Virus record (IMG/VR): IMGVR_UViG_3300017565_000005
Span: 1-63,678 of that record
Origin: a virus
Lineage: Duplodnaviria > Caudoviricetes
Length of the DNA: 63,678 nt
Reading direction: 5' to 3' (one strand)
Shown here: positions 1 through 63,678 of the stretch, piece by piece
How positions within the stretch are numbered: the stretch's first letter is position 1
Layout of the letters: the number at the start of each line of letters is the position of its first letter
The notes under the pieces: generated by a model
The model's database searches: none
What the model was told of the DNA's origin: nothing
Seen by the model: the letters and a program-made list of their open reading frames with translations, nothing else
Position numbers and translations under genes: made by a program

Positions 1-123
1 CAAGACGTACCGGCAAATGAAGAACCGGCGCGAACTGGCGACTTATTTGGACAGCCTGACCGGGATGGCGATGCAGTCGATCGGCACAGCGATGAGCGAA
101 GTGACGATGCGGGCAGCAGCGAG
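1..123. repeat. Terminal direct repeat (assembly overlap), identical to 63556-63678
   Basis: CAAGACGTACCGG...GCAGCAGCGAG is identical at both ends; the frame-1 ORF reads through the junction. Confidence 0.97.
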
Positions 124-373
124 GCGGCCGCCGTTCGACGACGAGCGCACGGTGGTGCAGCAGGTGAACATGGCGCGCAAGACGGCCGAGGAAGTGGCGC
201 TGTCGCAGGCGATCGAGGAACTGCCGCTGGAAGTGTCCGAGGACGAAGCCGAGCAAAACGAGCCGATGAGCCTGTACGACCTGACGGGGGATTACTGGCG
301 CGAGAAAATGCAGAACGAGACGGTCGGCCCGTCAACGCGCCGCGCAACTACCGGATCCAGCCGGGAGAACTGA
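1..373 (+). CDS. Nested +1-frame gene, TnpV-like (3' part; starts at ATG 63500; 142 aa in total)
   Basis: Frame 2 has genome-typical codons while frame 1 becomes A/T-rich at the wobble position; sequence PKTYRQM...LATYLD...VNMARKTAEEVAL resembles the TnpV pattern. Confidence 0.65.
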   Translation, partial: KTYRQMKNRRELATYLDSLTGMAMQSIGTAMSEVTMRAAARRPPFDDERTVVQQVNMARKTAEEVALSQAIEELPLEVSEDEAEQNEPMSLYDLTGDYWREKMQNETVGPSTRRATTGSSREN

Positions 374-3300
374 CCCGCGAAGGCTCGTGGAAAGTCACGG
401 CCGAGCGCAACGTATCCATCGTCGAACTGGTCAAGCGGCTCGAATCCGAGAACCGCATGGCGACCCCGGAGGAAAAAGCGCTGATGACGCGCTTTACCGG
501 CTGGGGCGCGTCTGAAATCGCCAACGGCGTATTCCCCGATCAGCATGGGCGCTTCAAGCCCGGCTGGGAAGCGCTTGGCGAACGACTGAAAGCGGCGCTC
601 ACCGAGGAAGAATACGCGAACGCACAGCGCAGCACGCAGTACGCGCACTACACCAGCGAGGGCGTCATCCGCTCGATCTTCGCCGGCCTGGAGCGCTTCG
701 GCTTCAAGGGTGGGCAGATCGTTGAGCCGGGCATGGGGGTGGGGCTATTCGCCGGCCTGATGCCCGATGCCATCGCCGCTCACTCAACCTATACCGGCAT
801 CGAGTTCGACAACATCACCGGCGCGATCGCCAAGCACCTGTATCCGCAAAGCAACATCATCGTGGGCGATTTCACGCGCACGAACCTGCCGACCAATTAT
901 TTCGACGCTGCGATCGGCAATCCGCCGTTCTCGTCCACGGTCATTTCCAACGACCCGGAGTACAAGCGCCATCGCTTCATGCTCCATGACTACTTCTTTG
1001 CCAAAACGATCGATCGTGTGCGCCCTGGCGGCGTCGTGGTGTTCGTCACCAGCAAGGGAACGATGGACAAGGCGAGCGACAAGGCGCGCAAGTACCTTGC
1101 CGACCGCGCGAACCTGATCGGTGCCGTGCGGCTGCCGCAGACCGCATTCAAGGACAACGCCGGCACCGAAGTCGTCACCGATGTCCTGTTCCTGCAAAAA
1201 AAGGGCGAGGGCGTCGAAGACAATGGCGTGTCCTGGCTGGGGCTGAAAGAGGTCAACACCAAGGGCGGGGAGCCCACCCAAGTCAACGAATACTTCGCCG
1301 CGCATCCGGAAATGGTGCTGGGCGAACACTCGATGACCGGATCGATGTACCGGGCCAACGAGTATACGGTCGAGCCGCGCGCCGGCGAAGACATCGAGCA
1401 GGCTTTCGCCAAGGCCGTGCAGTCGCTGCCCGAGGGCATCTACAACCCCGAGCGCGGCACTAAGGCCGACAAGGCCAAGGTTATCGAGCGCGACTTTAAT
1501 CCAACGAACCGCAAGGAAGGCGGGCTGTACCTGTCCGAGGACGGCACGCTCATGCAGGTCGAGAATGGATCTGGCGTTCCCGTCACCAAGCGAAAGAGCG
1601 CGGACGGCAAGAAAACGATCGACCTGAGTGCCAAACAGATAGGATGGCTCAAGGATTACGTGGGCCTGCGCGATGCGCTGAAACAAGCCCAATACGATCA
1701 GTTGAATGACGGCGATTGGCAGGCGTCGCTCAAAGCGCTGAACGATGTCTACGACAAGTTCGTGAAGAAGCACGGCCAGATCCTGTCGCATACCATCATC
1801 GAGCGCGAGAACAAGGACGGCACCACGTCCGTTACCCAGCGGTTCAAGAACCAGCAACTATGGGAAATGGACGCCGAGGGCGCTTTGGTGTTCGGGATTG
1901 AGAGGACCAAGCCTGACGGAACGGTCACGAAGGGGCCGGTATTCTCCGAGCGCGTCCTGAAGCGCCCCACCGAGCCGGAAATCAAGACGACACAAGACGC
2001 GCTGATGGTTTCGCTCAATCGCTTGGGCCGGCTCGACATCGATGACGTGGCGAAACTCGCCGGACTGCCGCGCGATGAGGCCATCGACGCGCTGGGCACG
2101 GCGATCTACGAGGATCCGAGCGTCGGCTGGCAGATGGCCGACGAATATCTGTCTGGCAACGTGGTGCGCAAGCTTGAACAGGCCCGTACCGCCGCCGACC
2201 TGAACAAGAAGTATGCGCGCAACATCGACGCGCTGCTGGCCGTGCAGCCCCGGCCGCTGGGGCCGACCGACATCACGGTACGCCTTGGCGCGAATTGGGT
2301 GCCGGCGAGCGACATCGCCGACTTCGCCCAAGAAATCATGAACGAGCGCATCGATGTCACCTATCAGCCGATCACGGGCGAATGGACGGCCGTGGGGCAT
2401 GGAAGCGTGGCGGGGTCCGAATGGGCGGCCGGCAACATGTCACCTTCGGCGGTTCTGGATGCCGTGCTGAACAGCCGCCAGTTGAAGGTCACGTATCGGG
2501 ATGCTGACGGGAAGCCGCATACGGATCCTGTAGCGACCGAGCAGGCCAACGATGTCGCTCGCAAAATGAAAGAGGCGTTCAGCCGCTGGGTCTGGACCAA
2601 TCCGGAGCGCTCCGACAGGCTGACGCGATACTACAACGAGAATTTCAACAACATCGCGCCGCGCCAGTATGACGGCTCGCACCTGACGCTGCCCGGCGTT
2701 TCCCTGCGCTTTACCCTGCATCCGCACCAGAAACGTGCGGTCTGGCGCGGCATCCAAGACGGCGATGTTTACCTTGCGCATGCGGTGGGCGCGGGCAAGA
2801 CGATCGAAATGATCGCTTCCGGAATGGAGCAGCGCCGGCTGGGCCTGATATCCAAGCCCATCTACACGGTGCCGAACCACATGCTGGCGCAGTTTTCGAA
2901 TGAATTCCTCGAACTGTACCCGACCGCCTATATCATGGTGGCCGACGAGCAGAATTTCCATACCAGCAATCGACGCCGGTTCATCGCACAGGCATCGTTG
3001 AATAACCCGGACGCGATTGTCATCACGCATTCGGCTTTCGGCAGGATCGGCATGAGCGACGAATTCGCTGATGCCTTTGTGCGGCGTCAGATTGATGAAT
3101 GGCAGACCGCTCTTAAAGACGCGAGCGACCAGATCACCAAGAAGCAGATCCAGCGCCGCATCGAGGAACTTGAGCGCAGGCTTGAGGGCAAGCAGTCCAA
3201 GGAAAAGAAGGATCAGGTTCTGACCTTCGAGGAATTGGGTGCGGACTACATTTTCGTGGACGAAATGCACGAGTTTCGCAAACTCGACTTCGCCACGAAC

Positions 3301-6300
3301 CAGGGCAACATCAAGGGCATCGACCCGAATGGTTCCCAGCGCGCGCTCGACCTGTTCATGAAGGTCGAATACCTGCGCGGCAAGCGGCCGGGGCGCTCGA
3401 TCACCGGCGCGTCCGGCACGCCGATCACCAACACCATGGGCGAGCTATTCACGGTGCAGCGTTTCTTCCAGCCCGAGCAGCTGGTGGAAGACGGCCTGGA
3501 TACGTTCGACGCTTGGGCCGCGCAGTACGGCGACACGGTGACGGGCCTGGAGCAGGACGCCGCCGGCGGATACGTGCCTGTGACGCGCTTTGCCAAGTTC
3601 CAGAACGTTCCCGAACTGATGCGCCGCGTGCGCTCGTTCATGGACATCGTGACCAACACCAAGCTGGGCGAACTGGTTACTCGGCCGAACGTGAAGGGCG
3701 GATCGCGTCAGATCGTCGTCACGCCCATGCCCGCCGGATATAAAGAGTATCAGGCCCAGCTGGCTGCGCGCATCACAGCTATCAAGAACCGTAGGGGTAA
3801 ACCCCAAAAGGGCGACGACATCATCCTGACCGTCATCAATGACGGGCGGTTTTCCTCGATCGATCTGCGCTTTGTCGATCCGGCCTTGTTGCCGGACCCG
3901 GACAGCAAACTTAACCGGATGATCGACGACATGATCGATGCGTACCGGGCGACGGCCAACAATCAGTACAAGAGCGAGAGCGATGGATCGACCGACCCGA
4001 ACAAGGGATCGACCATTCTGGTGTTTTCCGACATCGGCCTGGGCGAGCAGGCGGCCAAGCGTCGCGGTTTCTCGATGCGAGAATGGATTGAAAAGCGCCT
4101 GACCGACGCTGGAATTCCGCGCGAACACATTGCCTTCATGCGCGACTACAAGCAGCACGCCAAGAAGGGCCGGCTGTTTGCGGACATGCGCGAAGGCAAG
4201 AAGCGCCTGCTGATCGGCGGCAAGGACATGGAAACCGGCGTGAACGTGCAGAAGCGCCTCACGCATATTTTCCACCTTGACGCGCCGTGGTTCCCATCTT
4301 CGGTTGAGCAGCGCGAAGGGCGCGGCGTGCGCCAGGGCAACCAGAACGGCGAAGTCGATATACGGTCCTACGCCACGAAGGGCAGCTACGATTCGACCAT
4401 GTGGGGCATGAATGCCCGCAAGGCCCGCTTCATCGAGCAGGCGATGAGCGGTGATGACAACATCCGCAGCATGGAGGACGTGAGCGAGGCGAGCGCCTTC
4501 GAATTGGCGGCCGCGCTGGCGTCCGGCGACGAGCGTTATCTGAAGCTGGCCGGGCTGCGTGGCGACGTGGAGCGCCTAGGCCGGCTTCGCCAAGCGCATC
4601 ACGACGGCCAGAACCGGATGCAGCGCGATCGCCATTGGGCGGAAAGCGAAATCGATCGCAAGACCAAGCTGGTCAAGCAGTACAAGGATGCGATCGCCAA
4701 GCGCGTTCCGATCCAGGCCGGGGAGTTCGAGGGCAAGATCGGCGGGAAGTCGTTCGACTCGCGCGACGAATTCGGCGTGGCCTTGTTTGATGCCTTCAAG
4801 AAGCTGGTTTCCGAGCAGAGCGAAGCGACGAAGGTGATCGGCCATATCGGCGGGTTCAACATCCGGTTCGACGGCACGCGCGCCGGCAGCGACTTCTTTG
4901 CTGACGTGCATGTTGACGTGCCGGGCGGCGATCCGATCCTGACGTTCCCCATCGAGGATGGCATGTCCGTCAAGGGGCTGGCGACCAAGGCCGCCAATCA
5001 GGTCAACGCGCTCGATCGTCGCCTGACGATGGCCGAGCAGGACATCGAGGCATCCAAGCGTAAGATCGAACAGATCGACGCCCGGTTCGGCGCTCCGTTC
5101 GCGGAAGAAGCCGAATTGATGGACAAGATTGCGCAGCTGAACGACCTTGAGACGGAATTGGCCGCCGAAAGCAAGGAAGCGGAAAGCCAGCAAGCGCCCG
5201 AGCAGCCGAAAACCGAGCCGCCCGGCGATGTCGCCTACAGCGTGCTGCCCGTAACTGAAACGCCGGCATTCAAGAAGTGGTTCGGTGATAGCAAGGTGGT
5301 GGACGCCGAGGGCAAGCCGATGGTTGTATACCACGGCACCCACGGCGACTTTTCTGCGTTCAGGGCTAGTCAGCGCGACAACACTGGAACCGAAAACGAG
5401 GAATTCTTCTTTACTGAATCGTCGAGCGTTGCGAGCGGATACGCATTAATGTCCACGCTTGGCGCTGACATCCGAGCGCTGGAAAATCAACTTGATGCCG
5501 TTCATGATGAAATGGACGCGGTAGAAGCTGCGCGGGAAGCCTATTGGGAAAACAAGAATTGGACTGACGAGCAACACGACCCGTGGGAATATCCCAAAGA
5601 CGATCCGGGTTATGAACCTGAGCCGGATTGGTCGATTAAGCAGGAATCCCTTCGGAAGCGAGAAGCCCGTATCGAGCGACAGATCGAACGGCTGGAAGGC
5701 AAGCGCGATACCACGCGCGGACAGATTCAGGGTGGCGAGAGCGTCTACCCCGTGTATCTGAGCATGCAAAATCCGCTTGTGGTGGATGCTGGGGCTAAGG
5801 GTCGAGGAACGGCCGACGAAATAGCTATCGGCCTTCACTCTCACTTGGTTGAGCAAGCGAAGAAGGATGGACGTGATGGCGTGATCGTGAAGAACGTCCA
5901 CGACTCTCCGGTCGAGACTGATCCGCACACGGTCTACATTGTTTTCCGCCCCGAGCAGATCAAAAGCGCGACCGGCAACCGTGGCACGTTCGACTCGTCC
6001 AATCCTGACATCACATACAGCGTAAAAGCCGATGGCGAAGTTATCAGCGCATCGGCGCGCGGCACGCAGCTTCTGCAAGACCAGACGCCGATGAGCATTC
6101 GCAGCACGCCGGCGCTGCGTGATATGAAAGTGCCGGCCCTGCGAGACCTGATGTTTGCGGATCTGCGCGAGGCGAACGGGCTTTCGCACCCGGACGTAGG
6201 CGACATTTCGATCGGCCGGCGCGGCTGGTCCAAGAGTCGCGCCAATGCCTCGGACCCCGCAAAGCTTCTTATCATCCCGTCGCTTCCGGAAATTATCCGT

Positions 6301-9300
6301 TCCGGGGCTTATCTCGGATCGACCCCGGCGCAGGGCAAGTCGGCGGATATCGTCGGCTACCACTACATCGCTCGCCGCCTGAATGTGGACGGCGTGCCGG
6401 TCATTGCGCTGGTGACGATCGAGGAAAACAGCGCCGGCACACTCAGCTACTACAATCATACGGTCCTGAGCGACAATTTCGCCGCCAAGAGCGACGGCCC
6501 GGCCGATGGCCTGCTTGCCTCGTACCGCCGGCCGATGTTCGCGCCAGACGGGCGCATGACGCGCGGCCAGACCTTGACGGCGGCGCACGCAAGCGTGCGT
6601 GACGCTTTGCGGGCCGGCCCGCTCGGGGCGCTGATCGACAGGCTGATATCCGGCGGGCACATCGTTGTGCATCAAAGCCAGTTGACGCTTCCCGCGTCCA
6701 TGCGTGGCAAATCGGCCCTACAGGGCTTCACCGATAAAGGCATCGTGAACGTCGCGGCCGAAAACCTGACTCCGCAGACGGCCATGCCGGTCCTGCTGCA
6801 CGAGGCCATGCACGCCAAGGGCGAGCAGCTTGTCGGCACGAAGAAGTGGAACGCTTTGAACAAGCGCCTTGAACGCCTGTACAAGGCTGCGCAGGTGCGC
6901 AAGGCCGAGGGCCGCGTTCGCGACGGCGACTATTGGGACGGCGCGCTGCGCCGCGTCAACGCCGCCAAGGACCAGGGCGCGATCAGCCCGGCGCGCGAGG
7001 TCGAGGAATTCGGCACGTACGCGATCGAGAATTACGAACTTGCGCCGTCCGGCATCAAGAAGTGGGTCGACGACTTCATCGGCATGGTCAAGGACTGGCT
7101 GTATCGCCGCTTCGGCATCCAGGCGGGCGAGGTCACGCCGGCGCAGCTGCGCGCCATGGCTATCGCTGCGCTGCGTTCCATGGACGGCACGGCCCCGCAG
7201 TTTTCCAGGGCCATGGGCGGGATGGCGATGAACGACGGAGCGATGAGCGCCGAGGATCGGTATTTCGTCAACGAAGTCCTGTCCGAACTGGCCGCGAACG
7301 ACGAGTTTTTCCGTCATCCACGTTCGACCGGCTACACGCTCGATCGCGTGACCGATGATATGGGGACCGGCCTGACCTATATCGGGGCCGAGCCGATTCT
7401 TGAGAGCGACCAGAACGACTACAACGGGGCCGAGCGCCAGCACCGGCTGCGCACGGCGGCGGGCAACCCCGTGCGCGTGTTCGAGGACAAGAATAGGGTT
7501 TGGCTCGACGTGAGCCGGCTTGACCCTGGCGAGGGCGGGTCTGCCGTGTACGCGGCGATCGCCAATTATGCCTACAACACTGGCAAAACCTTCATCGGCG
7601 ACCCTGACGGGCTATCGGACGAAGCGCTGTACCGGCGCACCGAGGCCATGCTGAATTCGGCGCTGAAATTCGGCACCACGCGCCATCTTGAGCCGCATCC
7701 GTATCAACTTGAGGGCAATGCGGAGCTTGGCGTCGCGCCCCTGAAGTGGCAAAATGGGGAAGATGCCGAAAACGTTCGGTCGATGATCGACGTTGTAACC
7801 CAATTCGTAGACAGCCATGTCCCTGACGCACGCGATGCCACTTTCGACTTCCAGAGCCGAACCTTCCGAACTGGTGAAGGCGAGCCCGTCACTGATGGCG
7901 TGCTTAGAGGGTGGGTGGCCCCTGAAAAAGGTGGAACATTTGGCATTGGCGGCTCTAGTCTTAAAAGAAGCCTGCTGTACAAATCCCTTCTACGCAGCGC
8001 GAGCAGCGAAAGACCCGGATTACTGGAACGAGTTTTCCGTACACATGCCGAACTGGTTGCCGCAGGGGCACCCCTCAATCAGATCAGCTATAGCGTCTCT
8101 GAACGCGAAGAAGCCCTAGACGAGGCTTCTGCTGCCCTGGCCGCCGCCGACGAGCCGGTCGGGCCTGCGCTTACTGACAACTTGGGATCTGCGATCCGCG
8201 ATTTCTACGGCCTGCGCGGTCTGTGGCATCGCTTCATCACGCACCCCTACACGATCGCGGTGCTATTTCCCGAATTCACGCCCGTGTTCAACGCCTTCGA
8301 GGCGCAGAACCGGCAGCGCAACCTGATCATGGAGGATCTGTACCGGGATTTTGCCGACTATCAGGCGCTGTCTGGCGACGAGAAAGAGGGCGTCAACAAG
8401 GTGCTCGAATTGGGCCGGCTCACGTCGAACGTCTATTCGGACGCCGAATTGAAGGCCGGAATCGAAAATCCTGGCTATCGCAACGCCGTGCGCATCGATG
8501 AGGAAGGCAAGGCGCATCGCGTGCGCCAGGACATCAAGACCGGCCTGACGAAAGCTGGCGACAAGATCAACCTGAACCAGAAACAGATCCAGGCGTACAA
8601 GTCGGTGCGCAAGATGTTCGACCGCGCGCTGCAAATGTTCCGCGATCAGATGTTGCAAGAATTCGGCCTTGGCCGGTACGCCGGTCAGCCGAAAGCGGCC
8701 GAGGCCATGATGAAACAGGCCGCCGGCCTGCCCAAGACGAGCGGCGAGCGCGCGCGGCTGGAAGAAATGGCGCAGTTTGTGGCCGACATCGAACAGGCTT
8801 CGCGCACTGGCTACGTCCCGTTCACCCGGTATGGCGACTTCTTCATCGCGGTTAAGGAGAGGCAGGCTGACATCCAGTACAAGCGCGATGGCGACGATTA
8901 TCTCGCCACGGAAGTGCCGCAGGCGCTGGTCGAGTACTTGGATAGCATCGGTGCGAACTACGACAACGAGGCCGACGCATGGCGTCTGACCGAGGACCAG
9001 CGCAAGTCTCTGGAGAAAGAGAACGAAATCGCCATCTACAGCGAGAAAGTGGAAACCGGCATCAAGGACATCTTTGGCCGAAACTCCGTGCGCCGCGTGA
9101 AGAATGAGAAGCGCCCGGTCCACAACATCCCGTCCGTGAAAAAGGCGTTCAAGCGCATCACAGCCGAATACATCGACGGGCACCCCGGCCGGCGATTGGT
9201 GTCTGGCGAGGTCAGCAAGCAGCGCGTCGAAGGCGACATCGACATGCAGGGCCTGGATGCTCTGGCCGAACTTGCCTCGATCGAAAAGGAGGTATGGGGC

Positions 9301-11223
9301 GATATTCGCGAGCGGTTCGGCCAAGTCCTGCAGGCGAGGGGGTTTCGCCGGCACTTCATTCAATCGAGCAACGTGCCGGGGTATTCGACCGACTTCGAGC
9401 GCTCCATGGCCGAGTACATTGTCGGATCTGCCGGGTATCTTGCGCGCCGCCAGCATAGTGAGATGTGGGATAAAGCCGTCCAGGGGATCAAGGGCGAAAA
9501 GCTGAAAGCGTACGCGACGGATTACCGGCAGTACGTGAATGATCCGAGCGAGGAATATTCGCTCATCCGGCAGATCGGCTTTTTCAAATACATAAGCGGC
9601 AACCTTTCGTCCGCGTTCCTGAACGCGACACAGGTGCCGCTGCTGACGATGCCGTTCCTGACCCAAATCACAAGCTATCCGCAGGCATCCGCCCAGGTGG
9701 CGCGCGCCTACAAGGACGCGCTGAGCATCTTGCGCCCCGACCGTGTGGGCATGCACATGTTCGACCTTAAGAGTGCGCCGGCGGACGTACGTGAGGATTT
9801 GATCCGCGCCGGCCAGGAAGGTCTGTTGTTGCCGTTGCAAAGCCTCGAAGTGATGGGCATGGCGAACCGTCGCACGCCCGGCGGGCGGCGCTGGCAGAAA
9901 GGGTTTGATAGCACGGTGCAGTATGCCGGCATTCCGTTTACCGGCATCGAGCGGCTGAATCGCGTCGTGACGTTCATCGCGGCCGCACGGCTTTCCAAGC
10001 AGCCGCGCACGCGCGCCAAGATCGAGCAGGTGTTTCGGGCGAACCCCATGGCGCGGTCGAAACTGCACAATGAGGACGGCAGCTTCAGCACGTACGGTTT
10101 CAGCGAATTCGCTGTGGACGAGACGCAGCTGGTCATGGGCAAGGGCAACCGTCCCACGCTCATGCGCAGCATCGGCACGCCTATCTTCCAGTTCAAGAGC
10201 TTCACCTTCCAGGCGCTGGAGGCGATGTTCATGCGCTTCCCGATGCAGGGCAAGGAAGGCAGGAAAGCGAGGAATCTTGCGCTGATTACGATGATGGTCC
10301 TGTCCGGCTTTTGGGGCCTGCCCGGCATCGACGACCTGCGCGACATTCTTGAGAAATCGTACAAAGGACTCACCGGGAAGGATTTCGATACCCGAGACTG
10401 GGTGCGCCAGAAAATTTACGAAACGACCGATTCTTTGTGGCTGGCGCGGTTCTTTGATATGGGCCTGCCGGCGGCCGGCGTGACGGTGGGCGACACGCAT
10501 ATCGGTGTCGACATGAGCCGGCGTATCGGCATGGGCAACCTGCTGCCAGGATCCGAGTACGAAACGACCGGCATATCCGCCGTCGACAATTATCTGCTCG
10601 GATCGCTCGGGATCCCTGGCGATCTGATTTTTGGCACGACCATTCGCGCCGGACAGCAGTTTCTGCGCGGAGACGTAGGCGGCGCGGTCACGCAGTACAT
10701 GCCGAACTTCGTGGAGAACGCTCGACGTTCGTACGAATGGCACACGAAGGGCGTCCTGACGCGCGCGCAGCGCAAGATGCTCAATCCCGAGGACGTGGAA
10801 ACTTCCTCCATCATCCTGAAGTCGATCGGTTTTCAGCCCACGCAGATATCCGAACTGTATGCCGGCCAAGCGGCCGAGCGGCGCAGCCAGAACGCAATAT
10901 CGCAGCTACGTTCCAATCTGAAAGGCAATCTGGTGCGGGCGCTCGCGGCGGAAATGCGCAACAGCGACCCCGAGAAGGTGGCCGAACTCGGTCATGACGT
11001 GGACAAGGCGTTTCAGGCGATCATCGATCACAACGAGTCGATCACGCGCCCGGAAGACGAAATCAAGGTGACGAACTCGTCGATCCGGCAGATGATGCAG
11101 CGCGAGTTGGGTGGCGTGCCAGCAGCGTTCGGACGGGAGAAGAAGGCGGCTCGCGGAACGGCGCAGGCCCGTCGCCGTGCCTACGACTTGGAGCGCTATC
11201 TGGAGCCCAGGCCGGCCGATTAA
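1..11223 (+). CDS. Giant DarB-like polyvalent internal virion protein, C-terminal part (N6-adenine methyltransferase, SNF2 helicase, ART-like, LPD3-like, zincin, PLxRFG-like domains); continues from 57892
   Basis: Frame 1 is open from base 1. Motifs: EPGMGVG (~724), NPPF (~919), HAVGAGKT (~2779), DEMH (~3259), QREGRGVRQGN, YHGT...GRDG...VFRPEQIKS (~5257-6021), HEAMH (~6799), YVPFTRYG (~8812). Confidence 0.93.
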   Translation, partial: QDVPANEEPARTGDLFGQPDRDGDAVDRHSDERSDDAGSSEAAAVRRRAHGGAAGEHGAQDGRGSGAVAGDRGTAAGSVRGRSRAKRADEPVRPDGGLLARENAERDGRPVNAPRNYRIQPGELTREGSWKVTAERNVSIVELVKRLESENRMATPEEKALMTRFTGWGASEIANGVFPDQHGRFKPGWEALGERLKAALTEEEYANAQRSTQYAHYTSEGVIRSIFAGLERFGFKGGQIVEPGMGVGLFAGLMPDAIAAHSTYTGIEFDNITGAIAKHLYPQSNIIVGDFTRTNLPTNYFDAAIGNPPFSSTVISNDPEYKRHRFMLHDYFFAKTIDRVRPGGVVVFVTSKGTMDKASDKARKYLADRANLIGAVRLPQTAFKDNAGTEVVTDVLFLQKKGEGVEDNGVSWLGLKEVNTKGGEPTQVNEYFAAHPEMVLGEHSMTGSMYRANEYTVEPRAGEDIEQAFAKAVQSLPEGIYNPERGTKADKAKVIERDFNPTNRKEGGLYLSEDGTLMQVENGSGVPVTKRKSADGKKTIDLSAKQIGWLKDYVGLRDALKQAQYDQLNDGDWQASLKALNDVYDKFVKKHGQILSHTIIERENKDGTTSVTQRFKNQQLWEMDAEGALVFGIERTKPDGTVTKGPVFSERVLKRPTEPEIKTTQDALMVSLNRLGRLDIDDVAKLAGLPRDEAIDALGTAIYEDPSVGWQMADEYLSGNVVRKLEQARTAADLNKKYARNIDALLAVQPRPLGPTDITVRLGANWVPASDIADFAQEIMNERIDVTYQPITGEWTAVGHGSVAGSEWAAGNMSPSAVLDAVLNSRQLKVTYRDADGKPHTDPVATEQANDVARKMKEAFSRWVWTNPERSDRLTRYYNENFNNIAPRQYDGSHLTLPGVSLRFTLHPHQKRAVWRGIQDGDVYLAHAVGAGKTIEMIASGMEQRRLGLISKPIYTVPNHMLAQFSNEFLELYPTAYIMVADEQNFHTSNRRRFIAQASLNNPDAIVITHSAFGRIGMSDEFADAFVRRQIDEWQTALKDASDQITKKQIQRRIEELERRLEGKQSKEKKDQVLTFEELGADYIFVDEMHEFRKLDFATNQGNIKGIDPNGSQRALDLFMKVEYLRGKRPGRSITGASGTPITNTMGELFTVQRFFQPEQLVEDGLDTFDAWAAQYGDTVTGLEQDAAGGYVPVTRFAKFQNVPELMRRVRSFMDIVTNTKLGELVTRPNVKGGSRQIVVTPMPAGYKEYQAQLAARITAIKNRRGKPQKGDDIILTVINDGRFSSIDLRFVDPALLPDPDSKLNRMIDDMIDAYRATANNQYKSESDGSTDPNKGSTILVFSDIGLGEQAAKRRGFSMREWIEKRLTDAGIPREHIAFMRDYKQHAKKGRLFADMREGKKRLLIGGKDMETGVNVQKRLTHIFHLDAPWFPSSVEQREGRGVRQGNQNGEVDIRSYATKGSYDSTMWGMNARKARFIEQAMSGDDNIRSMEDVSEASAFELAAALASGDERYLKLAGLRGDVERLGRLRQAHHDGQNRMQRDRHWAESEIDRKTKLVKQYKDAIAKRVPIQAGEFEGKIGGKSFDSRDEFGVALFDAFKKLVSEQSEATKVIGHIGGFNIRFDGTRAGSDFFADVHVDVPGGDPILTFPIEDGMSVKGLATKAANQVNALDRRLTMAEQDIEASKRKIEQIDARFGAPFAEEAELMDKIAQLNDLETELAAESKEAESQQAPEQPKTEPPGDVAYSVLPVTETPAFKKWFGDSKVVDAEGKPMVVYHGTHGDFSAFRASQRDNTGTENEEFFFTESSSVASGYALMSTLGADIRALENQLDAVHDEMDAVEAAREAYWENKNWTDEQHDPWEYPKDDPGYEPEPDWSIKQESLRKREARIERQIERLEGKRDTTRGQIQGGESVYPVYLSMQNPLVVDAGAKGRGTADEIAIGLHSHLVEQAKKDGRDGVIVKNVHDSPVETDPHTVYIVFRPEQIKSATGNRGTFDSSNPDITYSVKADGEVISASARGTQLLQDQTPMSIRSTPALRDMKVPALRDLMFADLREANGLSHPDVGDISIGRRGWSKSRANASDPAKLLIIPSLPEIIRSGAYLGSTPAQGKSADIVGYHYIARRLNVDGVPVIALVTIEENSAGTLSYYNHTVLSDNFAAKSDGPADGLLASYRRPMFAPDGRMTRGQTLTAAHASVRDALRAGPLGALIDRLISGGHIVVHQSQLTLPASMRGKSALQGFTDKGIVNVAAENLTPQTAMPVLLHEAMHAKGEQLVGTKKWNALNKRLERLYKAAQVRKAEGRVRDGDYWDGALRRVNAAKDQGAISPAREVEEFGTYAIENYELAPSGIKKWVDDFIGMVKDWLYRRFGIQAGEVTPAQLRAMAIAALRSMDGTAPQFSRAMGGMAMNDGAMSAEDRYFVNEVLSELAANDEFFRHPRSTGYTLDRVTDDMGTGLTYIGAEPILESDQNDYNGAERQHRLRTAAGNPVRVFEDKNRVWLDVSRLDPGEGGSAVYAAIANYAYNTGKTFIGDPDGLSDEALYRRTEAMLNSALKFGTTRHLEPHPYQLEGNAELGVAPLKWQNGEDAENVRSMIDVVTQFVDSHVPDARDATFDFQSRTFRTGEGEPVTDGVLRGWVAPEKGGTFGIGGSSLKRSLLYKSLLRSASSERPGLLERVFRTHAELVAAGAPLNQISYSVSEREEALDEASAALAAADEPVGPALTDNLGSAIRDFYGLRGLWHRFITHPYTIAVLFPEFTPVFNAFEAQNRQRNLIMEDLYRDFADYQALSGDEKEGVNKVLELGRLTSNVYSDAELKAGIENPGYRNAVRIDEEGKAHRVRQDIKTGLTKAGDKINLNQKQIQAYKSVRKMFDRALQMFRDQMLQEFGLGRYAGQPKAAEAMMKQAAGLPKTSGERARLEEMAQFVADIEQASRTGYVPFTRYGDFFIAVKERQADIQYKRDGDDYLATEVPQALVEYLDSIGANYDNEADAWRLTEDQRKSLEKENEIAIYSEKVETGIKDIFGRNSVRRVKNEKRPVHNIPSVKKAFKRITAEYIDGHPGRRLVSGEVSKQRVEGDIDMQGLDALAELASIEKEVWGDIRERFGQVLQARGFRRHFIQSSNVPGYSTDFERSMAEYIVGSAGYLARRQHSEMWDKAVQGIKGEKLKAYATDYRQYVNDPSEEYSLIRQIGFFKYISGNLSSAFLNATQVPLLTMPFLTQITSYPQASAQVARAYKDALSILRPDRVGMHMFDLKSAPADVREDLIRAGQEGLLLPLQSLEVMGMANRRTPGGRRWQKGFDSTVQYAGIPFTGIERLNRVVTFIAAARLSKQPRTRAKIEQVFRANPMARSKLHNEDGSFSTYGFSEFAVDETQLVMGKGNRPTLMRSIGTPIFQFKSFTFQALEAMFMRFPMQGKEGRKARNLALITMMVLSGFWGLPGIDDLRDILEKSYKGLTGKDFDTRDWVRQKIYETTDSLWLARFFDMGLPAAGVTVGDTHIGVDMSRRIGMGNLLPGSEYETTGISAVDNYLLGSLGIPGDLIFGTTIRAGQQFLRGDVGGAVTQYMPNFVENARRSYEWHTKGVLTRAQRKMLNPEDVETSSIILKSIGFQPTQISELYAGQAAERRSQNAISQLRSNLKGNLVRALAAEMRNSDPEKVAELGHDVDKAFQAIIDHNESITRPEDEIKVTNSSIRQMMQRELGGVPAAFGREKKAARGTAQARRRAYDLERYLEPRPAD

Positions 11224-11351
11224 AGCAGAAAGGCGACGACGAAGCCGAAGCCTAGCAAGCCGGCATGAAACAGGACGGACAAGGCAACGGCGATGCGCTC
11301 TTTGCGCAGGCCGCCCATCAACAGGCTGGTTTGGGGATCGTAGCTACTCAT
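11220..11351 (-). CDS. 43-aa single-pass membrane peptide (MSSYDPQTSLLMGGLRKERIAVALSVLFHAGLLGFGFVVAFLL)
   Basis: ATG with a GAGGA SD; upstream TTGTTT-16nt-TAGAAT promoter; hydrophobic C-terminus; stop overlaps the giant-gene stop (TTAA); too short for the ORF track. Confidence 0.65.
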   Translation of the reverse strand: MSSYDPQTSLLMGGLRKERIAVALSVLFHAGLLGFGFVVAFLL

Positions 11352-11440
11352 TTCTATTCCTCAGTAATGGCCCCATTCTAACCCCTAAATCCACGAAAAC
11401 AAAGCTTCCTGTTGTTTTTCGGCTTGCTTTGGCACCGGCA

Positions 11441-11457
11441 GGTGATAAAATCTCACC
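11441..11457. promoter_or_regulatory. 17-bp palindromic operator overlapping the extended -10 of the lysis promoter
   Basis: GGTGATAAAATCTCACC; TTGCTT at 11424 and TG-A-TAAAAT. Confidence 0.75.
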
Positions 11458-11510
11458 ATGCGCTGCGCAGGACGTGCGGCTTCCTCTCTCACCACCATGG
11501 AGGACGCCAA

Positions 11511-11729
11511 GTGAACGTCCACAGGAGCAGCGTAACAATGAAAGACGAAACGGTAACTACGGCGGCGGCGAAAGCGGCTCTGCCTGTGGGTGTTTCAGGC
11601 AGCTTGATCTTCGGCTATCCCGTCAGCGAAGTCGTTCAATTCATCACCCTCATTTTCCTGATCCTGCAAATCGGGCTTCTTGTCCCGAAGTATTGGGCGT
11701 TGCTCAAAAGCAAGCTGGGCCGCAAATGA
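11511..11729 (+). CDS. Holin (likely pinholin), dual start GTG 11511 / ATG 11538
   Basis: Small hydrophobic protein with a basic C-tail directly upstream of the endolysin; each start has its own SD (GGAGGA, AGGAG). Confidence 0.8.
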   Translation: MNVHRSSVTMKDETVTTAAAKAALPVGVSGSLIFGYPVSEVVQFITLIFLILQIGLLVPKYWALLKSKLGRK

Positions 11730-12220
11730 TCCCGGCATCGCTCAAGCAGAAAATCCTGCTGGCTTCAGCGGGCGGCGCGATCGCCATCGCCGGCGTGCTG
11801 GTGACGTACTTCGAGGGGCGCGCCTACGTGCCGTACCTCGATCCTGTCGGGATCCTGACCGTCTGCGAGGGCCATACCGGCCCCGACATCATCCCCGGCA
11901 AGCGCTACACCGATGCCGAATGCGATGCGCTGCGCGACGCGGATCTGCGCATTGCCGAACGAGCCGTCGAGCGGCGCGTCAAGGTGCGTCTGAACCCGTG
12001 GCAAAAGGCGGCGCTGATCGATTTCACGTTCAACGTGGGCGAGGGCAATCTGGCCAGTTCTACGCTGCTACGGAAACTGAACGCTCACGACTATGACGGC
12101 GCGTGTCGCGAATACGACAAGTGGAACCGCGCGCGCGTGCGCGGCATCCTCACGACCCTGAAGGGCCTGGTTAAGCGCCGCGCTGCCGATCGCTGGGTCT
12201 GCGAGGGCGGCAGTGATTAA
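11726..12220 (+). CDS. SAR endolysin, GH24 lysozyme
   Basis: N-terminal Gly/Ala-rich hydrophobic segment then E-8x-D-5x-T triad (FEGRAYVPYLDPVGILT); FTFNVG; GLVKRR. Confidence 0.93.
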   Translation: MIPASLKQKILLASAGGAIAIAGVLVTYFEGRAYVPYLDPVGILTVCEGHTGPDIIPGKRYTDAECDALRDADLRIAERAVERRVKVRLNPWQKAALIDFTFNVGEGNLASSTLLRKLNAHDYDGACREYDKWNRARVRGILTTLKGLVKRRAADRWVCEGGSD

Positions 12221-12584
12221 AGCCTATCTCTTTGCCTCGCTGGCCGGAGCGATAGCAGGCTTTGGTGCCGCGTGGTTCATCCAGGCCGGCTATGTCGATG
12301 CAGCTGAGGCCCGTACCGATATCGCCATTGAGCAAAAGCGCGCTGTCGAACATGACCTGAAAGTTTGCAAGTTAGGGGTTGAATTGCAAAACGCCGCCAT
12401 TGCTGAATTGGAAGAAAAGGCACGCAAGGCACAGGTCGAATTGCACGCGGCAAAGGAAAGCAGGGATCTGGCTGAATCTCGCGCCGACCGCATCCTGCAA
12501 GAGCGCACCCCGGCCGACCAAGACGCATGCACGTCTGCACGCAACGCATTCGCTGATGAACTTCGACAGGAGCGCACGCGATGA
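12213..12584 (+). CDS. i-spanin (Rz-like)
   Basis: N-terminal TM segment plus coiled coil; follows the endolysin. Confidence 0.8.
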   Translation: MIKAYLFASLAGAIAGFGAAWFIQAGYVDAAEARTDIAIEQKRAVEHDLKVCKLGVELQNAAIAELEEKARKAQVELHAAKESRDLAESRADRILQERTPADQDACTSARNAFADELRQERTR

Positions 12585-12841
12585 GGGCGCTGCTTGTCGT
12601 CGGCATGGCGGTCCTGCTTGGCGGATGCGCCACGACGCCCGAGCCCAGGACCATCACGCAAGTCGTGAAGGTTCCCGTGCCGTGCGAGCCGCAGCGCCCG
12701 GCCGCGCCGTCATGGGCCGTCGATGCGCTAGGGCTCGATGCGAGAATCGACGAGCAGATGCGCGCGCTTCGCGCCGACCGACAGCGCGCGCGCGGCTACA
12801 TTTCCGAGCTTGAGGCAGCCCTGAACTCGTGCAAAAACTGA
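12581..12841 (+). CDS. o-spanin lipoprotein (Rz1-like)
   Basis: Lipobox LLGGC; Pro-rich; follows the i-spanin. Confidence 0.85.
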   Translation: MRALLVVGMAVLLGGCATTPEPRTITQVVKVPVPCEPQRPAAPSWAVDALGLDARIDEQMRALRADRQRARGYISELEAALNSCKN

Positions 12842-12861
12842 CCGTGCGGAAGCCCCGTTTT

Positions 12862-13095
12862 TGAGTAACAATTTGGGCTACAAACTGCGCAACAATCATG
12901 TTCTTGTGATAAGAAAGAACAATAATATCAAGTACATACAGAAAGTTGTGAGCGTCTCGGCCGCACCATACTTCAAAATCGCGTACCTGATCCAAGTACC
13001 TGATACACAACGGTTTATCGAATTTCTGTGAACTCGCCGTTGCCCGGTTATGCGCTTTGTGTGATACAAACTGCATAACAAATTGGGTTACAGGG
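12862..13095. other. attP region: tRNA-3'-end core TCTCGGCCGCACCA (12955-12968) flanked by two triplets of 12-bp arm-type repeats
   Basis: AT-rich intergenic region next to the integrase; TGAGTAACAATT/TGGGCTACAAAC/TGCGCAACAATC at 12862-12897 and TGTGATACAAAC/TGCATAACAAAT/TGGGTTACAGGG at 13060-13095. Confidence 0.8.
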
Positions 13096-13096
13096 C

Positions 13097-14443
13097 GTGG
13101 TCAGGCTGGCAAATCAGAACCGCTTTTTGTCCGAGCGCGGTGGCGTCTTTTACTACTGCCGGCGCGTGCCGGCGGCGGTCTCCGACACGGACGAGCGCGC
13201 GCCGTTCGTGCGCCAGTCGCTCAAGACCGACGACCTTGCCCGCGCCCGCGCCAAGCGCGACATCCTTGAGAAAGCCGACAACGAACTGTGGGCATCGATG
13301 CTCGCCGGCGAGGACAGCACCATGATCCGCGCCCGCTTCGAGGCGGCCCGCCTGCGCGCCGAAAGCCTCGGGTTCTCGTACCGGCCGGCCGAAGAACTCG
13401 CCCAGCAGGACATATCCGAAATCGTGGCGCGCGTTCTGGCGATCATGGACACGCGCACGCCGCGCCCGGTCGAGGCGGCGGTGCTGGGCGGGGCCGGCGA
13501 CTCGTCGGTGACGGTCAGCGCCGCGTTCGATGTCTACTGCGATGAAATCGTCGCGCAAAAGATATCGAAGAAAAGCCCGGCCCAGCGCAATCTGTGGAAG
13601 CGGATCAAGAGGCGGGCGATCGACTCGTTCATCGAAGTGGTCGAGGACAAGCCTCTGTCCGACATCGATCGGGACGACGCGCGCAAGTTCTACCTGCACT
13701 GGATGAAAAAGATATCGCCCAAGAGCGGCCCGAGGATATCGGCCTCGATGGGAAACCGTGCGATCGGTGACATGCGCGTCCTGTATTCGTCCTACTTCAC
13801 CTATATCGGCCAGGACGACCGCACGAACCCGTTTGCCAATCTCGGGTTTTCCGAGGACAAGAAGCGCAAGCGCCCGCCGTTCCCGAAAGGGTGGATCGAG
13901 GAAAAGATACTTGCCCCTGGCGCGCTGGCGGGGATGAACGAGCAGGAACGTGGCGTGGTGCTGGCGATGATCGAAACCGGCGCGCGCCCGAGCGAGTTGT
14001 GCAATCTGGTGCCGTCGCTCATCCGTCTTGATGCGGACGTTCCGCACATCACGATCGAGCCGCGCGACGATCCCGACGATCCGCGCGAAATCAAGACGCA
14101 TACATCGGTGCGCCGCATCCCGCTGGTGGGCATATCGCTTGAAGTGTTCAAGAAGCACCCGAACGGCTTCCCGCGCTACAAGGACCGGGAAGCGTCGCTG
14201 TCGACCGCGATCGGGAAATACATGCGCGTGAACAAGCTTTTCCCGACGCCCAAGCACAAGACCTATTCGATCCGGCACACCTTCGAGGACCGGATGAAAG
14301 AGGGCAACATCGATACGGAGTTGCGCAAGATCCTGATGGGTCATTCCATCGATCGGCCGGAATACGGCTCGGGCGGGGCCTTGGAATGGCGGCGCGAGCA
14401 GCTTTTGAAAATCGCGCTGCCGTTTGACCCGTCTATCGTTTGA
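13097..14443 (+). CDS. int: Tyrosine integrase with DUF6538-like N-terminal arm-binding domain
   Basis: YYCRRVP N-terminus; TGARPSE, IKT, YSIRHTF, LMGH and a catalytic Tyr (PEYG). Confidence 0.93.
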   Translation: MVRLANQNRFLSERGGVFYYCRRVPAAVSDTDERAPFVRQSLKTDDLARARAKRDILEKADNELWASMLAGEDSTMIRARFEAARLRAESLGFSYRPAEELAQQDISEIVARVLAIMDTRTPRPVEAAVLGGAGDSSVTVSAAFDVYCDEIVAQKISKKSPAQRNLWKRIKRRAIDSFIEVVEDKPLSDIDRDDARKFYLHWMKKISPKSGPRISASMGNRAIGDMRVLYSSYFTYIGQDDRTNPFANLGFSEDKKRKRPPFPKGWIEEKILAPGALAGMNEQERGVVLAMIETGARPSELCNLVPSLIRLDADVPHITIEPRDDPDDPREIKTHTSVRRIPLVGISLEVFKKHPNGFPRYKDREASLSTAIGKYMRVNKLFPTPKHKTYSIRHTFEDRMKEGNIDTELRKILMGHSIDRPEYGSGGALEWRREQLLKIALPFDPSIV

Positions 14444-14645
14444 GACGGCGCTTGGCGCGCGCGAGCAGTTCTTCCTGGCTGCGCATGGTGTGCAGTTCGC
14501 GCTCCAAGCGCTCGAAGATGGGCAGGTAGGCTGTGCCGTTCGGGCCGGCCCGCGAGATAGCGAGCGCGACCCGATCCAGGCACCGTTCCAGCAGCGCTGG
14601 CGTGATGTCGTGACGCTTGACGGGCTGGCGAACGGAAACGGTCAT
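14433..14645 (-). CDS. Small hypothetical protein converging on the integrase
   Basis: Coupled start/stop overlap with the excisionase; YLPIFERLEREL helix. Confidence 0.7.
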   Translation of the reverse strand: MTVSVRQPVKRHDITPALLERCLDRVALAISRAGPNGTAYLPIFERLERELHTMRSQEELLARAKRRLKR

Positions 14646-14824
14646 TCGGCCGGCTCTGTGCGTCTGGCGCGCTCGTAAGCTTCGATGTCGCTCTTGCGGT
14701 AGCGCACAGATCCGCCGATCACATGGTAGGCTGGCCCCTTACCGTTCTTGCGCCAGCGCTTGATGGTGTCGGAACGCAGCCCGTACCGCTCGGCAAGTTC
14801 GCGCTCGGTCAGGTATTCGCTCAT
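14642..14824 (-). CDS. xis: Excisionase / AlpA-MerR-like HTH protein
   Basis: YLTERELAERYG...TIKRWR...GPAY...VRYRKSDIEAYE. Confidence 0.8.
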   Translation of the reverse strand: MSEYLTERELAERYGLRSDTIKRWRKNGKGPAYHVIGGSVRYRKSDIEAYERARRTEPAE

Positions 14825-15003
14825 GCCTTTCCTTTGATTTCCTTGCGGCGGCGAACCTTCTTTTTCGCCTCCGCGATGCGGATCTGCGCGCGTAGCAGCA
14901 TGTCGCGCGACTCGCGTTCGATCTTTTGCCAGAATTCAAGTTCGCATTCCGCGCATTGCTCTTTGTAGGAGCGGCCGTGCGAACAGTGTGTCTTGGTGGT
15001 CAT
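14821..15003 (-). CDS. Small Cys/His-containing hypothetical protein
   Basis: MTTKTHCSHGRSYKEQCAEC; ATGA overlaps on both sides. Confidence 0.6.
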   Translation of the reverse strand: MTTKTHCSHGRSYKEQCAECELEFWQKIERESRDMLLRAQIRIAEAKKKVRRRKEIKGKA

Positions 15004-15992
15004 TGCGCTTCCGCCTGCTGGCGCTCCATCTGTTCTTGAGCAGCGGCGGCTTGCGCGTCGTCGTCGAACTGCGCGCCTTCCTGATCGGCCGGCATGCTGG
15101 CGGCCACGGCGGCATCGGCCTTTTCCGCTTCCTGTTGCAGCAACGTCATGGTGTCGCTGTCGGCCAGGATGGCGGTGCGCACAGGGCCAGGATTCTGCAT
15201 CCAAAGCTCCCGGAACGCCGCTGTTCCCTTTTTCGCGGCTTGCTCCAGCTTGGAAGTGAGGTCGGATACTTCCTTTTTCATCTGTTCCTCGACGGACAGA
15301 CCTTCTTCCAGCCATCGGCGCAGGCGCTCGCCTTCCTTTTCCGAAAGCTTCACGGGATCAAGGAACAGGCGCGTGCGGTCCTTCGATGCGGTGGCGAAAT
15401 TGCCGTCTAGGCTGATGTCCAGCACAGCTGAGAATTCATATTCCAGGCCATCGCGCTGGATGGGGGCCAAGCCGACCTTCTTCGGCACCTGCTTGCCCCT
15501 GGCGTCCTCGACGAGAACGAAGTCGGACTTGCTGCGCATGGTGCAGATCATGTGCATGCGCGATTGCAGGATCGTGTCGATGAATGCGTTGTGGCGCGGC
15601 GTGACATCGGCCCAGGCGACGTAGGAATTGCCCTTGGCTTTGGTGCGGGTCACGGCGTCATGGATTTCCAGAACGCCGCCCTTGCCGTTCCATTCGTGCG
15701 TGATGCTGTCGATGATGCAGATATCGTAGCCCGCATCTTCAGCCTCGCTGATGGCCTCGCGATACGCTTCGGGCGAGAAGGGGGCGTTCAATTCCAGAAC
15801 ATCGAAGTCGGGCATGCCGGCCATGCCGGCGTATAGCGATGCGCTGCCGCGCTCGGTGTCGATGACGGCGATGCGCCCGCCGATACCTTTGGCAAGCAAC
15901 AGCGCCGAGTAGGTTTTGCCGGCCCCGCTCGGGCCGGTAAGAGCAAGACGCAGACGCGCCTGCTTGCGTTCCGCTTTCCTGAAACGGCTCAT
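15000..15992 (-). CDS. Sak4-like (AAA_24) single-strand annealing ATPase
   Basis: FRKAERKQARLRLALTGPSGAGKT, IDTERGS, IIDSITHEW, YEFSAVLD. Confidence 0.88.
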   Translation of the reverse strand: MSRFRKAERKQARLRLALTGPSGAGKTYSALLLAKGIGGRIAVIDTERGSASLYAGMAGMPDFDVLELNAPFSPEAYREAISEAEDAGYDICIIDSITHEWNGKGGVLEIHDAVTRTKAKGNSYVAWADVTPRHNAFIDTILQSRMHMICTMRSKSDFVLVEDARGKQVPKKVGLAPIQRDGLEYEFSAVLDISLDGNFATASKDRTRLFLDPVKLSEKEGERLRRWLEEGLSVEEQMKKEVSDLTSKLEQAAKKGTAAFRELWMQNPGPVRTAILADSDTMTLLQQEAEKADAAVAASMPADQEGAQFDDDAQAAAAQEQMERQQAEAQ

Positions 15993-16026
15993 TATCCTCT
16001 CCGGTAGATTCCGGCCCACGCCGGAT

Positions 16027-16043
16027 GGTGAGATTTTATCACC
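16027..16043. promoter_or_regulatory. 17-bp operator at the leftward recombination promoter
   Basis: GGTGAGATTTTATCACC, the exact reverse complement of 11441-11457. Confidence 0.75.
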
Positions 16044-16106
16044 AATAATCCACCAAAAGAAACAGGATAAAACTATCGAAATGAAAATTCAGATAGCCGT
16101 ACGCTA

Positions 16107-16700
16107 TCAGTTGCGCGTGGCGATGATGGGTTCCGCCCAATCCAGCGCGGCATTCTGTCGATTATAGGGTCCGGACAGATTGACAGATCCGCTTGCGTAG
16201 CCGCGCCGGACTGTCGCCAGCACGGTCGGCCCGCCCTTGATCTTCGCGTAGCAGAACCGTCCGAAGGCACTGTCCTTTACGGATGTCGGCTCGACGCAAA
16301 AGAAAACCCATGCGTCCATCCACGAAAGGGCAGTGTCAGCGGTGCGGGCCTGTATGGCAACGCTTTTGACCGGCATGCCGCTTGGCGCGACGGCGCGCTC
16401 CACTTTGGTGACGGCGACGACCTCGCCCTTGCCGTTGAGCGCGCCGACGACTTTCAGGCGCGGGCCGGCGCGCACGGCGTCCGGATACCCGGCGTGCGCA
16501 ATCACGTCATCGAAGGTCAGGCCGAGGATGCGCGAAAGATTGACCGCCTCGTCCAGTTGCATGCGCCGCTCATTGCTGAAAATGCGCGAGAGTTGCGCAT
16601 GGTGGTTGAAACCCATCTTCGCCGCGACTTCGCGCAGCGACATTCCCCTGTCTTTGATGATGCCGAGAAAGTACTTCTTATTCACTGTCGGCTGATCCAT
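16107..16700 (-). CDS. CI-like repressor (XRE HTH plus C-terminal domain)
   Basis: GMSLREVAAKMGFNHHAQLSRIFSNERRM HTH; divergent from the Cro-like gene. Confidence 0.82.
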   Translation of the reverse strand: MDQPTVNKKYFLGIIKDRGMSLREVAAKMGFNHHAQLSRIFSNERRMQLDEAVNLSRILGLTFDDVIAHAGYPDAVRAGPRLKVVGALNGKGEVVAVTKVERAVAPSGMPVKSVAIQARTADTALSWMDAWVFFCVEPTSVKDSAFGRFCYAKIKGGPTVLATVRRGYASGSVNLSGPYNRQNAALDWAEPIIATRN

Positions 16701-16764
16701 GTGCGATTCCTGTGTAGGGACGTGAGCATATAACACCGGGTAATAACGATTACAACGTGATTGA

Positions 16765-16800
16765 TTGACATTGGTTCTCGGATGGTGAGAAAATAGCACC
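16765..16800 (+). promoter_or_regulatory. Rightward lytic promoter overlapped by an operator
   Basis: TTGACA at 16765; operator GGTGAGAAAATAGCACC at 16784-16800 covers the -10. Confidence 0.75.
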
Positions 16801-16822
16801 ATTACGAGGGAATCGAATCGCC

Positions 16823-17083
16823 ATGAAAATCGTCACCGATCAAGACATTACCGGGCTGGTAGCCAGGAACCTGCGCAACGAACTCGGTATGGCCCAGGCG
16901 GCATTTTGGGGAGCCGTGGGCGTCAAGCAGCCGATCGCCTCACGGTACGAGGCCGGCCTGCGCATTCCCGATCCCATCAAGTCTCTTTTGTTCATCCGCT
17001 ACGTGGCTGGCATCGAATACAGCCCCAGCACGGTCCCCGGCGCGGAGGGGCTACGCAAACTCGCGTCACAACAGCAGTCGTAA
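16823..17083 (+). CDS. Cro-like HTH regulator
   Basis: [29 protein letters not shown]. Confidence 0.82.
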
Positions 17084-17099
17084 TTTTCAAGGAAAGGAA

Positions 17100-17612
17100 A
17101 TGGCATCGGTCAATAAAGTGATCCTCATCGGAAATCTCGGACGCGACCCGGAAGTTCGCTACAGCCCCGGTGGGGCCGCCATCTGCAATGTGTCGATCGC
17201 GACCACTTCATCGTGGAAAGACAAGCAGACGGGCGAACCGCGCGAGGAAACGGAATGGCATCGCGTCGTCTTTTACAATCGCTTGGCTGAAATCGCCGGC
17301 GAGTACTTGCGCAAGGGCGGTTCGATCTACGTCGAGGGCCGGCTGAAAACCCGCAAGTGGCAGGACAAAGAAACCGGCGCGGATCGCTACAGTACCGAAA
17401 TCGTTGCGGACCAGATGAAGATGCTGGGCAGCCGTGGCGAAGGCGAATTCAGCCAGTCGCGCGCGCCGCGCACAGCAACCGAGCCGCGACCGCAGAATGC
17501 GCAACACCAGATGTCCTATTCCGAGGCGAGCAGCGGCAGCAGCTATCGGCGCGCGCCGTCGCAGACGACAGGTTCGAGCTTCGATGACATGGACGACGAC
17601 ATTCCGTTCTGA
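17100..17612 (+). CDS. ssb: Single-stranded DNA-binding protein
   Basis: [18 protein letters not shown]...DDDIPF. Confidence 0.97.
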
Positions 17613-17633
17613 GGGGAAACCCTAATCAATCCC

Positions 17634-17653
17634 GCGCGCTTCGGCGCGCTTTT
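17634..17653 (+). terminator. Intrinsic terminator after ssb
   Basis: GCGCGC-TTCG-GCGCGC-TTTT. Confidence 0.7.
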
Positions 17654-17677
17654 CAACGCAGTGACAAGGAGAGGGAA

Positions 17678-18418
17678 ATGGAAGTGACAATGGACATCGA
17701 GACGGTGCCAAACGGCGACGGCCGCGCACTTGAGCAGGCGATGGCCGAAGCCGAGAAGGCCAAGGCCGCATGCAAAGCGCCAGGGAACTACAAGGATCCG
17801 CAAAAGATTGCGGAATACATCCAGGCGGCGAAAGCGGAAATAGACGCCGGCCTTCACGACAAGGTTGCCAAGACATCGTTTGACGGCGCGCTCGGGCATA
17901 TCTGCGTGATCGGCATGGCGATCGACGATCAGGATCCGATCGCCTTTTACGAGAACAGCACCGAGCCGCACAAACACGAGGGCCGCGTCATCAAGACGTT
18001 CTTCGATTATCTCGAAGCGCAGTATGCGCCGTCGCGTCAGACGCGCCCGCATTTCATCGGGCACAACATCGTGGGCTTTGACCTGCGGTTCCTGTTTCAG
18101 CGCGCCGTGGTGCTGGGCATCCGCCCGCCCGGTTTCATCCCGTTTCACGCCAAGCCCTGGGACGATGTTGTCTACGACACCATGAGCAGATGGGCCGGCT
18201 TCAAGGGCGAGAATATCAGCCTGGACAAACTGGCGAAGGCGCTCGGGCTGCCCGGCAAGCAGGGCATCGATGGCTCGCAGGTCTGGCCGATGGTCGCGGC
18301 CGGCAACATCGAAAAGGTTGCCGACTACTGCGCGCACACGGACGTTGCGCAGACACGCGATGTCTACAAGCGGATGACGTTCCAGACATTGCCGGTGGTG
18401 CAAACCAAGGCAGCTTAA
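17678..18418 (+). CDS. DEDD 3'-5' exonuclease (PolB-exo/DnaQ-like)
   Basis: DIET, GHNIVGFDLRFL, YCAHTDV. Confidence 0.87.
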   Translation: MEVTMDIETVPNGDGRALEQAMAEAEKAKAACKAPGNYKDPQKIAEYIQAAKAEIDAGLHDKVAKTSFDGALGHICVIGMAIDDQDPIAFYENSTEPHKHEGRVIKTFFDYLEAQYAPSRQTRPHFIGHNIVGFDLRFLFQRAVVLGIRPPGFIPFHAKPWDDVVYDTMSRWAGFKGENISLDKLAKALGLPGKQGIDGSQVWPMVAAGNIEKVADYCAHTDVAQTRDVYKRMTFQTLPVVQTKAA

Positions 18419-18473
18419 TTTTGCATCGCGTGGTGAGAAATCATCACGCGATACCTTCCGATTGTGAGGAAAT

Positions 18474-18695
18474 ATGCAAGAGGGCGATCAGATCGACCGG
18501 GCGAACGAACTGGCAGACCGCGAGCGCGAGGCCGCCATCGAGACGGCACGCAGGAGCGTTGCGCAAACCCCGGCCCCGACAGGGCGATGTTTCTACTGCG
18601 ACGAAATCGTGGATGACGAACGCCGCTGGTGTTCGGTCGAGTGTGCGCGGGATTGGGAGCGCGAAGCCGAAGCGAGGAAAAGAAATGGACAATGA
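18474..18695 (+). CDS. TraR/DksA-like C4 zinc-finger protein
   Basis: GDQIDRANE...CFYC...WCSVEC. Confidence 0.75.
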   Translation: MQEGDQIDRANELADREREAAIETARRSVAQTPAPTGRCFYCDEIVDDERRWCSVECARDWEREAEARKRNGQ

Positions 18696-19158
18696 TCATC
18701 CCGCCGTCATCGCGGCAGCGGTGCATACGCTGCGCACGCTCGTCGACGGAACGCTGTCGGTAACGCTGCAAGTCGAGCCGCGTCACGCAACCGACTGGAT
18801 CCGCGCGTTCGGCACGCTGCCCGGCACGCCGGTGGCAGTGGCAAGGCTTGTGCCCGAGGCGGCGCAAGCCTCGACCCAGCGCGAGACGGACAAGGATGTT
18901 CGCTGGGGCCACGTCTACGAGCCGCTATTTCGTTTCGGCTGGTTTCATAACCCGAAGGTGTCCGAGGAATTCGGCGTGGCGGACCTGCTGCCGGACGAGC
19001 GTGTCAATCGCATCAAGCGCGAAATTTACAGGCTGTTCGGCGTCAGCAGTCTGGCCGAACTCAACCCGACAACCTTCTACCAGTTCTGCCGCAACAGGGG
19101 CATTGCCGGCACGCTGCCGGCGAGCGTGATCGAGGAAGCGACGGGGCGGCCGACATGA
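18685..19158 (+). CDS. Hypothetical protein
   Basis: SD GAGGA; overlaps both neighbours in operon fashion. Confidence 0.7.
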   Translation: MDNDHPAVIAAAVHTLRTLVDGTLSVTLQVEPRHATDWIRAFGTLPGTPVAVARLVPEAAQASTQRETDKDVRWGHVYEPLFRFGWFHNPKVSEEFGVADLLPDERVNRIKREIYRLFGVSSLAELNPTTFYQFCRNRGIAGTLPASVIEEATGRPT

Positions 19159-19574
19159 TGCGTCGTGTTCCGTTGAGGCAAAAGACGCCGATCAAGCGCG
19201 GCACGTCGCAATTGAAGCGCACGCCGATGAAGCGCAGCAGCCGGCGCAAGCACAAGATCGATGGTCATCACGATCAGAAGCTGCTCGACGCTTGCAGGGG
19301 CGAGCCCTGTTATTTGCAGGTGCCCGGCTTGTGCCCGCGCATCAAGGACGACCCGACTGTCGTGGATTGCCATGCGAACTGGCTCGACACGGGCAAGGGG
19401 ATCGGCATCAAGGCCAAGGATAAGTTTTCGGTGCCCGGCTGCATGCATTGTCATGCTTGGCTGGACATCAAAACGAGCGCGACGCGCGAGGAAAAGCGCG
19501 CCGTGTTCTTCGATGCGCTCGCACGCTGGGAGCCGGTGCGCGCGCGCAAACTCATGGAGGGCAAAAAACTATGA
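19155..19574 (+). CDS. DUF1364/YbcO-like HNH-type nuclease
   Basis: LLDACRGEPCYLQVPGLC...CHAN...GKGIGIKAKD...GCMHCHAWLD. Confidence 0.8.
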   Translation: MMRRVPLRQKTPIKRGTSQLKRTPMKRSSRRKHKIDGHHDQKLLDACRGEPCYLQVPGLCPRIKDDPTVVDCHANWLDTGKGIGIKAKDKFSVPGCMHCHAWLDIKTSATREEKRAVFFDALARWEPVRARKLMEGKKL

Positions 19575-19681
19575 GCGTTATTTTTATGGCGGTGGGCGGG
19601 ATCGTCGTCGGCGGGCTGTTGGCCTTCGGCGTCGTCTCGTTTTTCAATTTCATCAAATCCCGAGGGGGAAAAAGGAAATAA
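19571..19681 (+). CDS. 36-aa membrane peptide
   Basis: GGAGG SD; one TM segment plus basic tail; precedes the SPFH gene. Confidence 0.6.
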   Translation: MSVIFMAVGGIVVGGLLAFGVVSFFNFIKSRGGKRK

Positions 19682-19682
19682 T

Positions 19683-20543
19683 ATGAGTACGAAACAAGCA
19701 TTTACGATCGGCACCCTGGTGATGGCGATCTTGATCATGATCTTTGCTGGATTCGGGTCATGGTACACGGTCGATCAGGGCGAGCGCGCCGTGACATTGC
19801 GCAACGGCGCTGTAACCGGCGTGGCAGACCCTGGGCTGCACTTCAAGATGCCTTTCATCGACGACTACACGCGCATCAGCACGCAGACGCACGCGATCAG
19901 GCTCAAGAACGTCGAGGCGTATAGCCGCGATCAACAGCCGGCAACGCTGGTGGTCTCGGTGACGTTTCGCGTGCCGGCCGGCGAAGTCGACGCGCTGTAT
20001 GCGCAGTACGGCAACATCGACAACATGAGGGTCAGGCTGCTGGAGCGCAAAATTCCGGATCAGATCAAAACGATCTTCGGCCAGTTCACAGCCATTTCCG
20101 CCGTGCAGGACCGCGTGAAGCTTTCGATCGGCGTGAACGAAGCGCTTGCGCGTAGCGTCGAGGGCCAGCCGATTCACATCGAGGGCGTTCAGATAGAGGA
20201 AATCGGGTATTCGCCCGCGTACGAAAACAGCGTCGAGGACCGCATGAAAGCGGAAGTCGCCGTGTTCACGCGCCAGCAGAACCTCGAAACCGAGCGGATC
20301 AATGCGAAGATCGCGGTGACGCAGGCACAGGGCCGCGCCGATTCCGTGGTGGCCGAGGCGGAAGCGAAAGCCAAGGCGGTTCGTCTTGCCGGCGAGGCCG
20401 AAGCGGCCGCGATTCAAGCCAAGGGTGACGCGCTGCGCGCCAACCCCGAACTGGTCGCGCTGGTATCAGCCGAGCGCTGGAACGGCGTGCTGCCGACCAC
20501 GATGGTGCCAAGCGGGGCCGTGCCATTCGTCAGTGTGAAGTAG
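19683..20543 (+). CDS. SPFH/Band 7 (prohibitin-like) membrane protein
   Basis: N-terminal TM, YTVDQGERAV, PGLHFKMPFID, AEAEA coiled coil, WNGVLP. Confidence 0.92.
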   Translation: MSTKQAFTIGTLVMAILIMIFAGFGSWYTVDQGERAVTLRNGAVTGVADPGLHFKMPFIDDYTRISTQTHAIRLKNVEAYSRDQQPATLVVSVTFRVPAGEVDALYAQYGNIDNMRVRLLERKIPDQIKTIFGQFTAISAVQDRVKLSIGVNEALARSVEGQPIHIEGVQIEEIGYSPAYENSVEDRMKAEVAVFTRQQNLETERINAKIAVTQAQGRADSVVAEAEAKAKAVRLAGEAEAAAIQAKGDALRANPELVALVSAERWNGVLPTTMVPSGAVPFVSVK

Positions 20544-20545
20544 AT

Positions 20546-20950
20546 ATGCGAATGCCGGCGCGGCGTCGATCGCCTGAATTCAGCGAGCAGTGCGCACTGT
20601 TTCTTTGGGCACGCAATCCGGCAACGCTCAGAAAATACCCCGAGCTTCGCCTGCTGTCGTGCAGCCTGAACGGTGTGAAGCTGAGCAAGGCGCAGGCCGG
20701 CAAAGCCAAGGCAGCGGGCATGCTGGCGGGCGAGCATGACGTGCGCCTGCCGGTGGCGCGCGGCACGTACACGTCGCTCTCGATCGAAATGAAAGCGGGC
20801 GACAATCAGCCCACGAAGGCGCAGCTGGAGTACGGCGCGCTGCTTGAGGCCGAGGGCGGCTGCGTCCGTTACTGCTGGTCATGGATCGAAGCAAAGGAGG
20901 CGATCGAGCATTACCTGGGGCTGGGCAAGCCTGAATTTCTACGCCCGTAG
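20546..20950 (+). CDS. VRR-NUC (PD-(D/E)xK) nuclease / resolvase
   Basis: EFSEQ...GMLAGEHDV...IEMKAG...PTKAQ. Confidence 0.82.
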   Translation: MRMPARRRSPEFSEQCALFLWARNPATLRKYPELRLLSCSLNGVKLSKAQAGKAKAAGMLAGEHDVRLPVARGTYTSLSIEMKAGDNQPTKAQLEYGALLEAEGGCVRYCWSWIEAKEAIEHYLGLGKPEFLRP

Positions 20951-20987
20951 TGGTGAGAAAATATCACTACGGGCATTCGGAGAGGGG

Positions 20988-21845
20988 ATGAACGTCAAGA
21001 AGGACACAGCGCCGATCGTGCGCCCCGTCATGAGATATCATGGTGGAAAATTTCGCATGGCCGAGTGGGTGATCAGCCACTTCCCGAACCACAAGTGCTA
21101 TGTGGAGCCGTTCGGCGGTGCCGCCAGCGTCCTGATGCGCAAGCCGCGCAGCCACGGCGAAGTGTACAACGACCTTGACGGTGAAATCGTCAACGTCATG
21201 CGCGTGCTGCGCGACCCGGACATGTGCGCGGCGTTGGCAGACGCGATTGCCCTGACGCCGTACGCCAGGGACGAATTTACCGCTGCGTTCGAGCCGTCCA
21301 CAGATCCCGTCGAGCGGGCGCGGCGCACGTTCATTCGTGCGGAAATGGGCTTTGGATCGGCCGGTGCGACAAAGGGCACGACAGGGTTTCGCATCGATAC
21401 GCAGCGCAACTACGGCACGGCCATGCAGATATGGACGAGGGTGCCGGCCGGTCTGGCCGCCTTCACGCAGCGTCTGCGCGGCGTCCTGATCGAAAATCGC
21501 CCGGCGCTCGAAGTGTTGCGCGACCACGACACCGAAGACACATTATTCTATGTCGATCCGCCCTACGTTCACAGCGCCCGTAAGATGGGCAGCAGATCCT
21601 ATCGCCATGAAATGACGGACGAGGACCATGTGCGCCTGCTGGAGGCGCTTCGAGAATTGCGCGGCATGGTGATCCTGTCGGGCTATCCGACCGACATCTA
21701 CGGCGAAATGCTGCGCGGCTGGCGCAGCGTCACCAATGAGGCGCGCATTTCGGCCGGGTGCGGCACGGCGGTGAGAACGGAAGTTCTCTGGCTTTCACCG
21801 AACGTCGCCAGCCAGCAAGGAAACCTTTTTCTGGAGACGGCATGA
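20988..21845 (+). CDS. Orphan DNA adenine methyltransferase (Dam/D12 class)
   Basis: YHGGK, YVEPFGGAASV, YNDLD, YVDPPY. Confidence 0.92.
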   Translation: MNVKKDTAPIVRPVMRYHGGKFRMAEWVISHFPNHKCYVEPFGGAASVLMRKPRSHGEVYNDLDGEIVNVMRVLRDPDMCAALADAIALTPYARDEFTAAFEPSTDPVERARRTFIRAEMGFGSAGATKGTTGFRIDTQRNYGTAMQIWTRVPAGLAAFTQRLRGVLIENRPALEVLRDHDTEDTLFYVDPPYVHSARKMGSRSYRHEMTDEDHVRLLEALRELRGMVILSGYPTDIYGEMLRGWRSVTNEARISAGCGTAVRTEVLWLSPNVASQQGNLFLETA

Positions 21846-22648
21846 CGGCACACTTTTCATGGCAGGCTGGCGTCCTCGAATCCGACCTCGGGGCCATGAC
21901 GAAACTGGTTCTCATGGTCATCGGATCGTACATGAACCAGCACGGGCAGGGGGCCTTCCCTTCCTACAAGACGATAGCGGATGGGGCTTCGATCAATCGA
22001 TCGACGGTCATTCGCCACGTCGAGATTGCGCGGCAGGCTGGCTGGCTGAAGATTCAAGCGCGCGTTCGCCCACCGAAAGAAGACGGCAAACCCGAGAGCG
22101 ACACGAACCTCTACGAAATATCGTTCCCGGCGGACACGCAGGAAGAAGAAGGGTGGTCGCACAGGACGACCAGGGTGGTCGCACAGGACGACCAGGGTGG
22201 TGGCACAGGACGACCAGGGGTAGTCGCACAGGACGACCCTAACACCCCATCTATATCACCCCAAGGAACACCCCATATAATAGACGTGCCGGTCACGCGC
22301 AAAGCAGCGCCCGACGAAGATCCGTTCGAGATTGCCTGGAAGCATTATCCGAAGCGCGCCGGCGGCAATCCGAAGGTGGCCGCGCGCAAAGCCTGGGACC
22401 GGCGAGTCAAGGAAGGCGTGGATCCGCAGGTGATGCTCGCCGGCGTGCAGCGCTACGCCGCGTTTTGTCTGGCCACGGGCAAGGAAGGCGGCGAGTACGT
22501 CCTGATGGCCGCAACATTCTTCGGCCCGGCCCAGCGCTATCTTGATGCCTACCAGCTTCCGAAGTGGAAGGGCATGCACGTCAATTTTCAGGAGAAAACT
22601 TATGTCGGAACAGCCGACAGCGAAATTGATTGGCTCGATACTCGATGA
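21842..22648 (+). CDS. Replication initiator (O-like, N-terminal winged HTH)
   Basis: AFPSYKTIADGASINRSTVIRH; internal iterons; FEIAWKHYPKR C-terminal domain. Confidence 0.85.
   Translation: MTAHFSWQAGVLESDLGAMTKLVLMVIGSYMNQHGQGAFPSYKTIADGASINRSTVIRHVEIARQAGWLKIQARVRPPKEDGKPESDTNLYEISFPADTQEEEGWSHRTTRVVAQDDQGGGTGRPGVVAQDDPNTPSISPQGTPHIIDVPVTRKAAPDEDPFEIAWKHYPKRAGGNPKVAARKAWDRRVKEGVDPQVMLAGVQRYAAFCLATGKEGGEYVLMAATFFGPAQRYLDAYQLPKWKGMHVNFQEKTYVGTADSEIDWLDTR
22151..22239 (+). repeat. Four tandem 22-bp dyad repeats (likely replication-origin iterons)
   Basis: GGGTGGTCGCACAGGACGACCA x4 with minor changes, inside the initiator gene, followed by an AT-richer tract. Confidence 0.85.
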
Positions 22649-23441
22649 GCGCTGGATGAAGACGCACCTGCCGATCGGTAATTGCGAAGCGCATGGCGAT
22701 TACCACGGTCTTTCCTGCCCGAAGTGCGAAATCCAGCATAGCGTAACGAATGCACAGGTCGAAGCGGAGCGTGCGCGCCGTGAAGCGGCACTGAAAGCGC
22801 TCGTCTACCGTTCCGGCATCCCGCCACGGTTCATGACGAAAACGTTCGACAGCTTCCAGACCGACACGGAGCAGCAGGCGCGCGTGTTGCGGATCTGCCG
22901 GGCCTATGCTGATCGCTTCGATGATCGCCTTGCCGCCGGCGGTGGTCTGGTCATGTGCGGGCTGCCCGGCACCGGCAAGACGCATCTCGCGTGCGCGATC
23001 GGTAGCGCCTTGATGCAGCGAGGCAGGTCGGTGTTGTTCATCAACGTCATTTCGGCGGTCGATCGCGTGATGGAAACGTTCCGTCGCGAGAAAGCGGAAA
23101 CGAAACGTCAGGCGATTGCGCGGTTCTTCGAGGCGGATCTGCTGATCCTCGATGAAGTCGGTTTGCAGTTCGGCAATGATTCCGAAAAGGTGATCCTGTT
23201 TGAAATCATCAACGGCCGCTATGATCGTGTGCTGCCGACGATCCTGATATCGAACCTGCAGGAAAATGAATTGGGGGCTTACATCGGCGATCGTCTGATC
23301 GATCGGATGCGCGAGGGCGGTGGTGTAGTTCTGGCGTTCGACTGGCCCAGCAAGCGCAAGGAAATAAAAACCGCGTCGAAAGATATGCCGGCCTGGGTGC
23401 AGGCGGCCACAAAAAACCCCGGTCAGGCCGGGGCGGGTTAA
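22602..23441 (+). CDS. DnaC/IstB-like helicase loader
   Basis: CEAHG/CPKC Zn motif, SGIPPRF, GLPGTGKTHLA, LLILDEVG, ISN, DRMRE. Confidence 0.92.
   Translation: MSEQPTAKLIGSILDERWMKTHLPIGNCEAHGDYHGLSCPKCEIQHSVTNAQVEAERARREAALKALVYRSGIPPRFMTKTFDSFQTDTEQQARVLRICRAYADRFDDRLAAGGGLVMCGLPGTGKTHLACAIGSALMQRGRSVLFINVISAVDRVMETFRREKAETKRQAIARFFEADLLILDEVGLQFGNDSEKVILFEIINGRYDRVLPTILISNLQENELGAYIGDRLIDRMREGGGVVLAFDWPSKRKEIKTASKDMPAWVQAATKNPGQAGAG
23411..23433 (-). terminator. Terminator for the leftward early operon
   Basis: CCCCGG-5nt-CCGGGG with an A6 tract on the + strand. Confidence 0.65.
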
Positions 23442-23448
23442 GCTTGAT

Positions 23449-24981
23449 CTAGTTTGCCGTCCGTCTGCTGATGATGGGGCGGGGCTGTGTCTTGAGTGCG
23501 AGGATGACTTTTTGAATGTCAGCCAAACCAGGGTCGCCTCCGGCCCAGGCTCGGATGAGAACCGACGCTGACGCGGCTTCTTCCAACGTTGCATCGCGCA
23601 CCATCTTTATATCGTCCTCGGTCAGATCAACGCCGAAATGCTTCGGCAGATTGCCTACAGGCGCGGCATTCAGGGCACTCCGTAATTCAGCTGCACCTAC
23701 GGCGGGATTGACTGCCCCATGATTGCGGTTTCTTGCCAACAGGTCAAAGCGAACTATTGCTGTTTCTACAGCTTCCCGCAGGGGTTCCGCGCTTGCGACA
23801 ACGGGTGCGGCGTGCAGGTCAACCACAGTGCCATGCGGCAGCGCGTCGAGCGATGCACTGGTCCAGTCGATGACGAGGTCGGGGAAATTTTCCTCTCCTC
23901 GATAAACGACGCGCACGCGCATGGCCGGCTCCGCGCTCGCGGCAGGCTGTCCATATGTTCGCACGATCACCCTGTAGATGTCTTCGATGGGCGTCGTGTC
24001 CTCGCAGCAGCTATCGAATACCTCGTCAACAATGCGCCCCAGCAGGTCGCGGGGGATTGATGTGGGCGGGGTCGCGGCAGGTTGGCTCTCTGCGTCTCTT
24101 TTTTCCGCTCTCTGCATGTCTGTGCTGCAAAGAGGCCGGTCGTAGCGGGCGAGTAGGGCGCGGGCGTTGGTGATTTCCCCAGGCCACTGAAACTCAGGTC
24201 GGCCGCCTTCGTCATCTGCCCACTTTGCGCCGCACTGGTCGCAGATTTCCCATATCGCCCCGCCTCGATGCGTTTCCTCGTGCAGGCAGATTTGCGCTTC
24301 CGCCCAGGAAAGCAGTCTTCCCAGCGTGCGCAGATAACCGTTCGGCACATTCACCGGCTCGGCGGGCCACATATTGATGAAATTCCGCAGCACTGTGAAC
24401 TCGGTATAACTGTCACTGTTAGGGTGGTCGTAAATCCAGTTCAAAGCGGAGTGGGCCTCGTCCGCCGTTGGGCGTGTAGGGGCACCTTTTGTGGCATCAA
24501 ACGGAGCCTTACCGCCCGTCCCCTTCGCCGGCTCGGCGGGTTGTGGGGCGGGGCGGTACAGTAAATCATATTCGCCGGCATCGTCGAAACTTGTGTATCG
24601 ATATGCCCAACGATGCCCGTCCCACTCGAAACTCTCACCAGCTACGCCAGACGATCCTTTGCCAAATCGGGCGGTGAGATACTGTTTATGCTCGTCCGAA
24701 TCCTTGTAAACACGGCGCATAATCTCAGCCGCCACAGGTTCCCCGCGCTGCTGCCGGCCACGCCACTCTAGGGCATCCTTCCAACCTTCTTCGTACACCG
24801 AGCGGTATTGCTGCTGACGGTCGCGGGCGATGGCTTCTGCTACTGCTTGGCGAGCGTACTCAGCTATACACTGGCGTATCTCGGATGGAACCAAGTTTGC
24901 AAGGTTATCCATCTTCGACCATTCGGGCAGCGGCGGCAGTTCGATTTGCGCCTCGAACGCGGCGCGTTGGTCTTGTGTCAT
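23449..24981 (-). CDS. Mosaic accessory protein (Ead/Ea22-like patchwork)
   Basis: Short modules separated by PAEP/ASAEP linkers; HRGGAIWEICDQCGAKWADD module. Confidence 0.7.
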   Translation of the reverse strand: MTQDQRAAFEAQIELPPLPEWSKMDNLANLVPSEIRQCIAEYARQAVAEAIARDRQQQYRSVYEEGWKDALEWRGRQQRGEPVAAEIMRRVYKDSDEHKQYLTARFGKGSSGVAGESFEWDGHRWAYRYTSFDDAGEYDLLYRPAPQPAEPAKGTGGKAPFDATKGAPTRPTADEAHSALNWIYDHPNSDSYTEFTVLRNFINMWPAEPVNVPNGYLRTLGRLLSWAEAQICLHEETHRGGAIWEICDQCGAKWADDEGGRPEFQWPGEITNARALLARYDRPLCSTDMQRAEKRDAESQPAATPPTSIPRDLLGRIVDEVFDSCCEDTTPIEDIYRVIVRTYGQPAASAEPAMRVRVVYRGEENFPDLVIDWTSASLDALPHGTVVDLHAAPVVASAEPLREAVETAIVRFDLLARNRNHGAVNPAVGAAELRSALNAAPVGNLPKHFGVDLTEDDIKMVRDATLEEAASASVLIRAWAGGDPGLADIQKVILALKTQPRPIISRRTAN

Positions 24982-25190
24982 ATCTTTTCCTTGTTTTTGG
25001 CGGCTTCGATGCGCTGTAGGTGTGATTGAGTGACCGTCTGATAGTCCCGTAGCGCTTGATCGACCTGTTCGGTCATGCCGTAGCCGAAATCGTGTCCGTA
25101 CTGGCCTTTGAGCTTGAGTAGCAGGAAGCCCATGCCCATGACGATGGACTCAAGCCGATCGATTCTTTTGGCTGGTGATTTTTTACTCAT
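24978..25190 (-). CDS. Hypothetical protein
   Basis: GGGGAG SD; ATGA coupling. Confidence 0.65.
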   Translation of the reverse strand: MSKKSPAKRIDRLESIVMGMGFLLLKLKGQYGHDFGYGMTEQVDQALRDYQTVTQSHLQRIEAAKNKEKI

Positions 25191-25408
25191 GACTCCCCCT
25201 CGACGCAGCGGGTGGCGTCCAGATATCGTATTTCCCACGTCGGATGGAAGGCGACTGAATGAGTGTCGCCATCAAGACGAACGCGGATACGCGGACCGCT
25301 GGCGCCTGTGATCGTGCCTTGTACCTTTACTCTGCTTCCCGTGTATTCGATCCGGCCGCCGCGCTTTGCTGGCACGCCGTAGGCGTCGCGGATGTATTGC
25401 AAGCTCAT
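25187..25408 (-). CDS. Conserved small phage protein
   Basis: YIRDAYGVPAKRGGRIEY...HPTWEIRYL. Confidence 0.75.
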   Translation of the reverse strand: MSLQYIRDAYGVPAKRGGRIEYTGSRVKVQGTITGASGPRIRVRLDGDTHSVAFHPTWEIRYLDATRCVEGES

Positions 25409-25827
25409 GACTCCCCCTCGATGCGGCGACGGGCGGCAGGCAGGGGCATCCAGTGGGTGGCGTCAATCCCCCCCATCCAGTCGATCCAGCCTGCAAATTC
25501 ATCACGGTCATCCTGGCCTATCCAGCGGCCATCAGCGTCTCGATACTCCGTTGTTCCGCCCGGTTCGTAGATCCAGTGCCCAACAGTCACATGCTCGCCG
25601 TCTGTCAGCATGACGTCGGTACCGTCCTTCGGTGCCGTCTCAATGGGCTGCCAAGCATCCGCAGGCATGGCGGGCTGAACCGCCACTTGCCATAGTTGCC
25701 ATGCCCGCTCAACCGTCACTGTTCGGTACGCGCCGCCGGGATGGCGAGCTAGCCTCGTGAGTGGGTTAAGCGATAACATGTGCCGCTCGAACCTTACACG
25801 CTGGGGATCGTTATTGGTTGTCATCAC
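25405..25827 (-). CDS. DUF551-like protein
   Basis: WQPIETAPKDGT...ATHWMPLP. Confidence 0.8.
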   Translation of the reverse strand: MMTTNNDPQRVRFERHMLSLNPLTRLARHPGGAYRTVTVERAWQLWQVAVQPAMPADAWQPIETAPKDGTDVMLTDGEHVTVGHWIYEPGGTTEYRDADGRWIGQDDRDEFAGWIDWMGGIDATHWMPLPAARRRIEGES

Positions 25828-26048
25828 TTTTCCTCCGCAACTTTGCCCACGGCGCGCATTGCCCGAAGCACGCTGCGCAGCGCGTAAAGAGGGATGCTGA
25901 TCGTATTGCCGTTCTGTTCGAGGGCGATCGACCTGGATCCGCTGTAAGGTGAAACGGCGATGGCGTGGTCGAAGGCATAATCAGCGTCGTCGTCGAGTTC
26001 AGGCCAGACGACCATCATGCCGCCAGGGAGTTTGCTCGTGGATGTCAT
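25824..26048 (-). CDS. Hypothetical protein
   Basis: Coupled ORF in the operon. Confidence 0.6.
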   Translation of the reverse strand: MTSTSKLPGGMMVVWPELDDDADYAFDHAIAVSPYSGSRSIALEQNGNTISIPLYALRSVLRAMRAVGKVAEEK

Positions 26049-26380
26049 GATGGCTCCCCGAGGAAATCCGCAACCTGCGCATTGCGCGCACGGGCGAGGG
26101 CAGACTGGTGCCGGCTCTCTGCTTCCAGGCGCATTTCAGCCAGACGCAGGATGTCGGGCAGCAGGTCGAGCGTCGCCTGCTTGACGGCCGCAGTCGCATC
26201 GCCGCCTAAACGGCGTCCTGATCTCCATCCGCACGAAAACGGAAGTTCAACTTCGTCGATTTCGGGCAGATGCGAGCGGCGTACTTCCCCAATTTCTTCG
26301 GCTGTTAGCTTTGCCAGCGTCGAGGCCCGTCCAGCGATCTCTGCGTCTCGCTTAATCTGTGCCAGTTCGTCGTAAGTCAT
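26045..26380 (-). CDS. Hypothetical protein
   Basis: Coupled ORF with SD. Confidence 0.6.
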   Translation of the reverse strand: MTYDELAQIKRDAEIAGRASTLAKLTAEEIGEVRRSHLPEIDEVELPFSCGWRSGRRLGGDATAAVKQATLDLLPDILRLAEMRLEAESRHQSALARARNAQVADFLGEPS

Positions 26381-26613
26381 GATTGTTCCTCGTCTTCATC
26401 TTTGCGAAACCAGTCCCTGTCGAACACGGGGGCGTCGAGCCAATCGTTATCGATGGCGACGTTCAGCAAGATGAACGGCCATATGAACGGGGCGAATATG
26501 AATGCGATCAAACCGCCTACCGTCACGCGATCAAAATTAAGATCGCGGCGAAGCGCTACGCCGAGGACAGCCGCGCCGAGCAGCCACCACAGCGATATCC
26601 AAAGGGCGATCAT
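26377..26613 (-). CDS. Small two-TM membrane protein
   Basis: Two hydrophobic segments; GGAG SD. Confidence 0.65.
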   Translation of the reverse strand: MIALWISLWWLLGAAVLGVALRRDLNFDRVTVGGLIAFIFAPFIWPFILLNVAIDNDWLDAPVFDRDWFRKDEDEEQS

Positions 26614-26990
26614 TGCTTTTCTCCCTGTAGGGCGGCGCGAACATCGGAGGCGGCTTGGTCGTATGCGACCCGGCGACCCTCGTGGTAGACGTTGCCAGAC
26701 TCGCGGAACATCGCGCTGGCGTTGTTCCTCGACGCCTGAAAACCTTTTTCGAGACGCAGCAGAGCAGCGCTCAGCCGCGCTATTTCCGCGTCTTTTTCGA
26801 CTGTGGCTTCCGACAGGCGCAGCATGGTCATGCCGTCATGGCCTCCAGGCGCATGGCCCACGGCCGCGCGGATCAACGTGGCAATCTCTTTCCCGATACG
26901 CGGAGAAAACGTGTATTCGTCAGCAATTCGGATCGCGGTCTGAAGTTTTTCGCGCAGATCCCTGATAGTGATTTCCTGTTCGAGAGACAT
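26610..26990 (-). CDS. Hypothetical protein
   Basis: AAGGAAAGGA leader. Confidence 0.7.
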   Translation of the reverse strand: MSLEQEITIRDLREKLQTAIRIADEYTFSPRIGKEIATLIRAAVGHAPGGHDGMTMLRLSEATVEKDAEIARLSAALLRLEKGFQASRNNASAMFRESGNVYHEGRRVAYDQAASDVRAALQGEKQ

Positions 26991-27017
26991 TCCTTTCCTT
27001 TTGCGCCACGGGGCGCG

Positions 27018-27242
27018 TTAATCGGCATCGATGGGCTGCATCCTGCGCACGGCTGACCGCAACAGCTTCGCGCGGTATGCCGGCATCGGATATTTCCCGC
27101 TTTCCCACTGCTGCAAGCGACGTAGCGAAACCATCGCCAGTTCAGCGGCGCGCGTCTTGGTCAGCCCATACTTTGCCCGGATCAATTTCAATTCATCGGC
27201 CGTCATCGCGTGCGGCGACGCGACCTCACTGTTGTTGCTCAT
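27018..27242 (-). CDS. XRE-family HTH protein
   Basis: MTADELKLIRAKYGLTKTRAAELAMVSLRRLQQWESG; start codon uncertain. Confidence 0.78.
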   Translation of the reverse strand: MSNNSEVASPHAMTADELKLIRAKYGLTKTRAAELAMVSLRRLQQWESGKYPMPAYRAKLLRSAVRRMQPIDAD

Positions 27243-27296
27243 AATCATGTCGCCAAAAGCGCCCGGCACGAGGGCCGGGCAGGGTTATGACGCTTA

Positions 27297-28796
27297 TCAG
27301 TCTTCGTCGAGAACGAGACGGTTCACCGAGTTGTTCAGGTCGCTGATCGCTTCCATCGGTCCTTCGAGCGCGACGGCCACGATGTTGCTGATCACCGCGT
27401 CGAGCGTGATGGGCGGCGTTTTCGGCTGGCTTTGCTCGCGCAGCAGCTGCACCTGCGCCTGCATCGTGCGGGCCGCCTCGACGATCGCCGCCTCGGACAG
27501 CTTCGTCACCTTCTCGCCGGGGTCTTGATGGCGCAGCTGGGCAAGCTTCGCCCGCTTGATCACTTCGGCCACGACAGCGGGGATGTTGCCGTCCAGGACT
27601 TTGCCGGCTTCGGTCAGATCCGTGTCGCCGTCGATCGATTCACCGCCGTACAGGCGCAGCAGCTTTTCGATGGCCGGGCCATCGGGCGGCGTCACGTCGA
27701 TGATGGCGTCGAGCCGGCCGGGGCGCAGCATCGCCGGATTGATCGAGCGCAAATCGTTCGTCGTCAACACCACGATGATGTGGCTGTTCTTGGTGTCGAT
27801 CCCGTCGAGCAGGTTCAGGATGTCGTCCATCTGCACGGAGCGTTCGCCGGCGGTCACGCGATCGATGTCTTCGCAGAAAATCACGCAGGCCGGGCTCTGG
27901 TATTGCTTGGCGAACTCGATCGCGTCAGGCAGTTCGTCGGCGCGCGGGATGTAGACGTAGGTCACGCCGGCGTCCACGGCCAGACGCGCGGCCACGGTCG
28001 CGGCCATGGTCTTGCCGGTGCCGAACGGCCCGCCCAGCAGCACACCGCGCTTGACCGCGATGCCGTTGGCGATGCAGTCGTGAACGCGCTGGATTGGCGT
28101 GAACAGGTTCGTTTCCACCGCTGCCTGCACGTCCGCCGCATAGATCAGCGAATCCGGATCGGTGCTGCTGGTGTCCATGAACTTCGGCTCGGGCATTTTC
28201 AGCGGATTGCCGTCATCGTCGCGGAAGCGCATCTTGATCGCCTTGCCCTGGTAGATGGACCCGGTTTTCAGGTAGTTGCGCACTTCCTCGAACAGGCTGC
28301 GCACGGTTTCCTCGTCGAGCCGCTTGATGGTGGCGCGCAGCGAGAACGTCAGGCGCGCGCCCTTGCGGCTCACGCCGGTCTCGACGAACCCTTCGATATT
28401 GGGCAGCGAGAACCGGCCCCAGGGCACGCGCGCGAAGACGCCGGGCGCGGTTTCCACGTTGATCAGCTTGGGCGGGCTGTCGCCAAAGAATCCAGGCGTG
28501 CTGGTGGCCGGTGCCCAGCCGAATTTTGCAATCAGCACTTCGGCCAGGGCATGCGCGCCATCCCACGGCATGACATCGTAGCTTTCCGAGAATTCCGTGA
28601 CCTCATCCTCGTATTCCTTGCGTCGATTGATCAATTCGATCGCGTCGTCGTAGCCCATGCCCACAGGCAGGGTCAGCTTTTCGCCGTGGCGTACGATGTC
28701 GGTGACATTCACGCGCTTGGGAGTGTCGCTCAGGGTCTTGAGCGCTGCTTCCACCACTTTTTTAGAGAATATCGGGTTTTCTTTTTGGTTTGCCAT
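27297..28796 (-). CDS. AAA+ ATPase (classic clade with SRH)
   Basis: GGPFGTGKT, IFCEDID, TTN...PAMLRPGRLD. Confidence 0.9.
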   Translation of the reverse strand: MANQKENPIFSKKVVEAALKTLSDTPKRVNVTDIVRHGEKLTLPVGMGYDDAIELINRRKEYEDEVTEFSESYDVMPWDGAHALAEVLIAKFGWAPATSTPGFFGDSPPKLINVETAPGVFARVPWGRFSLPNIEGFVETGVSRKGARLTFSLRATIKRLDEETVRSLFEEVRNYLKTGSIYQGKAIKMRFRDDDGNPLKMPEPKFMDTSSTDPDSLIYAADVQAAVETNLFTPIQRVHDCIANGIAVKRGVLLGGPFGTGKTMAATVAARLAVDAGVTYVYIPRADELPDAIEFAKQYQSPACVIFCEDIDRVTAGERSVQMDDILNLLDGIDTKNSHIIVVLTTNDLRSINPAMLRPGRLDAIIDVTPPDGPAIEKLLRLYGGESIDGDTDLTEAGKVLDGNIPAVVAEVIKRAKLAQLRHQDPGEKVTKLSEAAIVEAARTMQAQVQLLREQSQPKTPPITLDAVISNIVAVALEGPMEAISDLNNSVNRLVLDED

Positions 28797-28878
28797 TACA
28801 TTTCCTTGAAAATTGGTATGTGAAATTGCCCGCTGGGCGCGGCGGGCGGCACGTGAAGCGAAATAAGATCGAAAAAAA

Positions 28879-29313
28879 CTACTGAACCGAGACGGTTTCG
28901 CCGTCTGGCAGCGTGACCGGATCGTAGATCGACCCGACCTTGATGAATCGCCGGGCGTCGTACAGGTATTCGCAGACATCGCCGTCCGAATCCACGAAGG
29001 CGATAGCGATGCTCAACGGCTCGGCAATCTTCATCGTTGCGGCTTCACCGAACCGTATCGGCTCGTCCAGCACCTGCGTGACAATGCACTTGTCGCCTTC
29101 CTTCGGCCACTTGTGCAGGTTGAAGGCCCACGGGCGCAGCGTCACGATGTCGCCAACTTCGAATTTCGGCTGGACGCGCCCTTCGAGCAGGCCCTGGATA
29201 TTGGCAAGGTTCGCCGCCTTGAAGCGGGGCTCTTTGTCGCCGGTAAGATGACCTATAAGCGCTTCGCGCAGGCCCGGCGGCAGATCGTCGCCGCTGATTT
29301 CCTTTATCGTCAT
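28879..29313 (-). CDS. Hypothetical protein
   Basis: GGAGGA SD; FEVGDIVTL motif. Confidence 0.7.
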   Translation of the reverse strand: MTIKEISGDDLPPGLREALIGHLTGDKEPRFKAANLANIQGLLEGRVQPKFEVGDIVTLRPWAFNLHKWPKEGDKCIVTQVLDEPIRFGEAATMKIAEPLSIAIAFVDSDGDVCEYLYDARRFIKVGSIYDPVTLPDGETVSVQ

Positions 29314-29387
29314 ATATCCTCCCTGGATATGTTGCTCAGGCAAAATCGCCTGCCGTTGCCCCGCACGCGAGGCAAGAGCCGGGGATT

Positions 29388-29693
29388 TCATGCAAAGTCG
29401 GTGTCTGGCACGATCACCACGTTGCCACGGATCGGCCACGTCGTTCCGGGCACGCAAATCTCATGGTAGAGATCCGAGGCGATGTAGTTCACGTCAGGCT
29501 GCTGATACGCGCCCATGTCGTCCACGATCATGACCAGCCCATGCCGGCGCAGGTTCACGACATCGATGCAGTCGCAGCCGTTGCCGATATGATCGTAGAG
29601 TTGCGCGAGCGTTTGCTTGCCGCCCAGCTGCTCGACGGTGCCATCGGTGCGCACGACGACGCGCATGCCTTGGGTCAGGTCATCGAGCTTCAT
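29388..29693 (-). CDS. DUF3846-like protein
   Basis: TLAQLYDHIG...MIVDDMG...VNYIAS...IRGNVVIV. Confidence 0.7.
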   Translation of the reverse strand: MKLDDLTQGMRVVVRTDGTVEQLGGKQTLAQLYDHIGNGCDCIDVVNLRRHGLVMIVDDMGAYQQPDVNYIASDLYHEICVPGTTWPIRGNVVIVPDTDFA

Positions 29694-30028
29694 AGTATGT
29701 TCCCGTCGTAGTCGGGCGCGGCCGGCTTATGCTCGATGGCGAGCAGGTTATTGCGCTGGACCTGAATATGCTGGAGCGCTTGCTTGTACTGGATCGTCAG
29801 TTCCTTTTCCTGATCGTCCAGATGGTTCAGTTGCGGCTTGATGATGTCGAAGCCGGCCGGGATGCTGAACGGCAGCGTTACCTCGCGCACAAGCACGTAG
29901 TGAGAGTATTCGGTCTTGTAGACGCCAGAGCGAAAGTCGGCAGCTTGCAGATAGTCCTTCAGTCCGAATTTCTTTAACGGCACATCGAAGACGAGGCATG
30001 CCTTGATGGTAATTTCCTTGGTTTCCAT
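29690..30028 (-). CDS. Hypothetical protein
   Basis: AAGGAAAGGA leader; ends NLLAIEHKP. Confidence 0.7.
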   Translation of the reverse strand: METKEITIKACLVFDVPLKKFGLKDYLQAADFRSGVYKTEYSHYVLVREVTLPFSIPAGFDIIKPQLNHLDDQEKELTIQYKQALQHIQVQRNNLLAIEHKPAAPDYDGNIL

Positions 30029-30082
30029 TCCTTTCCTTTGTGCGCCGTGGCGCCTGGTTCCCTCAAACGGTACGTAAATTTT

Positions 30083-30101
30083 ACGCGAAATTATTTCGCG
30101 T
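30083..30101. promoter_or_regulatory. Second-class palindromic operator
   Basis: ACGCGAAATTATTTCGCGT; near copy at 33738-33754. Confidence 0.6.
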
Positions 30102-30176
30102 CGAGCAGCATTGCGTGATGATATTTTGCTATCGCCAGGGCAGGGCCGATCATCCGGCGCTATCGGCCCGTCCTGT

Positions 30177-30467
30177 TCAGTGTGTCGTGTGCGGGATTCC
30201 CTCCGTCTTGATGAGCCGCATGAATTCGCTGGCGGCGGATCGCACTTCGTCGTGATCCAGGTCTGTCTCCATAAGTCCGAACATCATGGCGTGCGCGATC
30301 AGATGCGCGAAATCGTCGATGACGGCTGCTTTTTTGTCCTCCGGCAGGTCGAGTTGCACCAGATGCTGCCCGAACTGCACGCTATGCGCCGCAAACTTCA
30401 CGGCTCCGGCGAACTTCTCGCCTTTCTGCTCCGAAACGCCCTCGATAAACTGTTGTGATCCGTTCAT
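30177..30467 (-). CDS. Hypothetical protein
   Basis: AAGGAAAGGA leader. Confidence 0.7.
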   Translation of the reverse strand: MNGSQQFIEGVSEQKGEKFAGAVKFAAHSVQFGQHLVQLDLPEDKKAAVIDDFAHLIAHAMMFGLMETDLDHDEVRSAASEFMRLIKTEGIPHTTH

Positions 30468-30542
30468 TTCCTTTCCTTGTTTGACCCAGGCAACAGCGCC
30501 TGCCGAAGCGCCCGCGCGAAGCAGACGCTTGAGCCGGGGCTG

Positions 30543-30890
30543 TTACTGCACGCTAGGCCGGGGACGCTCGCGCGCTGTCTTGATGACGGAATCGGCCTGC
30601 CTGATCGACATCGCTTGAGCCGCCGCGACGACAACTACCTTTTCGATTTCTTCCCTGATTTCGTCTCGACGGTCCTGCATATCGGCCAGATAGACTATTG
30701 TCTCCATGGACGTTTCGACAGCAGCGTCCGCTGACATCAAGACGATTTCGGGCAGGTCGAACTTTTTGTTTTTCAGAAACGCGGCGAGATAGATGAGCTT
30801 CGATCCGGCCAGAACGATAGCGGCGAACTTGTGACCTTTTTCCTTCTCCAGTTTATGGATATATCCCATGACGTTTTCGGTAAAATCCAT
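30543..30890 (-). CDS. Hypothetical protein
   Basis: AAGGAAAGGA leader. Confidence 0.7.
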   Translation of the reverse strand: MDFTENVMGYIHKLEKEKGHKFAAIVLAGSKLIYLAAFLKNKKFDLPEIVLMSADAAVETSMETIVYLADMQDRRDEIREEIEKVVVVAAAQAMSIRQADSVIKTARERPRPSVQ

Positions 30891-30942
30891 GTCCTTTCCT
30901 TATGCCCCTCGGGGCGAAGTGATGCGGTTATGAAAGCGCTGC

Positions 30943-31221
30943 CTACTCGGCGCGCCACAGGCGAAAGCCGTCGCCCTCACGCTTGCTGACGAATATTCGC
31001 CCATCGCGGCCGTGCTTCTTGCGGATGTACGAGAGTATCGACGACCTGTACCTCGCGCGGTCATCGCCGTCGCATCCAGCGTAGAACGGCACGAAAAAGC
31101 TTTCGCCTGGTTTCAGCAGGCCGGCCGCCTCGATAAACGCGCGACGGTCTTCCGGATTCCCGCGCTTTACCGGCAGCGGGATGCCCGCGTCGATCGTGAC
31201 GCGGATGTTTTTCTTGCTCAT
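30943..31221 (-). CDS. Small putative DNA-binding protein
   Basis: IDAGIPLP...LKPGESFFVP...GFRLWRAE; start codon uncertain. Confidence 0.65.
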   Translation of the reverse strand: MSKKNIRVTIDAGIPLPVKRGNPEDRRAFIEAAGLLKPGESFFVPFYAGCDGDDRARYRSSILSYIRKKHGRDGRIFVSKREGDGFRLWRAE

Positions 31222-31245
31222 GATAATCACCTTAAAAAAATGCTG

Positions 31246-31341
31246 TTACCAGGGCGTTCCGGTGCCAACCAGCAGCATGCAGAACACTCCGACAGCGGCC
31301 AGGATCAACTCCACGGCCTTTTCAACATCGAAATTGTCCAT
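31246..31341 (-). CDS. 31-aa hydrophobic peptide
   Basis: MDNFDVEKAVELILAAVGVFCMLLVGTGTPW with a GAGG SD; fills the operon gap. Confidence 0.45.
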   Translation of the reverse strand: MDNFDVEKAVELILAAVGVFCMLLVGTGTPW

Positions 31342-31349
31342 GACTCGCC

Positions 31350-31634
31350 TCAGTGAACTTTCGACTCGGCCTCGGCGTGCAGGACATCGAGATACTCGTC
31401 GGCGGACTTCTGGATCTTCATGCCCGGCAGGTTCCCCGCTTGGATAATCGTGGCCAGCCCCATGGCAAGCGTCGACGCAGTGTTCTCGACAAGCTGATCG
31501 AGGATCGTCCCTTCGAGTCCGACTTTTGTAAGAAGCCTCATCAACTCGGCCCCGGCCGCCGCATAAGAAACAGCCATGGCATAGGGGTCGCCGTGTTCTT
31601 TGCGCAGCTGATCAATATATGTATTCGAATCCAT
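31350..31634 (-). CDS. Hypothetical protein
   Basis: AAGGAAAGGA leader. Confidence 0.7.
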   Translation of the reverse strand: MDSNTYIDQLRKEHGDPYAMAVSYAAAGAELMRLLTKVGLEGTILDQLVENTASTLAMGLATIIQAGNLPGMKIQKSADEYLDVLHAEAESKVH

Positions 31635-31667
31635 TCCTTTCCTTTTCGCCCTAGCGGGCATGAATGA

Positions 31668-32018
31668 TTACGCCTTGCGCAGCACTTCCAGCCGTCCCTG
31701 GTGCTGCGTGGTCATGTAGTTGCCCTTGCCGAATCGTTTGAGGCAGAAAGCACCGGTATTCATTTGAAGCCGGCGCATCGTGTCGTTTTCGGCCGGATCC
31801 AGCTTGACGACTTCACCGACCTTCATGGGTTGCAGCTTTTCGACGAAAATGGCGTGATAACTCGGCGCGTTGGGGTCTACGGATCGGGTCTTGCGCTTCT
31901 TCTCAGGCTCGATCGGCTCGCCGTGTACGGTGCCATCCGCCTCGATGACGTGATAACGCGCGCCGGCGGACTTGAGCAGCACGATCGCCTCGTGCATGGC
32001 TTTTTTGATGATATCCAT
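31668..32018 (-). CDS. Hypothetical protein (putative DNA-binding)
   Basis: AAGGAAAAGG leader; MKVGEVV...GKGNYMT...LEVLR. Confidence 0.7.
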   Translation of the reverse strand: MDIIKKAMHEAIVLLKSAGARYHVIEADGTVHGEPIEPEKKRKTRSVDPNAPSYHAIFVEKLQPMKVGEVVKLDPAENDTMRRLQMNTGAFCLKRFGKGNYMTTQHQGRLEVLRKA

Positions 32019-32108
32019 CCTTTTCCTTTGCGCCCCGCAGGGCATGGTTGACGAAATCAGCGGATAGTCGCTGCCGAAACGCCCGCATCGCAGGCGCTTG
32101 AGCCGGGA

Positions 32109-32558
32109 CTATGCAGCGTTGCCTAAGTGTGCGCGCCGCGCCGCGCTTTCATCAAACGACGAGAATTCCTCGAATGACCATTCGGCGGTCGGCAAGGCAT
32201 CTGCACACTCGCGGGGGGGCAGGTATTTGCCCGGCTCACCAAAGCGGCGAACCTTCCAGTCTTCCAGATCGACCAGCAGGACGGCCCGCTCGTTGTCGGA
32301 TGTTTCGCCTACCAGCAGCCCGTAGCCTGTTGACTTTTTCCAGTCATCGCCAACCATGCCGCTGACGATGATGCGCGCTGCATAGCTGTCGTCGTTCCAG
32401 CGCGGGCTGGCCGAGTGCAAGGCGCGAGCCAGATCCGGCCCGAGGTCATAGCCGCCCCAATGTGTATAAAGAACCACCGAGCCCGGCAGCGCATCGCCAA
32501 GCTTTTCGGCATCAGCGGTAGACTTGTATGAAATCACGAGATTTGCACGATCACCCAT
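32109..32558 (-). CDS. Conserved phage hypothetical protein
   Basis: MGDRANL...LYTHWGG...RWNDDSYAARII. Confidence 0.75.
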   Translation of the reverse strand: MGDRANLVISYKSTADAEKLGDALPGSVVLYTHWGGYDLGPDLARALHSASPRWNDDSYAARIIVSGMVGDDWKKSTGYGLLVGETSDNERAVLLVDLEDWKVRRFGEPGKYLPPRECADALPTAEWSFEEFSSFDESAARRAHLGNAA

Positions 32559-32626
32559 TTCCTTTCCTTGAGAACCAGGGAACAGCCCCTGCCGATACCC
32601 CGCACGCGGGGCATGAGTAGTGGTTG

Positions 32627-32833
32627 TCATTCCCAAACGAAGACGATGCCGCTTTCTTGCTCGTCGCCTGTGGGCCGGCGCTGATCTAGAAGCCATTCGC
32701 TGATGTATGCGTCGGCCTGTTTCGGTGATATGCGCAGCGCATTCCCGCGAGCCGCCGTCCAGGCGTCTCGGTAATCTCGATCTGCGAAGGTGAAAATCTT
32801 ATCTTGATGTTTGGCATGGGAAATCACTTTCAC
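32627..32833 (-). CDS. Hypothetical protein
   Basis: GGAGGA SD before a GTG start. Confidence 0.55.
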   Translation of the reverse strand: MKVISHAKHQDKIFTFADRDYRDAWTAARGNALRISPKQADAYISEWLLDQRRPTGDEQESGIVFVWE

Positions 32834-32871
32834 TTCCTCCAGTACAGCCCCGGCGAACCGGGGCGGGGTTA

Positions 32872-33066
32872 TCAGATCACGCGCACGCCGTCGGGCTGCA
32901 CGATGTTGCGCGCAATGTTTCGGTAATCATCCAATGTCAGCAGGTCGCCAGCCTCGGGGTAGGCAAGTCGGCGAGCCAGCGCCATCAGTTCGGTGTATGC
33001 GGGCAGGCTCGCATTGGTGGCGTGCGCGTCCGCGTTAGCAATGGCTTCTATCTTGGCTTCTTTCAT
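32872..33066 (-). CDS. Hypothetical protein
   Basis: MKEAKIEAIANADAH...LPAYTEL; GAGG SD. Confidence 0.6.
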   Translation of the reverse strand: MKEAKIEAIANADAHATNASLPAYTELMALARRLAYPEAGDLLTLDDYRNIARNIVQPDGVRVI

Positions 33067-33074
33067 AACGGCCT

Positions 33075-33218
33075 CTATCGCTGACCGCGAAAAACATCGG
33101 CATCGGCGGCCGACTCGAAAGCCACGTATCCACCATCGACCCTGATGATGTCGCACGCCCAGGGCGCGGCCTTCACAGCCTGCCGGCGGGTTCTCACGTC
33201 GAAGAATTCCTTGCGCAT
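33075..33218 (-). CDS. Small conserved phage protein
   Basis: TRRQAVKAAPWA...RVDGGYVAFES. Confidence 0.6.
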   Translation of the reverse strand: MRKEFFDVRTRRQAVKAAPWACDIIRVDGGYVAFESAADADVFRGQR

Positions 33219-33228
33219 ATCGTTCCCC

Positions 33229-33672
33229 TCACAGATCCCGCAGTTCATCGGTAACAACGCAGCTGGCCAGCACTTTCGCTTTCAGCGTGGGATCCGTGAC
33301 CGCTTCGCCATCGCTGCCGACGACGCCCACTACAACGATGGGGCCGCTTTCGCGGATGCCGAAGTCCCCGTCATCAGCGTGGAACCAATACGTTGTCGAT
33401 TCCTCGTCCCAATTCTGATCTTTCCTGAAGAAAGCGGGAGGCTCGTCGATCATGTAGGAATCCAGCGTGAACAACTTCGGATGCCCACTGACGCTGAATG
33501 ACCGGGAGATTTCAAATTGTGCCGGCGCGCCGTCCAGCAACGCCTGCTCGACATCCTGCGCCCAGGCGCTTGTCGTTTCCGCCGGGATGTTGGCTTCGCC
33601 CAGGAACGTCTTGTGATGCGTGCGCAGACAATCGTTTATGTAATCGAGACCGTATTTATTGACCGTTTTCAT
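33229..33672 (-). CDS. Hypothetical protein, first gene of the leftward early operon
   Basis: GGAG SD; follows the AT-rich promoter region. Confidence 0.65.
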   Translation of the reverse strand: MKTVNKYGLDYINDCLRTHHKTFLGEANIPAETTSAWAQDVEQALLDGAPAQFEISRSFSVSGHPKLFTLDSYMIDEPPAFFRKDQNWDEESTTYWFHADDGDFGIRESGPIVVVGVVGSDGEAVTDPTLKAKVLASCVVTDELRDL

Positions 33673-33689
33673 ATCCACTCCAGAACACA

Positions 33690-33800
33690 AAAAATAAGAA
33701 TAAATTCATTTGCCACGTAATAATTTTACTACAAGTGGCGAAATAATTTCGCGTCAATTCTATTGTATTTTTTAATCACCACGACATCGCAATAGCCAAA
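33690..33800 (-). promoter_or_regulatory. AT-rich early promoter region with palindrome GCGAAATAATTTCGC (33738-33752)
   Basis: TTGACG and TAAAAT elements on the - strand. Confidence 0.55.
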
Positions 33801-34200
33801 AACTAAAACGCGACGCCCAGGGCCGCCCAGGCATCGCGTCGTAATCGATATCCAATACTCACTTATCGCACAGCGATAATCACAACTGACAGCCGGCCCG
33901 CCACGGTGGCGAACGCCTCGTACAATTTCCCCGGCAGCTTCAGGCCAGCGGCGCGCGCGCACGCCAGCAGATCTTCAAGGAAATCCGTCAAGCTCCCACC
34001 AAGACGCACGCCCGCCGCGTCACGCACTCGCACAAGAGACATCCGCTCGATTCGATACACGCCGTTGCCGCAATCGCAGACCTCGACCCGCACTGCCCGA
34101 TAGTCGCTGGCTATCAATTCGTTCTCCGTGGTTGCAAAAATACATCGGAAGTGAGAAAATCGCACCATCTTCGCCGATTTTCTCACGACCATAGAACAGA

Positions 34201-34896
34201 ATGTCGGCGCGACTCACAATGCCCGGACGGATCGAAAGAGTGAAAAACGGGGACAATCGACGAAAGACTCAATCACGCACGACGACAACGCGAAAAGCAT
34301 CGACCGCGCTCGCTCCCGTTGCGCGTCGTCCGCTGAACGCCAAGCGCGAAGCTTTCGTCAACGAGTACCTGATCGACCGCAACGGAACCAAAGCTTACAT
34401 GCGAGCAAATCCCGGCGTGAAGGAATCAACAGCGCGCACAAATGCTGCAAGATTGCTCGCAAATGCTAATGTGCAGCATGAAATAGCTGCTTTACTCGAT
34501 AAAACAGCAGAAAATTTGGCGCTGACGCGAGAAATGTGTCTCGCACAGTATCAGCGCATCGCATTCAGCGATCCCCGCAAGCTTTTCGACGCCTACGGAC
34601 AGATCAAGCCGATCCACGAACTTGACGACGAGACTGCGGCCGCCCTTCAGGGCATGGATCTGGACTATCAGCGCAACGAGACCGGCGAATTCACGCCGGT
34701 GCTGAAGGTCAAGATGGGCGACCGCAAGGCGGCCCTCGACTCGATCATGAAGGCCCAGGGCTGGAACTCAGCCGAAAAGCACGAAGTCACGGGCAAGGGC
34801 GGAAAGCCCATCGAGCATGCTGTGCGCGTCGTGCTGGTGCCGCCGAAGCAGCGCGCCGAAGTCATCACCCGGCAGCTGACGCTTGACGAGGACTGA
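34201..34896 (+). CDS. terS: Terminase small subunit
   Basis: LNAKREAFVNEYLIDRNGTKAYMRA...AFSDPRKLFD; start codon uncertain. Confidence 0.88.
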   Translation: MSARLTMPGRIERVKNGDNRRKTQSRTTTTRKASTALAPVARRPLNAKREAFVNEYLIDRNGTKAYMRANPGVKESTARTNAARLLANANVQHEIAALLDKTAENLALTREMCLAQYQRIAFSDPRKLFDAYGQIKPIHELDDETAAALQGMDLDYQRNETGEFTPVLKVKMGDRKAALDSIMKAQGWNSAEKHEVTGKGGKPIEHAVRVVLVPPKQRAEVITRQLTLDED

Positions 34897-36286
34897 CGTG
34901 GCAGCGCGCCCCGCCTTCGCTGACGACAGTATCATCTGGCAGCCGGAGCCCAAGCAGTCTGAATTCCTTGCCTGCGACGACTTCGAGGTTCTGTACGGCG
35001 GGGCAGCTGGCGGCGGCAAGTCGGATGCGCTGCTGATCGACGCGCTTTGCTTGCAGCACGACGCCATCAACAACCCCAGGCACCGGGCCGTGCTTTTCCG
35101 GCGCAGCTTCCCCGAACTGCGAGACCTGATCGACAGATCGCGCGAAATCTACCCGGCCATCGTCCCTGGTGCCGACTACAACCAGCAAGACAAGATCTGG
35201 ACGTTCCCGAGCGGCGCAAAGATCGAATTCGGCTATCTCGGGCACGACAACGACCGCTTCAAGTATCGCGGGCGCGCTTGGAACTACGTCGGATTCGACG
35301 AACTGACGCTGTGGCCGACCAATGTCTGCTACCTGTACCTGTTCTCGCGCTGCCGCTCGACCGACAAGTCACTGCCCAGGTACATCCGCGCCGCCACGAA
35401 CCCGGACGGACCCGGACAGAAATGGGTCATGGAGCGCTGGGGCATCGACGAGTCGGGCAAGGCCACGAACATCCCGGTCGACATTGTCGACGAGGAAATG
35501 GGCACCGTCACCACCGTTCGCCGGCGCTTCATCCCCGCGCGGCTGGTCGACAACAGCCACTTGGCCGGGACCGGCTACCGCGAAGCGCTGCTGCTGATGG
35601 AGCCCGACGAGCGCGAAGCGTTGCTCAAGGGCTTGTGGAAAGGCAACAAGGTCAAGGGCGCGTACTATCTGAACGAAATGGCGTACCTGCGCCAGAACGG
35701 CCGCATCCGCCGCGTGCCCTACACGCCGGGCGAGCCGGTCAATACCTTTTGGGACTTGGGCTGGAACGACACGACTGCACTCTGGTTCCACCAATACATC
35801 GCAGGCGAACACCGTTTCATCCACGCCTACGAGAATTCCGGCGAGGCGCTGGATCACTTCGCGACGTACTTGCAGAGCCGAGGCTACGTCTACGGCACGC
35901 ACTTCCTGCCGCACGACGCCGAGAATACCAGCTTGCAGACCGGCAAGACGAACCGCCAGATCCTCGAAGCGCTGCTGCCCGGACATCGGTTCGATGTCGT
36001 CACGCGCATCACCGACCGCCTGATCGGCATCAACGAGACGCGCATGGCCCTGCGCGGCAACGTGTTCATCGATGAAATCGAGTGCGGCGACGGCATTGTC
36101 GCGCTGGACAACTACCGCAAGCGCTACGTCGAGAAGATCGACGCCTTCGCGGATGAGCCGGTTCACGACCGATATTCGAACTACGCCGACGCCCTGCGCC
36201 AGTGGGGCCAGGGCTTCGACCTTTCCACCATGCGCGGCGGCTCCAGCCGGCGGCGGCGCACCAACACGAGCGGCATGGCCGCGTAA
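34883..36286 (+). CDS. terL: Terminase large subunit
   Basis: YGGAAGGGKS, GFDELT, ATNP, WDLG, LPHDA, HDRYSNYADA. Confidence 0.95.
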   Translation: MTRTDVAARPAFADDSIIWQPEPKQSEFLACDDFEVLYGGAAGGGKSDALLIDALCLQHDAINNPRHRAVLFRRSFPELRDLIDRSREIYPAIVPGADYNQQDKIWTFPSGAKIEFGYLGHDNDRFKYRGRAWNYVGFDELTLWPTNVCYLYLFSRCRSTDKSLPRYIRAATNPDGPGQKWVMERWGIDESGKATNIPVDIVDEEMGTVTTVRRRFIPARLVDNSHLAGTGYREALLLMEPDEREALLKGLWKGNKVKGAYYLNEMAYLRQNGRIRRVPYTPGEPVNTFWDLGWNDTTALWFHQYIAGEHRFIHAYENSGEALDHFATYLQSRGYVYGTHFLPHDAENTSLQTGKTNRQILEALLPGHRFDVVTRITDRLIGINETRMALRGNVFIDEIECGDGIVALDNYRKRYVEKIDAFADEPVHDRYSNYADALRQWGQGFDLSTMRGGSSRRRRTNTSGMAA

Positions 36287-36294
36287 GGGGAATC

Positions 36295-36717
36295 ATGGAA
36301 TTCGCTCTCGACCTGACAGTCTACCATCGTGTTCGGCAGCACGGCGACATCACCGCGTATCAAACGTGGTTCGGCCCCGAGCAGCGCCCGGCGCTGGTGC
36401 TGATCCCGACCTACCGCCAGCACCACGAAAAGACGACGCCTTGTGTCGTGCCGCTCGAAAACGCCTGGAAGTGGGACGAGACGGTAGGCGACCCGCAAGA
36501 CTGCGCCCGGACATGCGTCCAGTTCGCCGCGCATCTTGGCCTCTCATACACGTCAACGCTGACCTGCATCCGCATCGCCTCGATCATCCGCGACACGCTT
36601 GGCGAACTCATCACCATTCCGCCACGGCCAGGGGCCGGCAGCATCATCGTTGCCGACGCCATCGTCACCGACAGCAACGGCCGCGAGCGTCACTTCGAGA
36701 TCACCGACAATGTTTGA
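36295..36717 (+). CDS. Conserved hypothetical protein between terL and the portal
   Basis: AAGGGG SD; overlaps the portal start. Confidence 0.75.
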   Translation: MEFALDLTVYHRVRQHGDITAYQTWFGPEQRPALVLIPTYRQHHEKTTPCVVPLENAWKWDETVGDPQDCARTCVQFAAHLGLSYTSTLTCIRIASIIRDTLGELITIPPRPGAGSIIVADAIVTDSNGRERHFEITDNV

Positions 36718-39034
36718 CGACACTCAGCCGCGCGGCGGGTTCGACCTGCAGGACGCCACGGTCAAAAAGTACGAGTCGCCCATTCCAAAGGCTGACGCCC
36801 AGGAGCCCATCGTCAAGCGGTCCAAGCTTGACGGCGATGCGATGGTCGAAATGCACCGGCGCGTCATGGCCTACTACGTGCAAGAACTCGATCGGCAGGC
36901 CGAGAACCGATACGAAATGGGCCTGGACGAAGACTTCTACGACAACATTCAGTGGGACTATCAGGACGCGCAGACGCTTAAAGACCGAGGGCAGGTGCCG
37001 CTCGTCTACAACGTCATCGCGACCAGCGTGAATTGGGTGCTGGGCAGCGAGAAGCGCGGCCGCACGGATTTCAAGGTTCTGCCGCGTCGCAAGGAAGACG
37101 GCAAGCCGGCCGAGCGCAAGACCGCGCTCATGAAATACCTGTCGGATGTCAACCGCACGCCGTTTCACCGCTCGCGCGCGTTCGAGGACGAAGTGAAGGT
37201 CGGCATCGGCTGGCTGGAGGACGGCGTTCAGGACGATGTTGACGGCGAGCCCGTATACAGCCGCTACGAATCCTGGCGCAACATTCTGTGGGACAGCGCC
37301 GCGACCGAAATGGACCTGTCCGACGCGCGCTACATCTTCCGGGCGAAGTGGGTCGACCTGGACATTGCGCAGGCGATGTTCCCTGAGCGCAAGGCCATCC
37401 TGAACGAATGCGCCGTGCAATCGGATAACCGGCTGCTGATGGACGACGAACACGGCGACGAGCCCATGGATAGCATGGAAGTCGAGCGCGAGTATTCGGG
37501 ATCCGCCACCATTTCCGCCAACGCCTACCAGCGTGAGCGCGTACGCCTGATCGAAGGCTGGATCCGCCGGCCGGTCATGGTCAAGCGCATGCGCGGCGGC
37601 GACTTTTCCGGCGACATATGGGACGGCGAGAACGAGGTTCACCGCGAGCAGCTGCAAAGCGGGCGCGCCGAAGTCGTGCAGAAGGTCATGATGCGCGTGC
37701 ATGTGTGCGTCATGTGTACGAAAGGCATGCTGTGGTTCAGCGAGTCGCCGTACCGGCACAATCGCTTCCCGTTCACACCCTTGTGGGGATACCGGCGCGG
37801 GCGCGACGGGCTGCCGTACGGAATGATCCGTGGCTTGCGAGACATCCAGCAGGACATCAACAAGCGCGCTTCGAAGGCGCTCGCGATCCTGTCGTCGAAC
37901 AAGGTCATCATGGACAAGGGCGCGGTCGACAACATCGACGAGTTTATCGACGAGGTTTCCAAGCCTAACGCCGTCATCGAGAAAAACCCCGGCAAGGCGC
38001 TCGAAATCAACGCCGAACGCGACCTTGCCGCCGCCCACGTCGAACTGATGGCCCGCTCGATCCAGATGATCCAGCAGCAGTCCGGCGTCACCGACGAGTC
38101 CATGGGCCGAACGACCAATGCGACATCCGGCGTTGCGATTGCCCGCCGGCAAGAGCAGGGCAGCATGGCGACCGCGAAATTCTTCGACAACCTGCGTTTC
38201 GCCGCCCAGCTGCAAGGCGAACTCGAACTCTCGCTCATCGAGCAGTATTTCAGCCAGCAGAAAGCGTTTCGCATCACCAACATGCGCGGCACGCCCGAGT
38301 ACATCGTCATCAACGATGGACTGCCCGAGAACGACATCGTTCGCACCAAGGCCGATTTCATCATTTCCGAGGCCGACTGGCGCGCATCCGTGCGTCAGGC
38401 CCAGGTTGACGAATTGCTCGACCTGATTACCAAGCTCGCGCCCGTTGCGCCCCAGGCCGTTCTCGTCACGCTCGACCTGCTGGTCGAATCCATGGACCTG
38501 CCCATGCGCGACGAACTCGTGCGCCGCATCCGGCAACTGACCGGCCAGCGTGATCCGGACGCCGAAGAACCGACGCCCGAGGAAATCGCCCAGGCGCAGG
38601 AAATGGTTGAGCAGAAGGCGCTACAGAAGCGCGGCATGATGGCCGAGATTGTCAGCAAGGAAGCCGACGCCATCAAGAAGCAGGCCGACGCGCAGAAAGC
38701 CGGCGTCCAGGCCCAGCAAATCCTCGGTCAGATGGCCGGGCAGAACGTCGAGACGCAGAAAGCCGCGCTCGAAGCGGCGCTCGCCGCAATCAGCATGCCT
38801 CCGGCCGTGCCCGTGGCCGACACGATCCTGCACGAAGCCGGATTCAAGAGCCGAACGGAAATGGAAAGCGACAACGCGCTCGCCGCGCGCGCCGCCGAAG
38901 CCGAGCAACAGGCCGCCGAGGAACAAGCGGCGGCCCAGCAACGACTGCAACAGGAAGAACAGGCCGAGCAGCAGTCTGGCTTGTCCGCCCCTGGCGCAGC
39001 ACCAACGCCCGAACAGCCGGGCATTCAACAGTAA
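36710..39034 (+). CDS. Portal protein (P22-like)
   Basis: DEDFYDNIQW...RGQVPLVYN, PYGMIRGLRDIQQDINKR, SGVAIARRQEQG. Confidence 0.92.
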   Translation: MFDDTQPRGGFDLQDATVKKYESPIPKADAQEPIVKRSKLDGDAMVEMHRRVMAYYVQELDRQAENRYEMGLDEDFYDNIQWDYQDAQTLKDRGQVPLVYNVIATSVNWVLGSEKRGRTDFKVLPRRKEDGKPAERKTALMKYLSDVNRTPFHRSRAFEDEVKVGIGWLEDGVQDDVDGEPVYSRYESWRNILWDSAATEMDLSDARYIFRAKWVDLDIAQAMFPERKAILNECAVQSDNRLLMDDEHGDEPMDSMEVEREYSGSATISANAYQRERVRLIEGWIRRPVMVKRMRGGDFSGDIWDGENEVHREQLQSGRAEVVQKVMMRVHVCVMCTKGMLWFSESPYRHNRFPFTPLWGYRRGRDGLPYGMIRGLRDIQQDINKRASKALAILSSNKVIMDKGAVDNIDEFIDEVSKPNAVIEKNPGKALEINAERDLAAAHVELMARSIQMIQQQSGVTDESMGRTTNATSGVAIARRQEQGSMATAKFFDNLRFAAQLQGELELSLIEQYFSQQKAFRITNMRGTPEYIVINDGLPENDIVRTKADFIISEADWRASVRQAQVDELLDLITKLAPVAPQAVLVTLDLLVESMDLPMRDELVRRIRQLTGQRDPDAEEPTPEEIAQAQEMVEQKALQKRGMMAEIVSKEADAIKKQADAQKAGVQAQQILGQMAGQNVETQKAALEAALAAISMPPAVPVADTILHEAGFKSRTEMESDNALAARAAEAEQQAAEEQAAAQQRLQQEEQAEQQSGLSAPGAAPTPEQPGIQQ

Positions 39035-39046
39035 GGAAATTGAACC

Positions 39047-39481
39047 ATGAACAATCGAGATTCCAGCGTGCCGGCCGATGAGTCCAGCATTGAGAAATCG
39101 ATCCAGGCCAAAGGGCTGACCGCGCCGCGCATCACGCCGGCCGACATCGACGCGCAGATTGCAAGCGAGCACTATTTCACGGCGCTGGATGGCGTGCTGG
39201 GCGCGTACAAGAACAACGACGATGTTCGCGTCGAGCATTATTATGCGCCCGATCAAGAAGTGCCGCGCAGCATCCAGGCGCTTGGTTGCCTGACCTTCTG
39301 CGTGCTGGTGCTGCGCAACGGCTTCACCGTCACCGGCGAGAGCGCATGCGCCAGCCCCGAGAACTTCGACCCCGAAATCGGCCGGCAGATCGCCAAGCGC
39401 AACGCCCGCGACAAGATATGGAGCCTGGAAGGCTACCAGCTTCGCACCCGGCTGCATGAGCAGGCCACCATCAACCAGTAA
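39047..39481 (+). CDS. N4 gp49/Sf6 gp66-family protein (candidate cyclic-nucleotide sponge)
   Basis: GLTAPRITPADI...LTFCVLVLRNGFTVTGESACASPENFDPEIGRQIA...IWSLEGY. Confidence 0.88.
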   Translation: MNNRDSSVPADESSIEKSIQAKGLTAPRITPADIDAQIASEHYFTALDGVLGAYKNNDDVRVEHYYAPDQEVPRSIQALGCLTFCVLVLRNGFTVTGESACASPENFDPEIGRQIAKRNARDKIWSLEGYQLRTRLHEQATINQ

Positions 39482-39493
39482 CGGAGAACCACC

Positions 39494-40459
39494 ATGGCTG
39501 ACAAAGACTACACCGACGACGAACTCGACCAGCTGACCGACGAAGAACGCGAGGCGATCGAAAGCAACGACGACATCATCGATGACGGCGAGGACGACGA
39601 CGCCGGCGACGACACGACCGTCAACGACGCCAAGACTGGCGAGGACGACGATAAGCCCGCTGGCAAGGAAGGCGACGACGAGGGCGGCGAAGGCGAGACG
39701 GACCCCGACAAGCAGGACAAGGAGGGCGAGGACGACGCTGCGAGCGCCGGTCGCGACGACGGCAAGCCGGTCGAGAGCGAGGAAGACGAGGCCAAGCCGG
39801 CGGCCAAGCCGCAGTACGCGCCGAGCCTGCGCTCCGAAGTGCCCGACGATTACGACGATCAGATCAAGGCGATCACCGATGAGCGGGCGGCCCTTCGCAA
39901 GCAGTACAACGAGGGCGACATCGACTTCGACGAGTATGACGCCAAGCGCGACGAACTCGACGAGAAGCGCCGCACGCTCGACCAGATCAAGATCAAGGGC
40001 GAGATTTCCGAGGAAATGCGCGTCGATCGCTGGCTGAACCGTGATGTCGCCGGATTCATGGCCGACCACCCGGAGTATAAAGAGGGCAGCGCGCTACACA
40101 CGATGCTCGATCGGGAAGTGCGAATCCTGCAAGCCAAGGCGACAGGCGAGGGGCGCGACCCGTTCGACCCGGCCTTCCTCGATCAGGCGCACGCGAACAT
40201 CCGCGAAAGCCTGGCCAAAGACCTCGGGCTGAAAGCGGACGACAAGCCAGCCGTCATCAAGTCGAAGGGTGCGACGCCACCGCCCAAGCGCACCGTGCCG
40301 CCCACGCTTGGCAACGTCCCGGCCGCCGAAATCGACGACCCGAACGGCGGCAAGTGGGCTTCGCTCGATCGGCTGATGGAATCCAACCCGGCCGCGTTCG
40401 AGGAACGGATGGAAAAAATGTCCGACGAAGAACGCAACGCCTACCTTGCGAGCCAGTAA
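39494..40459 (+). CDS. Capsid scaffolding-like acidic protein
   Basis: D/E-rich N-terminus, coiled coil, PPTLGNVPAA; position in the head operon. Confidence 0.75.
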   Translation: MADKDYTDDELDQLTDEEREAIESNDDIIDDGEDDDAGDDTTVNDAKTGEDDDKPAGKEGDDEGGEGETDPDKQDKEGEDDAASAGRDDGKPVESEEDEAKPAAKPQYAPSLRSEVPDDYDDQIKAITDERAALRKQYNEGDIDFDEYDAKRDELDEKRRTLDQIKIKGEISEEMRVDRWLNRDVAGFMADHPEYKEGSALHTMLDREVRILQAKATGEGRDPFDPAFLDQAHANIRESLAKDLGLKADDKPAVIKSKGATPPPKRTVPPTLGNVPAAEIDDPNGGKWASLDRLMESNPAAFEERMEKMSDEERNAYLASQ

Positions 40460-40465
40460 CCCTCA

Positions 40466-40660
40466 ATGCTGAAGCTGGACCTTTCACCAGGGCAGAGCGT
40501 CAGGATCGGCAGCGATGTCGTCCTGACGCTCGAAAAGAAGACGGGGCAGGTTGCCAGACTGGCAATCGATGCCGACCGAAGCGTCCCTATCCGCCGCGTC
40601 GCCAACGGCGAGGAAAGGCCCGTGCATCGTCAGGTAGTGGGCATCACCGGCAACGCCTGA
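40466..40660 (+). CDS. CsrA/RsmA-like RNA-binding protein
   Basis: Gapless alignment to the recalled E. coli CsrA sequence keeps L2, L4, G9, I14, G15, V18, T21, G27, R31, A36, V40, R44. Confidence 0.8.
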   Translation: MLKLDLSPGQSVRIGSDVVLTLEKKTGQVARLAIDADRSVPIRRVANGEERPVHRQVVGITGNA

Positions 40661-40748
40661 TGGCGGATGGTGGAGGAATCGAACCCCAAGCGCTCAGCGC
40701 ATCATCGGCTTTCAACACCGCGCCCGCAGCCATGTGGGCACACCACCC
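40661..40748 (-). tRNA. tRNA-Ser(UGA)-like gene, non-canonical
   Basis: GGGTGGTG...TTGAAA...long variable arm GCGC-TGA-GCGC...GGTTCGATTCC...CACCATCC-G-CCA. Confidence 0.8.
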
Positions 40749-40753
40749 GGATG

Positions 40754-40951
40754 CTAAAAATCGATCGGCCCGCCTTTCTTTGAAATGCTATAGCCCACGC
40801 CGCTTTGATTTTCGAAGGCCCGATCATCGGTATTGATCCGCTGCTGTGTCGGGCTGCCCTGCAGAGGGATTTCGATATCAACATCCTTGGCGCGGATCTT
40901 GATCTTGCGCCCGTCAAACACGTCGCTGCCATCTTCAAACGTCAAACTCAT
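40754..40951 (-). CDS. Small hypothetical protein
   Basis: GGAGAG SD before ATG. Confidence 0.5.
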   Translation of the reverse strand: MSLTFEDGSDVFDGRKIKIRAKDVDIEIPLQGSPTQQRINTDDRAFENQSGVGYSISKKGGPIDF

Positions 40952-40983
40952 TTCACTCTCCAGTAAAAGACAAGCCCCGCGCT

Positions 40984-41550
40984 TTATGCGGCCGGCTGCG
41001 AACGCAACGACGCGACGGAAGTAGACATGTCCTGATACGCCGTCATCGTGCCAACGGAATTCGCTGCGAAGTTGCGGGTGAATTGAGGGTTGATCCCATA
41101 TTGAGCGCCGGTCTGAAACGCATCTTGGTTCGCGGCCAGGAACACGAACTTCCAGTTATGCTTTTCTGCGTGCTGGATCATCGCCTTGATTTGCTCAGCA
41201 GTGTATTCCTTGCTGGCGTTTTCACCGCCATCGGTGATGATCGTCACGATCACCAGATCGGCCCAGCCCTCATCATGGATGCGCTTGCCCTGGACATTCA
41301 GCGCGGAGCCTATCGCGTCGAGCAACGCCGTCGTCCCGCGCGGCTCAAGATTGAGCGGCGGCACTTCGCTCAGCGGTTTTGCTTCATATTGCGTCTCGAT
41401 GCGATCGTCGAACATGATCTGCGTGACGCGCGCCTCGCCTTCCACCTTTTTCTGTTCCTCGATGAAGCTGGCAAATCCGCCGTTCGCGTCCTCGCGAATG
41501 CTTGCCATGCTTCCCGATCGGTCAGTCACTACGATGATTTCTGTTTTCAC
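40984..41550 (-). CDS. von Willebrand factor A (VWA) domain protein
   Basis: MIDAS motif DRSGSM, TALLDAIG, ITDGGENAS; GTG start with AAGGAAAGGA. Confidence 0.9.
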   Translation of the reverse strand: MKTEIIVVTDRSGSMASIREDANGGFASFIEEQKKVEGEARVTQIMFDDRIETQYEAKPLSEVPPLNLEPRGTTALLDAIGSALNVQGKRIHDEGWADLVIVTIITDGGENASKEYTAEQIKAMIQHAEKHNWKFVFLAANQDAFQTGAQYGINPQFTRNFAANSVGTMTAYQDMSTSVASLRSQPAA

Positions 41551-41582
41551 GGTCCTTTCCTTGCCTCGTAAATGGGGGTGTC

Positions 41583-41688
41583 GATGGTGGCCGGCGCTGA
41601 TCCCCGGCATACACTCTCTCGTTCTGTTTCAGCGGGCCTAGTGGGTGCAGCCGCCGCAGTCCGCGCATCAGCCTGCGCATTCACCATC
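41583..41688 (-). ncRNA. C4-like antisense RNA
   Basis: GATGGTGAATGCGCAGGCTGATGCGC...ATGCCGGGGATCAGCGCCGGCCACCATC fits the C4 architecture; closing stem GATGGTG/CACCATC. Confidence 0.75.
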
Positions 41689-41966
41689 ACGGCTGGCCCC
41701 AACTCCATCTCCCTCACAAGCGGCGCTTGATCGTCCGGCATAGGGCCATGCGTGATAGTCCTGGCCTTTCCAGACGCCAGGGCGGTCCCAGGTTCTCATC
41801 TGTGCGCCTGCTGTGACTAGCGCCTTCCGGAAAACCCCGCTCATTTGCAATCCTGGCCTTTTGCTTCGCCAGGGCGGAAGTGATGGAAGGTGGCTGCGAA
41901 AATTTTCCAGCTTTCGCCTTCGGCCTTTGCTATTACCTCCCGGAACGGCCAAGCGGGCGGCCAATT

Positions 41967-42105
41967 CCATCACATAGGCGGGCCGGGCTTGATTCCGGCT
42001 GACCCTTTCTGCGCGCGCTTTACCCGTCAATGCGTTGGGTATCTCTAACTCCGGGTCGCTCCGCTTATAAGCGCGTTTCCTTCAACGCCGCCGCCTATGT
42101 GATGG
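41967..42105 (-). ncRNA. Second C4/c4-2-like structured RNA
   Basis: Perfect 15-bp closing stem; GCGTT-GAAGGA-AACGC hairpin; T-arm-like GCCGG-AATCAAGC-CCGGC hairpin. Confidence 0.65.
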
Positions 42106-42584
42106 CCCTTCCCCCGATGCGAAGCATGCCAGTGAACTCAAAGGGGGAAGGGGTACTGCAAAAAAGATGGCACCCTAGTCGGCACCCCATCCTGATAACA
42201 GGTGTGTAAGGTCGGCGGCCTACCGGGATTTCGTCCGCCCCGTTCTCCAACTGTCCAGAGCCACCCGTACACGCTGGACGCGCGTCGTATGGTTCTCATC
42301 ACCATCAAGAAGATGCACTCTTGCGTTCGCATATGGCAGCGTGTCATCAACAAACCAAAAGGACCACAGATTTTAAGCTACGCGGCCGCGCCAACCGACC
42401 GCCGCAAAAATGCACCTACTTCATGGTCCAGGGCTCTTACGCGGCCCCGGTTACGTCCATCGTTGCGTATGGCCTATGGACGGCCAAGGAGGGAACCCGA
42501 CATTTGCCCCTGTCGGGCCGCGCGCAACTCGCGGTAAGGCGGGGTGAAGTCAGTACGATTCTACACCCTATTCGTCCGCCTGTG

Positions 42585-43373
42585 TCACTTGTGATGCAGC
42601 GGAACGATGCCCGCCTCTTTCGCGATCTTTTCGCGCAGTTCGCTCACCGCATCCTCGACGATCACATGCGGACGGACCAGTTCATACCACATGGAAAGCC
42701 GGCCATCGTGGATCCGATAGCGGAACTTCGCCTCGACGCGATAGTGAACGCCGTTCACGAAGACAGGCATGCCAAGGAAGATCGATTCCGGGATCTGCAA
42801 ATTGCCCTTCGCCGCGCTGCCGTCGATCTGTTCCTCGTACGTGAACTGGTTTGCACCATTGGACAGGCGCAGGCCCGAGACGAAGTTGACCTTTTTCTTG
42901 GCTTGCAGCGTCGTGACGATTTCGAGCAGGCTCGCCGCTTCCGGCTCAATGATGTCGGGCAGGTTGCGCTCGATGAACAGCGAGAAAGCTTCCTGATTCA
43001 TCGGCTCTCTGTCGTGCGATTCCCATTCCAGCCAGGACGGCGAGCATTCGCACTGGAAAGTGGCAGTGTCATCTTCCCAATCCGGCGCGCCCGCGCGCGA
43101 GCCGTTGAAGATCGCCTTGAATCGCGGAGGATTGACACCGTAGTAGAGGTCCGTGTTCTCCGTCTTTTGCCGGTTCACGAACGCGATGAAACTCTGTTCG
43201 TCGCCCAGCAACGCATTACGCTTGTTGCGCGCCGGCTTGTCCATCATGTACTGCAAGTTTGCGATTTCGTAGCCTTTCGGCACGATCACGAACGGCCGAT
43301 TGTCGACAGTTCGCACGACGCCAAGCGCAGCACCGGCATGCAGGATGGCGTCAAAAGCGATGGGTTGATCCAT
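42585..43373 (-). CDS. DUF2303/YfdQ-family protein
   Basis: SFIAFVNR, MNQEAFSLFIERNLPDI, RLSNGANQFTYEE, AKFRYRI. Confidence 0.88.
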   Translation of the reverse strand: MDQPIAFDAILHAGAALGVVRTVDNRPFVIVPKGYEIANLQYMMDKPARNKRNALLGDEQSFIAFVNRQKTENTDLYYGVNPPRFKAIFNGSRAGAPDWEDDTATFQCECSPSWLEWESHDREPMNQEAFSLFIERNLPDIIEPEAASLLEIVTTLQAKKKVNFVSGLRLSNGANQFTYEEQIDGSAAKGNLQIPESIFLGMPVFVNGVHYRVEAKFRYRIHDGRLSMWYELVRPHVIVEDAVSELREKIAKEAGIVPLHHK

Positions 43374-43409
43374 TTCCTTTCCTTGAAAGTGTGAAGTGAA
43401 TGCCGCGTC

Positions 43410-43790
43410 TTACTGCGCGCGACGAAGCGGGACGGGAGAGGGCGCGGGAACGCTCTTTATTTCCCCGGTTTCCTTGTCGATGGTCTTCAGGCCCTCGATT
43501 TCCATCTGACGCGGGTCGGTACGGGCAAGATTGCCGGATGGCATGACGAACATGATCGACGAGCCCTTTTGTTCCTTCGGCATCGTCACCTTGATTTCGT
43601 CTGTGATTTCGATGCGGCCAGGGCCGCCCGGCTTGATCTTCAGCGTCAGCGCGATCGAGCCGACACGCTGCGTGTTGTCCACGCGCCGCACCAGTTCATG
43701 CAGCTTTTCGCCCAATTCCTCGTCGAGCGTGCCGTAGCGCAACGCTTTCAAGGTCTCGCTGATGGAAAATTCCTGCTTACTTTCGTCCAT
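43410..43790 (-). CDS. YfdP-like partner of DUF2303
   Basis: LRYGTLDEEL...GSIALTLKIKP...SGNLARTDPRQ; adjacent to the DUF2303 gene. Confidence 0.78.
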   Translation of the reverse strand: MDESKQEFSISETLKALRYGTLDEELGEKLHELVRRVDNTQRVGSIALTLKIKPGGPGRIEITDEIKVTMPKEQKGSSIMFVMPSGNLARTDPRQMEIEGLKTIDKETGEIKSVPAPSPVPLRRAQ

Positions 43791-44096
43791 TTCCTTTCCT
43801 TTGAAGTGTCGAACATGCGATCAGGCATGCTCGTCCTGCCATAAAAGCCTCCCCCTAACCCCAGCCGGATTAAAAGAAGGATCCTGCCACCCTTTCGGGA
43901 ATCCCATGCCACGGCATCACACGTCCCCGTGGTCCCCAGGCTTGGGATTGCAGCCAGCCTGCCGTGCCGACGCTTTCGCTTTTCAGGGAATTGCACCCAT
44001 CGGCCGGATCGCGCCGCGTGTCGGCGCTGTGTTTCGTTCCGAGCGGCCCATGCAGGCCCATTGCTGACGTGCGGAGTACGGTCGGCGGCAGCCGGA

Positions 44097-44239
44097 AATG
44101 ACAAAACCCCATTAGCGGGCTGGCTCTTGGCGGAGCGGATGCTTGTGACCGTAGAGCACTTGCATCTGGACAGCCCCCTAATGGGGTCTTCGGCCTACGG
44201 ATTTGCATCGGCAGCCATGCCGACAACTGAATAATACCA
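44097..44239 (-). promoter_or_regulatory. Leftward promoter plus structured attenuator-like leader (c4-a1b1 / P4 CI-like)
   Basis: TG-G-TATTAT extended -10 (44231-44239); 5' hairpin; long stem AAGACCCCATTAG.../...CTAATGGGGTTTT with two internal hairpins and a U tail. Confidence 0.7.
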
Positions 44240-44276
44240 CAAGATAAACGCCATGTGTTGCGTTTTTATCCTGGGT

Positions 44277-44319
44277 GGTGATAAAATCACACCAAATAGG
44301 ACGCGCAGGATGTGCCTCC
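44277..44319 (+). promoter_or_regulatory. Capsid promoter/operator plus AGGAU-loop hairpin
   Basis: GGTGATAAAATCACACC, then GCGC-AGGAT-GTGC; same layout as the lysis leader. Confidence 0.72.
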
Positions 44320-44354
44320 CCTGAATGTGAAATCAACTTTCATGGAGCATATCT

Positions 44355-45452
44355 ATGCGAACCGTCGTTCCGTTTGGCGATCCCAAAGCCGTAAAGAAAT
44401 GGGCAGCCAGCCTCTTTGTGGACGTGACGAAAACGTCCTACTTCGAGCGCAAATTCGTCGGCAAATCTGAAAACGCCGTCATCCAGCGCAAAACCGAACT
44501 CGAATCCGGCCCCGGCGATCGTATCAGCTACGATCTGTCCATGGAGTTGCGCGGCCGCCCGACCTACGGCGACAACCGCGTCAAGGGCAAGGAAGAAAAC
44601 CTCAAGTTCTACACCGACGAAGTTGCCATCGACCAGCTGCGTCACGCTGTGTCGGCCGGCGGTCGCATGACGCGCAAGCGTGTCCCGCACGACATGCGCC
44701 AGACGGCGAAAACCCGCCTGTCCGAATACTGGTCGCGGTTCGTCGATGAAACGCTTTTCATCTACCTGTCCGGCGCGCGCGGCATCAACGAGGACTTCAT
44801 CGAAGCCCTGAATTGGGCCGGCCACGCCAACAACACGATCCAGGCCCCCGACAGCCATCACATTCTGTACGGCGGCGACGCCACCAGCAAGTCGACCATC
44901 ACCAGCGACGATGTGATGAGCCGCGCCGTCATCGAGCGCGCCGTGACCAAGGCCAAGATGCTGCACGCGACCGACCCCGACTCGGCCAGCATGCCCGCCG
45001 TCACGATCAACGGCGAGGGTCACTACGTCTGCGTCATGTCGCCGTTCCAAGAACACGCGATGCGCATGGACGACGAGAAGGGCTGGCTGGAAATCCAGAA
45101 GGCCGCCGCCGCCGCCGAAGGCAAGAACAACCCCATCTTCAAGGGTGGGCTGGGCATGATCAACAACTGCGTGCTGCACAGCCACGTATCGGTCATCCGG
45201 TTCAACGACTACGGCACCGGCACCAATCTGCCGGCCGCGCGCGCGCTGTTCATGGGCCGTCAGGCCGCTGTCATCGCCTACGGATCTGCCGGCGGACTTC
45301 GCTTCACCTGGAAAGAGGAAGTCGAAGACTACGGCAACGAGCCTGTCGTGGCGTCCGGAACCATTTTTGGCGTGAAGAAATCGCGCTTCAACAATCGGGA
45401 CTTCGGTGTTGTCGCCATCGACACCTACGCCAAAGACCCCAACGCCGCGTAA
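44355..45452 (+). CDS. Major capsid protein (N4-gp56 family)
   Basis: GDPKAVKKWA, GDRISYDL, IDQLRHAV, NPIFKGGLG, WKEEVEDYGN, DFGVVAIDT. Confidence 0.95.
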   Translation: MRTVVPFGDPKAVKKWAASLFVDVTKTSYFERKFVGKSENAVIQRKTELESGPGDRISYDLSMELRGRPTYGDNRVKGKEENLKFYTDEVAIDQLRHAVSAGGRMTRKRVPHDMRQTAKTRLSEYWSRFVDETLFIYLSGARGINEDFIEALNWAGHANNTIQAPDSHHILYGGDATSKSTITSDDVMSRAVIERAVTKAKMLHATDPDSASMPAVTINGEGHYVCVMSPFQEHAMRMDDEKGWLEIQKAAAAAEGKNNPIFKGGLGMINNCVLHSHVSVIRFNDYGTGTNLPAARALFMGRQAAVIAYGSAGGLRFTWKEEVEDYGNEPVVASGTIFGVKKSRFNNRDFGVVAIDTYAKDPNAA

Positions 45453-45467
45453 CAGGAGCATACCGAC

Positions 45468-45908
45468 ATGGCAATCATTCAAACCGAAATCGCCAAAGGT
45501 CTGAAGATGGTTCCCCAGGCGTTCACGTCTGGCGCTGTCATCACCTATCAGGCCGAACTCGTCATTCCGACCGGCACTTCTGTCACGACAAGCGATATCG
45601 TCGAACTGGCGGTTCTGCCCGCCTTTCATCGGGCGGTCGATGGCCTGATCATCCCGAGCGGCAATTACGATGGTGCCACGGCCGATATCGGCCTGATGAG
45701 CGGAGCCGTGGGCGATCCCAGCACCGATCGGACCAGCGGCGCTGAGATTTTCGACGATGTGGCCCTGACCGCGCTGGCGCGCATCACCAAGGGCGATGCC
45801 CTGGTGAAAGCGTCGACCGACAGTGATCGCTCGATCGGCGTCAAGTTCAGCAAGACCATCACCGGCGCGGGCCAGAAACTGATCCTGCAACTTCTGCTCA
45901 CGCAGTAA
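45468..45908 (+). CDS. Virion protein (capsid decoration/cement candidate)
   Basis: Directly after the capsid gene and before a terminator. Confidence 0.7.
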   Translation: MAIIQTEIAKGLKMVPQAFTSGAVITYQAELVIPTGTSVTTSDIVELAVLPAFHRAVDGLIIPSGNYDGATADIGLMSGAVGDPSTDRTSGAEIFDDVALTALARITKGDALVKASTDSDRSIGVKFSKTITGAGQKLILQLLLTQ

Positions 45909-45916
45909 TGGAAACC

Positions 45917-45946
45917 GGCGGGCGGCTGCAATGCCCGCCAATTTTT
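45917..45946 (+). terminator. Intrinsic terminator
   Basis: GGCGGGC...GCCCGCC-AATTTTT. Confidence 0.65.
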
Positions 45947-45959
45947 CAAGGGCCGAGAC

Positions 45960-46247
45960 ATGGCGATCACCGCATACGAATTTGTCAGGACAAACGGACA
46001 CGACCGCCTGAACGACCTCATCGCTGAAAAGATTTCCGGCGGCTATGAGCCGTTCGGCCCGCTCATCCTGTTCGACGGTGGCGATGTCGGTCAGGCTGTT
46101 ATCGCCCAATCGCCGCCCGCGCCGACCGGATCTGTGATCACGGCGCAGCCGGACATCGCGGACATCGCCGATGCTCCCGACGAAACTGACTTCAACGGGC
46201 TGCTCGCCATGCTTCGATCCGCCGGCGTGTTGATCGAAACACCATAA
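45960..46247 (+). CDS. Small virion-associated protein (head-fibre-like C-terminus)
   Basis: DFNGLLAMLRSAGVL motif. Confidence 0.6.
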   Translation: MAITAYEFVRTNGHDRLNDLIAEKISGGYEPFGPLILFDGGDVGQAVIAQSPPAPTGSVITAQPDIADIADAPDETDFNGLLAMLRSAGVLIETP

Positions 46248-46258
46248 AGGAGAAGGGA

Positions 46259-46615
46259 ATGTTGATAGAAAGCCGCATCCGGCGCGCGAAAGGTACTCGC
46301 GTCACGCTCGATGGCACCGAATACCATTTCACGCCGAACAAAGACGGCGTGCATGTCGCGGACGTGAGCAACGCCGATCATATTGACCGCTTCCTGGCCG
46401 TGCCCGAAGGCTTTCGCGTCGTCGTCCAAGGCCGCAAGGAAAAGCCCGTCGAGCCGGATCCCACCGGACTGACCGGCGCGCCAGTCAATCCTGTCACGCC
46501 TGTGACGCCAGTCACGCCCGTTCCGCCTGTCACGACCGTCTCGCAGCAGGCTTCCACCGGCGATGCGACTCCCGCCGTCAAACCGCGCCGTGGCCGAGCG
46601 AAAAAAGGTGAGTAA
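46259..46615 (+). CDS. Hypothetical virion-module protein
   Basis: AAGGAG SD; PVT repeats. Confidence 0.7.
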   Translation: MLIESRIRRAKGTRVTLDGTEYHFTPNKDGVHVADVSNADHIDRFLAVPEGFRVVVQGRKEKPVEPDPTGLTGAPVNPVTPVTPVTPVPPVTTVSQQASTGDATPAVKPRRGRAKKGE

Positions 46616-47250
46616 TGGCAATTCTCGTGAGCGACATCTTTCGTCGCGCTTCGATCGTCCTGAACGACGACGAGTTTAAGCGCTGGACGCAGGAAGAATT
46701 GTTCCTGTGGCTCAATGATGCCGCCGCCGAGATTGTCATTCGTCGTCCCGCCGCGCGTGCCGTTACCAAATCCATAGACCTCGTTGAAGGTGTCCTGCAA
46801 AGCCTGCCGGCCGGCGGGCTGCAACTGCTCGACGTGACTCGCAATCTGCCGGGCCGCTCGATCAGCCGCGTCATGCGCCGGCTGCTCGATGATCAGGTTC
46901 CGGACTGGTACGCCATGCCGCCGTCGCGCACCACGGCGATCAAGCACTACACGCTTGAAGATGTGACGCCGACCTCGTTCTACGTCTACCCGCCCGCCAA
47001 GGCCGGCCTGAAGGTCGAGGCCAAGTATTCGGAAGCGCCGCCGACCGTAAGCGACGTGACCGAAAGCGTGGATCTGGACCGCGCCTATGTCGGCCCCATC
47101 GTCAGCTACATGCTGTATCGGGCGCTGGCGAAGGATTCCGAATTCGCCAACGGAGCCGTGGCAGCCTCGCATTTCCAGGCGTTCAACGAAGCGCTGATGG
47201 TGCAGAACCAGGTTTCCACCCTGGAAACGGGTAAGGCGGGATCGGCATGA
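46615..47250 (+). CDS. Head-tail adaptor (DUF6682-like)
   Basis: RWTQEELFLWLNDA, FYVYPP, YRALAKDSEF. Confidence 0.8.
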   Translation: MAILVSDIFRRASIVLNDDEFKRWTQEELFLWLNDAAAEIVIRRPAARAVTKSIDLVEGVLQSLPAGGLQLLDVTRNLPGRSISRVMRRLLDDQVPDWYAMPPSRTTAIKHYTLEDVTPTSFYVYPPAKAGLKVEAKYSEAPPTVSDVTESVDLDRAYVGPIVSYMLYRALAKDSEFANGAVAASHFQAFNEALMVQNQVSTLETGKAGSA

Positions 47251-47867
47251 AGTCGTTCGAAGCTTTCCTTCCCCATGTGATGCCGAAGGTTCCGGGCTGC
47301 CCCGAGCCGACCGTCATTCACTGCCTGCGTCAGGCCGTGATCGAATTCTGCCAGCGCACGAAGCTGTGGCGCTGCGACGACGAATTCGATGTCACGCCGG
47401 CGTCGTGCGACGTGATCTGCGCGCCGGCCGGCAGCCAGATCCTAGACATTGAGCATGCGACGTTCGAGGGATTCCCGCTCGATCCGATATCGATTGCCGA
47501 TCTGGACGCGGAATATCCGCGCTGGCGCACCGATACCGACACGACCATGCCGCAATATTTCACGCAGATCGACTTCGATACCGTGCGCGTCGTACCGGCC
47601 GGGACCGGCAAGCTCAAGCTTTACACGATCCTTATGCCCGCCGAGGACGGCGAGGACGTGCCCGACTGGATGCACGCGAAGTACGCGCGCGTGATCGCCG
47701 CCGGCGCGCTCAAGGATCTGCTGATTACTCCCGGCCAGCCTTTTTACAACGCGGAACTGGCGTCCGGATACGCCTCCCGCTTTTACGATGCCATGGACAC
47801 CAACGCATCGAAAAGGATGCGCGGCCAGCAGCGCGCGCCCATCCGAACCCGCCCTCAGTATCTTTAA
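47247..47867 (+). CDS. Adaptor / tail tubular-like virion protein
   Basis: FLPHVMPKVPGCPEP...IEFCQRTKLWR. Confidence 0.75.
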   Translation: MKSFEAFLPHVMPKVPGCPEPTVIHCLRQAVIEFCQRTKLWRCDDEFDVTPASCDVICAPAGSQILDIEHATFEGFPLDPISIADLDAEYPRWRTDTDTTMPQYFTQIDFDTVRVVPAGTGKLKLYTILMPAEDGEDVPDWMHAKYARVIAAGALKDLLITPGQPFYNAELASGYASRFYDAMDTNASKRMRGQQRAPIRTRPQYL

Positions 47868-47876
47868 GGATCGCTC

Positions 47877-48302
47877 ATGTCTGCTGCATCGAACTACACC
47901 GAAGACAACATCATCAACGCGGCGCTGCGCGGCGTGGCCTATCCGCTGCCGACGAATACCTACGTGTCGCTGCACACGGCGAACCCTGGCGAGGCCGGCG
48001 GCAACGAAGTTTCGCTGTCGGATTGGCCGGCCTACGCGCGCGTCGAGGCAGAGCAGGGCGGGTCGATCGGATCGGGTTGGAGTGCGCCGAGCGCTGGCAA
48101 CGGTGAAACCAAGAACACCAAGCAGCTGACCTACCCGAGCAAGAATGGAGACAACGATGTGACCGTCACCCATTGGGCCGTCTACGACGCGGCCACGGGC
48201 GGCAACATGATCACCTACGCGCCGCTCGATACGTCGCGCGAAATCAAGGGCGGCGACATCTTTGTGTTCGACATCAACGCGCTGACCGTGAAAGCCTCAT
48301 AA
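47877..48302 (+). CDS. Tail-associated structural protein
   Basis: YVSLHTANPGEAG...YARV...THWAVYDAATGGN. Confidence 0.75.
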   Translation: MSAASNYTEDNIINAALRGVAYPLPTNTYVSLHTANPGEAGGNEVSLSDWPAYARVEAEQGGSIGSGWSAPSAGNGETKNTKQLTYPSKNGDNDVTVTHWAVYDAATGGNMITYAPLDTSREIKGGDIFVFDINALTVKAS

Positions 48303-49703
48303 ATGAACTTTTATGCGATCAACGTCACTCCCATCAACGGATGGGAAACCCACCTTGGAAGTGGGGCTGCTGCCGTAGAGATTGCTGCGGCAGGTGACGG
48401 GCATTCGCTTATTTTCGGCCAGGGCACGGCCGCGATCGCGCTTTCGAGTCAGGGCGCTGGGCTGATCGCCAAGAGCGGCGCTGGGGCCGCTGCCGTCTCG
48501 GTGGCGACGCAGGGCGACGGGTATCTGCGCATCTTCCAGGGCGGCGAAGCTTCGATCGTTCTGACCGCCGAGGGCGATGGCGAAGTGATCCCGCCGGCGC
48601 GCGGCACGGCCAACATTGTGCTGAACGCGGCTGCGCACGGCGACATTGCAATTACCGGCGCGGGCGCGGCGCAGATCCCGATCGCGGCCGATGGTGTCGG
48701 ATACCTGCTGTCCAAGGGGACGGGACAGGCCGACATCGAAGTCGAGTCGCAGGCGAACGGGCAGATTGCCGTGAGCGGCGAGGGCCGGGCCGGCGTCGAT
48801 ATTGACGCTGACGGCCTTGGCTATCTCGTCATGCGCCAGTCCGGCGATGCGCAGATCGACGTGAGTGCGGCCGGCCACGGCTACCTTGTCATCCGCAATG
48901 TCGGTCTGGCGAACGTTAATGTTTCCGCCGAAGGCGATGGCGTCCTGGCGGCGCTCGGGCAGGGACAAGCCGACATCACCACGCTTGCGCTCGGAGCCGG
49001 GCATCTGGTCATGCGCCAGTACGGCGGCGCGCAGATCGACGTGGGCGCGCAAGGCCGCGGCTACCTATTCGCCCAAGGCCGAGGCTTGGCCGACATCGAA
49101 CTTGACGCCGGCGGCGGCGGGCAAATCGCGGTATCCGGCGCGGGATCGTCGCTGATCCGCATCGATGCGCTGGGCGCGGGCTACATCGTCATCCGCCAGA
49201 GCGGCCAAGCTTCGATCGAAGTCATGGCCGATGGCGCGGGCTATCTGGTCATGCTCAACGGCGGCGCGGCCGAACTGGTGTTCACGGCCGAGGGTGACGG
49301 GCTGCTGGCGACCTTGGGCGCGGGCGATGCGCTGATCGATCTGCAAGCCGATGGCCGTGGCTATCTGTACCTGCACCCTGCCGGCGCGGGCCTGATCGAC
49401 ATCGAGGCGGACGGGCATGGCGTGCTGGGGCAACTCGGGCGCGGCGACGCGCTGATCGAACTGCTCGCGCGCGCCGGCATCCCGGACCCGATCGTTCGTC
49501 CCGATGATTTCAGGCCGACGCACCGATCGCGCGAATTCCGCGTTGAGCGCCAGGACGCCTTTGTCGTCGCCGGCGAGTCGAACGACATGATCGTTCCTGC
49601 CGACGAAATTTTAATCGTGCCGGAACGGGCCAAGCGCATGCGTGTCGCGCGGCCCGAAGTCCTGCGAGTGCCGAGAGGATACGATGCTGGGAACCGTTCC
49701 TAA
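48303..49703 (+). CDS. Gly/Ala-rich repeat virion protein (beta-solenoid/spike candidate)
   Basis: Many ~20-aa repeats of the form G-x-A-x-I-x-I-x-A-x-G-x-G. Confidence 0.75.
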   Translation: MNFYAINVTPINGWETHLGSGAAAVEIAAAGDGHSLIFGQGTAAIALSSQGAGLIAKSGAGAAAVSVATQGDGYLRIFQGGEASIVLTAEGDGEVIPPARGTANIVLNAAAHGDIAITGAGAAQIPIAADGVGYLLSKGTGQADIEVESQANGQIAVSGEGRAGVDIDADGLGYLVMRQSGDAQIDVSAAGHGYLVIRNVGLANVNVSAEGDGVLAALGQGQADITTLALGAGHLVMRQYGGAQIDVGAQGRGYLFAQGRGLADIELDAGGGGQIAVSGAGSSLIRIDALGAGYIVIRQSGQASIEVMADGAGYLVMLNGGAAELVFTAEGDGLLATLGAGDALIDLQADGRGYLYLHPAGAGLIDIEADGHGVLGQLGRGDALIELLARAGIPDPIVRPDDFRPTHRSREFRVERQDAFVVAGESNDMIVPADEILIVPERAKRMRVARPEVLRVPRGYDAGNRS

Positions 49704-49962
49704 GAAACCCGCCGACCAGCTGGACTACGACATCGACTTCGGCCGCTGGCTGCCGGTCGACGATGTGATCCTTTCCGGCGTCGGCGTTGTCAGCCCGGAC
49801 GGCGAACTGGTGGTCGATTCCGTGCGGATCGACGGCATCATGGTCAAGGTCTGGCTAAGCGGCGGCGTGGACGGCTCGACCTACACCGTGACTGTGACCG
49901 TCTCTACCGAGGGCGGGCGCATCAAGGAAGTCGATTTCAAAGTACGAATGCGAGACTGCTGA
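49684..49962 (+). CDS. Fibre-tail adaptor-like protein
   Basis: KKPADQLDYDIDF...VKVWLSGG...TEGGRIKE. Confidence 0.75.
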   Translation: MLGTVPKKPADQLDYDIDFGRWLPVDDVILSGVGVVSPDGELVVDSVRIDGIMVKVWLSGGVDGSTYTVTVTVSTEGGRIKEVDFKVRMRDC

Positions 49963-49963
49963 C

Positions 49964-51124
49964 ATGACGATCAAACTATCAAACAATGCGGTTGGCCGCC
50001 TTTCATCACCCCTGTCGGCAGTGGCGACTTCACTGTCACTGTCGGCAAATGAGGGCGCGCGCTTCCCGTCGCTTGGAGTGGACGAATTTTTCTACGTCAC
50101 TGCCGTGACGAGCGCCGGCGTTCTGGAAATCATGAAATGTACGGCGCGAGTCGGGGACGTTCTGACCGTTGTGCGAGGCCAGGAAGACACGGCCCCACAA
50201 GCGTTCTCGATCGGCGATCGTGTTGAACTTCGGCTGACGGTTGGCGCGCTCGATGATTTTGTGCAGCCGATACGCGACACGGCTTCCAGCGCGCTATCGA
50301 AGGCGAACACCGCGCTGACTGCGACGGGGACGGATATCGACCCGGTTGGCTCTCTCGAAGCCGAAAACGTTCAGGAAGCCTTGGAGGAAATCGACGAGAA
50401 GACCGAAACCGCGCTGACCGCTGAAGGCACGAGCGTCGATCCGATCGGAGAACTTGAGGCCGAGAACGTTCAAGAAGCGCTTGAAGAACTGGACGAAGCG
50501 GTAGGAGGAAAGCAGCCGGCCGGGAGTTATCTCGTCAAGGGAACCGGCAATAGCGGATCTGACGGTACAGTTCTCACATCGTCGAATCTTCCCGCTTTCT
50601 CGGAAGCCGGATCCGGGGGCGCGGCCGCCCTACAAATCCATAACAACGGCAACACGTCCGCCTCGGCTGGAATAGTCTTTCATAGGGGCGGGCAGTATGG
50701 CTGCATCTTCGGTCTGGATAACGACAACCAGCTACGTGTTGGGGGATTCTCGTTTGGCAGCGTCTCGTACAAAATCTGGCACGAAGGAAACCTGAACCCG
50801 GCAAATTACGCGCCGGCATCCGGCAGCGGAAATTACGTCCAGAGCAACAATCGCGGCGTGATTATGAATTGGGATTATGCTGGCTACAGGCTCGATATTG
50901 GCGTGGACAGTGTTTACCTCGGGCAGGTGTGGGGTTCGTGGAATTTAAATCCCGCCACCAGCGGATCCACAGTGCAATGGAACACTGGTGTAGTGGAATT
51001 CGGCAGTTTGGTGGTTGGAGCGCCAACGTGGGGCGCGGACTGTCCTTCACCTTATGTCGTGGTTGGGATACGCGGCGCGGGTAATGCGTTTGTTTTGCGT
51101 GGCGTCGCTTTGAGGAACCAATAA
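49964..51124 (+). CDS. Tail fibre 1
   Basis: N-terminal anchor NNA...EIMKCTARVGDVLTVVRGQE; FGLDNDNQLRVGG, IWHEGNLNP; lower-GC C-terminus. Confidence 0.88.
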   Translation: MTIKLSNNAVGRLSSPLSAVATSLSLSANEGARFPSLGVDEFFYVTAVTSAGVLEIMKCTARVGDVLTVVRGQEDTAPQAFSIGDRVELRLTVGALDDFVQPIRDTASSALSKANTALTATGTDIDPVGSLEAENVQEALEEIDEKTETALTAEGTSVDPIGELEAENVQEALEELDEAVGGKQPAGSYLVKGTGNSGSDGTVLTSSNLPAFSEAGSGGAAALQIHNNGNTSASAGIVFHRGGQYGCIFGLDNDNQLRVGGFSFGSVSYKIWHEGNLNPANYAPASGSGNYVQSNNRGVIMNWDYAGYRLDIGVDSVYLGQVWGSWNLNPATSGSTVQWNTGVVEFGSLVVGAPTWGADCPSPYVVVGIRGAGNAFVLRGVALRNQ

Positions 51125-51594
51125 TGATCAGCAACGCTCAACTTATATTTGCCATCGAGAAAGACTATCCGGGCCTCGTCCACGGCGTTGATTATTGGGT
51201 CGGCCAGCCGGTTGACGGCGACACGTACCTCGAAGAATCGAAAATCTATGCGTGGTATCCCGAGGACATCGAGCAGCCGGATCATGCAACGCTGATCGCA
51301 CGCGCCACGGCATTGCTTCCCGAATACGAGGAATCGATCAAGCCGCCACCTAAGACGCGATTTCCCGTGCGTGAATTCCGGCAACGCTTCACGATCGACG
51401 AGCAGGTCGCCATTCGTGCGGCGTCGATGACGGATATGGAAGTCGGCCTTGTTTACGACGACTTTCAGTCCGCGCAGTACATCGACGTGACAGATCCGGA
51501 TGTCGCGGCCGGCATCGACCTGTACGTCAGCAAGAGCTTGTTGCAGGCGAGCCGCAAGGCCGAACTGCTTGAGCCAGAACCTGTGGAGCCGTAG
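51124..51594 (+). CDS. Tail fibre assembly chaperone-like protein
   Basis: YPGLVHGVDYWV; EFRQRFT.DEQVAI; coupled to the fibre gene. Confidence 0.7.
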   Translation: MISNAQLIFAIEKDYPGLVHGVDYWVGQPVDGDTYLEESKIYAWYPEDIEQPDHATLIARATALLPEYEESIKPPPKTRFPVREFRQRFTIDEQVAIRAASMTDMEVGLVYDDFQSAQYIDVTDPDVAAGIDLYVSKSLLQASRKAELLEPEPVEP

Positions 51595-51713
51595 CTGCTT
51601 TTTGCAGTATCATTCATGACATGAGCAACCGCCTCTTTCGATCACACACTGCCTGACATTGCAGACCCGCGCCGGCGCTGCGCGGATACGTGTGCTTTTC
51701 GAAAGAGGCAGGT

Positions 51714-52709
51714 ATGACTGTCAAGATCACCAATAATGCGACCGGCCGCTTGGCTGCCGGTATCAGCAATTCCGATACGCAAATCTCGCTGCAATCGGGA
51801 AACGGCGTGAAATTTCCGTCCCTCAGCGAGGGGGAATGGTTCCCCGCCACTTTATATAGTGCGAACGGCATGGAAATCGTGCGCGTCACGGCGAGAATCG
51901 GCGACGTGCTGACGGTGCAGCGCGGGCAGGAATCCACCCAGCCGCAGTCTTTTTCCATCAATGACGGCATCGATTGCCGGCTGACCGCCGGGGCCTTGAT
52001 GCAGATGCTGGCCGAAGTCGAGGCAAGCGGCGTTGTCTTCACGCCGACAGGCGGCATCGTGGCGACCGATGTGCAGGCCGCGCTCGTCGAACTGAACACC
52101 AAGAAGCAGGCGGCAGGCGACTATGCGCCGGCGTCGCACACGCACACCTGGGCGCAGGTCACGGGCAAGCCCGAGACGTTTCCGCCGACGATCGGCACCA
52201 CGGGCGACACGGCCAAGGCGGGCGACTACGAGCCGGATTGGGACGACATCGAGAACAAGCCGGCGACGTATCCGCCCACGATCGGCACGACATCGACCAC
52301 GGCCAAGGCTGGAGATTATGCGCCGAAGTGGGGCGATATTGCCGAGAAGCCGACCGGCTTCACGCCAACTGCGCACAGTCATGCCTGGAGCGACATAACG
52401 AGCGGCGTGCCAGCTACCGCAACGCGCTGGCCGGCATGGGGCGAAGTGACGGATAAGCCCTCGACCTTTCCGGGCGATCCGCCTTCCACGGCGGATGTTG
52501 CGGCCGCGATGACGGGAATTCAGCAAGGATCGGTTGGATCCTACCTGATCCTGAAAAAGAACACCGGATATCCGGTAGGCAGCGTACGTCCCGGTAGCAA
52601 CTTTCAAGGAAATCCGCCTGGAACCTACTTGGTGATGGGAATTTCGTGCGAATTGCACCTGTCCGAGCAGGATCCCGACTACTTTCATCTTGTGCTGCGC
52701 CTGACCTGA
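51714..52709 (+). CDS. Tail fibre 2
   Basis: Same N-terminal anchor as fibre 1; W-x-x-I/V-x-x-KP repeats. Confidence 0.85.
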   Translation: MTVKITNNATGRLAAGISNSDTQISLQSGNGVKFPSLSEGEWFPATLYSANGMEIVRVTARIGDVLTVQRGQESTQPQSFSINDGIDCRLTAGALMQMLAEVEASGVVFTPTGGIVATDVQAALVELNTKKQAAGDYAPASHTHTWAQVTGKPETFPPTIGTTGDTAKAGDYEPDWDDIENKPATYPPTIGTTSTTAKAGDYAPKWGDIAEKPTGFTPTAHSHAWSDITSGVPATATRWPAWGEVTDKPSTFPGDPPSTADVAAAMTGIQQGSVGSYLILKKNTGYPVGSVRPGSNFQGNPPGTYLVMGISCELHLSEQDPDYFHLVLRLT

Positions 52710-52795
52710 TATATGTCCTTGTAATATAACGATAAATCCCTTTCATTCCGCCGTCTCGGGGTATAATTGGAAGGGTCAATTTTCACGGTATTGCC

Positions 52796-54550
52796 ATGAC
52801 GACGCTGCGCTTGACGGGGTTCTCTGGTGAAGTGCCACGGCTCATTCCCAGGTTGCTGGCCGATGGGTTCGCCCAGGCGGCCTACAACACGCGCCTGGAT
52901 GATGGCGGCCTGACGCCGGTACGCCTGCCGCGTCACGTCACGCACCTTCCGATCGAAGAATATCCGGAAAACATCGGCACGATCTTCGCCTATGGCGAAA
53001 CGTGGCTTGCTTGGGAAGGGCTTGTCCATGTCTTGCGCGGGCCTGTCGCGCAGGAGCGTCTTTATATATTCGGCGACGGCAAGCCCAAGATCCGCGTCGA
53101 AGATGACGAATACGACCTTGCGATTTTGCCGCCCGATACGGGGCTCACGGCAACGCTCGAAGGTTCGGCTACTTCCGATCTGGTATCGACCCGCCTGTAC
53201 GTCTACACGCTGGTCTCTGACATGGGCGAAGAAACCGAGCCAAGCCCCGTGAGCAACAGCGTCGATTGGTTTCCTGGGCAGACCGTAAAGCTGTCTGGCT
53301 TCGTCGCCACGTCGCCCAATCGCACGATCACGCACCAGCGCATCTATCGATCCGCGACGGGCACCAGCGGCGGCTCCGACTTCTATCTGCTAGAGGAACG
53401 CGCGGCCAGCACCGACGATTTCACCGATGATTATTCGCCCGAGGATTTTCAGGAACGGCTGCCGTCTCGCAACTGGAATCCGCCGCCCGATGACTTGAAA
53501 GGCGCGATCGCGCTGCCCAACGGCATGATGGCGGCGTTCGTGGGCAAGGATCTGTATCTGTGCGAGCCATGGCGTCCGCACGCATGGCCGGAAATATACG
53601 TCCAGACCACGGATTTCGATATCGTCGGGCTCGGGGCCTACGGCAACACCATCGTCGTCACCACCAAGGGTAATCCCTACATCGTCACCGGCTCGACGCC
53701 GGAATCCATGACGATGGAAAAGCTTGAACTGAACCTGCCGTGCATCAACGCGCGCGGCATTCAGGACTTGGGCTACACGGTGGTCTATCCCTCGCACGAG
53801 GGCCTTGTGACCGTCTCGAATGGTTCGGCCGCCGTGACAACCACGTCGCTCATGTCGCGCGATGGCTGGCAGGCCATGAATCCGGTTTCGATGGTGTCGG
53901 GCCAGTTCAACTCGCGCTATTTTTCCACCTACGACTACACCGACGATCGCCTGAACCGGCATACCGGCACGCTCATCTTCGACTTCACCGGCGAGCAACC
54001 GTTCATCATCCGCTGGGACAGCACGCCGAGCGCCTATTTCTACGACATCACGCAAGGCAAGCTGTTCTTCCTGCTCGACCGTGACGTGTTCGAGTATGAC
54101 GCGCCGGGGCAGGTCAACGCGATGCAGTTCTGGCGCTCGAAGGAATTCGCGCTTCCTCGTCCTGTGAACTTCGGCGCGATCCTCGTCGAAGTCGATGGCG
54201 ATCTCACCGAGGCGGAACTGGCCGCACTCGAAGCGCAGCGCGAGGCGGTGATCGAGGAAAACGAAACGCTCATGTCGATGCCGTCGATCGGCGGCGAACT
54301 GAATGGGTCGATGATCAACCAGTACGCGCTCGACGATGACGCTTTGAAGGAAATTCCGAAGCTGAACCGTACCGTGTCGGTGCAGGTTTATGCAGACGGC
54401 AAACTGGCAGCGTCTGTCAGCCGGTACAACAGCATGGATCGCCTGCCGTCAGGCTTTATGCCGATGCGATGGTCGATATCCGTGTCCTCGGACATGCCGG
54501 TATCGCAAATCACGATGGCGACGACCGGCGCTGAACTGATGGACGTGTGA
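52796..54550 (+). CDS. Tail hub / head-closure protein (P22 gp10-like)
   Basis: FSGEVPRLIPRLL, RLYVYTLV, LPNGMMAAF, EPWRPHAWP. Confidence 0.8.
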   Translation: MTTLRLTGFSGEVPRLIPRLLADGFAQAAYNTRLDDGGLTPVRLPRHVTHLPIEEYPENIGTIFAYGETWLAWEGLVHVLRGPVAQERLYIFGDGKPKIRVEDDEYDLAILPPDTGLTATLEGSATSDLVSTRLYVYTLVSDMGEETEPSPVSNSVDWFPGQTVKLSGFVATSPNRTITHQRIYRSATGTSGGSDFYLLEERAASTDDFTDDYSPEDFQERLPSRNWNPPPDDLKGAIALPNGMMAAFVGKDLYLCEPWRPHAWPEIYVQTTDFDIVGLGAYGNTIVVTTKGNPYIVTGSTPESMTMEKLELNLPCINARGIQDLGYTVVYPSHEGLVTVSNGSAAVTTTSLMSRDGWQAMNPVSMVSGQFNSRYFSTYDYTDDRLNRHTGTLIFDFTGEQPFIIRWDSTPSAYFYDITQGKLFFLLDRDVFEYDAPGQVNAMQFWRSKEFALPRPVNFGAILVEVDGDLTEAELAALEAQREAVIEENETLMSMPSIGGELNGSMINQYALDDDALKEIPKLNRTVSVQVYADGKLAASVSRYNSMDRLPSGFMPMRWSISVSSDMPVSQITMATTGAELMDV

Positions 54551-54551
54551 C

Positions 54552-54818
54552 GTGGCCGAAACATCCGCATCGCAGGCGCGCTTGATTGAAAAGGTCGAAA
54601 TCCTCGACGGCAGCCGCAATCGTCAGTCGCGGCACAGGGCGGCGGTGCGCGTTGAGGATCTGCGCCACCTGACGGCGCTGTCGGCCCGGCCGAGGGCGAA
54701 AAAGGCGCAAGGTCCGAGCGTGACCGTGGACGAATATAACGCCCTGGTCGATGACATCGCGGCGCTGTACGAAAGCCTGGGCGCGACGGGCGCGATTTTG
54801 CGGGCGAAGGACGGTTAA
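54552..54818 (+). CDS. Small virion-associated protein
   Basis: EKVEILDGSR...AAVR; EYNALVDDI. Confidence 0.7.
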   Translation: MAETSASQARLIEKVEILDGSRNRQSRHRAAVRVEDLRHLTALSARPRAKKAQGPSVTVDEYNALVDDIAALYESLGATGAILRAKDG

Positions 54819-54852
54819 AAAGCTTTATCACTGGTGCTATTAACGCTACAAT

Positions 54853-54869
54853 GGTGATAAATTCTCACT
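54853..54869. promoter_or_regulatory. 17-bp operator upstream of the internal-protein operon
   Basis: GGTGATAAATTCTCACT in an AT-rich gap. Confidence 0.68.
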
Positions 54870-54882
54870 ATCGTGTGGCGGG

Positions 54883-55329
54883 ATGAAAACTGTCGTTTAC
54901 GGCCATAACTACAGGTTCGTGTATTGGGCTGAAGATGTGATCGGGCTGGAGTTCCGATCCGATGCCGAATCCATCGGGCTTGAGGACGGCGAGGGCAACA
55001 TTCTCGCCGCTACCGTGTTCGACAACTTCAGCGCCTGCGACGTGAGCATGCACATTGCCAGCAACGGCTCGCGCGCGTGGCTGAACCGGGAATTCATTGT
55101 CCGGTGCTTCGCTTATCCGTTTCTTCAATGCAAGGCGCGGCGCGTGACGGCCCTGGTGGCGTCGAGAAACGAGCGGTCGCTGAAATTTACGCAAGCTTTC
55201 GGCTTCGTGGTCGAGGGCAGATTGAAAGATGCCTTGCCGGATGACGACATCATCCTGTTCGGCATGACGAGGGATGTGGGGCTGGGCGTAATCCGAAAAT
55301 ACTCTAAAGGAGCCTTGCATGGGCGGTAA
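54883..55329 (+). CDS. GNAT-family acetyltransferase-like protein
   Basis: FAYPFLQ...RRVTALVASRNERSLKF...GFVVEG. Confidence 0.85.
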   Translation: MKTVVYGHNYRFVYWAEDVIGLEFRSDAESIGLEDGEGNILAATVFDNFSACDVSMHIASNGSRAWLNREFIVRCFAYPFLQCKARRVTALVASRNERSLKFTQAFGFVVEGRLKDALPDDDIILFGMTRDVGLGVIRKYSKGALHGR

Positions 55330-56719
55330 AGGCGGCGGCAGCGCACCAAAACCGGATCCACAGATCGGCGAAGCCGCATTGATGAATGCGCAGCTGGGGG
55401 CCGAATACCTCGAATTCGCAAAGCAATCCTACGCCGAGTCGATGCTGCGCCAGGGCGACATCGACGACCTGACGAAACAGGTCATCGAGCAGCAGATGGG
55501 GATTGCCGACGAGCAGCTTGGCATATCCCGCAGTCAGGCCGACATCGCCAAGCAGGTTGCCGACAAACAGATGGGCATCGCGGATCGCCAGCAGGCGCTC
55601 GCGGAAGATGTTGCCGGCAAGCAGATGGCGATGTCCGATAAGCAGCTTGAGATTGCCAACCAGCAGCAGGAATGGGCAACGTCCGATCGCAAGCGCTATG
55701 AGGACGTGTTCCTGCCCGTCGAGGACCAGTTCATCGACGAGGCGACGAATTACGCCAGCCCCGAGCGACAAGCGCAGGAAGCTGCCGCAGCCAAGGCGGA
55801 CGTACAGAAGCAGGCCGATATCGCGCGCGCGCAGTCGCAGCGCCAAATGGCGAGCATGGGGGTAAACCCCAATTCCGGACGCTTTGCCGGCATCGATCGG
55901 ACGGGAGAACTGGAAACGGCGCTCGCCACGGCCGGCGCGCAGAACAACGCGCGCACGCAGGTCCGCGACAAGGGGCTGGCGCTGAAGGCGGACGTGGCGA
56001 ACATGGGCCGTGGTCTGCCGGCGCAGTCGGCGCAGGCCGCGAGCATTGGCCTCGGGGCCGGGCAGTCGGCGGCGGGTATTGCCGGCGGCGCGGTGGGCAC
56101 GGCCGGCGCGGGGGTCGGAGCGCTGCAAGGCATGGCGGCCGGATACAGCCCGGCGGTCAACTCGCTGCAAGGCGCATCGGCCACGCTCGGATCTGCGCTC
56201 GGAGCCGCGAGCAACGCCAATGCGAACTTCCTCAGTTCGCAAGGCATCATGGGCCAGGGCTACGCGCAGGGCATGCAGGGATACGCCAATCAGGCGAACA
56301 TCCTGAACCAGCAGTACCAGAACCAGCTGAGTGCTTGGGGCATGCAGCAGCAGGCCAATGCGGCCGACGCCTCGGGCATCTTCGGCGCGATCGGCACCGG
56401 CATCGGTCTGGCGTTCTCGTCCAAGAAGGTCAAGGAGAACAAGAAGAAGGTCGATGGCGCGCTGAAGGCCGTCGAGAAGATGCCCGTGGAGCAGTGGAAG
56501 TACAAAGATGGCGTCGAGGACAGCGGCGAGCATATCGGGCCGTATGCCGAAGACTTCCAGAAACATACCGGGCTGGGCGACGGCCAGCGCATTGCGCTTC
56601 AGGACGCCGTGGGCGTCACCATGAAGGCCGTTCAGGAACTGAGCGAAAAGGTCGACGTGATGGCGAAGAAAATGCCGGGGCTGACCGGACGCAGGCAAGA
56701 ACTTCGGAGGGCCGCGTAA
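55319..56719 (+). CDS. Internal virion / DNA ejection protein with C-terminal S74-like chaperone domain
   Basis: MGGKGGGSAPKPDP; Q/A/G-rich; SSKKVKEN...WKYK...HIGPYAEDF. Confidence 0.8.
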   Translation: MGGKGGGSAPKPDPQIGEAALMNAQLGAEYLEFAKQSYAESMLRQGDIDDLTKQVIEQQMGIADEQLGISRSQADIAKQVADKQMGIADRQQALAEDVAGKQMAMSDKQLEIANQQQEWATSDRKRYEDVFLPVEDQFIDEATNYASPERQAQEAAAAKADVQKQADIARAQSQRQMASMGVNPNSGRFAGIDRTGELETALATAGAQNNARTQVRDKGLALKADVANMGRGLPAQSAQAASIGLGAGQSAAGIAGGAVGTAGAGVGALQGMAAGYSPAVNSLQGASATLGSALGAASNANANFLSSQGIMGQGYAQGMQGYANQANILNQQYQNQLSAWGMQQQANAADASGIFGAIGTGIGLAFSSKKVKENKKKVDGALKAVEKMPVEQWKYKDGVEDSGEHIGPYAEDFQKHTGLGDGQRIALQDAVGVTMKAVQELSEKVDVMAKKMPGLTGRRQELRRAA

Positions 56720-57873
56720 TGGCTGGGTTTGGAATTGGTCTTGGCGCGTTCGCCAGCGGTTTCGCGCGCGGGTACGGCATCCGCCGGCAGATAAATGCCG
56801 ACAAGCGGCTTGAGAAAAAGCAGAAGATCGAAGACGCCAAGGTTCAGGCGTTCACCGATGCGCGGACCGATTACGACCGGGATGTCGGTAGCGACGTGAT
56901 TACCCAGGCCGGCGAAATGCACGCGGCCGGTCAGGGCGATCGGTTCAACGTCGATAGCGCCAACGCCAAAGCAAAGGAGCGTACCGGCAGCTTTACCGAG
57001 TATGTGTACCAGAGGGCGCTGCCCAAGATCATCGACACCTTCGTCGCCAATGGCGATATCGAAGGCGCGGAAAAACTTCGCCTGTGGGGCGAGAACGCCA
57101 AGGAGCGCAAATTCACCGAGCAGGCCGGCAAGGCGCTCAACCTGTTCGCCGCCGGCGAGGGCAGCGGGGATTACGAGCCGTTCGCCAAGGAAGCCGTGAA
57201 GATGCTGAACAACGGCGGCTATCCCGTGAAGGCCAACAGCTACGAAATGGTCAAGGACGGCGACGGCAAGCAGACCGGCATCACGTTCGACCTGCAGGAA
57301 GGCGAACACAAGTACAAACGGACGTTCAATTCCATGCAGGAGGTCGGGCAGTTCTTCGCCATGCAGGCCGATCCTCGATCGCGCGTGAAGTGGCTGGAAA
57401 GCCAATCTGCCGCTGCTGACAAGTTCAAGACGAAAATCGCCGAGAAGCGCGCCGAGGCGCAGATCAACCTGTCCAAGGATGTCGCGCTGGAAGATCACCG
57501 GCAGGAAAACCGCTTGCAGCGCGACGGCGCGAAACAGCAGTCGACGCGCCTCGATGCTGAGCGCAAGGCCGATGTGCTGCGCGGTTTCGGCTACGGTGAG
57601 GACACCATCAAGAAATGGATGCCGGCGCTTATGGGCATCCGTGATGATGAGCGCCAGCGCATGTCGAGCGATGACGTTATAAAATTCGCCATGGACACGC
57701 TTTCGAAGAACGATTTCACCTTCCAGCGCGCCAGCCAAGAGCAAAAGCAAAAGATGATCGACGACTTCGTAAATGTATTCATGGCGCGATCCGACAGTAT
57801 TTCGGCGAAACGCAGGGGCAATACGCAGCCTGGGATTACCGGCCGGCCTTCTGACGTTCCCGTTCTTCGCTAA
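56719..57873 (+). CDS. Internal virion protein
   Basis: MAGFGIGLGAFASGFARG; GGAGG SD; lies between the ejection protein and the giant gene. Confidence 0.78.
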   Translation: MAGFGIGLGAFASGFARGYGIRRQINADKRLEKKQKIEDAKVQAFTDARTDYDRDVGSDVITQAGEMHAAGQGDRFNVDSANAKAKERTGSFTEYVYQRALPKIIDTFVANGDIEGAEKLRLWGENAKERKFTEQAGKALNLFAAGEGSGDYEPFAKEAVKMLNNGGYPVKANSYEMVKDGDGKQTGITFDLQEGEHKYKRTFNSMQEVGQFFAMQADPRSRVKWLESQSAAADKFKTKIAEKRAEAQINLSKDVALEDHRQENRLQRDGAKQQSTRLDAERKADVLRGFGYGEDTIKKWMPALMGIRDDERQRMSSDDVIKFAMDTLSKNDFTFQRASQEQKQKMIDDFVNVFMARSDSISAKRRGNTQPGITGRPSDVPVLR

Positions 57874-57891
57874 CATTTCAGGGTAATTCGC

Positions 57892-60800
57892 GTGGCAGAC
57901 AACAACACGTTCGGCCTGAACCCACTTGATCGTGCGATTGCCGACACTGAATCGAGCTTCGAGCCGATCGGCATCGATTTCCAGCGCCAGAACACGCCGG
58001 CCCCTGAGATTGATGCGCGCCAGGCTGACCCGCAGCCCAAGCCGGCACGGGTAAGCGGCAGGGCCGCAGGTGGTCTTGCGCCCCCGAACGCGCTCATGCC
58101 GTTGTTTGAAGGGGCCGCTCGAAAATACGATGTTCCGGTCAACGTCATCATGGCGCTGGCGCAGCAGGAATCGAACTACAACTCCCAAGCCATGGGCTCG
58201 CAGACCAAGTGGGGCCGGGCCATGGGCATGATGCAGTACCTGAATTCCACGGCCAAGGGCCTTGGCATCAACCCGTTCGTGCCCGAGCAGGCGATCGACG
58301 CGGCCGCGATGCAGATCCGCCAGCGCCTGGACAAGGGATACTCGATCGAGGACGCGGTAAAGGAACACTTCGCCGGCCCGGATCGCCGGCTGTGGGGACC
58401 GAAGACCCGCCAGTACGGCATCGACGTGATGAGGAAGGCGCGCGCGCTGTCGGGGCTGTACGGCAGCGGCGCGGACAGTTCGTTCCTCACGCAGGGTCCA
58501 ATGTCCACGGTGCAGGATGGCCCGATGTCTGTGCCTGCCGGCACGGATACGCGCGACTTGAACCTGACCATGCCGAACGTGCAGGACGACCAGGACGCGC
58601 GCGTCGCGGCGCAGATGGCCGAACTGGATCGCCAGGACGGCAAGAATTACATACTGCGCACCAACCCCGGCATGATCGAGCCGGGCAATCTGGACCTGAA
58701 TAACCGTCCTGTCGTCAAGAACGATGATGGATCGATCAGCACGGTACGCTCCATGTCGATCAACATGGACGGCAAGGAATACCTGATTCCGACCATCGGC
58801 CTTGATGGCAAGGTGCTGAACGATGATGAGGCGGTCGAGAATTTCAAGAAGACTGGCCAGCATCTTGGTGTATTCGAGAACGCCGAGAGCGCGACGAAGT
58901 ACGCCGAGAAGCTACATGAGCAGCAGGCCAAGCAGTACGGGCGTCCCGGCGTACTGACGCAGGCGGCCAACGATGCGCTGCGCGGTTTCAGCAACCTGAA
59001 AAATATCGGTGTCGGGCTGGCGGCGCTGGGTGCCGATCTTGTGGGCGCGGACAAGACCGCCGACAGGCTGCTGCAAACCTACATGGACAACGCGGCCGAC
59101 ATCGCCAAGAACAACCCGGCGGTCATCGGCACGTACAAGAACATAAAGTCGCTTGGCGATGCCGGGCGCTATGCGATCGAGGCGGTGGCCGAGAACTTGC
59201 CGATGATGGTTCCGTCGCTTTTGACGGGCGGCATCGGCGCGGCGCTGGCGAAAAAAACGGCCGAGCGCGCCGTCACGCAGTTCATAGAAGGTCAGGTTTC
59301 CAAGGGCGTTGCGCGCGAACTGGCCGAGAAGCAGGCGGCGAAACTTGCCGCGCGGCGCATTCTTGTCGCCAGCGGTGGCGGTGCGGCGCTGTCTTCGATC
59401 GGGATCGAGTCGGGCAACATCTACGGCGACACGTTCCGCGAAACGGGCAAGAAAGCGCCTGGTTTGTCGGTGGCGTTTGGTGTGCCGGCCGGCGTTCTCG
59501 ACGCGATCGAGCCCGTGTATGCGCTCTCGAAGATTGCCGGCCCCGCCGTCAAGCAGCTGGCCGGCGGCATCATCAAGCGCATGGGCAAGGAAGCCGGCAA
59601 GCAGTTCCTGATCGAGGCGGGAACCGAGGGCTTGCAGTCGATGCTGGAGGCCGCACCCAAGTCGATCACCACGGGCAAGCCGTACTGGACCGAGGAATTG
59701 CTCGATGATGTCATCGACTCGGTACTCAAAGGCGGCTTGGCTGGCGGTACGTTCGGCGCTGCGACCGCGCCGTTTCATGGTAGCGGATCTGGCGAAGCGC
59801 CCGCTGCGCCGCCAGCCGGGCCTGCCGTCGAGCCGCCCGCCGCGCCAGCGCCGGGTACGGAGCAGGTTTCGACCGCTCCCAATGGTGACACGGTACGCTG
59901 GACGGAGCCGTCCGAGCCCGACACGCGCGGCCCGCTCACGCGCGCCATGGAGGTTGGCGAGAACGTCGCCGCCAGCAAGCGCGTCGTCGTCACCACGCCG
60001 GCCGGGCAGATAACCGGATTTCTGGAATCGCTCAACGAGGACGGCCAGGGCGGATTCGTCGCTCGCGTGCTGGGCTATGATGGTCAGTATCACCAGTTCA
60101 CGCACAACGATCCGGTCAAGATCCAGACCGAAGCAGCCGCGATGGCAGAACGCCGTGCGCAGATTGAAAGTCAGGAGGTTGTTGATCCTGAAACCGGCGA
60201 AATTCTTACGCAGGAGCCCGCACATGCAGCAGATGATGATGGACGTGAATCAGGCGCTGAGGCTGTTGCGACAGGTGAAGGCGGTGTCGCCGGCGCAGTC
60301 GAAGATGCTGCTGCGCTGCCTGAGAGCGGGCCGGCCGATACCGCCAAGGCTAAACGGCCTGTGCGAAAAGCTGTACCTGCTACAGATCAAGCCTCCGACC
60401 GACAGCCGGCACTAGAAGAACCCGTTGCCGTCGAGGATATGACGGCCGAGCAGTTGGCCGAGCGCCGTGAATACTTGTCGGAGCAGGCCAAGTTAAACGG
60501 CGGATGGAATAAAGCGCTGATACGCGAGCGCACAAAGGTAGAGTCCGCCCAGCGCAAGCTGACACAATCAGAGTCAGCTGGGAACAGGCCCGGAGACGAT
60601 GCAGGGAATGGGTTTAAGGTTGGGCCACAAGATGGGGAGCGCTATCGAGTAAGCATTGTGCCCGGTCTTGGCAGTGCGGTGGCACTGGAAAAGCGGCTAC
60701 CTGCTGGAACGGCGGCAACCTTCTATGTCGGCAAAGATGGCAACCTGATTGATGGTGATGACGTAGATGTTTCCAAAGAAAGCAGTAGATCCAGGGTTTG

Positions 60801-63678
60801 GATACCCGAAAGTCAAGATGCGTCCAATGAGGCAATGTCCATTCTGGATCAGATGGGCATGCTTCCGCTTGACAGCCCAAAACGCAGGGAACTCAAGAGC
60901 CGATTGAAGGCGCTTGTCACCGGCCATCCGACGCAGCAGCCGCAGGTTTCGCTAAATAGCGATGCGACCGCTGCACAACCGGCGCAGGAAGCGGACAATA
61001 GGACCGCGCCCGCCGTCACGCCGCGCGAAACCAGCATCACGACGCCCGAGGGTAAACCCTTGGTCGAGCTTTTCCATCCCGCCGAAGGGATGCGCGTGTG
61101 GGTGCGAAAGGATCAATGGGATGCCGGCCAGGAAAAGCTGGCCGCGTTTTCCGAATCCGGCGCGCGCCGCTTCGGATCTGGACAGAACGTACAGCGCAAG
61201 GCGCTGACCGACCCTGTGCCGGAAGCGGACGCGAAGCCGGCTGAAGTCGTTGCCGAGCCGGCCCCAGCGCCGGCCAAGCCGAAAACCGTCAGCAAGGAAG
61301 AAGCGGAACACCTGTTCGGCGTCGATCAGAAACGGGAAAAGGCGCTGGAGCGCATCGCCAAGGGCCGCGCATGGTTTGGCGATCAGAAAAAGGCGCGCGA
61401 GTTCATCGCCAAGAACGGGCTGAAAGATACGCACGCGGTCGAGCAGACCGGCGCAAAGCGGTTCGAGGTCAAGACTAAGGACACGGCGGCGGTAGACAAG
61501 GCTGCGACCGCTATAAACGAAAATATTGCCCATGCGATTGATGACGCTACTGCGCTATCGAAACTGGTAGATGACGCAAACCAGCGGACCCAAGCCGAAG
61601 TCGAATCCATCAAGCAGCAAGCACGGGACGCAGCGGAACGCGGCGCGCCACGCCGGCCACCTGCCGGTCTTGGTGAGGTATATAAGGAGGTCTGGCGGCT
61701 TGAATTTGATGATGCACGCCGCTCGAAAGATCAGCAGGCGGTTACTGGCGATGACACCGGGGCCGCGGCCAAGCGCTTCGAGGTCAAGGCGAAGGCGACG
61801 GAAGATGGCGCGGCCGCCATCCGCAAGGCCGGATCGGTTGTCTCAGAGGACGCGACGCCGGCATTAGGCGCGCTCTACCATGGATCGCCGGCTGCGTTTG
61901 AAATATTCCGCGATCCTGTAGGCGAGGATCGTAAAGGCGGTGCTGGATACGATCACCAGGGGCGCGGGATTTATCTGACGAGCGATCCGAACGGATTTGG
62001 CAGGTTCTTTGCGACGGATCCGCGCGCGAAACTTGCCATGTCCTTGCACAGCGAAGGAAAGGCCGAGGAAGCCGAAGCCGTGATGGACGGCCCCGGCTTT
62101 GTGATGGGCGTCAAGCTTGCCGACGACGCGAAGATTCTTGATGTCGAGCGCGCTCCAAAAGCGATCAAAGACCTTTTCGACCGCAGTGTTGGCGATACCG
62201 AAGTTGGCGATCAATTGCGTCAGTCGGTGATCGACGCAGGATATGACGGCATCGTTTTCAAGGAGCCGAACTATCCCGAAGGCTGGGAAGTGTCGCAAGA
62301 CGCGCGTACAGTCGTCGTCTACAAAGCCGATAAGGCGAAAATCACGGATCGCCGCGAGGCGCGTGAGTACGAACTGCCAATGGGGTGGTCGGAACGCGGT
62401 GAGGGCGGACGTACCGCCGGCGAACCAGCACCTTCTGCTGCCCAAAGTGGTGAGAAAACTGCACCAAATAAATCTGCGCCAGAACTTTTGCGCGAGGCAG
62501 TCCAGCAGCAGACCGAAAAGAAACCCGTCACGGTTACGCGCACTCCCGGCGTTACCACCATCGTTATCGACCCGAGTGCGATGTCGCCGGACCCGACCGC
62601 ACCGACCGAGCAGAATGTCGCGCCCGAGTCGAAGCCGGCTGACGATCGCTTTGCCAAGAACAAAATATTCACCACCGACAAGGTCGCGGCGGCGCGCGCG
62701 TTGATGCGCTCCAAGTTCGGGCAACTGAACAGCGGCTTTGACCCGGAAATGATGGTCGCCGGCGCGACGATCGCTGGCGCGTACATCGAATCCGGCGTGC
62801 GCGACTTTTCCGCCTACGCCAAAGCCATGATCGACGACTTTGGCGAAGGCGTGAGGCCATACCTGCTTTCGTTTTGGGAGGGCGTGCGCAGCTATCCGGG
62901 GCTGGACACCAAGGGCATGACGGATGTGGATGAGTCCCGCCGGCAGTTCGACGCCATCATCGGCGCCGAGCCCGTGAAGTCCGAGGCGGTTGGCGATGTT
63001 GTGAAAAAGCCCGCCAAGCGCACCAAGAAAACCGGCAAGGCTGTCGACCGCGTACTGACCCAGGATTGGGGTGTTGATCATATCGATGCCTATTCCGAGG
63101 AAGGCGAGCAGGTCAAAGACCAATTCATCAAGGAATCGCGTTCGTACCTGAATGCCGTGGCCGGCATCCTGATGGAGAACGGCTACACGCCGCACATGGA
63201 CAAGAAGGGTCGCCCGGAGCGCCCGGTGCGCGTCAACGAGGGTGGCATAGCGGTATCGGGCGACGTTTCCCTGGTCCTGGCCGGCCCCGGCGACGTGGGC
63301 GCATACATTAATATAGGCGGATCTGCGCTGCGCGGCGTGGTCCCGACGACGCCAAGCGGCGTTGCCATTATGTTCCGCGCGGCGCAAAATAGTGATAAAT
63401 TCGGTGTAAAAGGCACAAATCAGTGGGCACCCGTAGACCTTTCGGCGGCGGATTTCGCTGCCCTGGTCGACACCCACATTCAACGCGAGGCCAATCGAAA
63501 TGAACGACCGGCAACTACGGCAGACGCTGGATCTGGCGTTCAAGGATCGAGCGCCCAAGACGTACCGGCAAATGAAGAACCGGCGCGAACTGGCGACTTA
63601 TTTGGACAGCCTGACCGGGATGGCGATGCAGTCGATCGGCACAGCGATGAGCGAAGTGACGATGCGGGCAGCAGCGAG
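57892..63678 (+). CDS. Giant DarB-like polyvalent protein, N-terminal part (SLT transglycosylase, hydrophobic region, ART-like domain); continues across the junction to 11223
   Basis: GTG start; AARKYDV...AQQESNYN...AMGMMQY (SLT, ~58096-58440); LYHGS...GIYLT...GYDGIVF (~61870-62345); absent from the ORF track because no stop occurs before the window end. Confidence 0.9.
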   Translation, partial: MADNNTFGLNPLDRAIADTESSFEPIGIDFQRQNTPAPEIDARQADPQPKPARVSGRAAGGLAPPNALMPLFEGAARKYDVPVNVIMALAQQESNYNSQAMGSQTKWGRAMGMMQYLNSTAKGLGINPFVPEQAIDAAAMQIRQRLDKGYSIEDAVKEHFAGPDRRLWGPKTRQYGIDVMRKARALSGLYGSGADSSFLTQGPMSTVQDGPMSVPAGTDTRDLNLTMPNVQDDQDARVAAQMAELDRQDGKNYILRTNPGMIEPGNLDLNNRPVVKNDDGSISTVRSMSINMDGKEYLIPTIGLDGKVLNDDEAVENFKKTGQHLGVFENAESATKYAEKLHEQQAKQYGRPGVLTQAANDALRGFSNLKNIGVGLAALGADLVGADKTADRLLQTYMDNAADIAKNNPAVIGTYKNIKSLGDAGRYAIEAVAENLPMMVPSLLTGGIGAALAKKTAERAVTQFIEGQVSKGVARELAEKQAAKLAARRILVASGGGAALSSIGIESGNIYGDTFRETGKKAPGLSVAFGVPAGVLDAIEPVYALSKIAGPAVKQLAGGIIKRMGKEAGKQFLIEAGTEGLQSMLEAAPKSITTGKPYWTEELLDDVIDSVLKGGLAGGTFGAATAPFHGSGSGEAPAAPPAGPAVEPPAAPAPGTEQVSTAPNGDTVRWTEPSEPDTRGPLTRAMEVGENVAASKRVVVTTPAGQITGFLESLNEDGQGGFVARVLGYDGQYHQFTHNDPVKIQTEAAAMAERRAQIESQEVVDPETGEILTQEPAHAADDDGRESGAEAVATGEGGVAGAVEDAAALPESGPADTAKAKRPVRKAVPATDQASDRQPALEEPVAVEDMTAEQLAERREYLSEQAKLNGGWNKALIRERTKVESAQRKLTQSESAGNRPGDDAGNGFKVGPQDGERYRVSIVPGLGSAVALEKRLPAGTAATFYVGKDGNLIDGDDVDVSKESSRSRVWIPESQDASNEAMSILDQMGMLPLDSPKRRELKSRLKALVTGHPTQQPQVSLNSDATAAQPAQEADNRTAPAVTPRETSITTPEGKPLVELFHPAEGMRVWVRKDQWDAGQEKLAAFSESGARRFGSGQNVQRKALTDPVPEADAKPAEVVAEPAPAPAKPKTVSKEEAEHLFGVDQKREKALERIAKGRAWFGDQKKAREFIAKNGLKDTHAVEQTGAKRFEVKTKDTAAVDKAATAINENIAHAIDDATALSKLVDDANQRTQAEVESIKQQARDAAERGAPRRPPAGLGEVYKEVWRLEFDDARRSKDQQAVTGDDTGAAAKRFEVKAKATEDGAAAIRKAGSVVSEDATPALGALYHGSPAAFEIFRDPVGEDRKGGAGYDHQGRGIYLTSDPNGFGRFFATDPRAKLAMSLHSEGKAEEAEAVMDGPGFVMGVKLADDAKILDVERAPKAIKDLFDRSVGDTEVGDQLRQSVIDAGYDGIVFKEPNYPEGWEVSQDARTVVVYKADKAKITDRREAREYELPMGWSERGEGGRTAGEPAPSAAQSGEKTAPNKSAPELLREAVQQQTEKKPVTVTRTPGVTTIVIDPSAMSPDPTAPTEQNVAPESKPADDRFAKNKIFTTDKVAAARALMRSKFGQLNSGFDPEMMVAGATIAGAYIESGVRDFSAYAKAMIDDFGEGVRPYLLSFWEGVRSYPGLDTKGMTDVDESRRQFDAIIGAEPVKSEAVGDVVKKPAKRTKKTGKAVDRVLTQDWGVDHIDAYSEEGEQVKDQFIKESRSYLNAVAGILMENGYTPHMDKKGRPERPVRVNEGGIAVSGDVSLVLAGPGDVGAYINIGGSALRGVVPTTPSGVAIMFRAAQNSDKFGVKGTNQWAPVDLSAADFAALVDTHIQREANRNERPATTADAGSGVQGSSAQDVPANEEPARTGDLFGQPDRDGDAVDRHSDERSDDAGSSE
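60224..60415 (+). CDS. Nested +1-frame 63-aa gene inside the giant gene
   Basis: CAGGAG SD 7 nt before ATG; genome-typical codons in frame 2 while frame 1 wobble turns A/T. Confidence 0.6.
   Translation: MQQMMMDVNQALRLLRQVKAVSPAQSKMLLRCLRAGRPIPPRLNGLCEKLYLLQIKPPTDSRH
63500..63678 (+). CDS. Nested TnpV-like gene, 5' part (ends at 373)
   Basis: GAGG SD 9 nt before ATG; MNDRQLRQTLDLAFKDRAPKTYRQMKNRREL. Confidence 0.65.
   Translation, partial: MNDRQLRQTLDLAFKDRAPKTYRQMKNRRELATYLDSLTGMAMQSIGTAMSEVTMRAAA
63556..63678. repeat. Terminal direct repeat (assembly overlap), identical to 1-123
   Basis: Exact sequence identity. Confidence 0.97.

What the first reader, a model, noticed from the sequence alone, without database searches (positions are those of the whole stretch)
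1..373. TnpV-like gene hidden in the +1 frame of the giant DarB-like gene, across the assembly junction
Seen: a 142-aa ORF (ATG 63500 with a GAGG SD, stop at 373) lies entirely within the giant ORF, just ahead of the methyltransferase domain. Over this stretch frame 1 loses G/C wobble (CGA, GGA, GAT, GCA) and reads as a low-complexity linker, while frame 2 uses typical codons. Knowledge (from memory): FKDRAPKTYRQM..RELATYLD...VQQVNMARKTAEEVAL resembles the TnpV family pattern. Inference: an overprinted partner (chaperone, inhibitor or regulator) of the methylase-helicase module, or the tail of a frameshifted isoform. Gene callers would miss it.
Basis: partly seen in the sequence, partly recalled or inferred. 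Interest (0 to 1): 0.8.

Follow-up and report, generated by a model that had tools for sequence, protein, structure and literature searches.

The report
Hidden gene inside giant phage gene
A small, conserved TnpV-like gene sits in a shifted reading frame inside the linker of a giant injected-protein gene of this phage and of dozens of related phages, and has gone unannotated in the phage records examined.

Summary
The window is a complete Bcep22-like podophage genome with a 123-bp terminal repeat. Joined at that repeat it carries one 5,628-aa polyvalent DarB-like gene. A 142-aa ORF lies in its +1 frame (ATG 63500, GAGG 9 nt upstream, stop 371-373), inside the linker before the methylase domain.

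This is a real gene, not a chance ORF:
- It is the only stretch of the 16.9-kb gene where another frame out-scores the giant frame in codon usage.
- A +1 ORF with a start codon and a Shine-Dalgarno-like motif lies upstream of the methylase domain in all 11 GenBank phages, 31 IMG/VR loci and 8 more distant phages examined.
- dN/dS is lower in the +1 frame than in the giant frame in 38 of 38 pairs.
- Giant-frame third positions are unusually invariant there.
- Free-standing copies survive where the giant frame is broken.

The window's protein scores below Pfam's TnpV cut-off (15.8 vs 27 bits). A 64%-identical relative passes, so it is a distant, N-terminally shortened TnpV-like protein: a four-helix core with an acidic tail.

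Independent internal initiation is the best-supported way it is expressed. Its function is unknown. Binding to the methylase module has only weak co-fold support. No annotation or paper I could search describes it.

The parts
63500..63678 (+). 5' part of the nested +1 ORF (ATG 63500). Bases 63556-63678 are the terminal repeat and duplicate 1-123.
1..373 (+). 3' part of the nested +1 ORF (reading frame 2 of the window), stop TGA 371-373. The whole ORF is 142 aa across the junction.
63487..63490 (+). Shine-Dalgarno-like GAGG, 9 nt before the ATG
   Evidence: Equivalent motifs lie upstream of the homologous start in 12 of 12 genomes, 29 of 31 IMG/VR loci and 8 of 8 distant phages.
63500..63555 (+). 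Start of the confidently folded helical core (residues 1-19 of about 91). The core continues at 1-217.
   Evidence: helices 3-17, 19-27, 31-59, 67-91; block pLDDT mostly 81-93, with a dip to 69 in the 61-70 loop
260..310 (+). Conserved acidic-tail motif EPMSLYDLTGDYWREKM (residues 106-122) of the window's subfamily. Residues after about 122 run into the methylase coding region and vary or are absent in relatives.
   Evidence: The giant frame regains its normal GC3 from about 319.
57892..63678 (+). 5' part of the giant polyvalent DarB-like gene (frame 1), with an SLT lytic transglycosylase domain near the N-terminus
1..11223 (+). 3' part of the giant gene. The linker runs to about 340 and the methylase domain starts at 343 (NYRIQPGEL). 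Then come Eco57I-type methylase, ResIII/Helicase_C, ART-PolyVal, LPD3 and LPD37. Total 5,628 aa.
1..123 (.). Terminal direct repeat of the assembly (identical to 63556-63678); the junction the ORF crosses

Best explanation
The 142-aa ORF is a real protein-coding gene, wholly nested in the +1 frame of the linker that precedes the methylase domain of a 5,628-aa virion-type polyvalent (DarB-like) protein gene. It is translated on its own from ATG 63500 by ribosomes recruited at an internal Shine-Dalgarno site on the giant gene's mRNA, so it is made whenever the giant gene is expressed. Its product is a small acidic protein (pI about 5). It has a four-helix core of about 90 residues and a disordered acidic tail, and is a distant, N-terminally shortened relative of the TnpV family (PF14198). 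Selection acts on the small gene. Over these roughly 430 nt the giant frame is only kept open and encodes an unconstrained, low-complexity linker. Inferred, not shown: the arrangement arose when the giant ORF came to read through an older tnpV-like gene. Function is inferred only. My best guess (about 0.35) is a trans-acting partner, an assembly or holding factor or a regulatory subunit, that binds the methylase module of the giant protein. An autonomous role against a host or defence target is nearly as likely (about 0.3). The confidence below is for the gene being real, independently initiated and TnpV-like, not for the function.
For: Composition: this is the only place in the 16.9-kb gene where another frame wins the codon-usage scan, and the GC3 switch is clear.

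Conservation:
- A tblastn search with the JC1 copy finds 23 phage records. In 11 of 11 inspected the match is +1 to the annotated giant CDS.
- 12 of 12 genomes have ATG at the homologous site with GAGG, AAGGAGG or AGGAGG upstream.
- In 31 of 31 IMG/VR loci found through the methylase domain (49-77% identity), the methylase frame is open to the 5' end of the locus and a +1 ORF ends at the start of the methylase domain. 27 of 31 hit the family profile at E<=1e-3.
- 29 of 31 carry an SD core of 4 nt or more and 23 of 31 one of 5 nt or more, against 14.8% and 2.5% of 2,339 background ATGs. There are 19 distinct start contexts.
- 8 of 8 more distant phages (Y7, VvAW1, Atu_ph08, PEp14, POI1126, LASTA, PBC5, Itty13) have a +1 ORF of 98-109 aa with ATG and an SD-like core upstream of the methylase domain.

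Selection:
- NG86 omega is lower in the +1 frame than in the giant frame in 25 of 25 pairs (+1: 0.10-0.61; giant: 0.62-8.7).
- The same holds in 13 of 13 further pairs, with giant-frame omega above 1 in 11 of 13.
- Variable giant-frame third positions: 18/107 inside against 153/370 in flanks (p=2e-6) in Lessieviruses, and 9/107 against 164/383 (p=1.6e-12) in Ralstonia phages. No gapped columns fall inside the ORF.

Free-standing copies: in metagenome locus L014 the giant frame has two stops within the intact small ORF. L013 and L015 carry it among small genes.

Family:
- 9 representatives and 32 clusters, all 85-186 aa.
- PF14198 is hit by 24 of 34 members, best 3e-7, against 8 of 34 for the next family.
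- P0031 scores 29.0 bits and P0035 28.6 bits, both above the 27-bit cut-off. The nested ORF of L048 scores 28.3 bits.
- The nearest Atlas clusters are three named TnpV and one hypothetical protein, at 0.89-0.90.
- It is the only TnpV-like six-frame match in the whole window genome.

Fold: pLDDT 75 overall, with block pLDDT mostly 81-93 over residues 1-91 and a dip to 69 in the 61-70 loop.

Partner reading: the co-fold with the methylase region (window 343-2400) gave the verdict 'weak support'. The score was 0.56 (runs 0.56, 0.53, 0.57) and the best of 3 controls 0.01. The mark was reached by 58 of 80 solved complexes and 2 of 110 mismatched pairs. At 0.60 or under it was reached by only 7 of those 80 and by both mismatches that passed. 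The runs agree in at least 29% of contacts and the partner's pLDDT is at least 65. These counts hold only roughly because my own alignments were used.
Against: - No direct evidence of translation: no Ribo-seq or peptide data could be examined.
- The window's own protein is below Pfam's TnpV cut-off (15.8 bits, E 0.014). Only profile positions 34-110 of 111 are matched in any family member.
- Bcep22 and Gerry give no direct PF14198 match at E<=1.
- The two nested-protein types are linked only at hhalign probability 84.6%, E 6.8e-6, over 42 columns.
- Pairs in the dN/dS tests share ancestry, and the alignments were guided by the +1 protein.
- Given the small ORF's codons, the giant frame stays open by chance in 4-60% of shuffles (window 13%). 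Openness of both frames in one genome is therefore not by itself remarkable.
- No fold match in PDB or BFVD at E<=0.001.
- Against the partner reading: the co-fold pass is of the class that is more often wrong than right. Free-standing copies sit next to SIR2, cpYpsA and P4-type primase genes with no intact methylase-helicase gene in the DNA seen.
- Three still more distant methylase-bearing elements do not show a recognisable homologue.
Confidence: 0.85

Rival explanations
1. Frameshifted isoform: ribosomes translating the N-terminal 1,870 aa of the giant protein shift +1 just before 63500. They make a truncated protein that ends in the TnpV-like domain. The ORF is then a C-terminal tail, not a separate gene.
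For: The +1 frame is open for 21-190 codons upstream of the ATG in the genomes examined. In Sinorhizobium phage PBC5 the annotated orf33 runs in frame from the conserved upstream domain into the TnpV-like segment and stops there, and the methylase is a separate orf23. A fused form therefore exists, or that record has an indel.
Against: The homology always begins at an ATG preceded by an SD-like motif: 12 of 12, 29 of 31 and 8 of 8. The upstream +1 stretch is not conserved in length or sequence. Free-standing homologues start at the same methionine. I saw no slippery site by eye in 63437-63500, but I ran no formal search. All database relatives are small proteins of 85-186 aa. The 'longer' length class was not searched with the search for homologous proteins, but the all-length search found none.
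Confidence: 0.07
2. Fossil: a once independent tnpV-like gene was swallowed by a gene fusion and is no longer expressed or useful. Its codon bias and ORF are decaying relics.
For: Normal codon usage in the +1 frame and a junk-like linker in the giant frame are what a recent capture would leave.
Against: The ORF, its ATG and its SD are intact in every one of the 51 loci with a recognisable copy, across methylase divergence down to about 40% identity. +1-frame omega is below giant-frame omega in 38 of 38 pairs. Copies stay intact where the giant frame has decayed.
Confidence: 0.04
3. Chance ORF in GC-rich DNA, with conservation imposed by the giant frame or by RNA or DNA features rather than by a +1 protein.
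For: Nine other +1 open stretches of 102-157 codons occur in the same gene. Both frames align between clades because they share the nucleotides.
Against: The coding signal is unique to this stretch. Variation peaks at +1 third positions and is lowest at giant-frame third positions. The +1 ORF persists in loci at 47-54% GC: Y7, VvAW1, L038 and L048. There is profile-level similarity to an established protein family. The predicted fold is confident.
Confidence: 0.02
4. Xis-like recombination directionality factor, the role postulated for TnpV of Tn4451, acting with the phage's integrase.
For: Passages of PMC3158075 report that TnpV was postulated to act in excision because of similarity to lambda Xis. 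Some phages of this group are temperate (passages of PMC9144972).
Against: The window genome has no Resolvase-domain recombinase, and only a sub-threshold tyrosine-integrase-like match (19 bits against a cut-off of 27.1). The protein is acidic, pI 4.4-5.5 in the 10 members computed, unlike typical small DNA-bending proteins (that comparison is from my own knowledge). It is embedded in a virion-module gene. This rival concerns function only and is compatible with the gene being real.
Confidence: 0.08

Closest known systems
TnpV of Tn4451/Tn4453-type transposons (Pfam PF14198)
   Same: A small protein of about 100-140 aa on mobile elements. There is in-register profile similarity over positions 34-110 of 111. 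Close relatives of the window protein pass the curated cut-off. The nearest language-model clusters include three named TnpV.
   Different: The window protein itself is sub-threshold (15.8 bits). The N-terminal third of the profile is not matched. It is not next to a serine recombinase. It is embedded in another gene rather than free-standing. TnpV has no demonstrated function (passages only).
Embedded Rz1-in-Rz spanin genes of phage lysis cassettes
   Same: A whole gene lies inside a larger same-strand phage gene, with its own start and ribosome-binding site. That Rz1 reads in the +1 frame of Rz is recalled, not from a call. The Lessieviruses themselves carry such an embedded Rz1 (passage of PMC9144972).
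   Different: Here the host gene is a virion protein of about 4,000-5,600 aa, and the overlap falls in an unconstrained linker. The small gene belongs to an older, widespread family, so the large gene's frame looks like the newcomer. There is no functional link to lysis.
Phage P1 DarB and its accessory proteins (DarA, Hdf, DdrA, DdrB, Ulx)
   Same: The host gene shares the methylase-helicase core with DarB (26% identity over the methylase part). P1 needs additional proteins for its Dar antirestriction system (passage of PMC9144972), which is the model for a small partner.
   Different: P1 DarB starts at the methylase domain and has no upstream linker. No TnpV-like ORF exists anywhere in P1 at E<=1. 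Ulx is unrelated to the nested protein (hhalign probability 0.2%).
Polyvalent proteins of phages and conjugative elements (Iyer, Burroughs, Anand, de Souza, Aravind 2017, PMC5512222)
   Same: The host gene has the defining multi-domain make-up: SLT, methylase, helicase, ART-PolyVal, LPD3, LPD37.
   Different: The main text of that paper has no occurrence of 'TnpV', 'overlapping' or 'frameshift'. A gene hidden in a linker is not part of the described theme. Its supplements could not be seen.

Membership tests
Pfam TnpV (PF14198) | Whole-protein score at or above the curated gathering cut-off (27 bits) | tested here: not met
   The window protein scores 15.8 bits, E 0.014. Relatives P0031 (64% identical) at 29.0, P0035 at 28.6 and the nested ORF of L048 at 28.3 bits do pass. 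24 of 34 family members hit at E<=0.1.
Pfam TnpV (PF14198) | Match over the full length of the 111-position profile | tested here: not met
   All type-A matches cover profile positions about 34-110 only. Type-B nested proteins cover 22-83.
Pfam TnpV (PF14198) | Genomic association with a large serine recombinase (TnpX type), as in Tn4451 and Tn6104 | tested here: not met
   No Resolvase-domain match in the window genome at E<=0.01. The association itself is taken from passages of PMC3158075.
Pfam TnpV (PF14198) | Small protein carried on a mobile genetic element | tested here: met
   142 aa, in a phage genome. Relatives are 85-186 aa.
Same-strand embedded (nested) phage gene | Entire ORF contained in a larger gene in another frame, with both frames open in relatives | tested here: met
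   +1 frame in 11 of 11, 31 of 31 and 8 of 8 loci. The giant or methylase frame is open across it in all but PBC5, where the giant gene is split.
Same-strand embedded (nested) phage gene | Own start codon and ribosome-binding site | tested here: met
Same-strand embedded (nested) phage gene | Purifying selection on the embedded frame | tested here: met
Same-strand embedded (nested) phage gene | Product shown to be made | not testable with these tools
   No ribosome-profiling or peptide data at hand. The JC1 virion proteomics were reported for annotated proteins only (passages of PMC9144972), and supplements are closed.
Programmed ribosomal frameshift product | Conserved shift site and conserved upstream continuation in the new frame | tested here: inconclusive
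   The upstream +1 stretch varies from 21 to 190 codons and is not conserved. No slippery motif was seen by eye, and no formal scan was run. PBC5 shows an in-frame fusion.
P1 Dar accessory protein Ulx | Sequence or profile similarity to Ulx | tested here: not met
   hhalign probability 0.2%, 16 columns
Polyvalent protein (host gene) | Several conflict-related domains, including LPD and ART-PolyVal, in one polypeptide | tested here: met

The most novel reading that the evidence does not exclude
The TnpV-like protein is a dedicated trans-acting subunit or holding chaperone of the methylase-helicase module of injected polyvalent proteins. The giant genes of these podophages were created when two ORFs fused by reading through an ancestral free-standing tnpV gene in its -1 frame, which locked the partner inside the gene it serves. 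If so, this would give the first function for the whole TnpV family, including the copies on Tn4451-type transposons. It would also be an example of a large protein's linker being born by overprinting an older gene.
Probability: 0.25. Interest if true: 0.75.

Novelty: new member of a known kind. Interest (0 to 1): 0.6.

Why it matters
- The Bcep22-like Burkholderia phages and their Ralstonia, Klebsiella, Erwinia and Pseudomonas relatives are studied as therapy or biocontrol candidates. Their largest gene takes up about a fifth of the genome.
- Every one of the 19 GenBank/RefSeq records inspected lacks a separate annotation for this gene, which evolution has kept intact in all of them.
- It is a clean case of more than 100 codons of conserved dual coding in dsDNA phages, with selection clearly assigned to one frame. 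That makes it useful as a benchmark for detectors of overlapping genes.
- It places a member of the uncharacterised TnpV family in a fixed position next to a methylase-helicase module. This gives a concrete, testable handle on what TnpV proteins do.
- Engineering or knock-out work on the giant gene would unknowingly hit two genes.

Tried and rejected
- Fold searches of the AF2 model against PDB and BFVD gave nothing at E<=0.001. The pdb_via_wide library was not on the machine.
- A profile search of solved structures gave only two weak Tir-fragment hits (E 0.031 and 0.079), which I disregard.
- P1 Ulx as homologue: rejected.
- tblastn of the 142-aa protein against plasmids found no match at E<=1.
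- Pattern scans for relatives found nothing in viral contigs with A2 or in genome contigs with A2 and with P0025. The context of the two NCBI-annotated bacterial copies (Pollutimonas sp. M17, Castellaniella ginsengisoli) could therefore not be seen.
- Cross-clade BLASTP of the two frames does not discriminate, because both frames align.
- Shuffling giant-frame codons to test +1 openness is circular, since the codon set is already shaped by the constraint. It gave values from 0.001 to 1.0, and I draw nothing from it.
- The founding Bcep22/BcepIL02 paper (PMC3187461) is not held, so I cannot say whether it mentions the ORF.
- Serine-recombinase link: rejected for this genome.
- Three more distant methylase-bearing elements were checked. 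The Streptococcus phi-SsuZKB4_rum record has no +1 ORF. The fecal contig MT835575 has a 209-codon +1 open stretch with no similarity. A Helicobacter ganmani prophage has a striking +1 ORF but no detectable similarity.
Full report
**1.

The first 123 bases of the window are identical to its last 123. The sequence is therefore one circularly closed unit of 63,555 bp, 60.5% GC. IMG/VR lists the record as having direct terminal repeats. Joined at that repeat, frame 1 is open from 57874 to 11220, giving a 5,628-aa protein from GTG 57892. Frame 2 is open for 163 codons, with ATG at 63500, GAGG nine bases upstream and TGA at 371-373. That is a 142-aa ORF entirely inside the giant one.

The compositional claim is also right. 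The giant gene has GC1/2/3 of 0.64/0.44/0.75. Between about 63420 and 310 its third position drops to 0.32-0.54, while its first position, which is the third position of the +1 frame, rises to 0.74-0.88.

I scanned the whole giant gene with a codon-usage log-likelihood trained on other genes of the same genome. The only nine windows where another frame beats the giant frame by more than 0.3 nat per codon are contiguous. They start at 63502 to 247, and all favour +1.

ORF length alone means little here. Nine other +1 open stretches of 102-157 codons lie in the same gene. One of them, 62243-62704, shows no such signal.

**2. Context**

The genome encodes a P22-like portal, a tail-spike chaperone domain and a lysozyme-domain protein. 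Its relatives are the Bcep22-like Lessieviruses of Burkholderia and several genera of Ralstonia phages.

The giant gene carries these domains: SLT lytic transglycosylase, Eco57I-type methylase, ResIII/Helicase_C, ART-PolyVal, LPD3 and LPD37. That is the make-up of a polyvalent protein as described in PMC5512222 (abstract and searched passages). In the relatives the gene is annotated 'DarB-like antirestriction protein'. The JC1 homologue was found in purified virions (passages of PMC9144972).

The nested ORF occupies giant residues 1870-2012, a low-complexity, hydrophobic-poor linker. The methylase domain begins at window base 343.

**3. The +1 ORF is a conserved gene**

*Close relatives.* A tblastn search with the window ORF found only phage JC1 (35.5% identity, E 9e-3). 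With the JC1 copy as query, 23 records from 15 named phages matched.
- In 11 of 11 records inspected, the match is +1 to the annotated giant CDS and no separate CDS is annotated.
- In all 12 genomes, counting the window, the homologous region starts at an ATG preceded by GAGG, AAGGAGG or AGGAGG. The ORF is 107-142 aa.

*IMG/VR loci.* Searching IMG/VR with the first 300 residues of the methylase domain gave 31 loci at 49-77% identity.
- In 31 of 31 the methylase frame is open to the 5' end of the locus.
- In 31 of 31 a +1 ORF ends within a few tens of bases of the start of the methylase domain.
- 27 of 31 hit a profile of the small-protein family at E<=1e-3.
There are 19 distinct start contexts.
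- At the inferred starts, 29 of 31 have an SD core of 4 nt or more and 23 of 31 one of 5 nt or more. Among 2,339 other ATGs in the same loci the rates are 14.8% and 2.5%.

*More distant phages.* The methylase query matched 117 phage records. I sampled eight more distant ones: Pseudoalteromonas Y7, Vibrio VvAW1, Agrobacterium Atu_ph08, Erwinia PEp14, Ochrobactrum POI1126, Klebsiella LASTA, Sinorhizobium PBC5 and Pseudomonas Itty13.
- All eight have a +1 ORF of 98-109 aa upstream of the methylase domain, with ATG and an SD-like core 8-11 nt upstream.
- Seven of them form a second sequence type, starting MNLNNW.
- That type is linked to the window's type by hhalign at probability 84.6%, E 6.8e-6, over 42 columns.

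**4. Selection is on the small frame**
- Among six Lessieviruses and five Ralstonia phages, Nei-Gojobori omega is lower in the +1 frame than in the giant frame over the same nucleotides in 25 of 25 pairs. The +1 range is 0.10-0.61 and the giant range 0.62-8.7.
- In 13 further pairs from other clades the same holds in 13 of 13. Giant-frame omega exceeds 1 in 11 of 13.
- Pairs share ancestry, and the second set was aligned on the +1 protein, so these are not independent trials.
- Variable sites peak at the +1 third position inside the ORF, but at the giant third position in the flanks.
Giant-frame third positions vary at 18/107 sites inside against 153/370 in the flanks (p=2e-6) in Lessieviruses. 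In Ralstonia phages the figures are 9/107 against 164/383 (p=1.6e-12).
- No alignment gaps fall inside the ORF, while 92 and 50 gapped columns fall in the flanks.

Given the small ORF's own codons, the giant frame stays open by chance in 4-60% of shuffles, and in 13% for the window. Reading through the small gene is therefore cheap, which fits the unconstrained linker.

**5. Free-standing copies**

A metagenome scan found five loci at 59-73% identity.
- In L014 the frame corresponding to the giant gene has two stops inside the intact small ORF.
- In L015 the small gene follows a SIR2-family gene and faces a DUF927 primase-type gene.
- In L014 a DUF3987 gene is nearby.
- In L013 it follows a cpYpsA (SLOG) gene.
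- Only fragments matching giant residues of about 1866-2074 remain around it.

The small gene is thus kept where the giant gene is gone, at least within the 1.5-6.4 kb seen. Two bacterial genome copies are annotated by NCBI as hypothetical proteins. I could not retrieve their context.

**6. Family and fold**

All database relatives are small. There are 9 representatives of 85-142 aa in an all-length search, and 32 clusters of 98-186 aa.

Evidence for a TnpV relationship:
- The window protein hits Pfam TnpV at E 0.014 and 15.8 bits, below the 27-bit cut-off. The match is in register, residues 15-89 to profile positions 35-110 of 111.
- Across the family, 24 of 34 members hit TnpV at E<=0.1 (best 3e-7). 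The next most frequent family is hit by 8 of 34.
- P0031 (64% identical) and P0035 pass the cut-off at 29.0 and 28.6 bits.
- Among ten divergent nested ORFs, five have TnpV as top hit, and one (L048) scores 28.3 bits.
- Four of the eight distant-phage ORFs hit TnpV at E 4e-4 to 0.023.
- The nearest language-model clusters are three named TnpV and one hypothetical protein, at 0.89-0.90.
- The ORF is the only TnpV-like six-frame match in the window genome. The same is true in PEp14. LASTA has one further, weaker match (12.3 bits, E 0.0067) lying in the giant frame.

I therefore call it a distant, N-terminally shortened TnpV-like protein, not a certified member.

AlphaFold2 with nine sequences gives helices 3-17, 19-27, 31-59 and 67-91. 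Block pLDDT over them is mostly 81-93, with a dip to 69 in the 61-70 loop, and the tail is disordered. Neither PDB nor BFVD gives a match at E<=0.001. The ten family members I computed are acidic, pI 4.4-5.5.

The window's subfamily has a conserved tail motif, EPMSLYDLTGDYWREKM. The last 20 or so residues run into the methylase coding region, where the giant frame regains its codon bias. They vary or are missing in relatives.

**7. How it is expressed**

The conserved ATG and SD, and the fact that homology starts exactly at that methionine in nested and free-standing copies alike, point to independent internal initiation on the giant gene's mRNA. The lack of conservation of the upstream +1 stretch points the same way. 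This is inferred from sequence, and no translation data were available.

A +1 frameshift isoform cannot be excluded as an additional product. In PBC5 the annotated orf33 runs in frame into the TnpV-like segment, and the methylase is a separate gene. That could be a true split or an indel in an old record.

**8. What it does**

Unknown. TnpV itself has only a postulated Xis-like role (passages of PMC3158075). That role fits poorly here, for three reasons:
- the genome has no serine recombinase and only a sub-threshold tyrosine-integrase-like match;
- the protein is acidic;
- the gene sits in a virion-module gene.

P1's accessory protein Ulx is unrelated, and P1 has no TnpV-like ORF.

A co-fold of the small protein with the methylase region (window 343-2400) returned 'weak support':
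- score 0.56 (runs 0.56, 0.53, 0.57), best of 3 controls 0.01;
- the mark was reached by 58 of 80 solved complexes and 2 of 110 mismatched pairs;
- at 0.60 or under it was reached by only 7 of those 80 and by both mismatches that passed;
- the runs agree in at least 29% of contacts, and the partner's pLDDT is at least 65;
- these counts hold only roughly, because my own alignments were used.

The fixed position just before the methylase domain favours a partner role. The free-standing copies next to unrelated conflict genes favour an autonomous one. I put the partner reading at about 0.35, an autonomous anti-defence or regulatory role at about 0.3, and a DNA-level Xis-like role at about 0.1.

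**9. Evolutionary reading (inference)**

The small frame has the normal codon usage, the purifying selection and membership of an old, widespread family. The giant frame here is an unconstrained linker. The linker is therefore most simply the younger reading. On this view the giant ORF came to run through a pre-existing tnpV-like gene in its -1 frame, joining an upstream module to the methylase-helicase module.

Beyond the sampled range the picture fades:
- A Streptococcus element has no +1 ORF.
- A fecal contig has an open +1 stretch with no similarity.
- A Helicobacter ganmani prophage (38% GC) has a 143-codon +1 ORF with an AAGGAG SD at the same place. The next longest alternative-frame stretch there is 46 codons. 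It has no detectable similarity to the family or to TnpV.

**10. Novelty and limits**

None of the 19 GenBank/RefSeq records inspected annotates the ORF as a gene of its own. In 17 the giant CDS is the only CDS annotated there, PBC5 has the ORF as the end of orf33, and Itty13 is annotated on the opposite strand.

I found no mention of a nested gene in any of the following:
- passages of the JC1 paper;
- the Ralstonia phage paper, PMC7940629, with zero occurrences of the search words;
- the polyvalent-protein paper;
- five full-text searches.

The founding Bcep22 paper is not held, and supplements are closed. 'Not in print' is therefore limited to what these searches cover.

Embedded same-strand genes are a known kind in phages, Rz1 in Rz for example, and TnpV is a known family. 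This is a new, widely conserved member of both, in an unexpected place.

Noticed in passing
L057 (Sinorhizobium phage PBC5, AF448724.1) 2-943 and 1603-3849: The giant gene is annotated as two genes. orf33 runs in frame from the conserved upstream domain into the TnpV-like segment and stops there. The methylase-helicase is a separate orf23, with about 650 nt unannotated between them. This is either a true split architecture or an indel in an old record.
   Followed up: partly
L058 (Pseudomonas phage Itty13, MW460249.1) 1-3885: The two annotated CDSs over this stretch lie on the strand opposite to the open, methylase-homologous frame. This is probably a wrong-strand call in 68% GC DNA.
   Followed up: no
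L064 (Helicobacter ganmani prophage, BK070120.1) 2031-2432: A 134-aa +1 ORF (143 codons open) with an AAGGAG SD lies just upstream of the methylase domain of a giant gene at 38% GC. The next longest alternative-frame open stretch in the locus is 46 codons. It has no detectable similarity to TnpV or to the family profiles, so it may be a very divergent or an independent nested gene.
   Followed up: partly
L013 212-1174; L014 2869-3429; L015 1737-2982: Free-standing copies of the small gene in metagenome contigs sit after a cpYpsA (SLOG) gene, near a DUF3987 gene, and after a SIR2 gene opposite a DUF927 gene. Only short remnants of the giant gene lie around them.
   Followed up: partly
window 62243-62704 (+): Another long +1 ORF (153 aa) lies inside the giant gene. 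It shows no codon-usage signal in the scan and served as an internal negative control.
   Followed up: yes
window 260-310 (+): The acidic-tail motif EPMSLYDLTGDYWREKM is nearly invariant in the window's subfamily, including free-standing copies. It looks like a short linear binding motif, but no partner is known.
   Followed up: partly
window 13097-14443 (+): This is the only recombinase-like signal in the genome: a sub-threshold tyrosine-integrase match (19 bits, cut-off 27.1) at 13943-14347. No serine recombinase is present, unlike JC1.
   Followed up: partly
window 27297-28979 (-): A 560-aa protein has an AAA ATPase domain and weak similarity to novel STAND NTPase families.
   Followed up: no
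window 5302-5991 (+), inside the giant gene: An ART-PolyVal (ADP-ribosyltransferase of polyvalent proteins) domain is followed by LPD3 and a full-length LPD37 domain (261 bits).
   Followed up: no

Follow-up and report, generated by a model that had tools for sequence, protein, structure and literature searches.

A covarying leader element ahead of the capsid and lysis genes of a Bcep22-like podophage as a candidate target of the phage's own CsrA-family protein

What does a phage do with a CsrA-family gene that sits in its head operon, and could the protein act on the messengers of the phage itself? The stretch of DNA analysed here, called the window throughout, is the virus record IMGVR_UViG_3300017565_000005, which is complete, measures 63,678 bp and has direct terminal repeats; the sequencing runs that hold it are of soil-metagenome DNA only, with no RNA runs listed. 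Judged by its capsid gene and its CsrA-like gene, the window belongs among the Bcep22-like podophages, which include Lessievirus, Gervaisevirus, Cimandefvirus, Skulduggeryvirus, Ittyvirus, Parlovirus, Lastavirus, Pavtokvirus and Sinorhizobium phage PBC5. That such phages carry csrA is already known. A preliminary description of the window went further and proposed a self-contained circuit, in which the phage would supply both the protein and its RNA sites and so time capsid production, lysis and the shut-off of early genes. The two genes from which the question starts are:

39494 to 40459, plus strand: gene for an acidic protein of 321 aa, in the scaffold position between portal and csrA, recognised by synteny in annotated relatives.
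40466 to 40660, plus strand: CsrA/RsmA-family gene, 64 aa, recognised by Pfam PF02599, phrog_8397 and profile matches to RsmE/CsrA chains.

The product of the second gene matches the Pfam CsrA family with 35.7 bits (cut-off 27) over residues 1-44 of its 64, and phrog_8397, 'CsrA-like regulator', at 2.4e-17. A profile built from 11 phage homologues finds solved RsmE/CsrA chains at 3.8e-10 to 2.7e-7 (2jpp at 3.8e-10, also 2bti and 1y00), all in a single register over residues 2-47. By these matches the ORF encodes a genuine CsrA-family protein, for which RNA binding is expected from the family. CsrA contacts RNA through L2, L4, R6 and R7 of its first strand and V40, V42 and R44 of its fifth. In the register of the solved chains the window protein has L2, L4, V40, I42, R43 and R44, with L6 and S7 at the positions of R6 and R7, which confirms the earlier observation of a CsrA fold that keeps R44, L2, L4 and V40 and lacks both strand 1 arginines. 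It is 41-56% identical to the CsrA-like proteins of Lessievirus, Gervaisevirus and related phages; position 7 is K or R in most phage relatives, the Lessievirus and Gervaisevirus types included, and S in the window. The C-terminal tail is conserved among the phage proteins, with G59 nearly invariant. A complex prediction for two copies of the window protein scored 0.29, the mark being 0.42, and was kept out of the evidence.

The start of csrA lies 7 nt past the stop codon of the gene in the scaffold position, with no evident Shine-Dalgarno sequence (SD). For the product of that preceding gene no Pfam family was found over cut-off, and its scaffold role is suggested by position. The order portal, a gene of about 320 aa, sometimes one small gene, csrA and capsid recurs in nine annotated phages from six host genera (Burkholderia, Ralstonia, Pseudomonas, Serratia, Klebsiella and Erwinia), and the proteins of Bcep22 (gp54), BcepIL02 (gp49), DC1 (gp46), JC1 (gp47), GP4, Parlo, LASTA and Pavtok share both family and position with that of the window. 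When the window proteins were searched by tblastn against 94 sequences (93 loci and the window segment), a CsrA match was obtained in 92 and a capsid match in 88. Nine prophage loci were found among 185,579 species genomes, none with a capsid protein more than 66% identical to that of the window; a CsrA-like ORF stands just upstream of the capsid gene in eight of the nine, in alpha-, beta- and gammaproteobacterial hosts. Because it is kept at one head-block site across such distances, csrA is best described as a fixed core gene of the Bcep22-like head block and not as a loose moron, and the earlier statement that CsrA-like genes occur in Bcep22-like phages is borne out for relatives from alpha-, beta- and gammaproteobacterial hosts alike. 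The distance from csrA to the start of the capsid gene is usually 30-190 nt in relatives; inserts of 0.5-2.9 kb occur in some of them, and in the window 3.6 kb of minus-strand genes, a further difference from the Lessievirus and Gervaisevirus arrangement, lie between csrA and the capsid promoter. No relative lacking a csrA-like gene was found, the two apparent exceptions holding diverged copies elsewhere: PBC5 has a 56-aa copy (E 3.1e-6) after its portal and scaffold-position genes, in a head block that is split from the capsid gene, the copy lying about 30 kb from the latter, and the Ciceribacter prophage has a sub-threshold CsrA match about 26 kb from its capsid gene.

If such a protein had targets in the phage, the leaders of the two late units to which the preliminary description pointed would be the place to look. 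Their features are:

11441 to 11457, plus strand: promoter-like box GGTGATAAAATCTCACC before the lysis cassette, found by motif count.
11459 to 11534, plus strand: folded lysis leader, from RNAfold of 11458-11555.
11465 to 11477, plus strand: lysis mRNA leader element GCGC-AGGAC-GUGC, from the 13-mer count and a local hairpin with a 7-bp stem.
11538 to 12841, plus strand: lysis cassette of four ORFs, from an ORF scan and Pfam.
44277 to 44293, plus strand: promoter-like box GGTGATAAAATCACACC, a putative extended -10 TGnTAAAAT that lies within an inverted repeat, ahead of the capsid gene.
44300 to 44319, plus strand: 5' strand of a predicted long-range helix in the capsid leader, from RNAfold of 44294-44372.
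44303 to 44315, plus strand: capsid mRNA leader element GCGC-AGGAU-GUGC, from the 13-mer count, 66 other distinct leaders and a local hairpin.
44344 to 44366, plus strand: 3' strand of the predicted long-range helix, made up of the SD GGAG (44344-47), the spacer, the UG of the ATG and the next codons, from RNAfold.
44355 to 45452, plus strand: major capsid protein gene, from identity to annotated capsid proteins.

The window capsid protein is 59-69% identical to the capsid proteins of Itty13, PBC5, GP4, BcepMigl and SJM3. The lysis cassette consists of a holin-like ORF of 63 aa (11538-11729), the endolysin (11726-12220, with a Phage_lysozyme PF00959 match of 1.1e-37 at 11726-12217) and two spanin-like ORFs (12213-12584 and 12581-12841), the putative holin and spanin roles resting on how large the ORFs are and how they are ordered, and on a lipoprotein-like start in the last of them. 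The 13-mer GCGCAGGAYGTGC occurs exactly twice in the window, at 11465 and 44303 and both times on the plus strand; with 0.03 copies expected and no shuffle out of 100 reaching two, a chance origin was rejected. An exact GGTGATAAAATCNCACC stands 8-10 nt ahead of each copy. With up to three mismatches allowed this box has 8 copies, where 0.38 would be expected, and the remaining six have no 13-mer after them. A simple sigma-70 scan called the box of neither leader; we read both as probable extended -10 promoters because the motif is repeated and because relatives show TTGCA-N17-GATAAT at the same place. The matching hairpins that had been described just downstream of an operator are therefore real as a non-random pair of sites, the promoter or operator label itself being an interpretation. 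As for the SDs, which had been said to be overlapped by ANGGA in both leaders, the capsid SD is AUGGAG (44342-44347, 7 nt before the ATG at 44355) and fits; the lysis SD is CAGGAG (11522-11527, 10 nt before the ATG at 11538) and offers AGGA rather than ANGGA. Four GGA lie within about 70 nt of the lysis leader.

CAGGAHG is in excess in the window (68 copies, 24.7 expected), and this was dropped as evidence because codon usage is lost in the shuffles. A role as CsrA sponge was weighed for the iteron array at 22150-22238 and discarded, a replication origin being preferred. An ARAGORN scan found no tRNA or tmRNA in the window, Rfam 15 gave no match at gathering score over its whole length, and an Rfam E-value search of 40600-44400 gave nothing at the two leaders.

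Conservation of the element extends to every capsid leader that was examined (67 of 67 distinct ones, the window and 66 others), where it lies about 12-16 nt past a -10-like box. The loop has GGA in 56 of the 67, mostly as GCGCAGGA, a stretch conserved beyond pairing needs, and a CsrB-type CAGGAYG loop is likewise present in 56. AGA or UGA takes the place of GGA in the other 11: the loop is AAGAC in Itty13, Parlo, SJM3 and leaders L092 and L093, AAGA in L083, AUGAC in PEp14, L090 and L091, and AUGA in PBC5 and L082; the leader of the Ciceribacter prophage, beyond the 67, has AUCAA. Ten of these 11 rows fall in the window's own 13-row clade, and the GGA of the window is, on this set, a minority state among its nearest relatives. 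A second copy of the element, after a promoter-like box and before an endolysin or lysis gene, was found in all eight genomes checked in the window's clade (the window, PBC5, Skulduggery, Itty13, PEp14, Parlo, SJM3 and one IMG/VR provirus), and both loops of one genome share their triplet, be it GGA, AGA or UGA, in five of the eight. The two sites are kept, then, at the same places in relatives, ahead of capsid and lysis genes. Lysis leaders of relatives were located by pattern and exact hits only were followed; at 0 mismatches neither BcepIL02 nor DC1 yielded a second copy, and a search with one mismatch returned noise, with forward and reverse counts like those of the control. Two pattern hits, at 46734 in DC1 and 47499 in BcepIL02, lie inside a coding region and were rejected as leader copies. 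Relatives of the window endolysin were not found in five phage records.

The element appears to be more than a hairpin. A nascent transcript of 28-32 nt folds as a hairpin with GGA in the loop (-9.0 kcal/mol for the capsid leader, -11.4 kcal/mol for the lysis leader), and in the minimum-energy folds of both full window leaders the GGA is base-paired, not looped. The capsid leader becomes one long irregular hairpin in which 44300-44319 pairs with 44344-44366 (-26.9 kcal/mol, z -4.14, 0 of 200 shuffles as stable; RNAfold of 44294-44372). In the lysis leader (-33.6 kcal/mol, z -2.12, 4 of 200 shuffles as stable; RNAfold of 11458-11555), GGACGU at 11470-75 pairs with ACGUCC at 11515-20, and 11459-66 pairs with 11527-34, directly after the SD AGGAG at 11523-27. 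Full-leader folds of relatives have the ribosome-binding site (RBS) paired in PBC5 (z -4.7) and BcepIL02 (z -3.2) and are less clear in GP4 (z -1.0) and Itty13 (z -1.8). The unpaired probability of positions -14 to +3 in the window's capsid leader is 0.14, compared with 0.38 when the 5' part is shuffled (0 of 30 as low). Over 65 leaders, the native 5' 26 nt lowers this probability relative to shuffles in 57 and fails to do so in eight; in 23 at most one of 30 shuffles is as low as the native sequence.

Comparison among relatives points the same way. The bases that follow the GGA vary by lineage (UGUGC, GUGUG, GCGCC, GUGCC, GCUGCC and others), and the spacer between SD and AUG carries the matching complements (GCACA, CACAC, GGCGC, GGCAC, GGUAGC). 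On a plain MAFFT alignment of 45 leaders RNAalifold gave five helix pairs, four of them with compensatory double changes. When leaders were anchored on the loop triplet and its complement only, an anchor that 18 of the 67 lack, 35 of 49 added at least 4 bp to the GGA/UCC pairing, as against 12% of 2632 swapped pairs, and the extension used 10 distinct 5-mers; this strict helix test was failed by 14 of the 49 anchored leaders as well as by the 18 without an anchor. A model-fitted alignment of 49 matches, which leans to structure and whose sequences are related, has 91.0% of its cells paired (79.4% in shuffles, 0 of 500 reaching it) and 36 doubly changed cells (10.4 in shuffles), with slid partners pairing in 21-57%. 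The covariance model recovered 49 of 68 sources, missing most of the window's clade and eight of the nine prophages from bacterial genomes; in the window it finds the capsid leader (E 5.8e-6) and misses the lysis leader, and its next hit, at 55766-55852 (E 0.53), was rejected as lying inside a gene. Compensatory changes keep the helix even where GGA is gone, as UGAGUG/CACUCA in L082 and AAGAGUGC/GCACUCUU in L083. A start-site-sequestering helix over SD and start codon is thus found with covariation, although not universally. The simple stand-alone hairpin of the preliminary description has accordingly to be redrawn: by these comparisons the 13-nt element is the 5' strand of a long-range, covarying helix that covers SD, spacer and AUG in many leaders, if not in all.

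Two groups of relatives show variants of this layout. Where the hosts are gammaproteobacteria, the spacer would pair with the 5' flank of the hairpin, and the 3' strand GUGCGG with a CCGCAC that immediately precedes the SD, a reading by which the alternation of hairpin and long-range helix may be retained through other strands. Three betaproteobacterial prophages (L148, L150 and L152) have a hairpin stem of six pairs, GAGCGC/GUGCUC, and carry AGGAGUG twice in one sense, once at the hairpin and once at the SD, with AGGAGUGCUC at both places in L152. This supports the view that the local hairpin is a real element and gives these prophages a two-site layout.

Does the phage CsrA act on these leaders? 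The link between protein and element is circumstantial, being made up of the adjacency of csrA, the CAGGAYG loop in 56 of 67 leaders and a pattern at residue 44. GGA is required by canonical CsrA. A non-basic residue (G, C, I or L) stands at position 44 in six of the 11 rows without GGA and in none of the 56 rows with it (Fisher 4.6e-6); on the supported branches of the capsid tree this association amounts to three independent pairs, too few for a sign test to reach significance, and R or K44 is kept in five non-GGA lineages (PEp14, L082, L092, Parlo and L083). The far stronger conservation of GCGCA-GGA than of the covarying part of the helix suggests a trans factor. We predict that the phage CsrA binds the leader element, a prediction to which we give slightly better than even odds. 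Our preferred reading, to which we assign a probability of about 0.5, is that binding of the phage CsrA to the nascent hairpin gates late-gene translation, with activation the likelier direction. Counting against it are the pairing of the GGA in the minimum-energy folds of both window leaders, the 11 capsid leaders that have lost GGA and their concentration in the window's own clade, the absence of R6 and R7 from the window protein, and the leaders and genomes in which the long-range helix or the covariance model fails. Capsid gene and lysis cassette would each be transcribed from their own promoter-like box, with the element at the head of each leader, about 10-25 nt into the transcript. During synthesis it would fold as a small hairpin that displays GGA in the loop as a CsrB-type CAGGAYG site; in the complete leader the same bases would pair with SD, spacer and start codon and close the RBS. 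A CsrA dimer bound to the nascent hairpin might then decide which fold wins and so couple capsid and lysis translation to earlier expression of the head operon. Granted binding, we consider activation, by holding the 5' strand away from the RBS, somewhat likelier than repression, because the RBS-closing strand holds the sole conserved GGA and the GGA of the SD is not conserved; with the 13-mer placed within a start-site-sequestering helix, activation by anti-sequestration is no less favoured than repression.

The same leader could also work without CsrA, as a cis device whose RBS is closed by the complementary 5' strand and opened by ribosome standby, by co-transcriptional kinetics, by a host nuclease or by another phage factor, with CsrA acting elsewhere, on host mRNAs or defence systems or in association with the virion. 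The helices kept without GGA in L082 and L083 fit such a device, as do the non-GGA loops that coexist with R or K44 in five lineages and the persistence of the element at the capsid gene in PBC5 and the Ciceribacter prophage, despite csrA-like genes about 30 kb and 26 kb away. The ideas published for phage CsrA, at least in passages of the papers concerned, are likewise directed at the host (repression of CRISPR-Cas, PMC8450108; a moron role, PMC9144972), and a single CsrA peptide was detected in virions of JC1 (PMC9144972). We nevertheless hold a purely cis-acting leader to be the weaker candidate and rather unlikely, since it does not account for the excess conservation of GCGCA-GGA over the covarying helix, for loop triplets shared between the two leaders in five of eight genomes, for the fixation of csrA in the head block of alpha-, beta- and gamma-hosted relatives, which is not how a moron behaves, or for non-basic residues at position 44 solely where GGA has been lost. 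Still another reading takes the 13-mer as DNA, say an operator or a pause site close to the promoter and used by a late transcription factor, and its RNA folds as by-products. That every relative has the element at a fixed distance (about +10 to +25) from a -10-like box, and that it occurs in two late transcription units, would agree with this; the stem GCGC/GUGC, however, has a conserved G-U and forms no DNA palindrome, the partner strand lies 30-50 nt off at the start codon and covaries with it, G-U pairs included, and six other promoter-like boxes in the window do without the 13-mer, so that we think a DNA site very improbable.

There remains the circuit as it was first proposed, in which CsrA would repress by bridging the hairpin GGA and the SD GGA and would shut off about ten early genes. 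GGA does occur within both SDs of the window, the lysis leader is rich in it, and L148, L150 and L152 have the two-site AGGAGUG layout, yet GGA overlapping the SD is no general site: it is not conserved, and BcepIL02, Bcep22, DC1, Itty13 and many IMG/VR leaders have GAGG there. A repressor would, besides, add little if the long-range helix already closes the RBS. For the early arm, AAGGAAAGGA has 10 exact copies in the window, plus one AAGGAAAAGGA, and a looser tandem pattern was found 15 times (0.63 expected). All 10 exact copies have a start codon 0-2 nt downstream and an ORF of 94-262 aa, so that the tandem AAGGA ahead of ten genes is real and non-random; three of the ten, however, lie in the island between csrA and capsid and not in the early region. 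We take the motif for a strong start cassette that this genome repeats, because its first GGA is at normal SD distance and its second abuts the start codon. PBC5, BcepIL02, GP4, Skulduggery and one provirus, all with csrA, contain no exact copy, and since the motif is missing from these five relatives nothing comparative ties it to CsrA or supports an early shut-off. Taken whole, the circuit in its first form seems to us quite improbable.

Several known systems resemble parts of this arrangement. The CsrA of Escherichia coli recognises CAGGA(U/C/A)G repeats in CsrB and two-site leaders such as that of glgC. The window loops, C-AGGAU-G and C-AGGAC-G, are exact matches to the CsrB repeat, and the window protein keeps L2, L4, V40, I42 and R44; unlike glgC, the window site doubles as the 5' strand that closes the RBS, the SD GGA is not conserved in relatives, and a sponge RNA like CsrB was not identified. 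In Bacillus subtilis, CsrA, with FliW as its partner, controls the abundant self-assembling flagellin encoded by hag through a 5' hairpin site and the SD. By analogy, what we propose would again place one very abundant self-assembling structural protein under CsrA, the conserved C-terminal tail with its nearly invariant G59 being no more than a hint of a partner. At mom of phage Mu, with Com, and at ymdA of E. coli, with CsrA, a protein binds a 5' hairpin and prevents a start-hiding structure, which turns translation on. The parallel here lies in a small RNA-binding protein encoded just upstream, a 5' hairpin and a start-hiding structure, although the direction of control is in our case a deduction, and Com is a zinc-finger protein, not a CsrA fold. 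RegA of phage T4, a translational repressor of early mRNAs, was the model behind the early shut-off arm, and the tandem AAGGA is confined to the window among the six genomes checked.

No PF02599 match over cut-off was found in the Thioclava, Ciceribacter, Quisquiliibacterium, Limnohabitans and Limnobacter genomes that hold related prophages, a search which does detect the CsrA of E. coli, B. subtilis and T. maritima among 14 control genomes; of four sub-threshold matches three are at prophage loci and one, in Ciceribacter, is 26 kb off (the contig numbering of one genome, G007, being provisional). The expectation that most alpha- and betaproteobacteria lack CsrA agrees with these five genomes, and Burkholderia cepacia and B. 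cenocepacia, hosts of phages with csrA, are likewise described as having no chromosomal csrA in a passage by Sobrero and Valverde (PMC7366521). As excerpts of the phage literature have it, knock-down of the csrA homologue of coliphage PTXU04 gave small plaques, and its expression was toxic or interfering, the role being called untested in 2025 (PMC11879866); CsrA has otherwise been viewed as a moron (PMC9144972), as a possible repressor of CRISPR-Cas (PMC8450108) and, in papers on these phages, as a possible biofilm modulator. Passages of PMC9144972, PMC8450108, PMC7366521 and PMC11879866 name no target in the phage's own leaders and no leader element. Within the literature searched, we found no earlier account of the leader element, of the covariation with which it pairs to the start site, or of its occurrence ahead of capsid and lysis genes alike.

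A bolder extension of our preferred reading, speculative and in our view improbable, would make CsrA and its leader site a private, co-evolving pair that serves as the late-translation switch of the whole phage group. A GGA site would then demand that R or K44 be kept, and an AAGA or AUGA site would leave residue 44 free to become G, C, I or L. Loss of GGA falls mostly in the clade of phages whose hosts (Pseudomonas, Serratia, Klebsiella and Erwinia) own a Csr/Rsm system, a clade with alphaproteobacterial members as well, and the shift might shield the phage circuit from the CsrA of the host and the sponge RNAs that go with it. On the same supposition, the conserved tail at the C-terminus may report capsid assembly to translation, as FliW does for flagellin.

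Our analysis provides the phage CsrA with a concrete and conserved candidate target within the phage itself, namely the leaders of the capsid and lysis/endolysin genes, together with a defined candidate RNA switch. If the proposal is right, these phages would carry a self-contained post-transcriptional timer of late genes that works in hosts devoid of CsrA, and orthogonal protein-RNA pairs could be drawn from nature in this group, which includes candidates for biocontrol and therapy. Should CsrA play no part, the leader would still stand as an undescribed and widely conserved cis-regulatory RNA.

In the window, csrA (the CsrA-family gene, 40466-40660, plus strand) and the capsid promoter are separated by a 3.6-kb insertion with its genes on the minus strand, against an interval that is usually 30-190 nt in relatives. 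Three of these genes are preceded by AAGGAAAGGA, the tandem AAGGA motif:

40661-44276, genes on minus strand: the insertion as a whole
40664-40749, minus strand: tRNA-like gene immediately past csrA (Rfam tRNA-Sec, RF01852)
40984-41559: VWA-like gene, preceded by AAGGAAAGGA
42585-43373: DUF2303 gene (7.7e-58), preceded by AAGGAAAGGA
43410-43790: 126-aa ORF, preceded by AAGGAAAGGA

The tRNA-like gene covers the full RF01852 model with 45.1 bits (E = 4.9e-7), below the gathering score of 47, and ARAGORN, run on the whole window, made no call, at this position or elsewhere. The spot between csrA and the capsid gene carries different insertions in some relatives (2.9 kb in locus L082, 2.0 kb in L078); Claudette and Eline have an HNH endonuclease there. 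A non-coding segment of about 105 nt (41583-41689) lies upstream of the VWA-like gene and shares 86% identity with a stretch of Alcaligenes phage CASP1 that bears no annotation, and 77% with Iodobacter phage PhiPLPE.

The head block itself is divided in Sinorhizobium phage PBC5 (L013/L097) and in a Ciceribacter prophage (L146), where the csrA-like gene remains with the portal gene and the gene in the scaffold position, distant from the capsid gene. PBC5 has its capsid and endolysin genes side by side in divergent orientation, and each of the two has a separate copy of the 13-nt element that heads the capsid and lysis leaders. Capsid leaders of a variant form occur in Rubrivivax and Limnobacter prophages (L148, L150 and L152), whose 5' hairpin has a stem of six pairs; AGGAGUG is found in the same sense at this hairpin and at the SD, where other leaders would have its complement, and in L152 AGGAGUGCUC stands at both.

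CAGGAHG occurs 68 times in the whole window, against 24.7 expected from dinucleotide shuffles that leave codon usage uncontrolled. Within an HTH_36 gene lies the following array:

22150-22238, plus strand: four repeats in tandem, 22 bp each (94% matches)

The repeat unit has dyad symmetry (GGTCG-CACAGGA-CGACC), and as RNA the array would therefore form four GGA-loop hairpins. An AT-rich stretch and then a DnaC/IstB-like gene follow downstream, and the array most likely represents an iteron-containing replication origin.

A very long plus-strand reading frame (1-11223 and 57892-63678; 3740 and 1929 codons) is open at both record ends, and its PBC5 counterpart is annotated as a DarB-like antirestriction protein. 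Adjoining the lysis cassette is a further gene:

13097-14443, plus strand: integrase-like gene (DUF6538 over cut-off, Phage_integrase below it)

Because of its presence, the phage may be temperate. The promoter-like inverted repeat GGTGAKAAAATNNCACY occurs eight times, compared with 0.38 expected:

11441, 16027 (minus strand), 16784, 20952, 34150, 44277, 54853 and 62449: copies of GGTGAKAAAATNNCACY

These copies probably mark the transcription units of the phage and the site of a common regulator.

What the first reader, a model, noticed from the sequence alone, without database searches (positions are those of the whole stretch)
60224..60415. Second nested +1-frame gene with a strong SD inside the giant gene
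Seen: CAGGAG-7nt-ATG opens MQQMMMDVNQALRLLRQVKAVSPAQSKMLLRCLRAGRPIPPRLNGLCEKLYLLQIKPPTDSRH. It uses CTG/GTG/AAG-type codons while frame 1 becomes an acidic low-complexity linker with A/T wobble. Together with the TnpV-like ORF this suggests a design in which disordered linkers of the polyvalent protein host small overprinted genes. Its SD is also a CAGGA motif.
Basis: partly seen in the sequence, partly recalled or inferred. Interest (0 to 1): 0.7.

Follow-up and report, generated by a model that had tools for sequence, protein, structure and literature searches.

The report
Hidden small gene inside giant phage gene
A 63-codon reading frame hidden out of frame inside a phage's giant virion-protein gene looks like a real, conserved small gene, and the same hidden gene sits in the giant genes of at least fourteen other phage genomes where it has never been annotated.

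Summary
AGGAG (60212-60216), 7 nt, then ATG 60224 to TAG 60415 encodes 63 aa in the +1 frame of a giant gene. That gene is about 5,628 codons and DarB-like, in a circular podophage genome of about 63.6 kb.

Taken alone the ORF is unremarkable. Synonymous shuffling gives P(>=64 codons) = 0.72.

Comparison changes the verdict. The +1 product has full-length homologues, always in the +1 frame of a giant gene, in 14 other contigs or genomes. These include the cultured Erwinia phages PEp14, Pavtok and Stean (DarB-like gene) and S6 and Fifi011 (N4-type virion RNA polymerase gene).
- A profile built without the window finds the window ORF at E = 1.3e-16.
- The frame-0 peptide from the same DNA finds nothing (best E = 0.11).
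- In three sets of close relatives, variable sites move from the giant frame's wobble position in the flanks to its first position inside the ORF (Fisher p = 2.6e-5, 5.8e-4, 5e-6).
- A GGAG Shine-Dalgarno lies upstream of the start in 13 of 15, and all 15 end with His-stop.
- AlphaFold gives a three-helix bundle (pLDDT 82) for the +1 frame and disorder (pLDDT 57) for frame 0.

Expression and function are untested. No known family matches.

The parts
60212..60216 (+). Shine-Dalgarno AGGAG, 7 nt upstream of the nested start. In the giant frame it is formed by a Gln-Glu codon pair (CAG GAG).
   Evidence: One search shows the sequence. GGAG lies at -17..-4 of the start in 13 of 15 family members, against a per-contig chance of 0.017-0.062. 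GGAG is depleted genome-wide: 117 observed against about 387 expected from base composition.
60224..60415 (+). Nested +1-frame gene of 63 codons plus TAG. The product is predicted as three helices (residues 8-17, 23-35, 41-55) followed by a conserved C-terminal tail ending PPTxSxH.
   Evidence: A leave-one-out profile gives E = 1.3e-16. tblastn gives 4e-8 to 1.4e-6 against L003 and L009-L012. AlphaFold gives pLDDT 81.9 and pTM 0.59.
60223..60414 (+). The same DNA read in the giant frame: a 64-residue Ala/Gly/Asp/Glu/Pro-rich linker. It lies between a small conserved domain (about 59920-60130) and a conserved helical module (about 60430-60540).
   Evidence: Searches show that the linker is hypervariable in length and sequence in 16 relatives. 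The frame-0 peptide's best tblastn hit is E = 0.11. AlphaFold gives pLDDT 56.9, pTM 0.13 and no secondary structure.
57892..63678 (+). N-terminal 1929 codons of the host gene, a giant DarB-like / polyvalent virion protein. It continues in frame at 124..11223 once the 123-nt terminal overlap of the contig is collapsed, giving about 5,628 codons.
   Evidence: Pfam finds SLT at residues 71-149. tblastn matches genes annotated as DarB-like antirestriction in PEp14, Bcep22, Pavtok and others.

Best explanation
Window 60224-60415 is a genuine protein-coding gene lying entirely inside, and +1 out of frame with, the giant DarB-like virion-protein gene of a podophage.

Inferred mechanism:
1. The late mRNA of the giant gene carries an internal ribosome-binding site (AGGAG, 7 nt, AUG).
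2. Ribosomes that start there make a 63-residue three-helix protein with a conserved unstructured C-terminal tail (PPTxSxH-COOH).
3. Ribosomes already elongating the giant frame read the same bases as a disordered acidic Ala/Gly-rich linker, which tolerates almost any sequence.

Selection acts mainly on the small gene. The linker reading is the passenger, and the giant gene probably grew by reading through a pre-existing small gene.

What is shown: conservation of the frame, SD, start and stop; purifying selection on the +1 frame; and a confident fold. What is inferred: that it is translated, and what it does.

My best guess for function, held at about one in three, is a protein-binding accessory factor made together with the giant ejected protein. 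It could act as a chaperone or a capsid-incorporation or ejection helper, analogous in role to the small partners that phage P1 DarB needs.

The confidence given here is for 'a real, selected overlapping gene', not for the guessed function.
For: 1. The +1 product, not the frame-0 product, is what relatives conserve.
- tblastn of the 63-aa product against 19 loci gives L003 4e-8 (39% identity, 61 aa, ungapped), L009-L012 1e-7 to 1.4e-6, S6 2e-5 and Fifi011 7.5e-4.
- The frame-0 peptide of the same 192 nt has a best hit of 0.11, at an unrelated place.
- Elsewhere in the giant gene, off-frame hits are by-products: frame 0 is 10 or more orders of magnitude stronger there.

2. A profile built without the window hits the window ORF at E = 1.3e-16 (56.9 bits) among 1136 six-frame ORFs. 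The next best hit is 0.014.

3. Fifteen contigs or genomes carry it, always +1 inside a giant ORF. They are the window, L003, L004, L006, L007, L008, L009-L012, PEp14, Pavtok, Stean, S6 and Fifi011. Of the 8 relatives found through frame-0 homology, 5 hold it in the fetched stretch.

4. The selection pattern switches at the ORF boundaries.
- L007 vs L008: in the flanks 98 of 124 variable sites fall at giant codon position 3. Inside the ORF only 2 of 12 do, and 6 of 12 fall at giant position 1, which is the nested wobble (p = 2.6e-5).
- L009-L012: 7 of 25 inside against 40 of 57 just downstream (p = 5.8e-4).
- PEp14, Pavtok and Stean: 23 of 67 inside against 357 of 561 in the flanks (p = 5e-6).
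- In L009-L012, the 6 variable sites in the first 120 nt are all synonymous in the nested frame and all non-synonymous in the giant frame.

5. GC by nested codon position is 0.62-0.67 / 0.23-0.40 / 0.84-0.90 in four distant members.

6. GGAG lies at -17..-4 in 13 of 15 members. The start is ATG in 11 and GTG in 4. All 15 end ...H-stop.

7. AlphaFold with a 7-row alignment gives pLDDT 81.9, pTM 0.59 and three helices. The matched frame-0 control gives 56.9 and 0.13, with no secondary structure.
Against: - There is no direct evidence of translation. No RNA run was listed, and no proteomic data were seen.
- On the window sequence alone, the length of the ORF and the SD-ATG pair are within chance. 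Its codon score is only 0.097 per codon, against 0.2-0.55 for clear genes.
- The window has no close relative, so selection is shown for the family and not for this copy. Other soil runs hold identical sequence.
- In S6 vs Fifi011 the nested region differs at 73 of 222 sites, spread evenly over codon positions (27, 24, 22). The nested protein is only modestly better conserved than frame 0 there (43 of 74 against 35 of 74).
- S6 and Fifi011 lack GGAG upstream of the start.
- Across L009-L012 and the Pavtokvirus trio most changes are non-synonymous in both frames (8 synonymous / 17 non-synonymous, and 14 / 53, in the nested frame).
- Three relatives (L001, L002, L005) show no copy in the fetched stretch.
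- The proposed function has no support from fold, family or co-folding searches.
Confidence: 0.85

Rival explanations
1. Chance open frame. A linker poor in hydrophobic residues and rich in GNN codons has few NTN codons. It therefore produces few +1 stops and G-ending +1 codons, and the SD is just a Gln-Glu codon pair.
For: NTN codons make up 11% of the ORF span against 23.6% in the giant gene. Synonymous shuffles keep at least 64 codons open in 72% of trials. Fifteen +1 ORFs of 80 or more codons exist in the giant gene.
Against: This cannot explain full-length, ungapped +1-frame similarity at E = 4e-8, or a profile hit at E = 1.3e-16, where frame 0 is not alignable. It also cannot explain a conserved stop position, a conserved GGAG, or the codon-position switch.
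Confidence: 0.02
2. The family is real, but the conserved reading is reached by programmed +1 ribosomal frameshifting from the giant frame. An internal SD can stimulate this, as in prfB. The result would be a truncated giant protein with a three-helix C-terminal end, not a free 63-aa protein.
For: An SD-like element a few bases upstream of a frame change is the known stimulator in prfB and dnaX (recalled, not looked up). The +1 frame is open for 70 codons upstream of the ATG in the window.
Against: A start codon sits 6-9 nt after the GGAG in all 13 members that have GGAG. In L006 a +1-frame stop lies two codons before the ATG, leaving no room to shift in. No 0-frame stop or slippery run is seen at the window site. 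+1-frame similarity starts at the ATG and not upstream of it.
Confidence: 0.04
3. Fossil. A small gene was swallowed when two modules of the giant gene fused through it. Its frame still looks coding, but in this phage it is no longer expressed or needed.
For: The nested frame carries the ancestral-looking codon signature. The window copy has no close relative in which to test current selection. Its codon score is weak.
Against: The window copy keeps the SD, the ATG, the stop and every invariant residue of the family. In three other lineages selection on the +1 frame is ongoing among close relatives. A fossil at 30-40% protein identity would be expected to carry stops or indels.
Confidence: 0.07
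4. The conservation reflects a nucleic-acid element (RNA structure, packaging or regulatory site) or a constraint on the giant protein, not a +1 protein.
For: The region is an island of low variation within a hypervariable linker in L009-L012: 25 of 189 sites vary, against 120 of 300 just upstream.
Against: Variation has a three-base periodicity, with the freest position at the nested wobble. Similarity is detectable at protein level between members whose DNA differs at 40-60% of sites at every codon position. The amphipathic helical pattern folds with confidence. The frame-0 peptides are not alignable.
Confidence: 0.02

Closest known systems
Rz1 embedded in Rz (two-component spanin genes of lambda-like and Bcep22-like phages)
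   Same: A small phage gene lies wholly inside a larger gene, on the same strand and in the +1 register, with its own start. The embedded class is described for the Lessievirus lysis cassettes in passages of PMC9144972. It is annotated in PEp14 and Bcep22.
   Different: The host gene here is the giant virion (DarB-like or vRNAP) gene, not the lysis cassette. The product has no signal peptide or lipobox cysteine context and is predicted as a soluble three-helix bundle. There is no sequence relation: Pfam, PHROGs and PDB-sequence searches are all empty.
Small accessory proteins of the phage P1 Dar antirestriction system (Hdf, Ulx, DdrA, DdrB)
   Same: These are small proteins needed alongside a giant DarB-type virion protein. 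A passage of PMC9144972 states that no homologues have been identified in Lessieviruses. A hidden small gene inside the DarB-like gene could fill that kind of role. This is a 'works like' hypothesis only.
   Different: No sequence or fold relation was tested against the P1 proteins, which were not fetched. The P1 genes are separate genes, not nested ones. The family also occurs in N4-type vRNAP genes, which have no Dar function.
Overprinted (de novo) overlapping genes of viruses
   Same: Two proteins are read from one DNA stretch in different frames. One of them is ordered and the other is disordered and compositionally odd. The general picture comes from the listings and abstract starts of PMC8227390 and PMC6195259.
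   Different: By the usual criteria the novel frame is the disordered one with atypical codon usage. Here that is the giant gene's linker, and the small gene looks like the older reading. The same small gene also sits in two unrelated giant host genes, and at different positions relative to frame-0 modules.

Membership tests
Embedded +1-frame overlapping gene (architecture class, as Rz1 in Rz) | The whole coding sequence lies inside another gene, on the same strand and in the +1 register. | tested here: met
   for the window. The same holds in 14 other contigs or genomes.
Embedded +1-frame overlapping gene (architecture class, as Rz1 in Rz) | Its own ribosome-binding site and start codon. | tested here: met
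   AGGAG-7-ATG in the window. GGAG lies at -17..-4 in 13 of 15 members. This is sequence evidence only; initiation has not been measured.
Embedded +1-frame overlapping gene (architecture class, as Rz1 in Rz) | Purifying selection on the embedded frame. | tested here: met
   A codon-position switch appears in three sets of close relatives, with p = 2.6e-5, 5.8e-4 and 5e-6. It was not testable for the window copy itself.
o-spanin (Rz1) | Lipoprotein signal peptide with a lipobox Cys, and a location in the lysis cassette. | tested here: not met
   The product starts MQQMMMDVNQ, has no hydrophobic signal segment and is predicted helical and soluble. The host gene is the giant virion gene. No signal-peptide predictor was run.
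De novo overprinted gene (the nested frame as the younger one) | The younger frame shows atypical codon usage and a disordered product. | tested here: not met
   The nested frame has the genome-typical GC1/2/3 pattern and a confident fold. The giant frame over the same bases has GC3 of 0.23-0.42 and is predicted disordered.
Programmed +1 frameshift site (prfB type) | A shift-prone codon with a 0-frame stop or hungry codon just after an SD-like element, and no independent start needed. | tested here: not met
   No 0-frame stop is seen at the site. A start codon is conserved at SD spacing. In L006 a +1 stop lies two codons before the ATG.
Helix-turn-helix / sigma region 4-like DNA-binding domains | Structural match to a three-helix HTH, and a conserved basic surface. 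| tested here: inconclusive
   The best VIA-align Z is 4.3, and several sigma-4/HTH chains score Z 3.2-4.0, within noise for helical models. Foldseek gives E >= 3.8 against PDB and >= 0.39 against BFVD. Net charge is not conserved: the window member is basic, while L004, L006 and L007 are acidic.
TnpV (PF14198) | Pfam match above the gathering score. | tested here: not met
   This ORF has no Pfam hit at E <= 1, either alone or among the 9 members scanned. The weak TnpV hit (E = 0.1, 13 bits against a cut-off of 27) belongs to the other nested ORF.

The most novel reading that the evidence does not exclude
The giant ejected-protein genes of podophages are composite genes whose 'disordered linkers' are small genes read through in another frame. 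This covers the DarB-like polyvalent proteins of the Bcep22 / PEp14 group and at least some N4-type virion RNA polymerases. Each giant gene would hide several conserved, never-annotated proteins: at least two families here, possibly three. These could be the missing helpers that fold, load into the capsid or eject the giant protein.
Probability: 0.3. Interest if true: 0.88.

Novelty: new variant of a known kind. Interest (0 to 1): 0.78.

Why it matters
- Gene finders forbid genes nested inside genes. None of the annotated records seen lists this ORF, and no protein in a 5.8-billion-cluster library matches it.
- The family shows that the largest genes of common soil and plant-pathogen phages carry conserved hidden coding capacity.
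- It offers a concrete candidate for the unidentified partners of DarB-like proteins.
- It gives a clean natural system for asking how a ribosome-binding site works inside a heavily translated 17-kb ORF.
- It also suggests one way polyvalent proteins are built: modules fuse by reading across small genes.
- Five cultured carriers (PEp14, Pavtok, Stean, S6, Fifi011) make this directly testable.

Tried and rejected
- **My first reading was a chance ORF, at about 80%.** It rested on the shuffle test, ORF-length ranks and SD counts. I abandoned it.
- **Close relatives of the window were sought and not found.**
  - Megablast of the giant gene against the phage and plasmid collections found no match.
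  - The search for related loci with the frame-0 segment found one distant viral contig, L001, in which the ORF start falls in a 34-aa gap.
  - The same search found nothing in genome contigs or metagenome contigs.
- **Public runs.** Six rows from 3 studies hold the stretch, and no RNA holder is listed. Contigs of four runs laid on 59000-61500 showed no other letters. One 640-nt contig of X3 covers 60076-60715 identically. There is therefore no polymorphism to analyse and no expression information.
- **Protein library searches** found nothing with the 112-aa +1 product, with alignment A3 at near lengths, or with A6 at longer lengths. No stand-alone or in-frame fused form was seen. The tool itself calls the 'longer' result weak evidence.
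- **tblastn of members from L006, L007 and L009** against cultured phages found no match. The S6 member in viral contigs returned only S6 itself.
- **Fold searches** gave no convincing match. The ESM Atlas gave no usable hit. Pfam, PHROGs and the PDB sequence profile gave nothing: the best results were phrog_25026 at E = 0.28 in 1 of 9 members and CorA at E = 0.019.
- **Co-folding** of the nested protein (A6) with the flanking giant-protein segment (A1) returned 'no answer', with score 0.00 in two runs. This is not evidence either way.
- **Promoter scan.** No sigma-70-type promoter lies in 59600-60700. The scan does not cover phage-specific promoters.
- **Supplementary files of papers** were not consulted. 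Virion proteome tables of Bcep22-like phages might hold unassigned spectra that bear on expression.
Full report
**What is there**

The window is a whole one-contig genome of 63,678 bp with 60.5% GC. Its first and last 123 nt are identical, which is the overlap of a circular assembly. An ORF opening at 57892 runs off the end of the window and continues in frame at the start. With the overlap collapsed it is 5,628 codons without a stop.

Pfam recognises only a lytic transglycosylase domain at residues 71-149. tblastn links the N- and C-terminal parts of the first 1,929 residues to genes annotated as 'DarB-like antirestriction' in Erwinia phages PEp14, Pavtok and Stean, in Burkholderia phage Bcep22 and its kin, in Pseudomonas phage Itty13 and in others. 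The host gene is therefore the giant virion protein of a Bcep22 / PEp14-type podophage from soil.

The finding is exactly as described:
- CAGGAG lies at 60211-60216.
- Seven bases follow, then ATG at 60224.
- The ORF has 63 codons and ends at TAG 60413-60415.
- It is +1 relative to the giant frame.

**Single-sequence tests**

On its own the ORF is not remarkable.
- Its stop-to-stop frame (133 codons) is tied third of 175 +1 frames in the giant gene.
- With the protein and codon usage of the giant gene held fixed, 2,000 synonymous shuffles give a median of 77 open codons at this place, with P(>=133) = 0.055 and P(>=64) = 0.72.
- The reason is mechanical. A +1 stop needs a T at the second position of a giant-frame codon, and only 11% of codons in this linker are NTN, against 23.6% overall.
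- The SD is a Gln-Glu codon pair, and the genome holds seven AGGAG-N5-9-ATG sites.

- Giant-frame GC3 falls to 0.42-0.43 here, against 0.745 overall.
- This is one of only two places in the 17-kb gene where the +1 frame beats frame 0 in a codon log-odds model: 2 of 561 windows here and 15 of 561 at the other nested ORF.
- The margin here is small, at 0.097 per codon, while clear genes score 0.2-0.55.

At this point I rated it about 80% chance.

**Relatives**

The window phage has no close relative in the collections. Other soil runs hold identical sequence only.

A scan of 1.84 billion representative proteins with the frame-0 segment found 49 relatives. They conserve a small domain before the ORF and a helical module after it. 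The linker between them varies from about 25 to more than 250 residues and is not alignable in any of the 16 relatives aligned.

An alignment of those modules retrieved seven more viral contigs with DNA. When I ran the 63-aa +1 product against them, it matched L003 over 61 residues without a gap (39% identity, E about 1e-8). The match is in the +1 frame of L003's giant ORF and ends at the same His-stop. Weaker +1-frame matches appeared in L004 and L006.

Follow-up searches added:
- L009-L012;
- L007 and L008, found by profile and not used in training (E = 1e-9 and 1e-8);
- the cultured Erwinia phages PEp14 (profile E = 7.6e-7), Pavtok and Stean (68% and 64.5% identity to the PEp14 copy over all 76 residues);
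- Erwinia phages S6 and Fifi011.

In S6 and Fifi011 the ORF sits +1 inside the N4-type virion RNA polymerase gene. It ends with the same ...RPIPPxL...KLYL...PPTDSxH-stop as the window copy.

In total 15 contigs or genomes carry it. Of the 8 relatives found through frame-0 homology, 5 hold it within the stretch fetched. L001, L002 and L005 do not.

**Is the +1 similarity a by-product of frame-0 homology?**

It is not. Over the same 192 nt, the nested peptide scores 4e-8 to 1.4e-6 against L003 and L009-L012. The frame-0 peptide's best hit anywhere is 0.11, and at the homologous places it is 0.5-0.8.

As a control I ran every +1 and +2 ORF of 50 or more codons in the giant gene against the same loci. 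Off-frame hits are common, but frame 0 is then 10 or more orders of magnitude stronger. The only ORFs that depart from this are this one, the second nested ORF and one unresolved case at 7811-8119.

A profile built without the window finds the window ORF at E = 1.3e-16 among 1,136 six-frame ORFs of the genome. A profile built without the N4-type members finds S6 at 2.1e-8 and Fifi011 at 9.6e-6, within the 43 six-frame ORFs of those two loci.

**Selection**

In a gene read in one frame, differences between close relatives pile up at codon position 3. That holds in the flanks of the nested ORF and fails inside it.

| Comparison | Flanks: variable sites at giant position 3 | Inside the ORF: at giant position 3 | Fisher p |
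|---|---|---|---|
| L007 vs L008 | 98 of 124 | 2 of 12 (6 of 12 at giant position 1, the nested wobble) | 2.6e-5 |
| L009-L012 | 40 of 57 (300 nt downstream) | 7 of 25 | 5.8e-4 |
| PEp14, Pavtok, Stean | 357 of 561 | 23 of 67 | 5e-6 |

In L009-L012, the six variable sites of the first 120 nt are all silent in the nested frame and all change the giant protein.

Across four distant members, GC at nested codon positions is 0.62-0.67 / 0.23-0.40 / 0.84-0.90. That is the normal coding pattern of these genomes, shifted by one base.

Not everything is clean.
- The C-terminal third varies in both frames.
- In S6 vs Fifi011 the region differs at 73 of 222 sites, spread evenly over the three positions. 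Nested identity is 43 of 74, against 35 of 74 for frame 0.

**Signals**

A GGAG lies between -17 and -4 of the start in 13 of 15 members, with spacers of 6-9 nt. The chance per contig is 0.017-0.062, given each contig's GGAG density. S6 and Fifi011 have GAAGAAG there instead.

The motif is kept even though the giant-frame codons that carry it differ: CAG-GAG, AAG-GAG, GCG-GAG and ATG-GAG. In the window genome GGAG is strongly depleted, at 117 against about 387 expected.

The start is ATG in 11 members and GTG in 4. All 15 end with His followed by a stop.

In L006 a +1-frame stop lies two codons before the ATG. This rules out entry by frameshifting there and argues for independent initiation.

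No sigma-70-like promoter lies nearby. Translation would therefore start inside the giant gene's own mRNA.

**Product**

With a 7-row alignment, AlphaFold gives pLDDT 81.9 and pTM 0.59. It predicts helices at residues 8-17, 23-35 and 41-55 and a floppy conserved tail.

The matched control is the frame-0 reading of the same DNA from the same loci. It gives pLDDT 56.9, pTM 0.13 and no secondary structure.

Nothing known matches the product:
- Pfam, PHROGs and PDB sequence profile;
- Foldseek against PDB and BFVD, and VIA-align (best Z 4.3);
- the ESM Atlas.

Net charge is not conserved between members. This speaks against DNA binding and for a protein-protein role.

**How it most likely works, and where it came from**

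Shown:
- It is a conserved, selected, foldable +1 reading with conserved translation signals.

Inferred:
- Initiation occurs on the late giant-gene mRNA.
- The giant frame reads the same bases as a tolerant disordered linker.

The small gene has the genome-typical codon pattern and an ordered product, while the giant frame is disordered with an aberrant wobble position. I therefore infer that the small gene is the older reading and that the giant gene grew across it. This fits three observations:
- The cassette lies before the helical module in the window, but after it in L003, L007, L008 and PEp14.
- It lies beside other modules in L004, L006 and L009-L012.
- It sits in a different giant gene altogether in S6 and Fifi011.

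Function is open. Both host genes encode very large proteins that are carried in the capsid and ejected into the cell. The vRNAP role comes from the abstracts of PMC4496689 and PMC11445570. The DarB-like role comes from passages of PMC9144972. The same paper notes that P1 DarB needs the small partners DdrA, DdrB, Hdf and Ulx, and that no homologues are known in Lessieviruses.

My best guess, at about one in three, is a helper of the giant protein made from the same message. The main alternative is an unrelated small phage protein that merely uses unconstrained linker DNA as coding space. The one co-folding job gave no answer.

**Comparison with what is known, and novelty**

Architecturally this is the Rz1-in-Rz arrangement: a gene fully embedded in +1 with its own start. 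It is not a spanin and has no relative in any library searched.

Four full-text searches returned nothing describing a gene nested in a DarB-like or virion RNA polymerase gene. I read only listings, abstract starts and the passages named above. None of the seven annotated records fetched lists such a gene.

I rate it a new variant of a known kind. The confidence of 0.85 is for a real, selected overlapping gene. Expression and function remain to be shown.

Noticed in passing
It is 183 codons as assembled and 142 once the 123-nt contig overlap is collapsed, with GAGG 9 nt before the ATG. Its codon score is like that of real genes (0.28-0.34 per codon), while the giant frame scores about 0 there. 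It has +1-frame homologues in L005 (4653-4937) and inside Bcep22 gp75 (L018 16374-16697, AGGAGG-9-ATG, 107 aa). The alt-frame E is 3.6e-11, against 5e-4 for frame 0. The Pfam TnpV hit is only E = 0.1.
   Followed up: partly
window 7811-8119 (+ strand, +1 frame of the giant gene): This may be a third nested ORF of 102 codons. The giant-frame codon score is about 0.006 per codon and GC3 is 0.51. The alt-frame tblastn hit to PEp14 (L017 24499-24711) is 1e-8, against 2.8e-14 for frame 0, a much smaller gap than for ordinary by-product hits. It is unresolved.
   Followed up: partly
window 1-123 and 63556-63678: The first and last 123 nt are identical. This is a circular-assembly overlap, or possibly a short terminal repeat. 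The true length would then be 63,555 bp, and 41 codons of the giant ORF and of the second nested ORF are counted twice in the window.
   Followed up: yes
whole window: GGAG and CTCC are strongly depleted on the + strand: 117 and 70, against about 387 and 311 expected from base composition. CTCCT occurs once, against 16 expected under a third-order Markov model. AGGAG occurs 25 times on + and once on -. AGCTC and GAGCT are also low. This could reflect restriction avoidance or SD avoidance. It is unexplained.
   Followed up: no
window 60173-60178: A second AGGAGG lies 39 nt upstream of the nested SD, also made by a Gln-Glu pair. It has no well-spaced start codon. Two of the six AGGAG sites inside the 17-kb giant gene cluster here.
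   Followed up: no
window 60190-60207 (giant frame): A short linear motif D-x-E-T-G-E-[IV]-L lies just upstream of the nested start. It is shared with two otherwise unalignable linkers, in P0003 and P0030.
   Followed up: no
L019 (Pseudomonas phage Itty13, NC_070969) locus 12827-24085: The record annotates three long CDS (gp01-gp03) on the strand opposite to where homology with the giant protein lies. These are probably antisense ORFs called in place of the giant gene.
   Followed up: no
L001 about 2774-2916: In this distant relative the giant reading switches frame just after the helical module: one ORF ends at 2916 and a +1 ORF is open from 2774. This is either a real split of the giant gene or a sequencing frameshift. 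No copy of the nested family was detected there.
   Followed up: no
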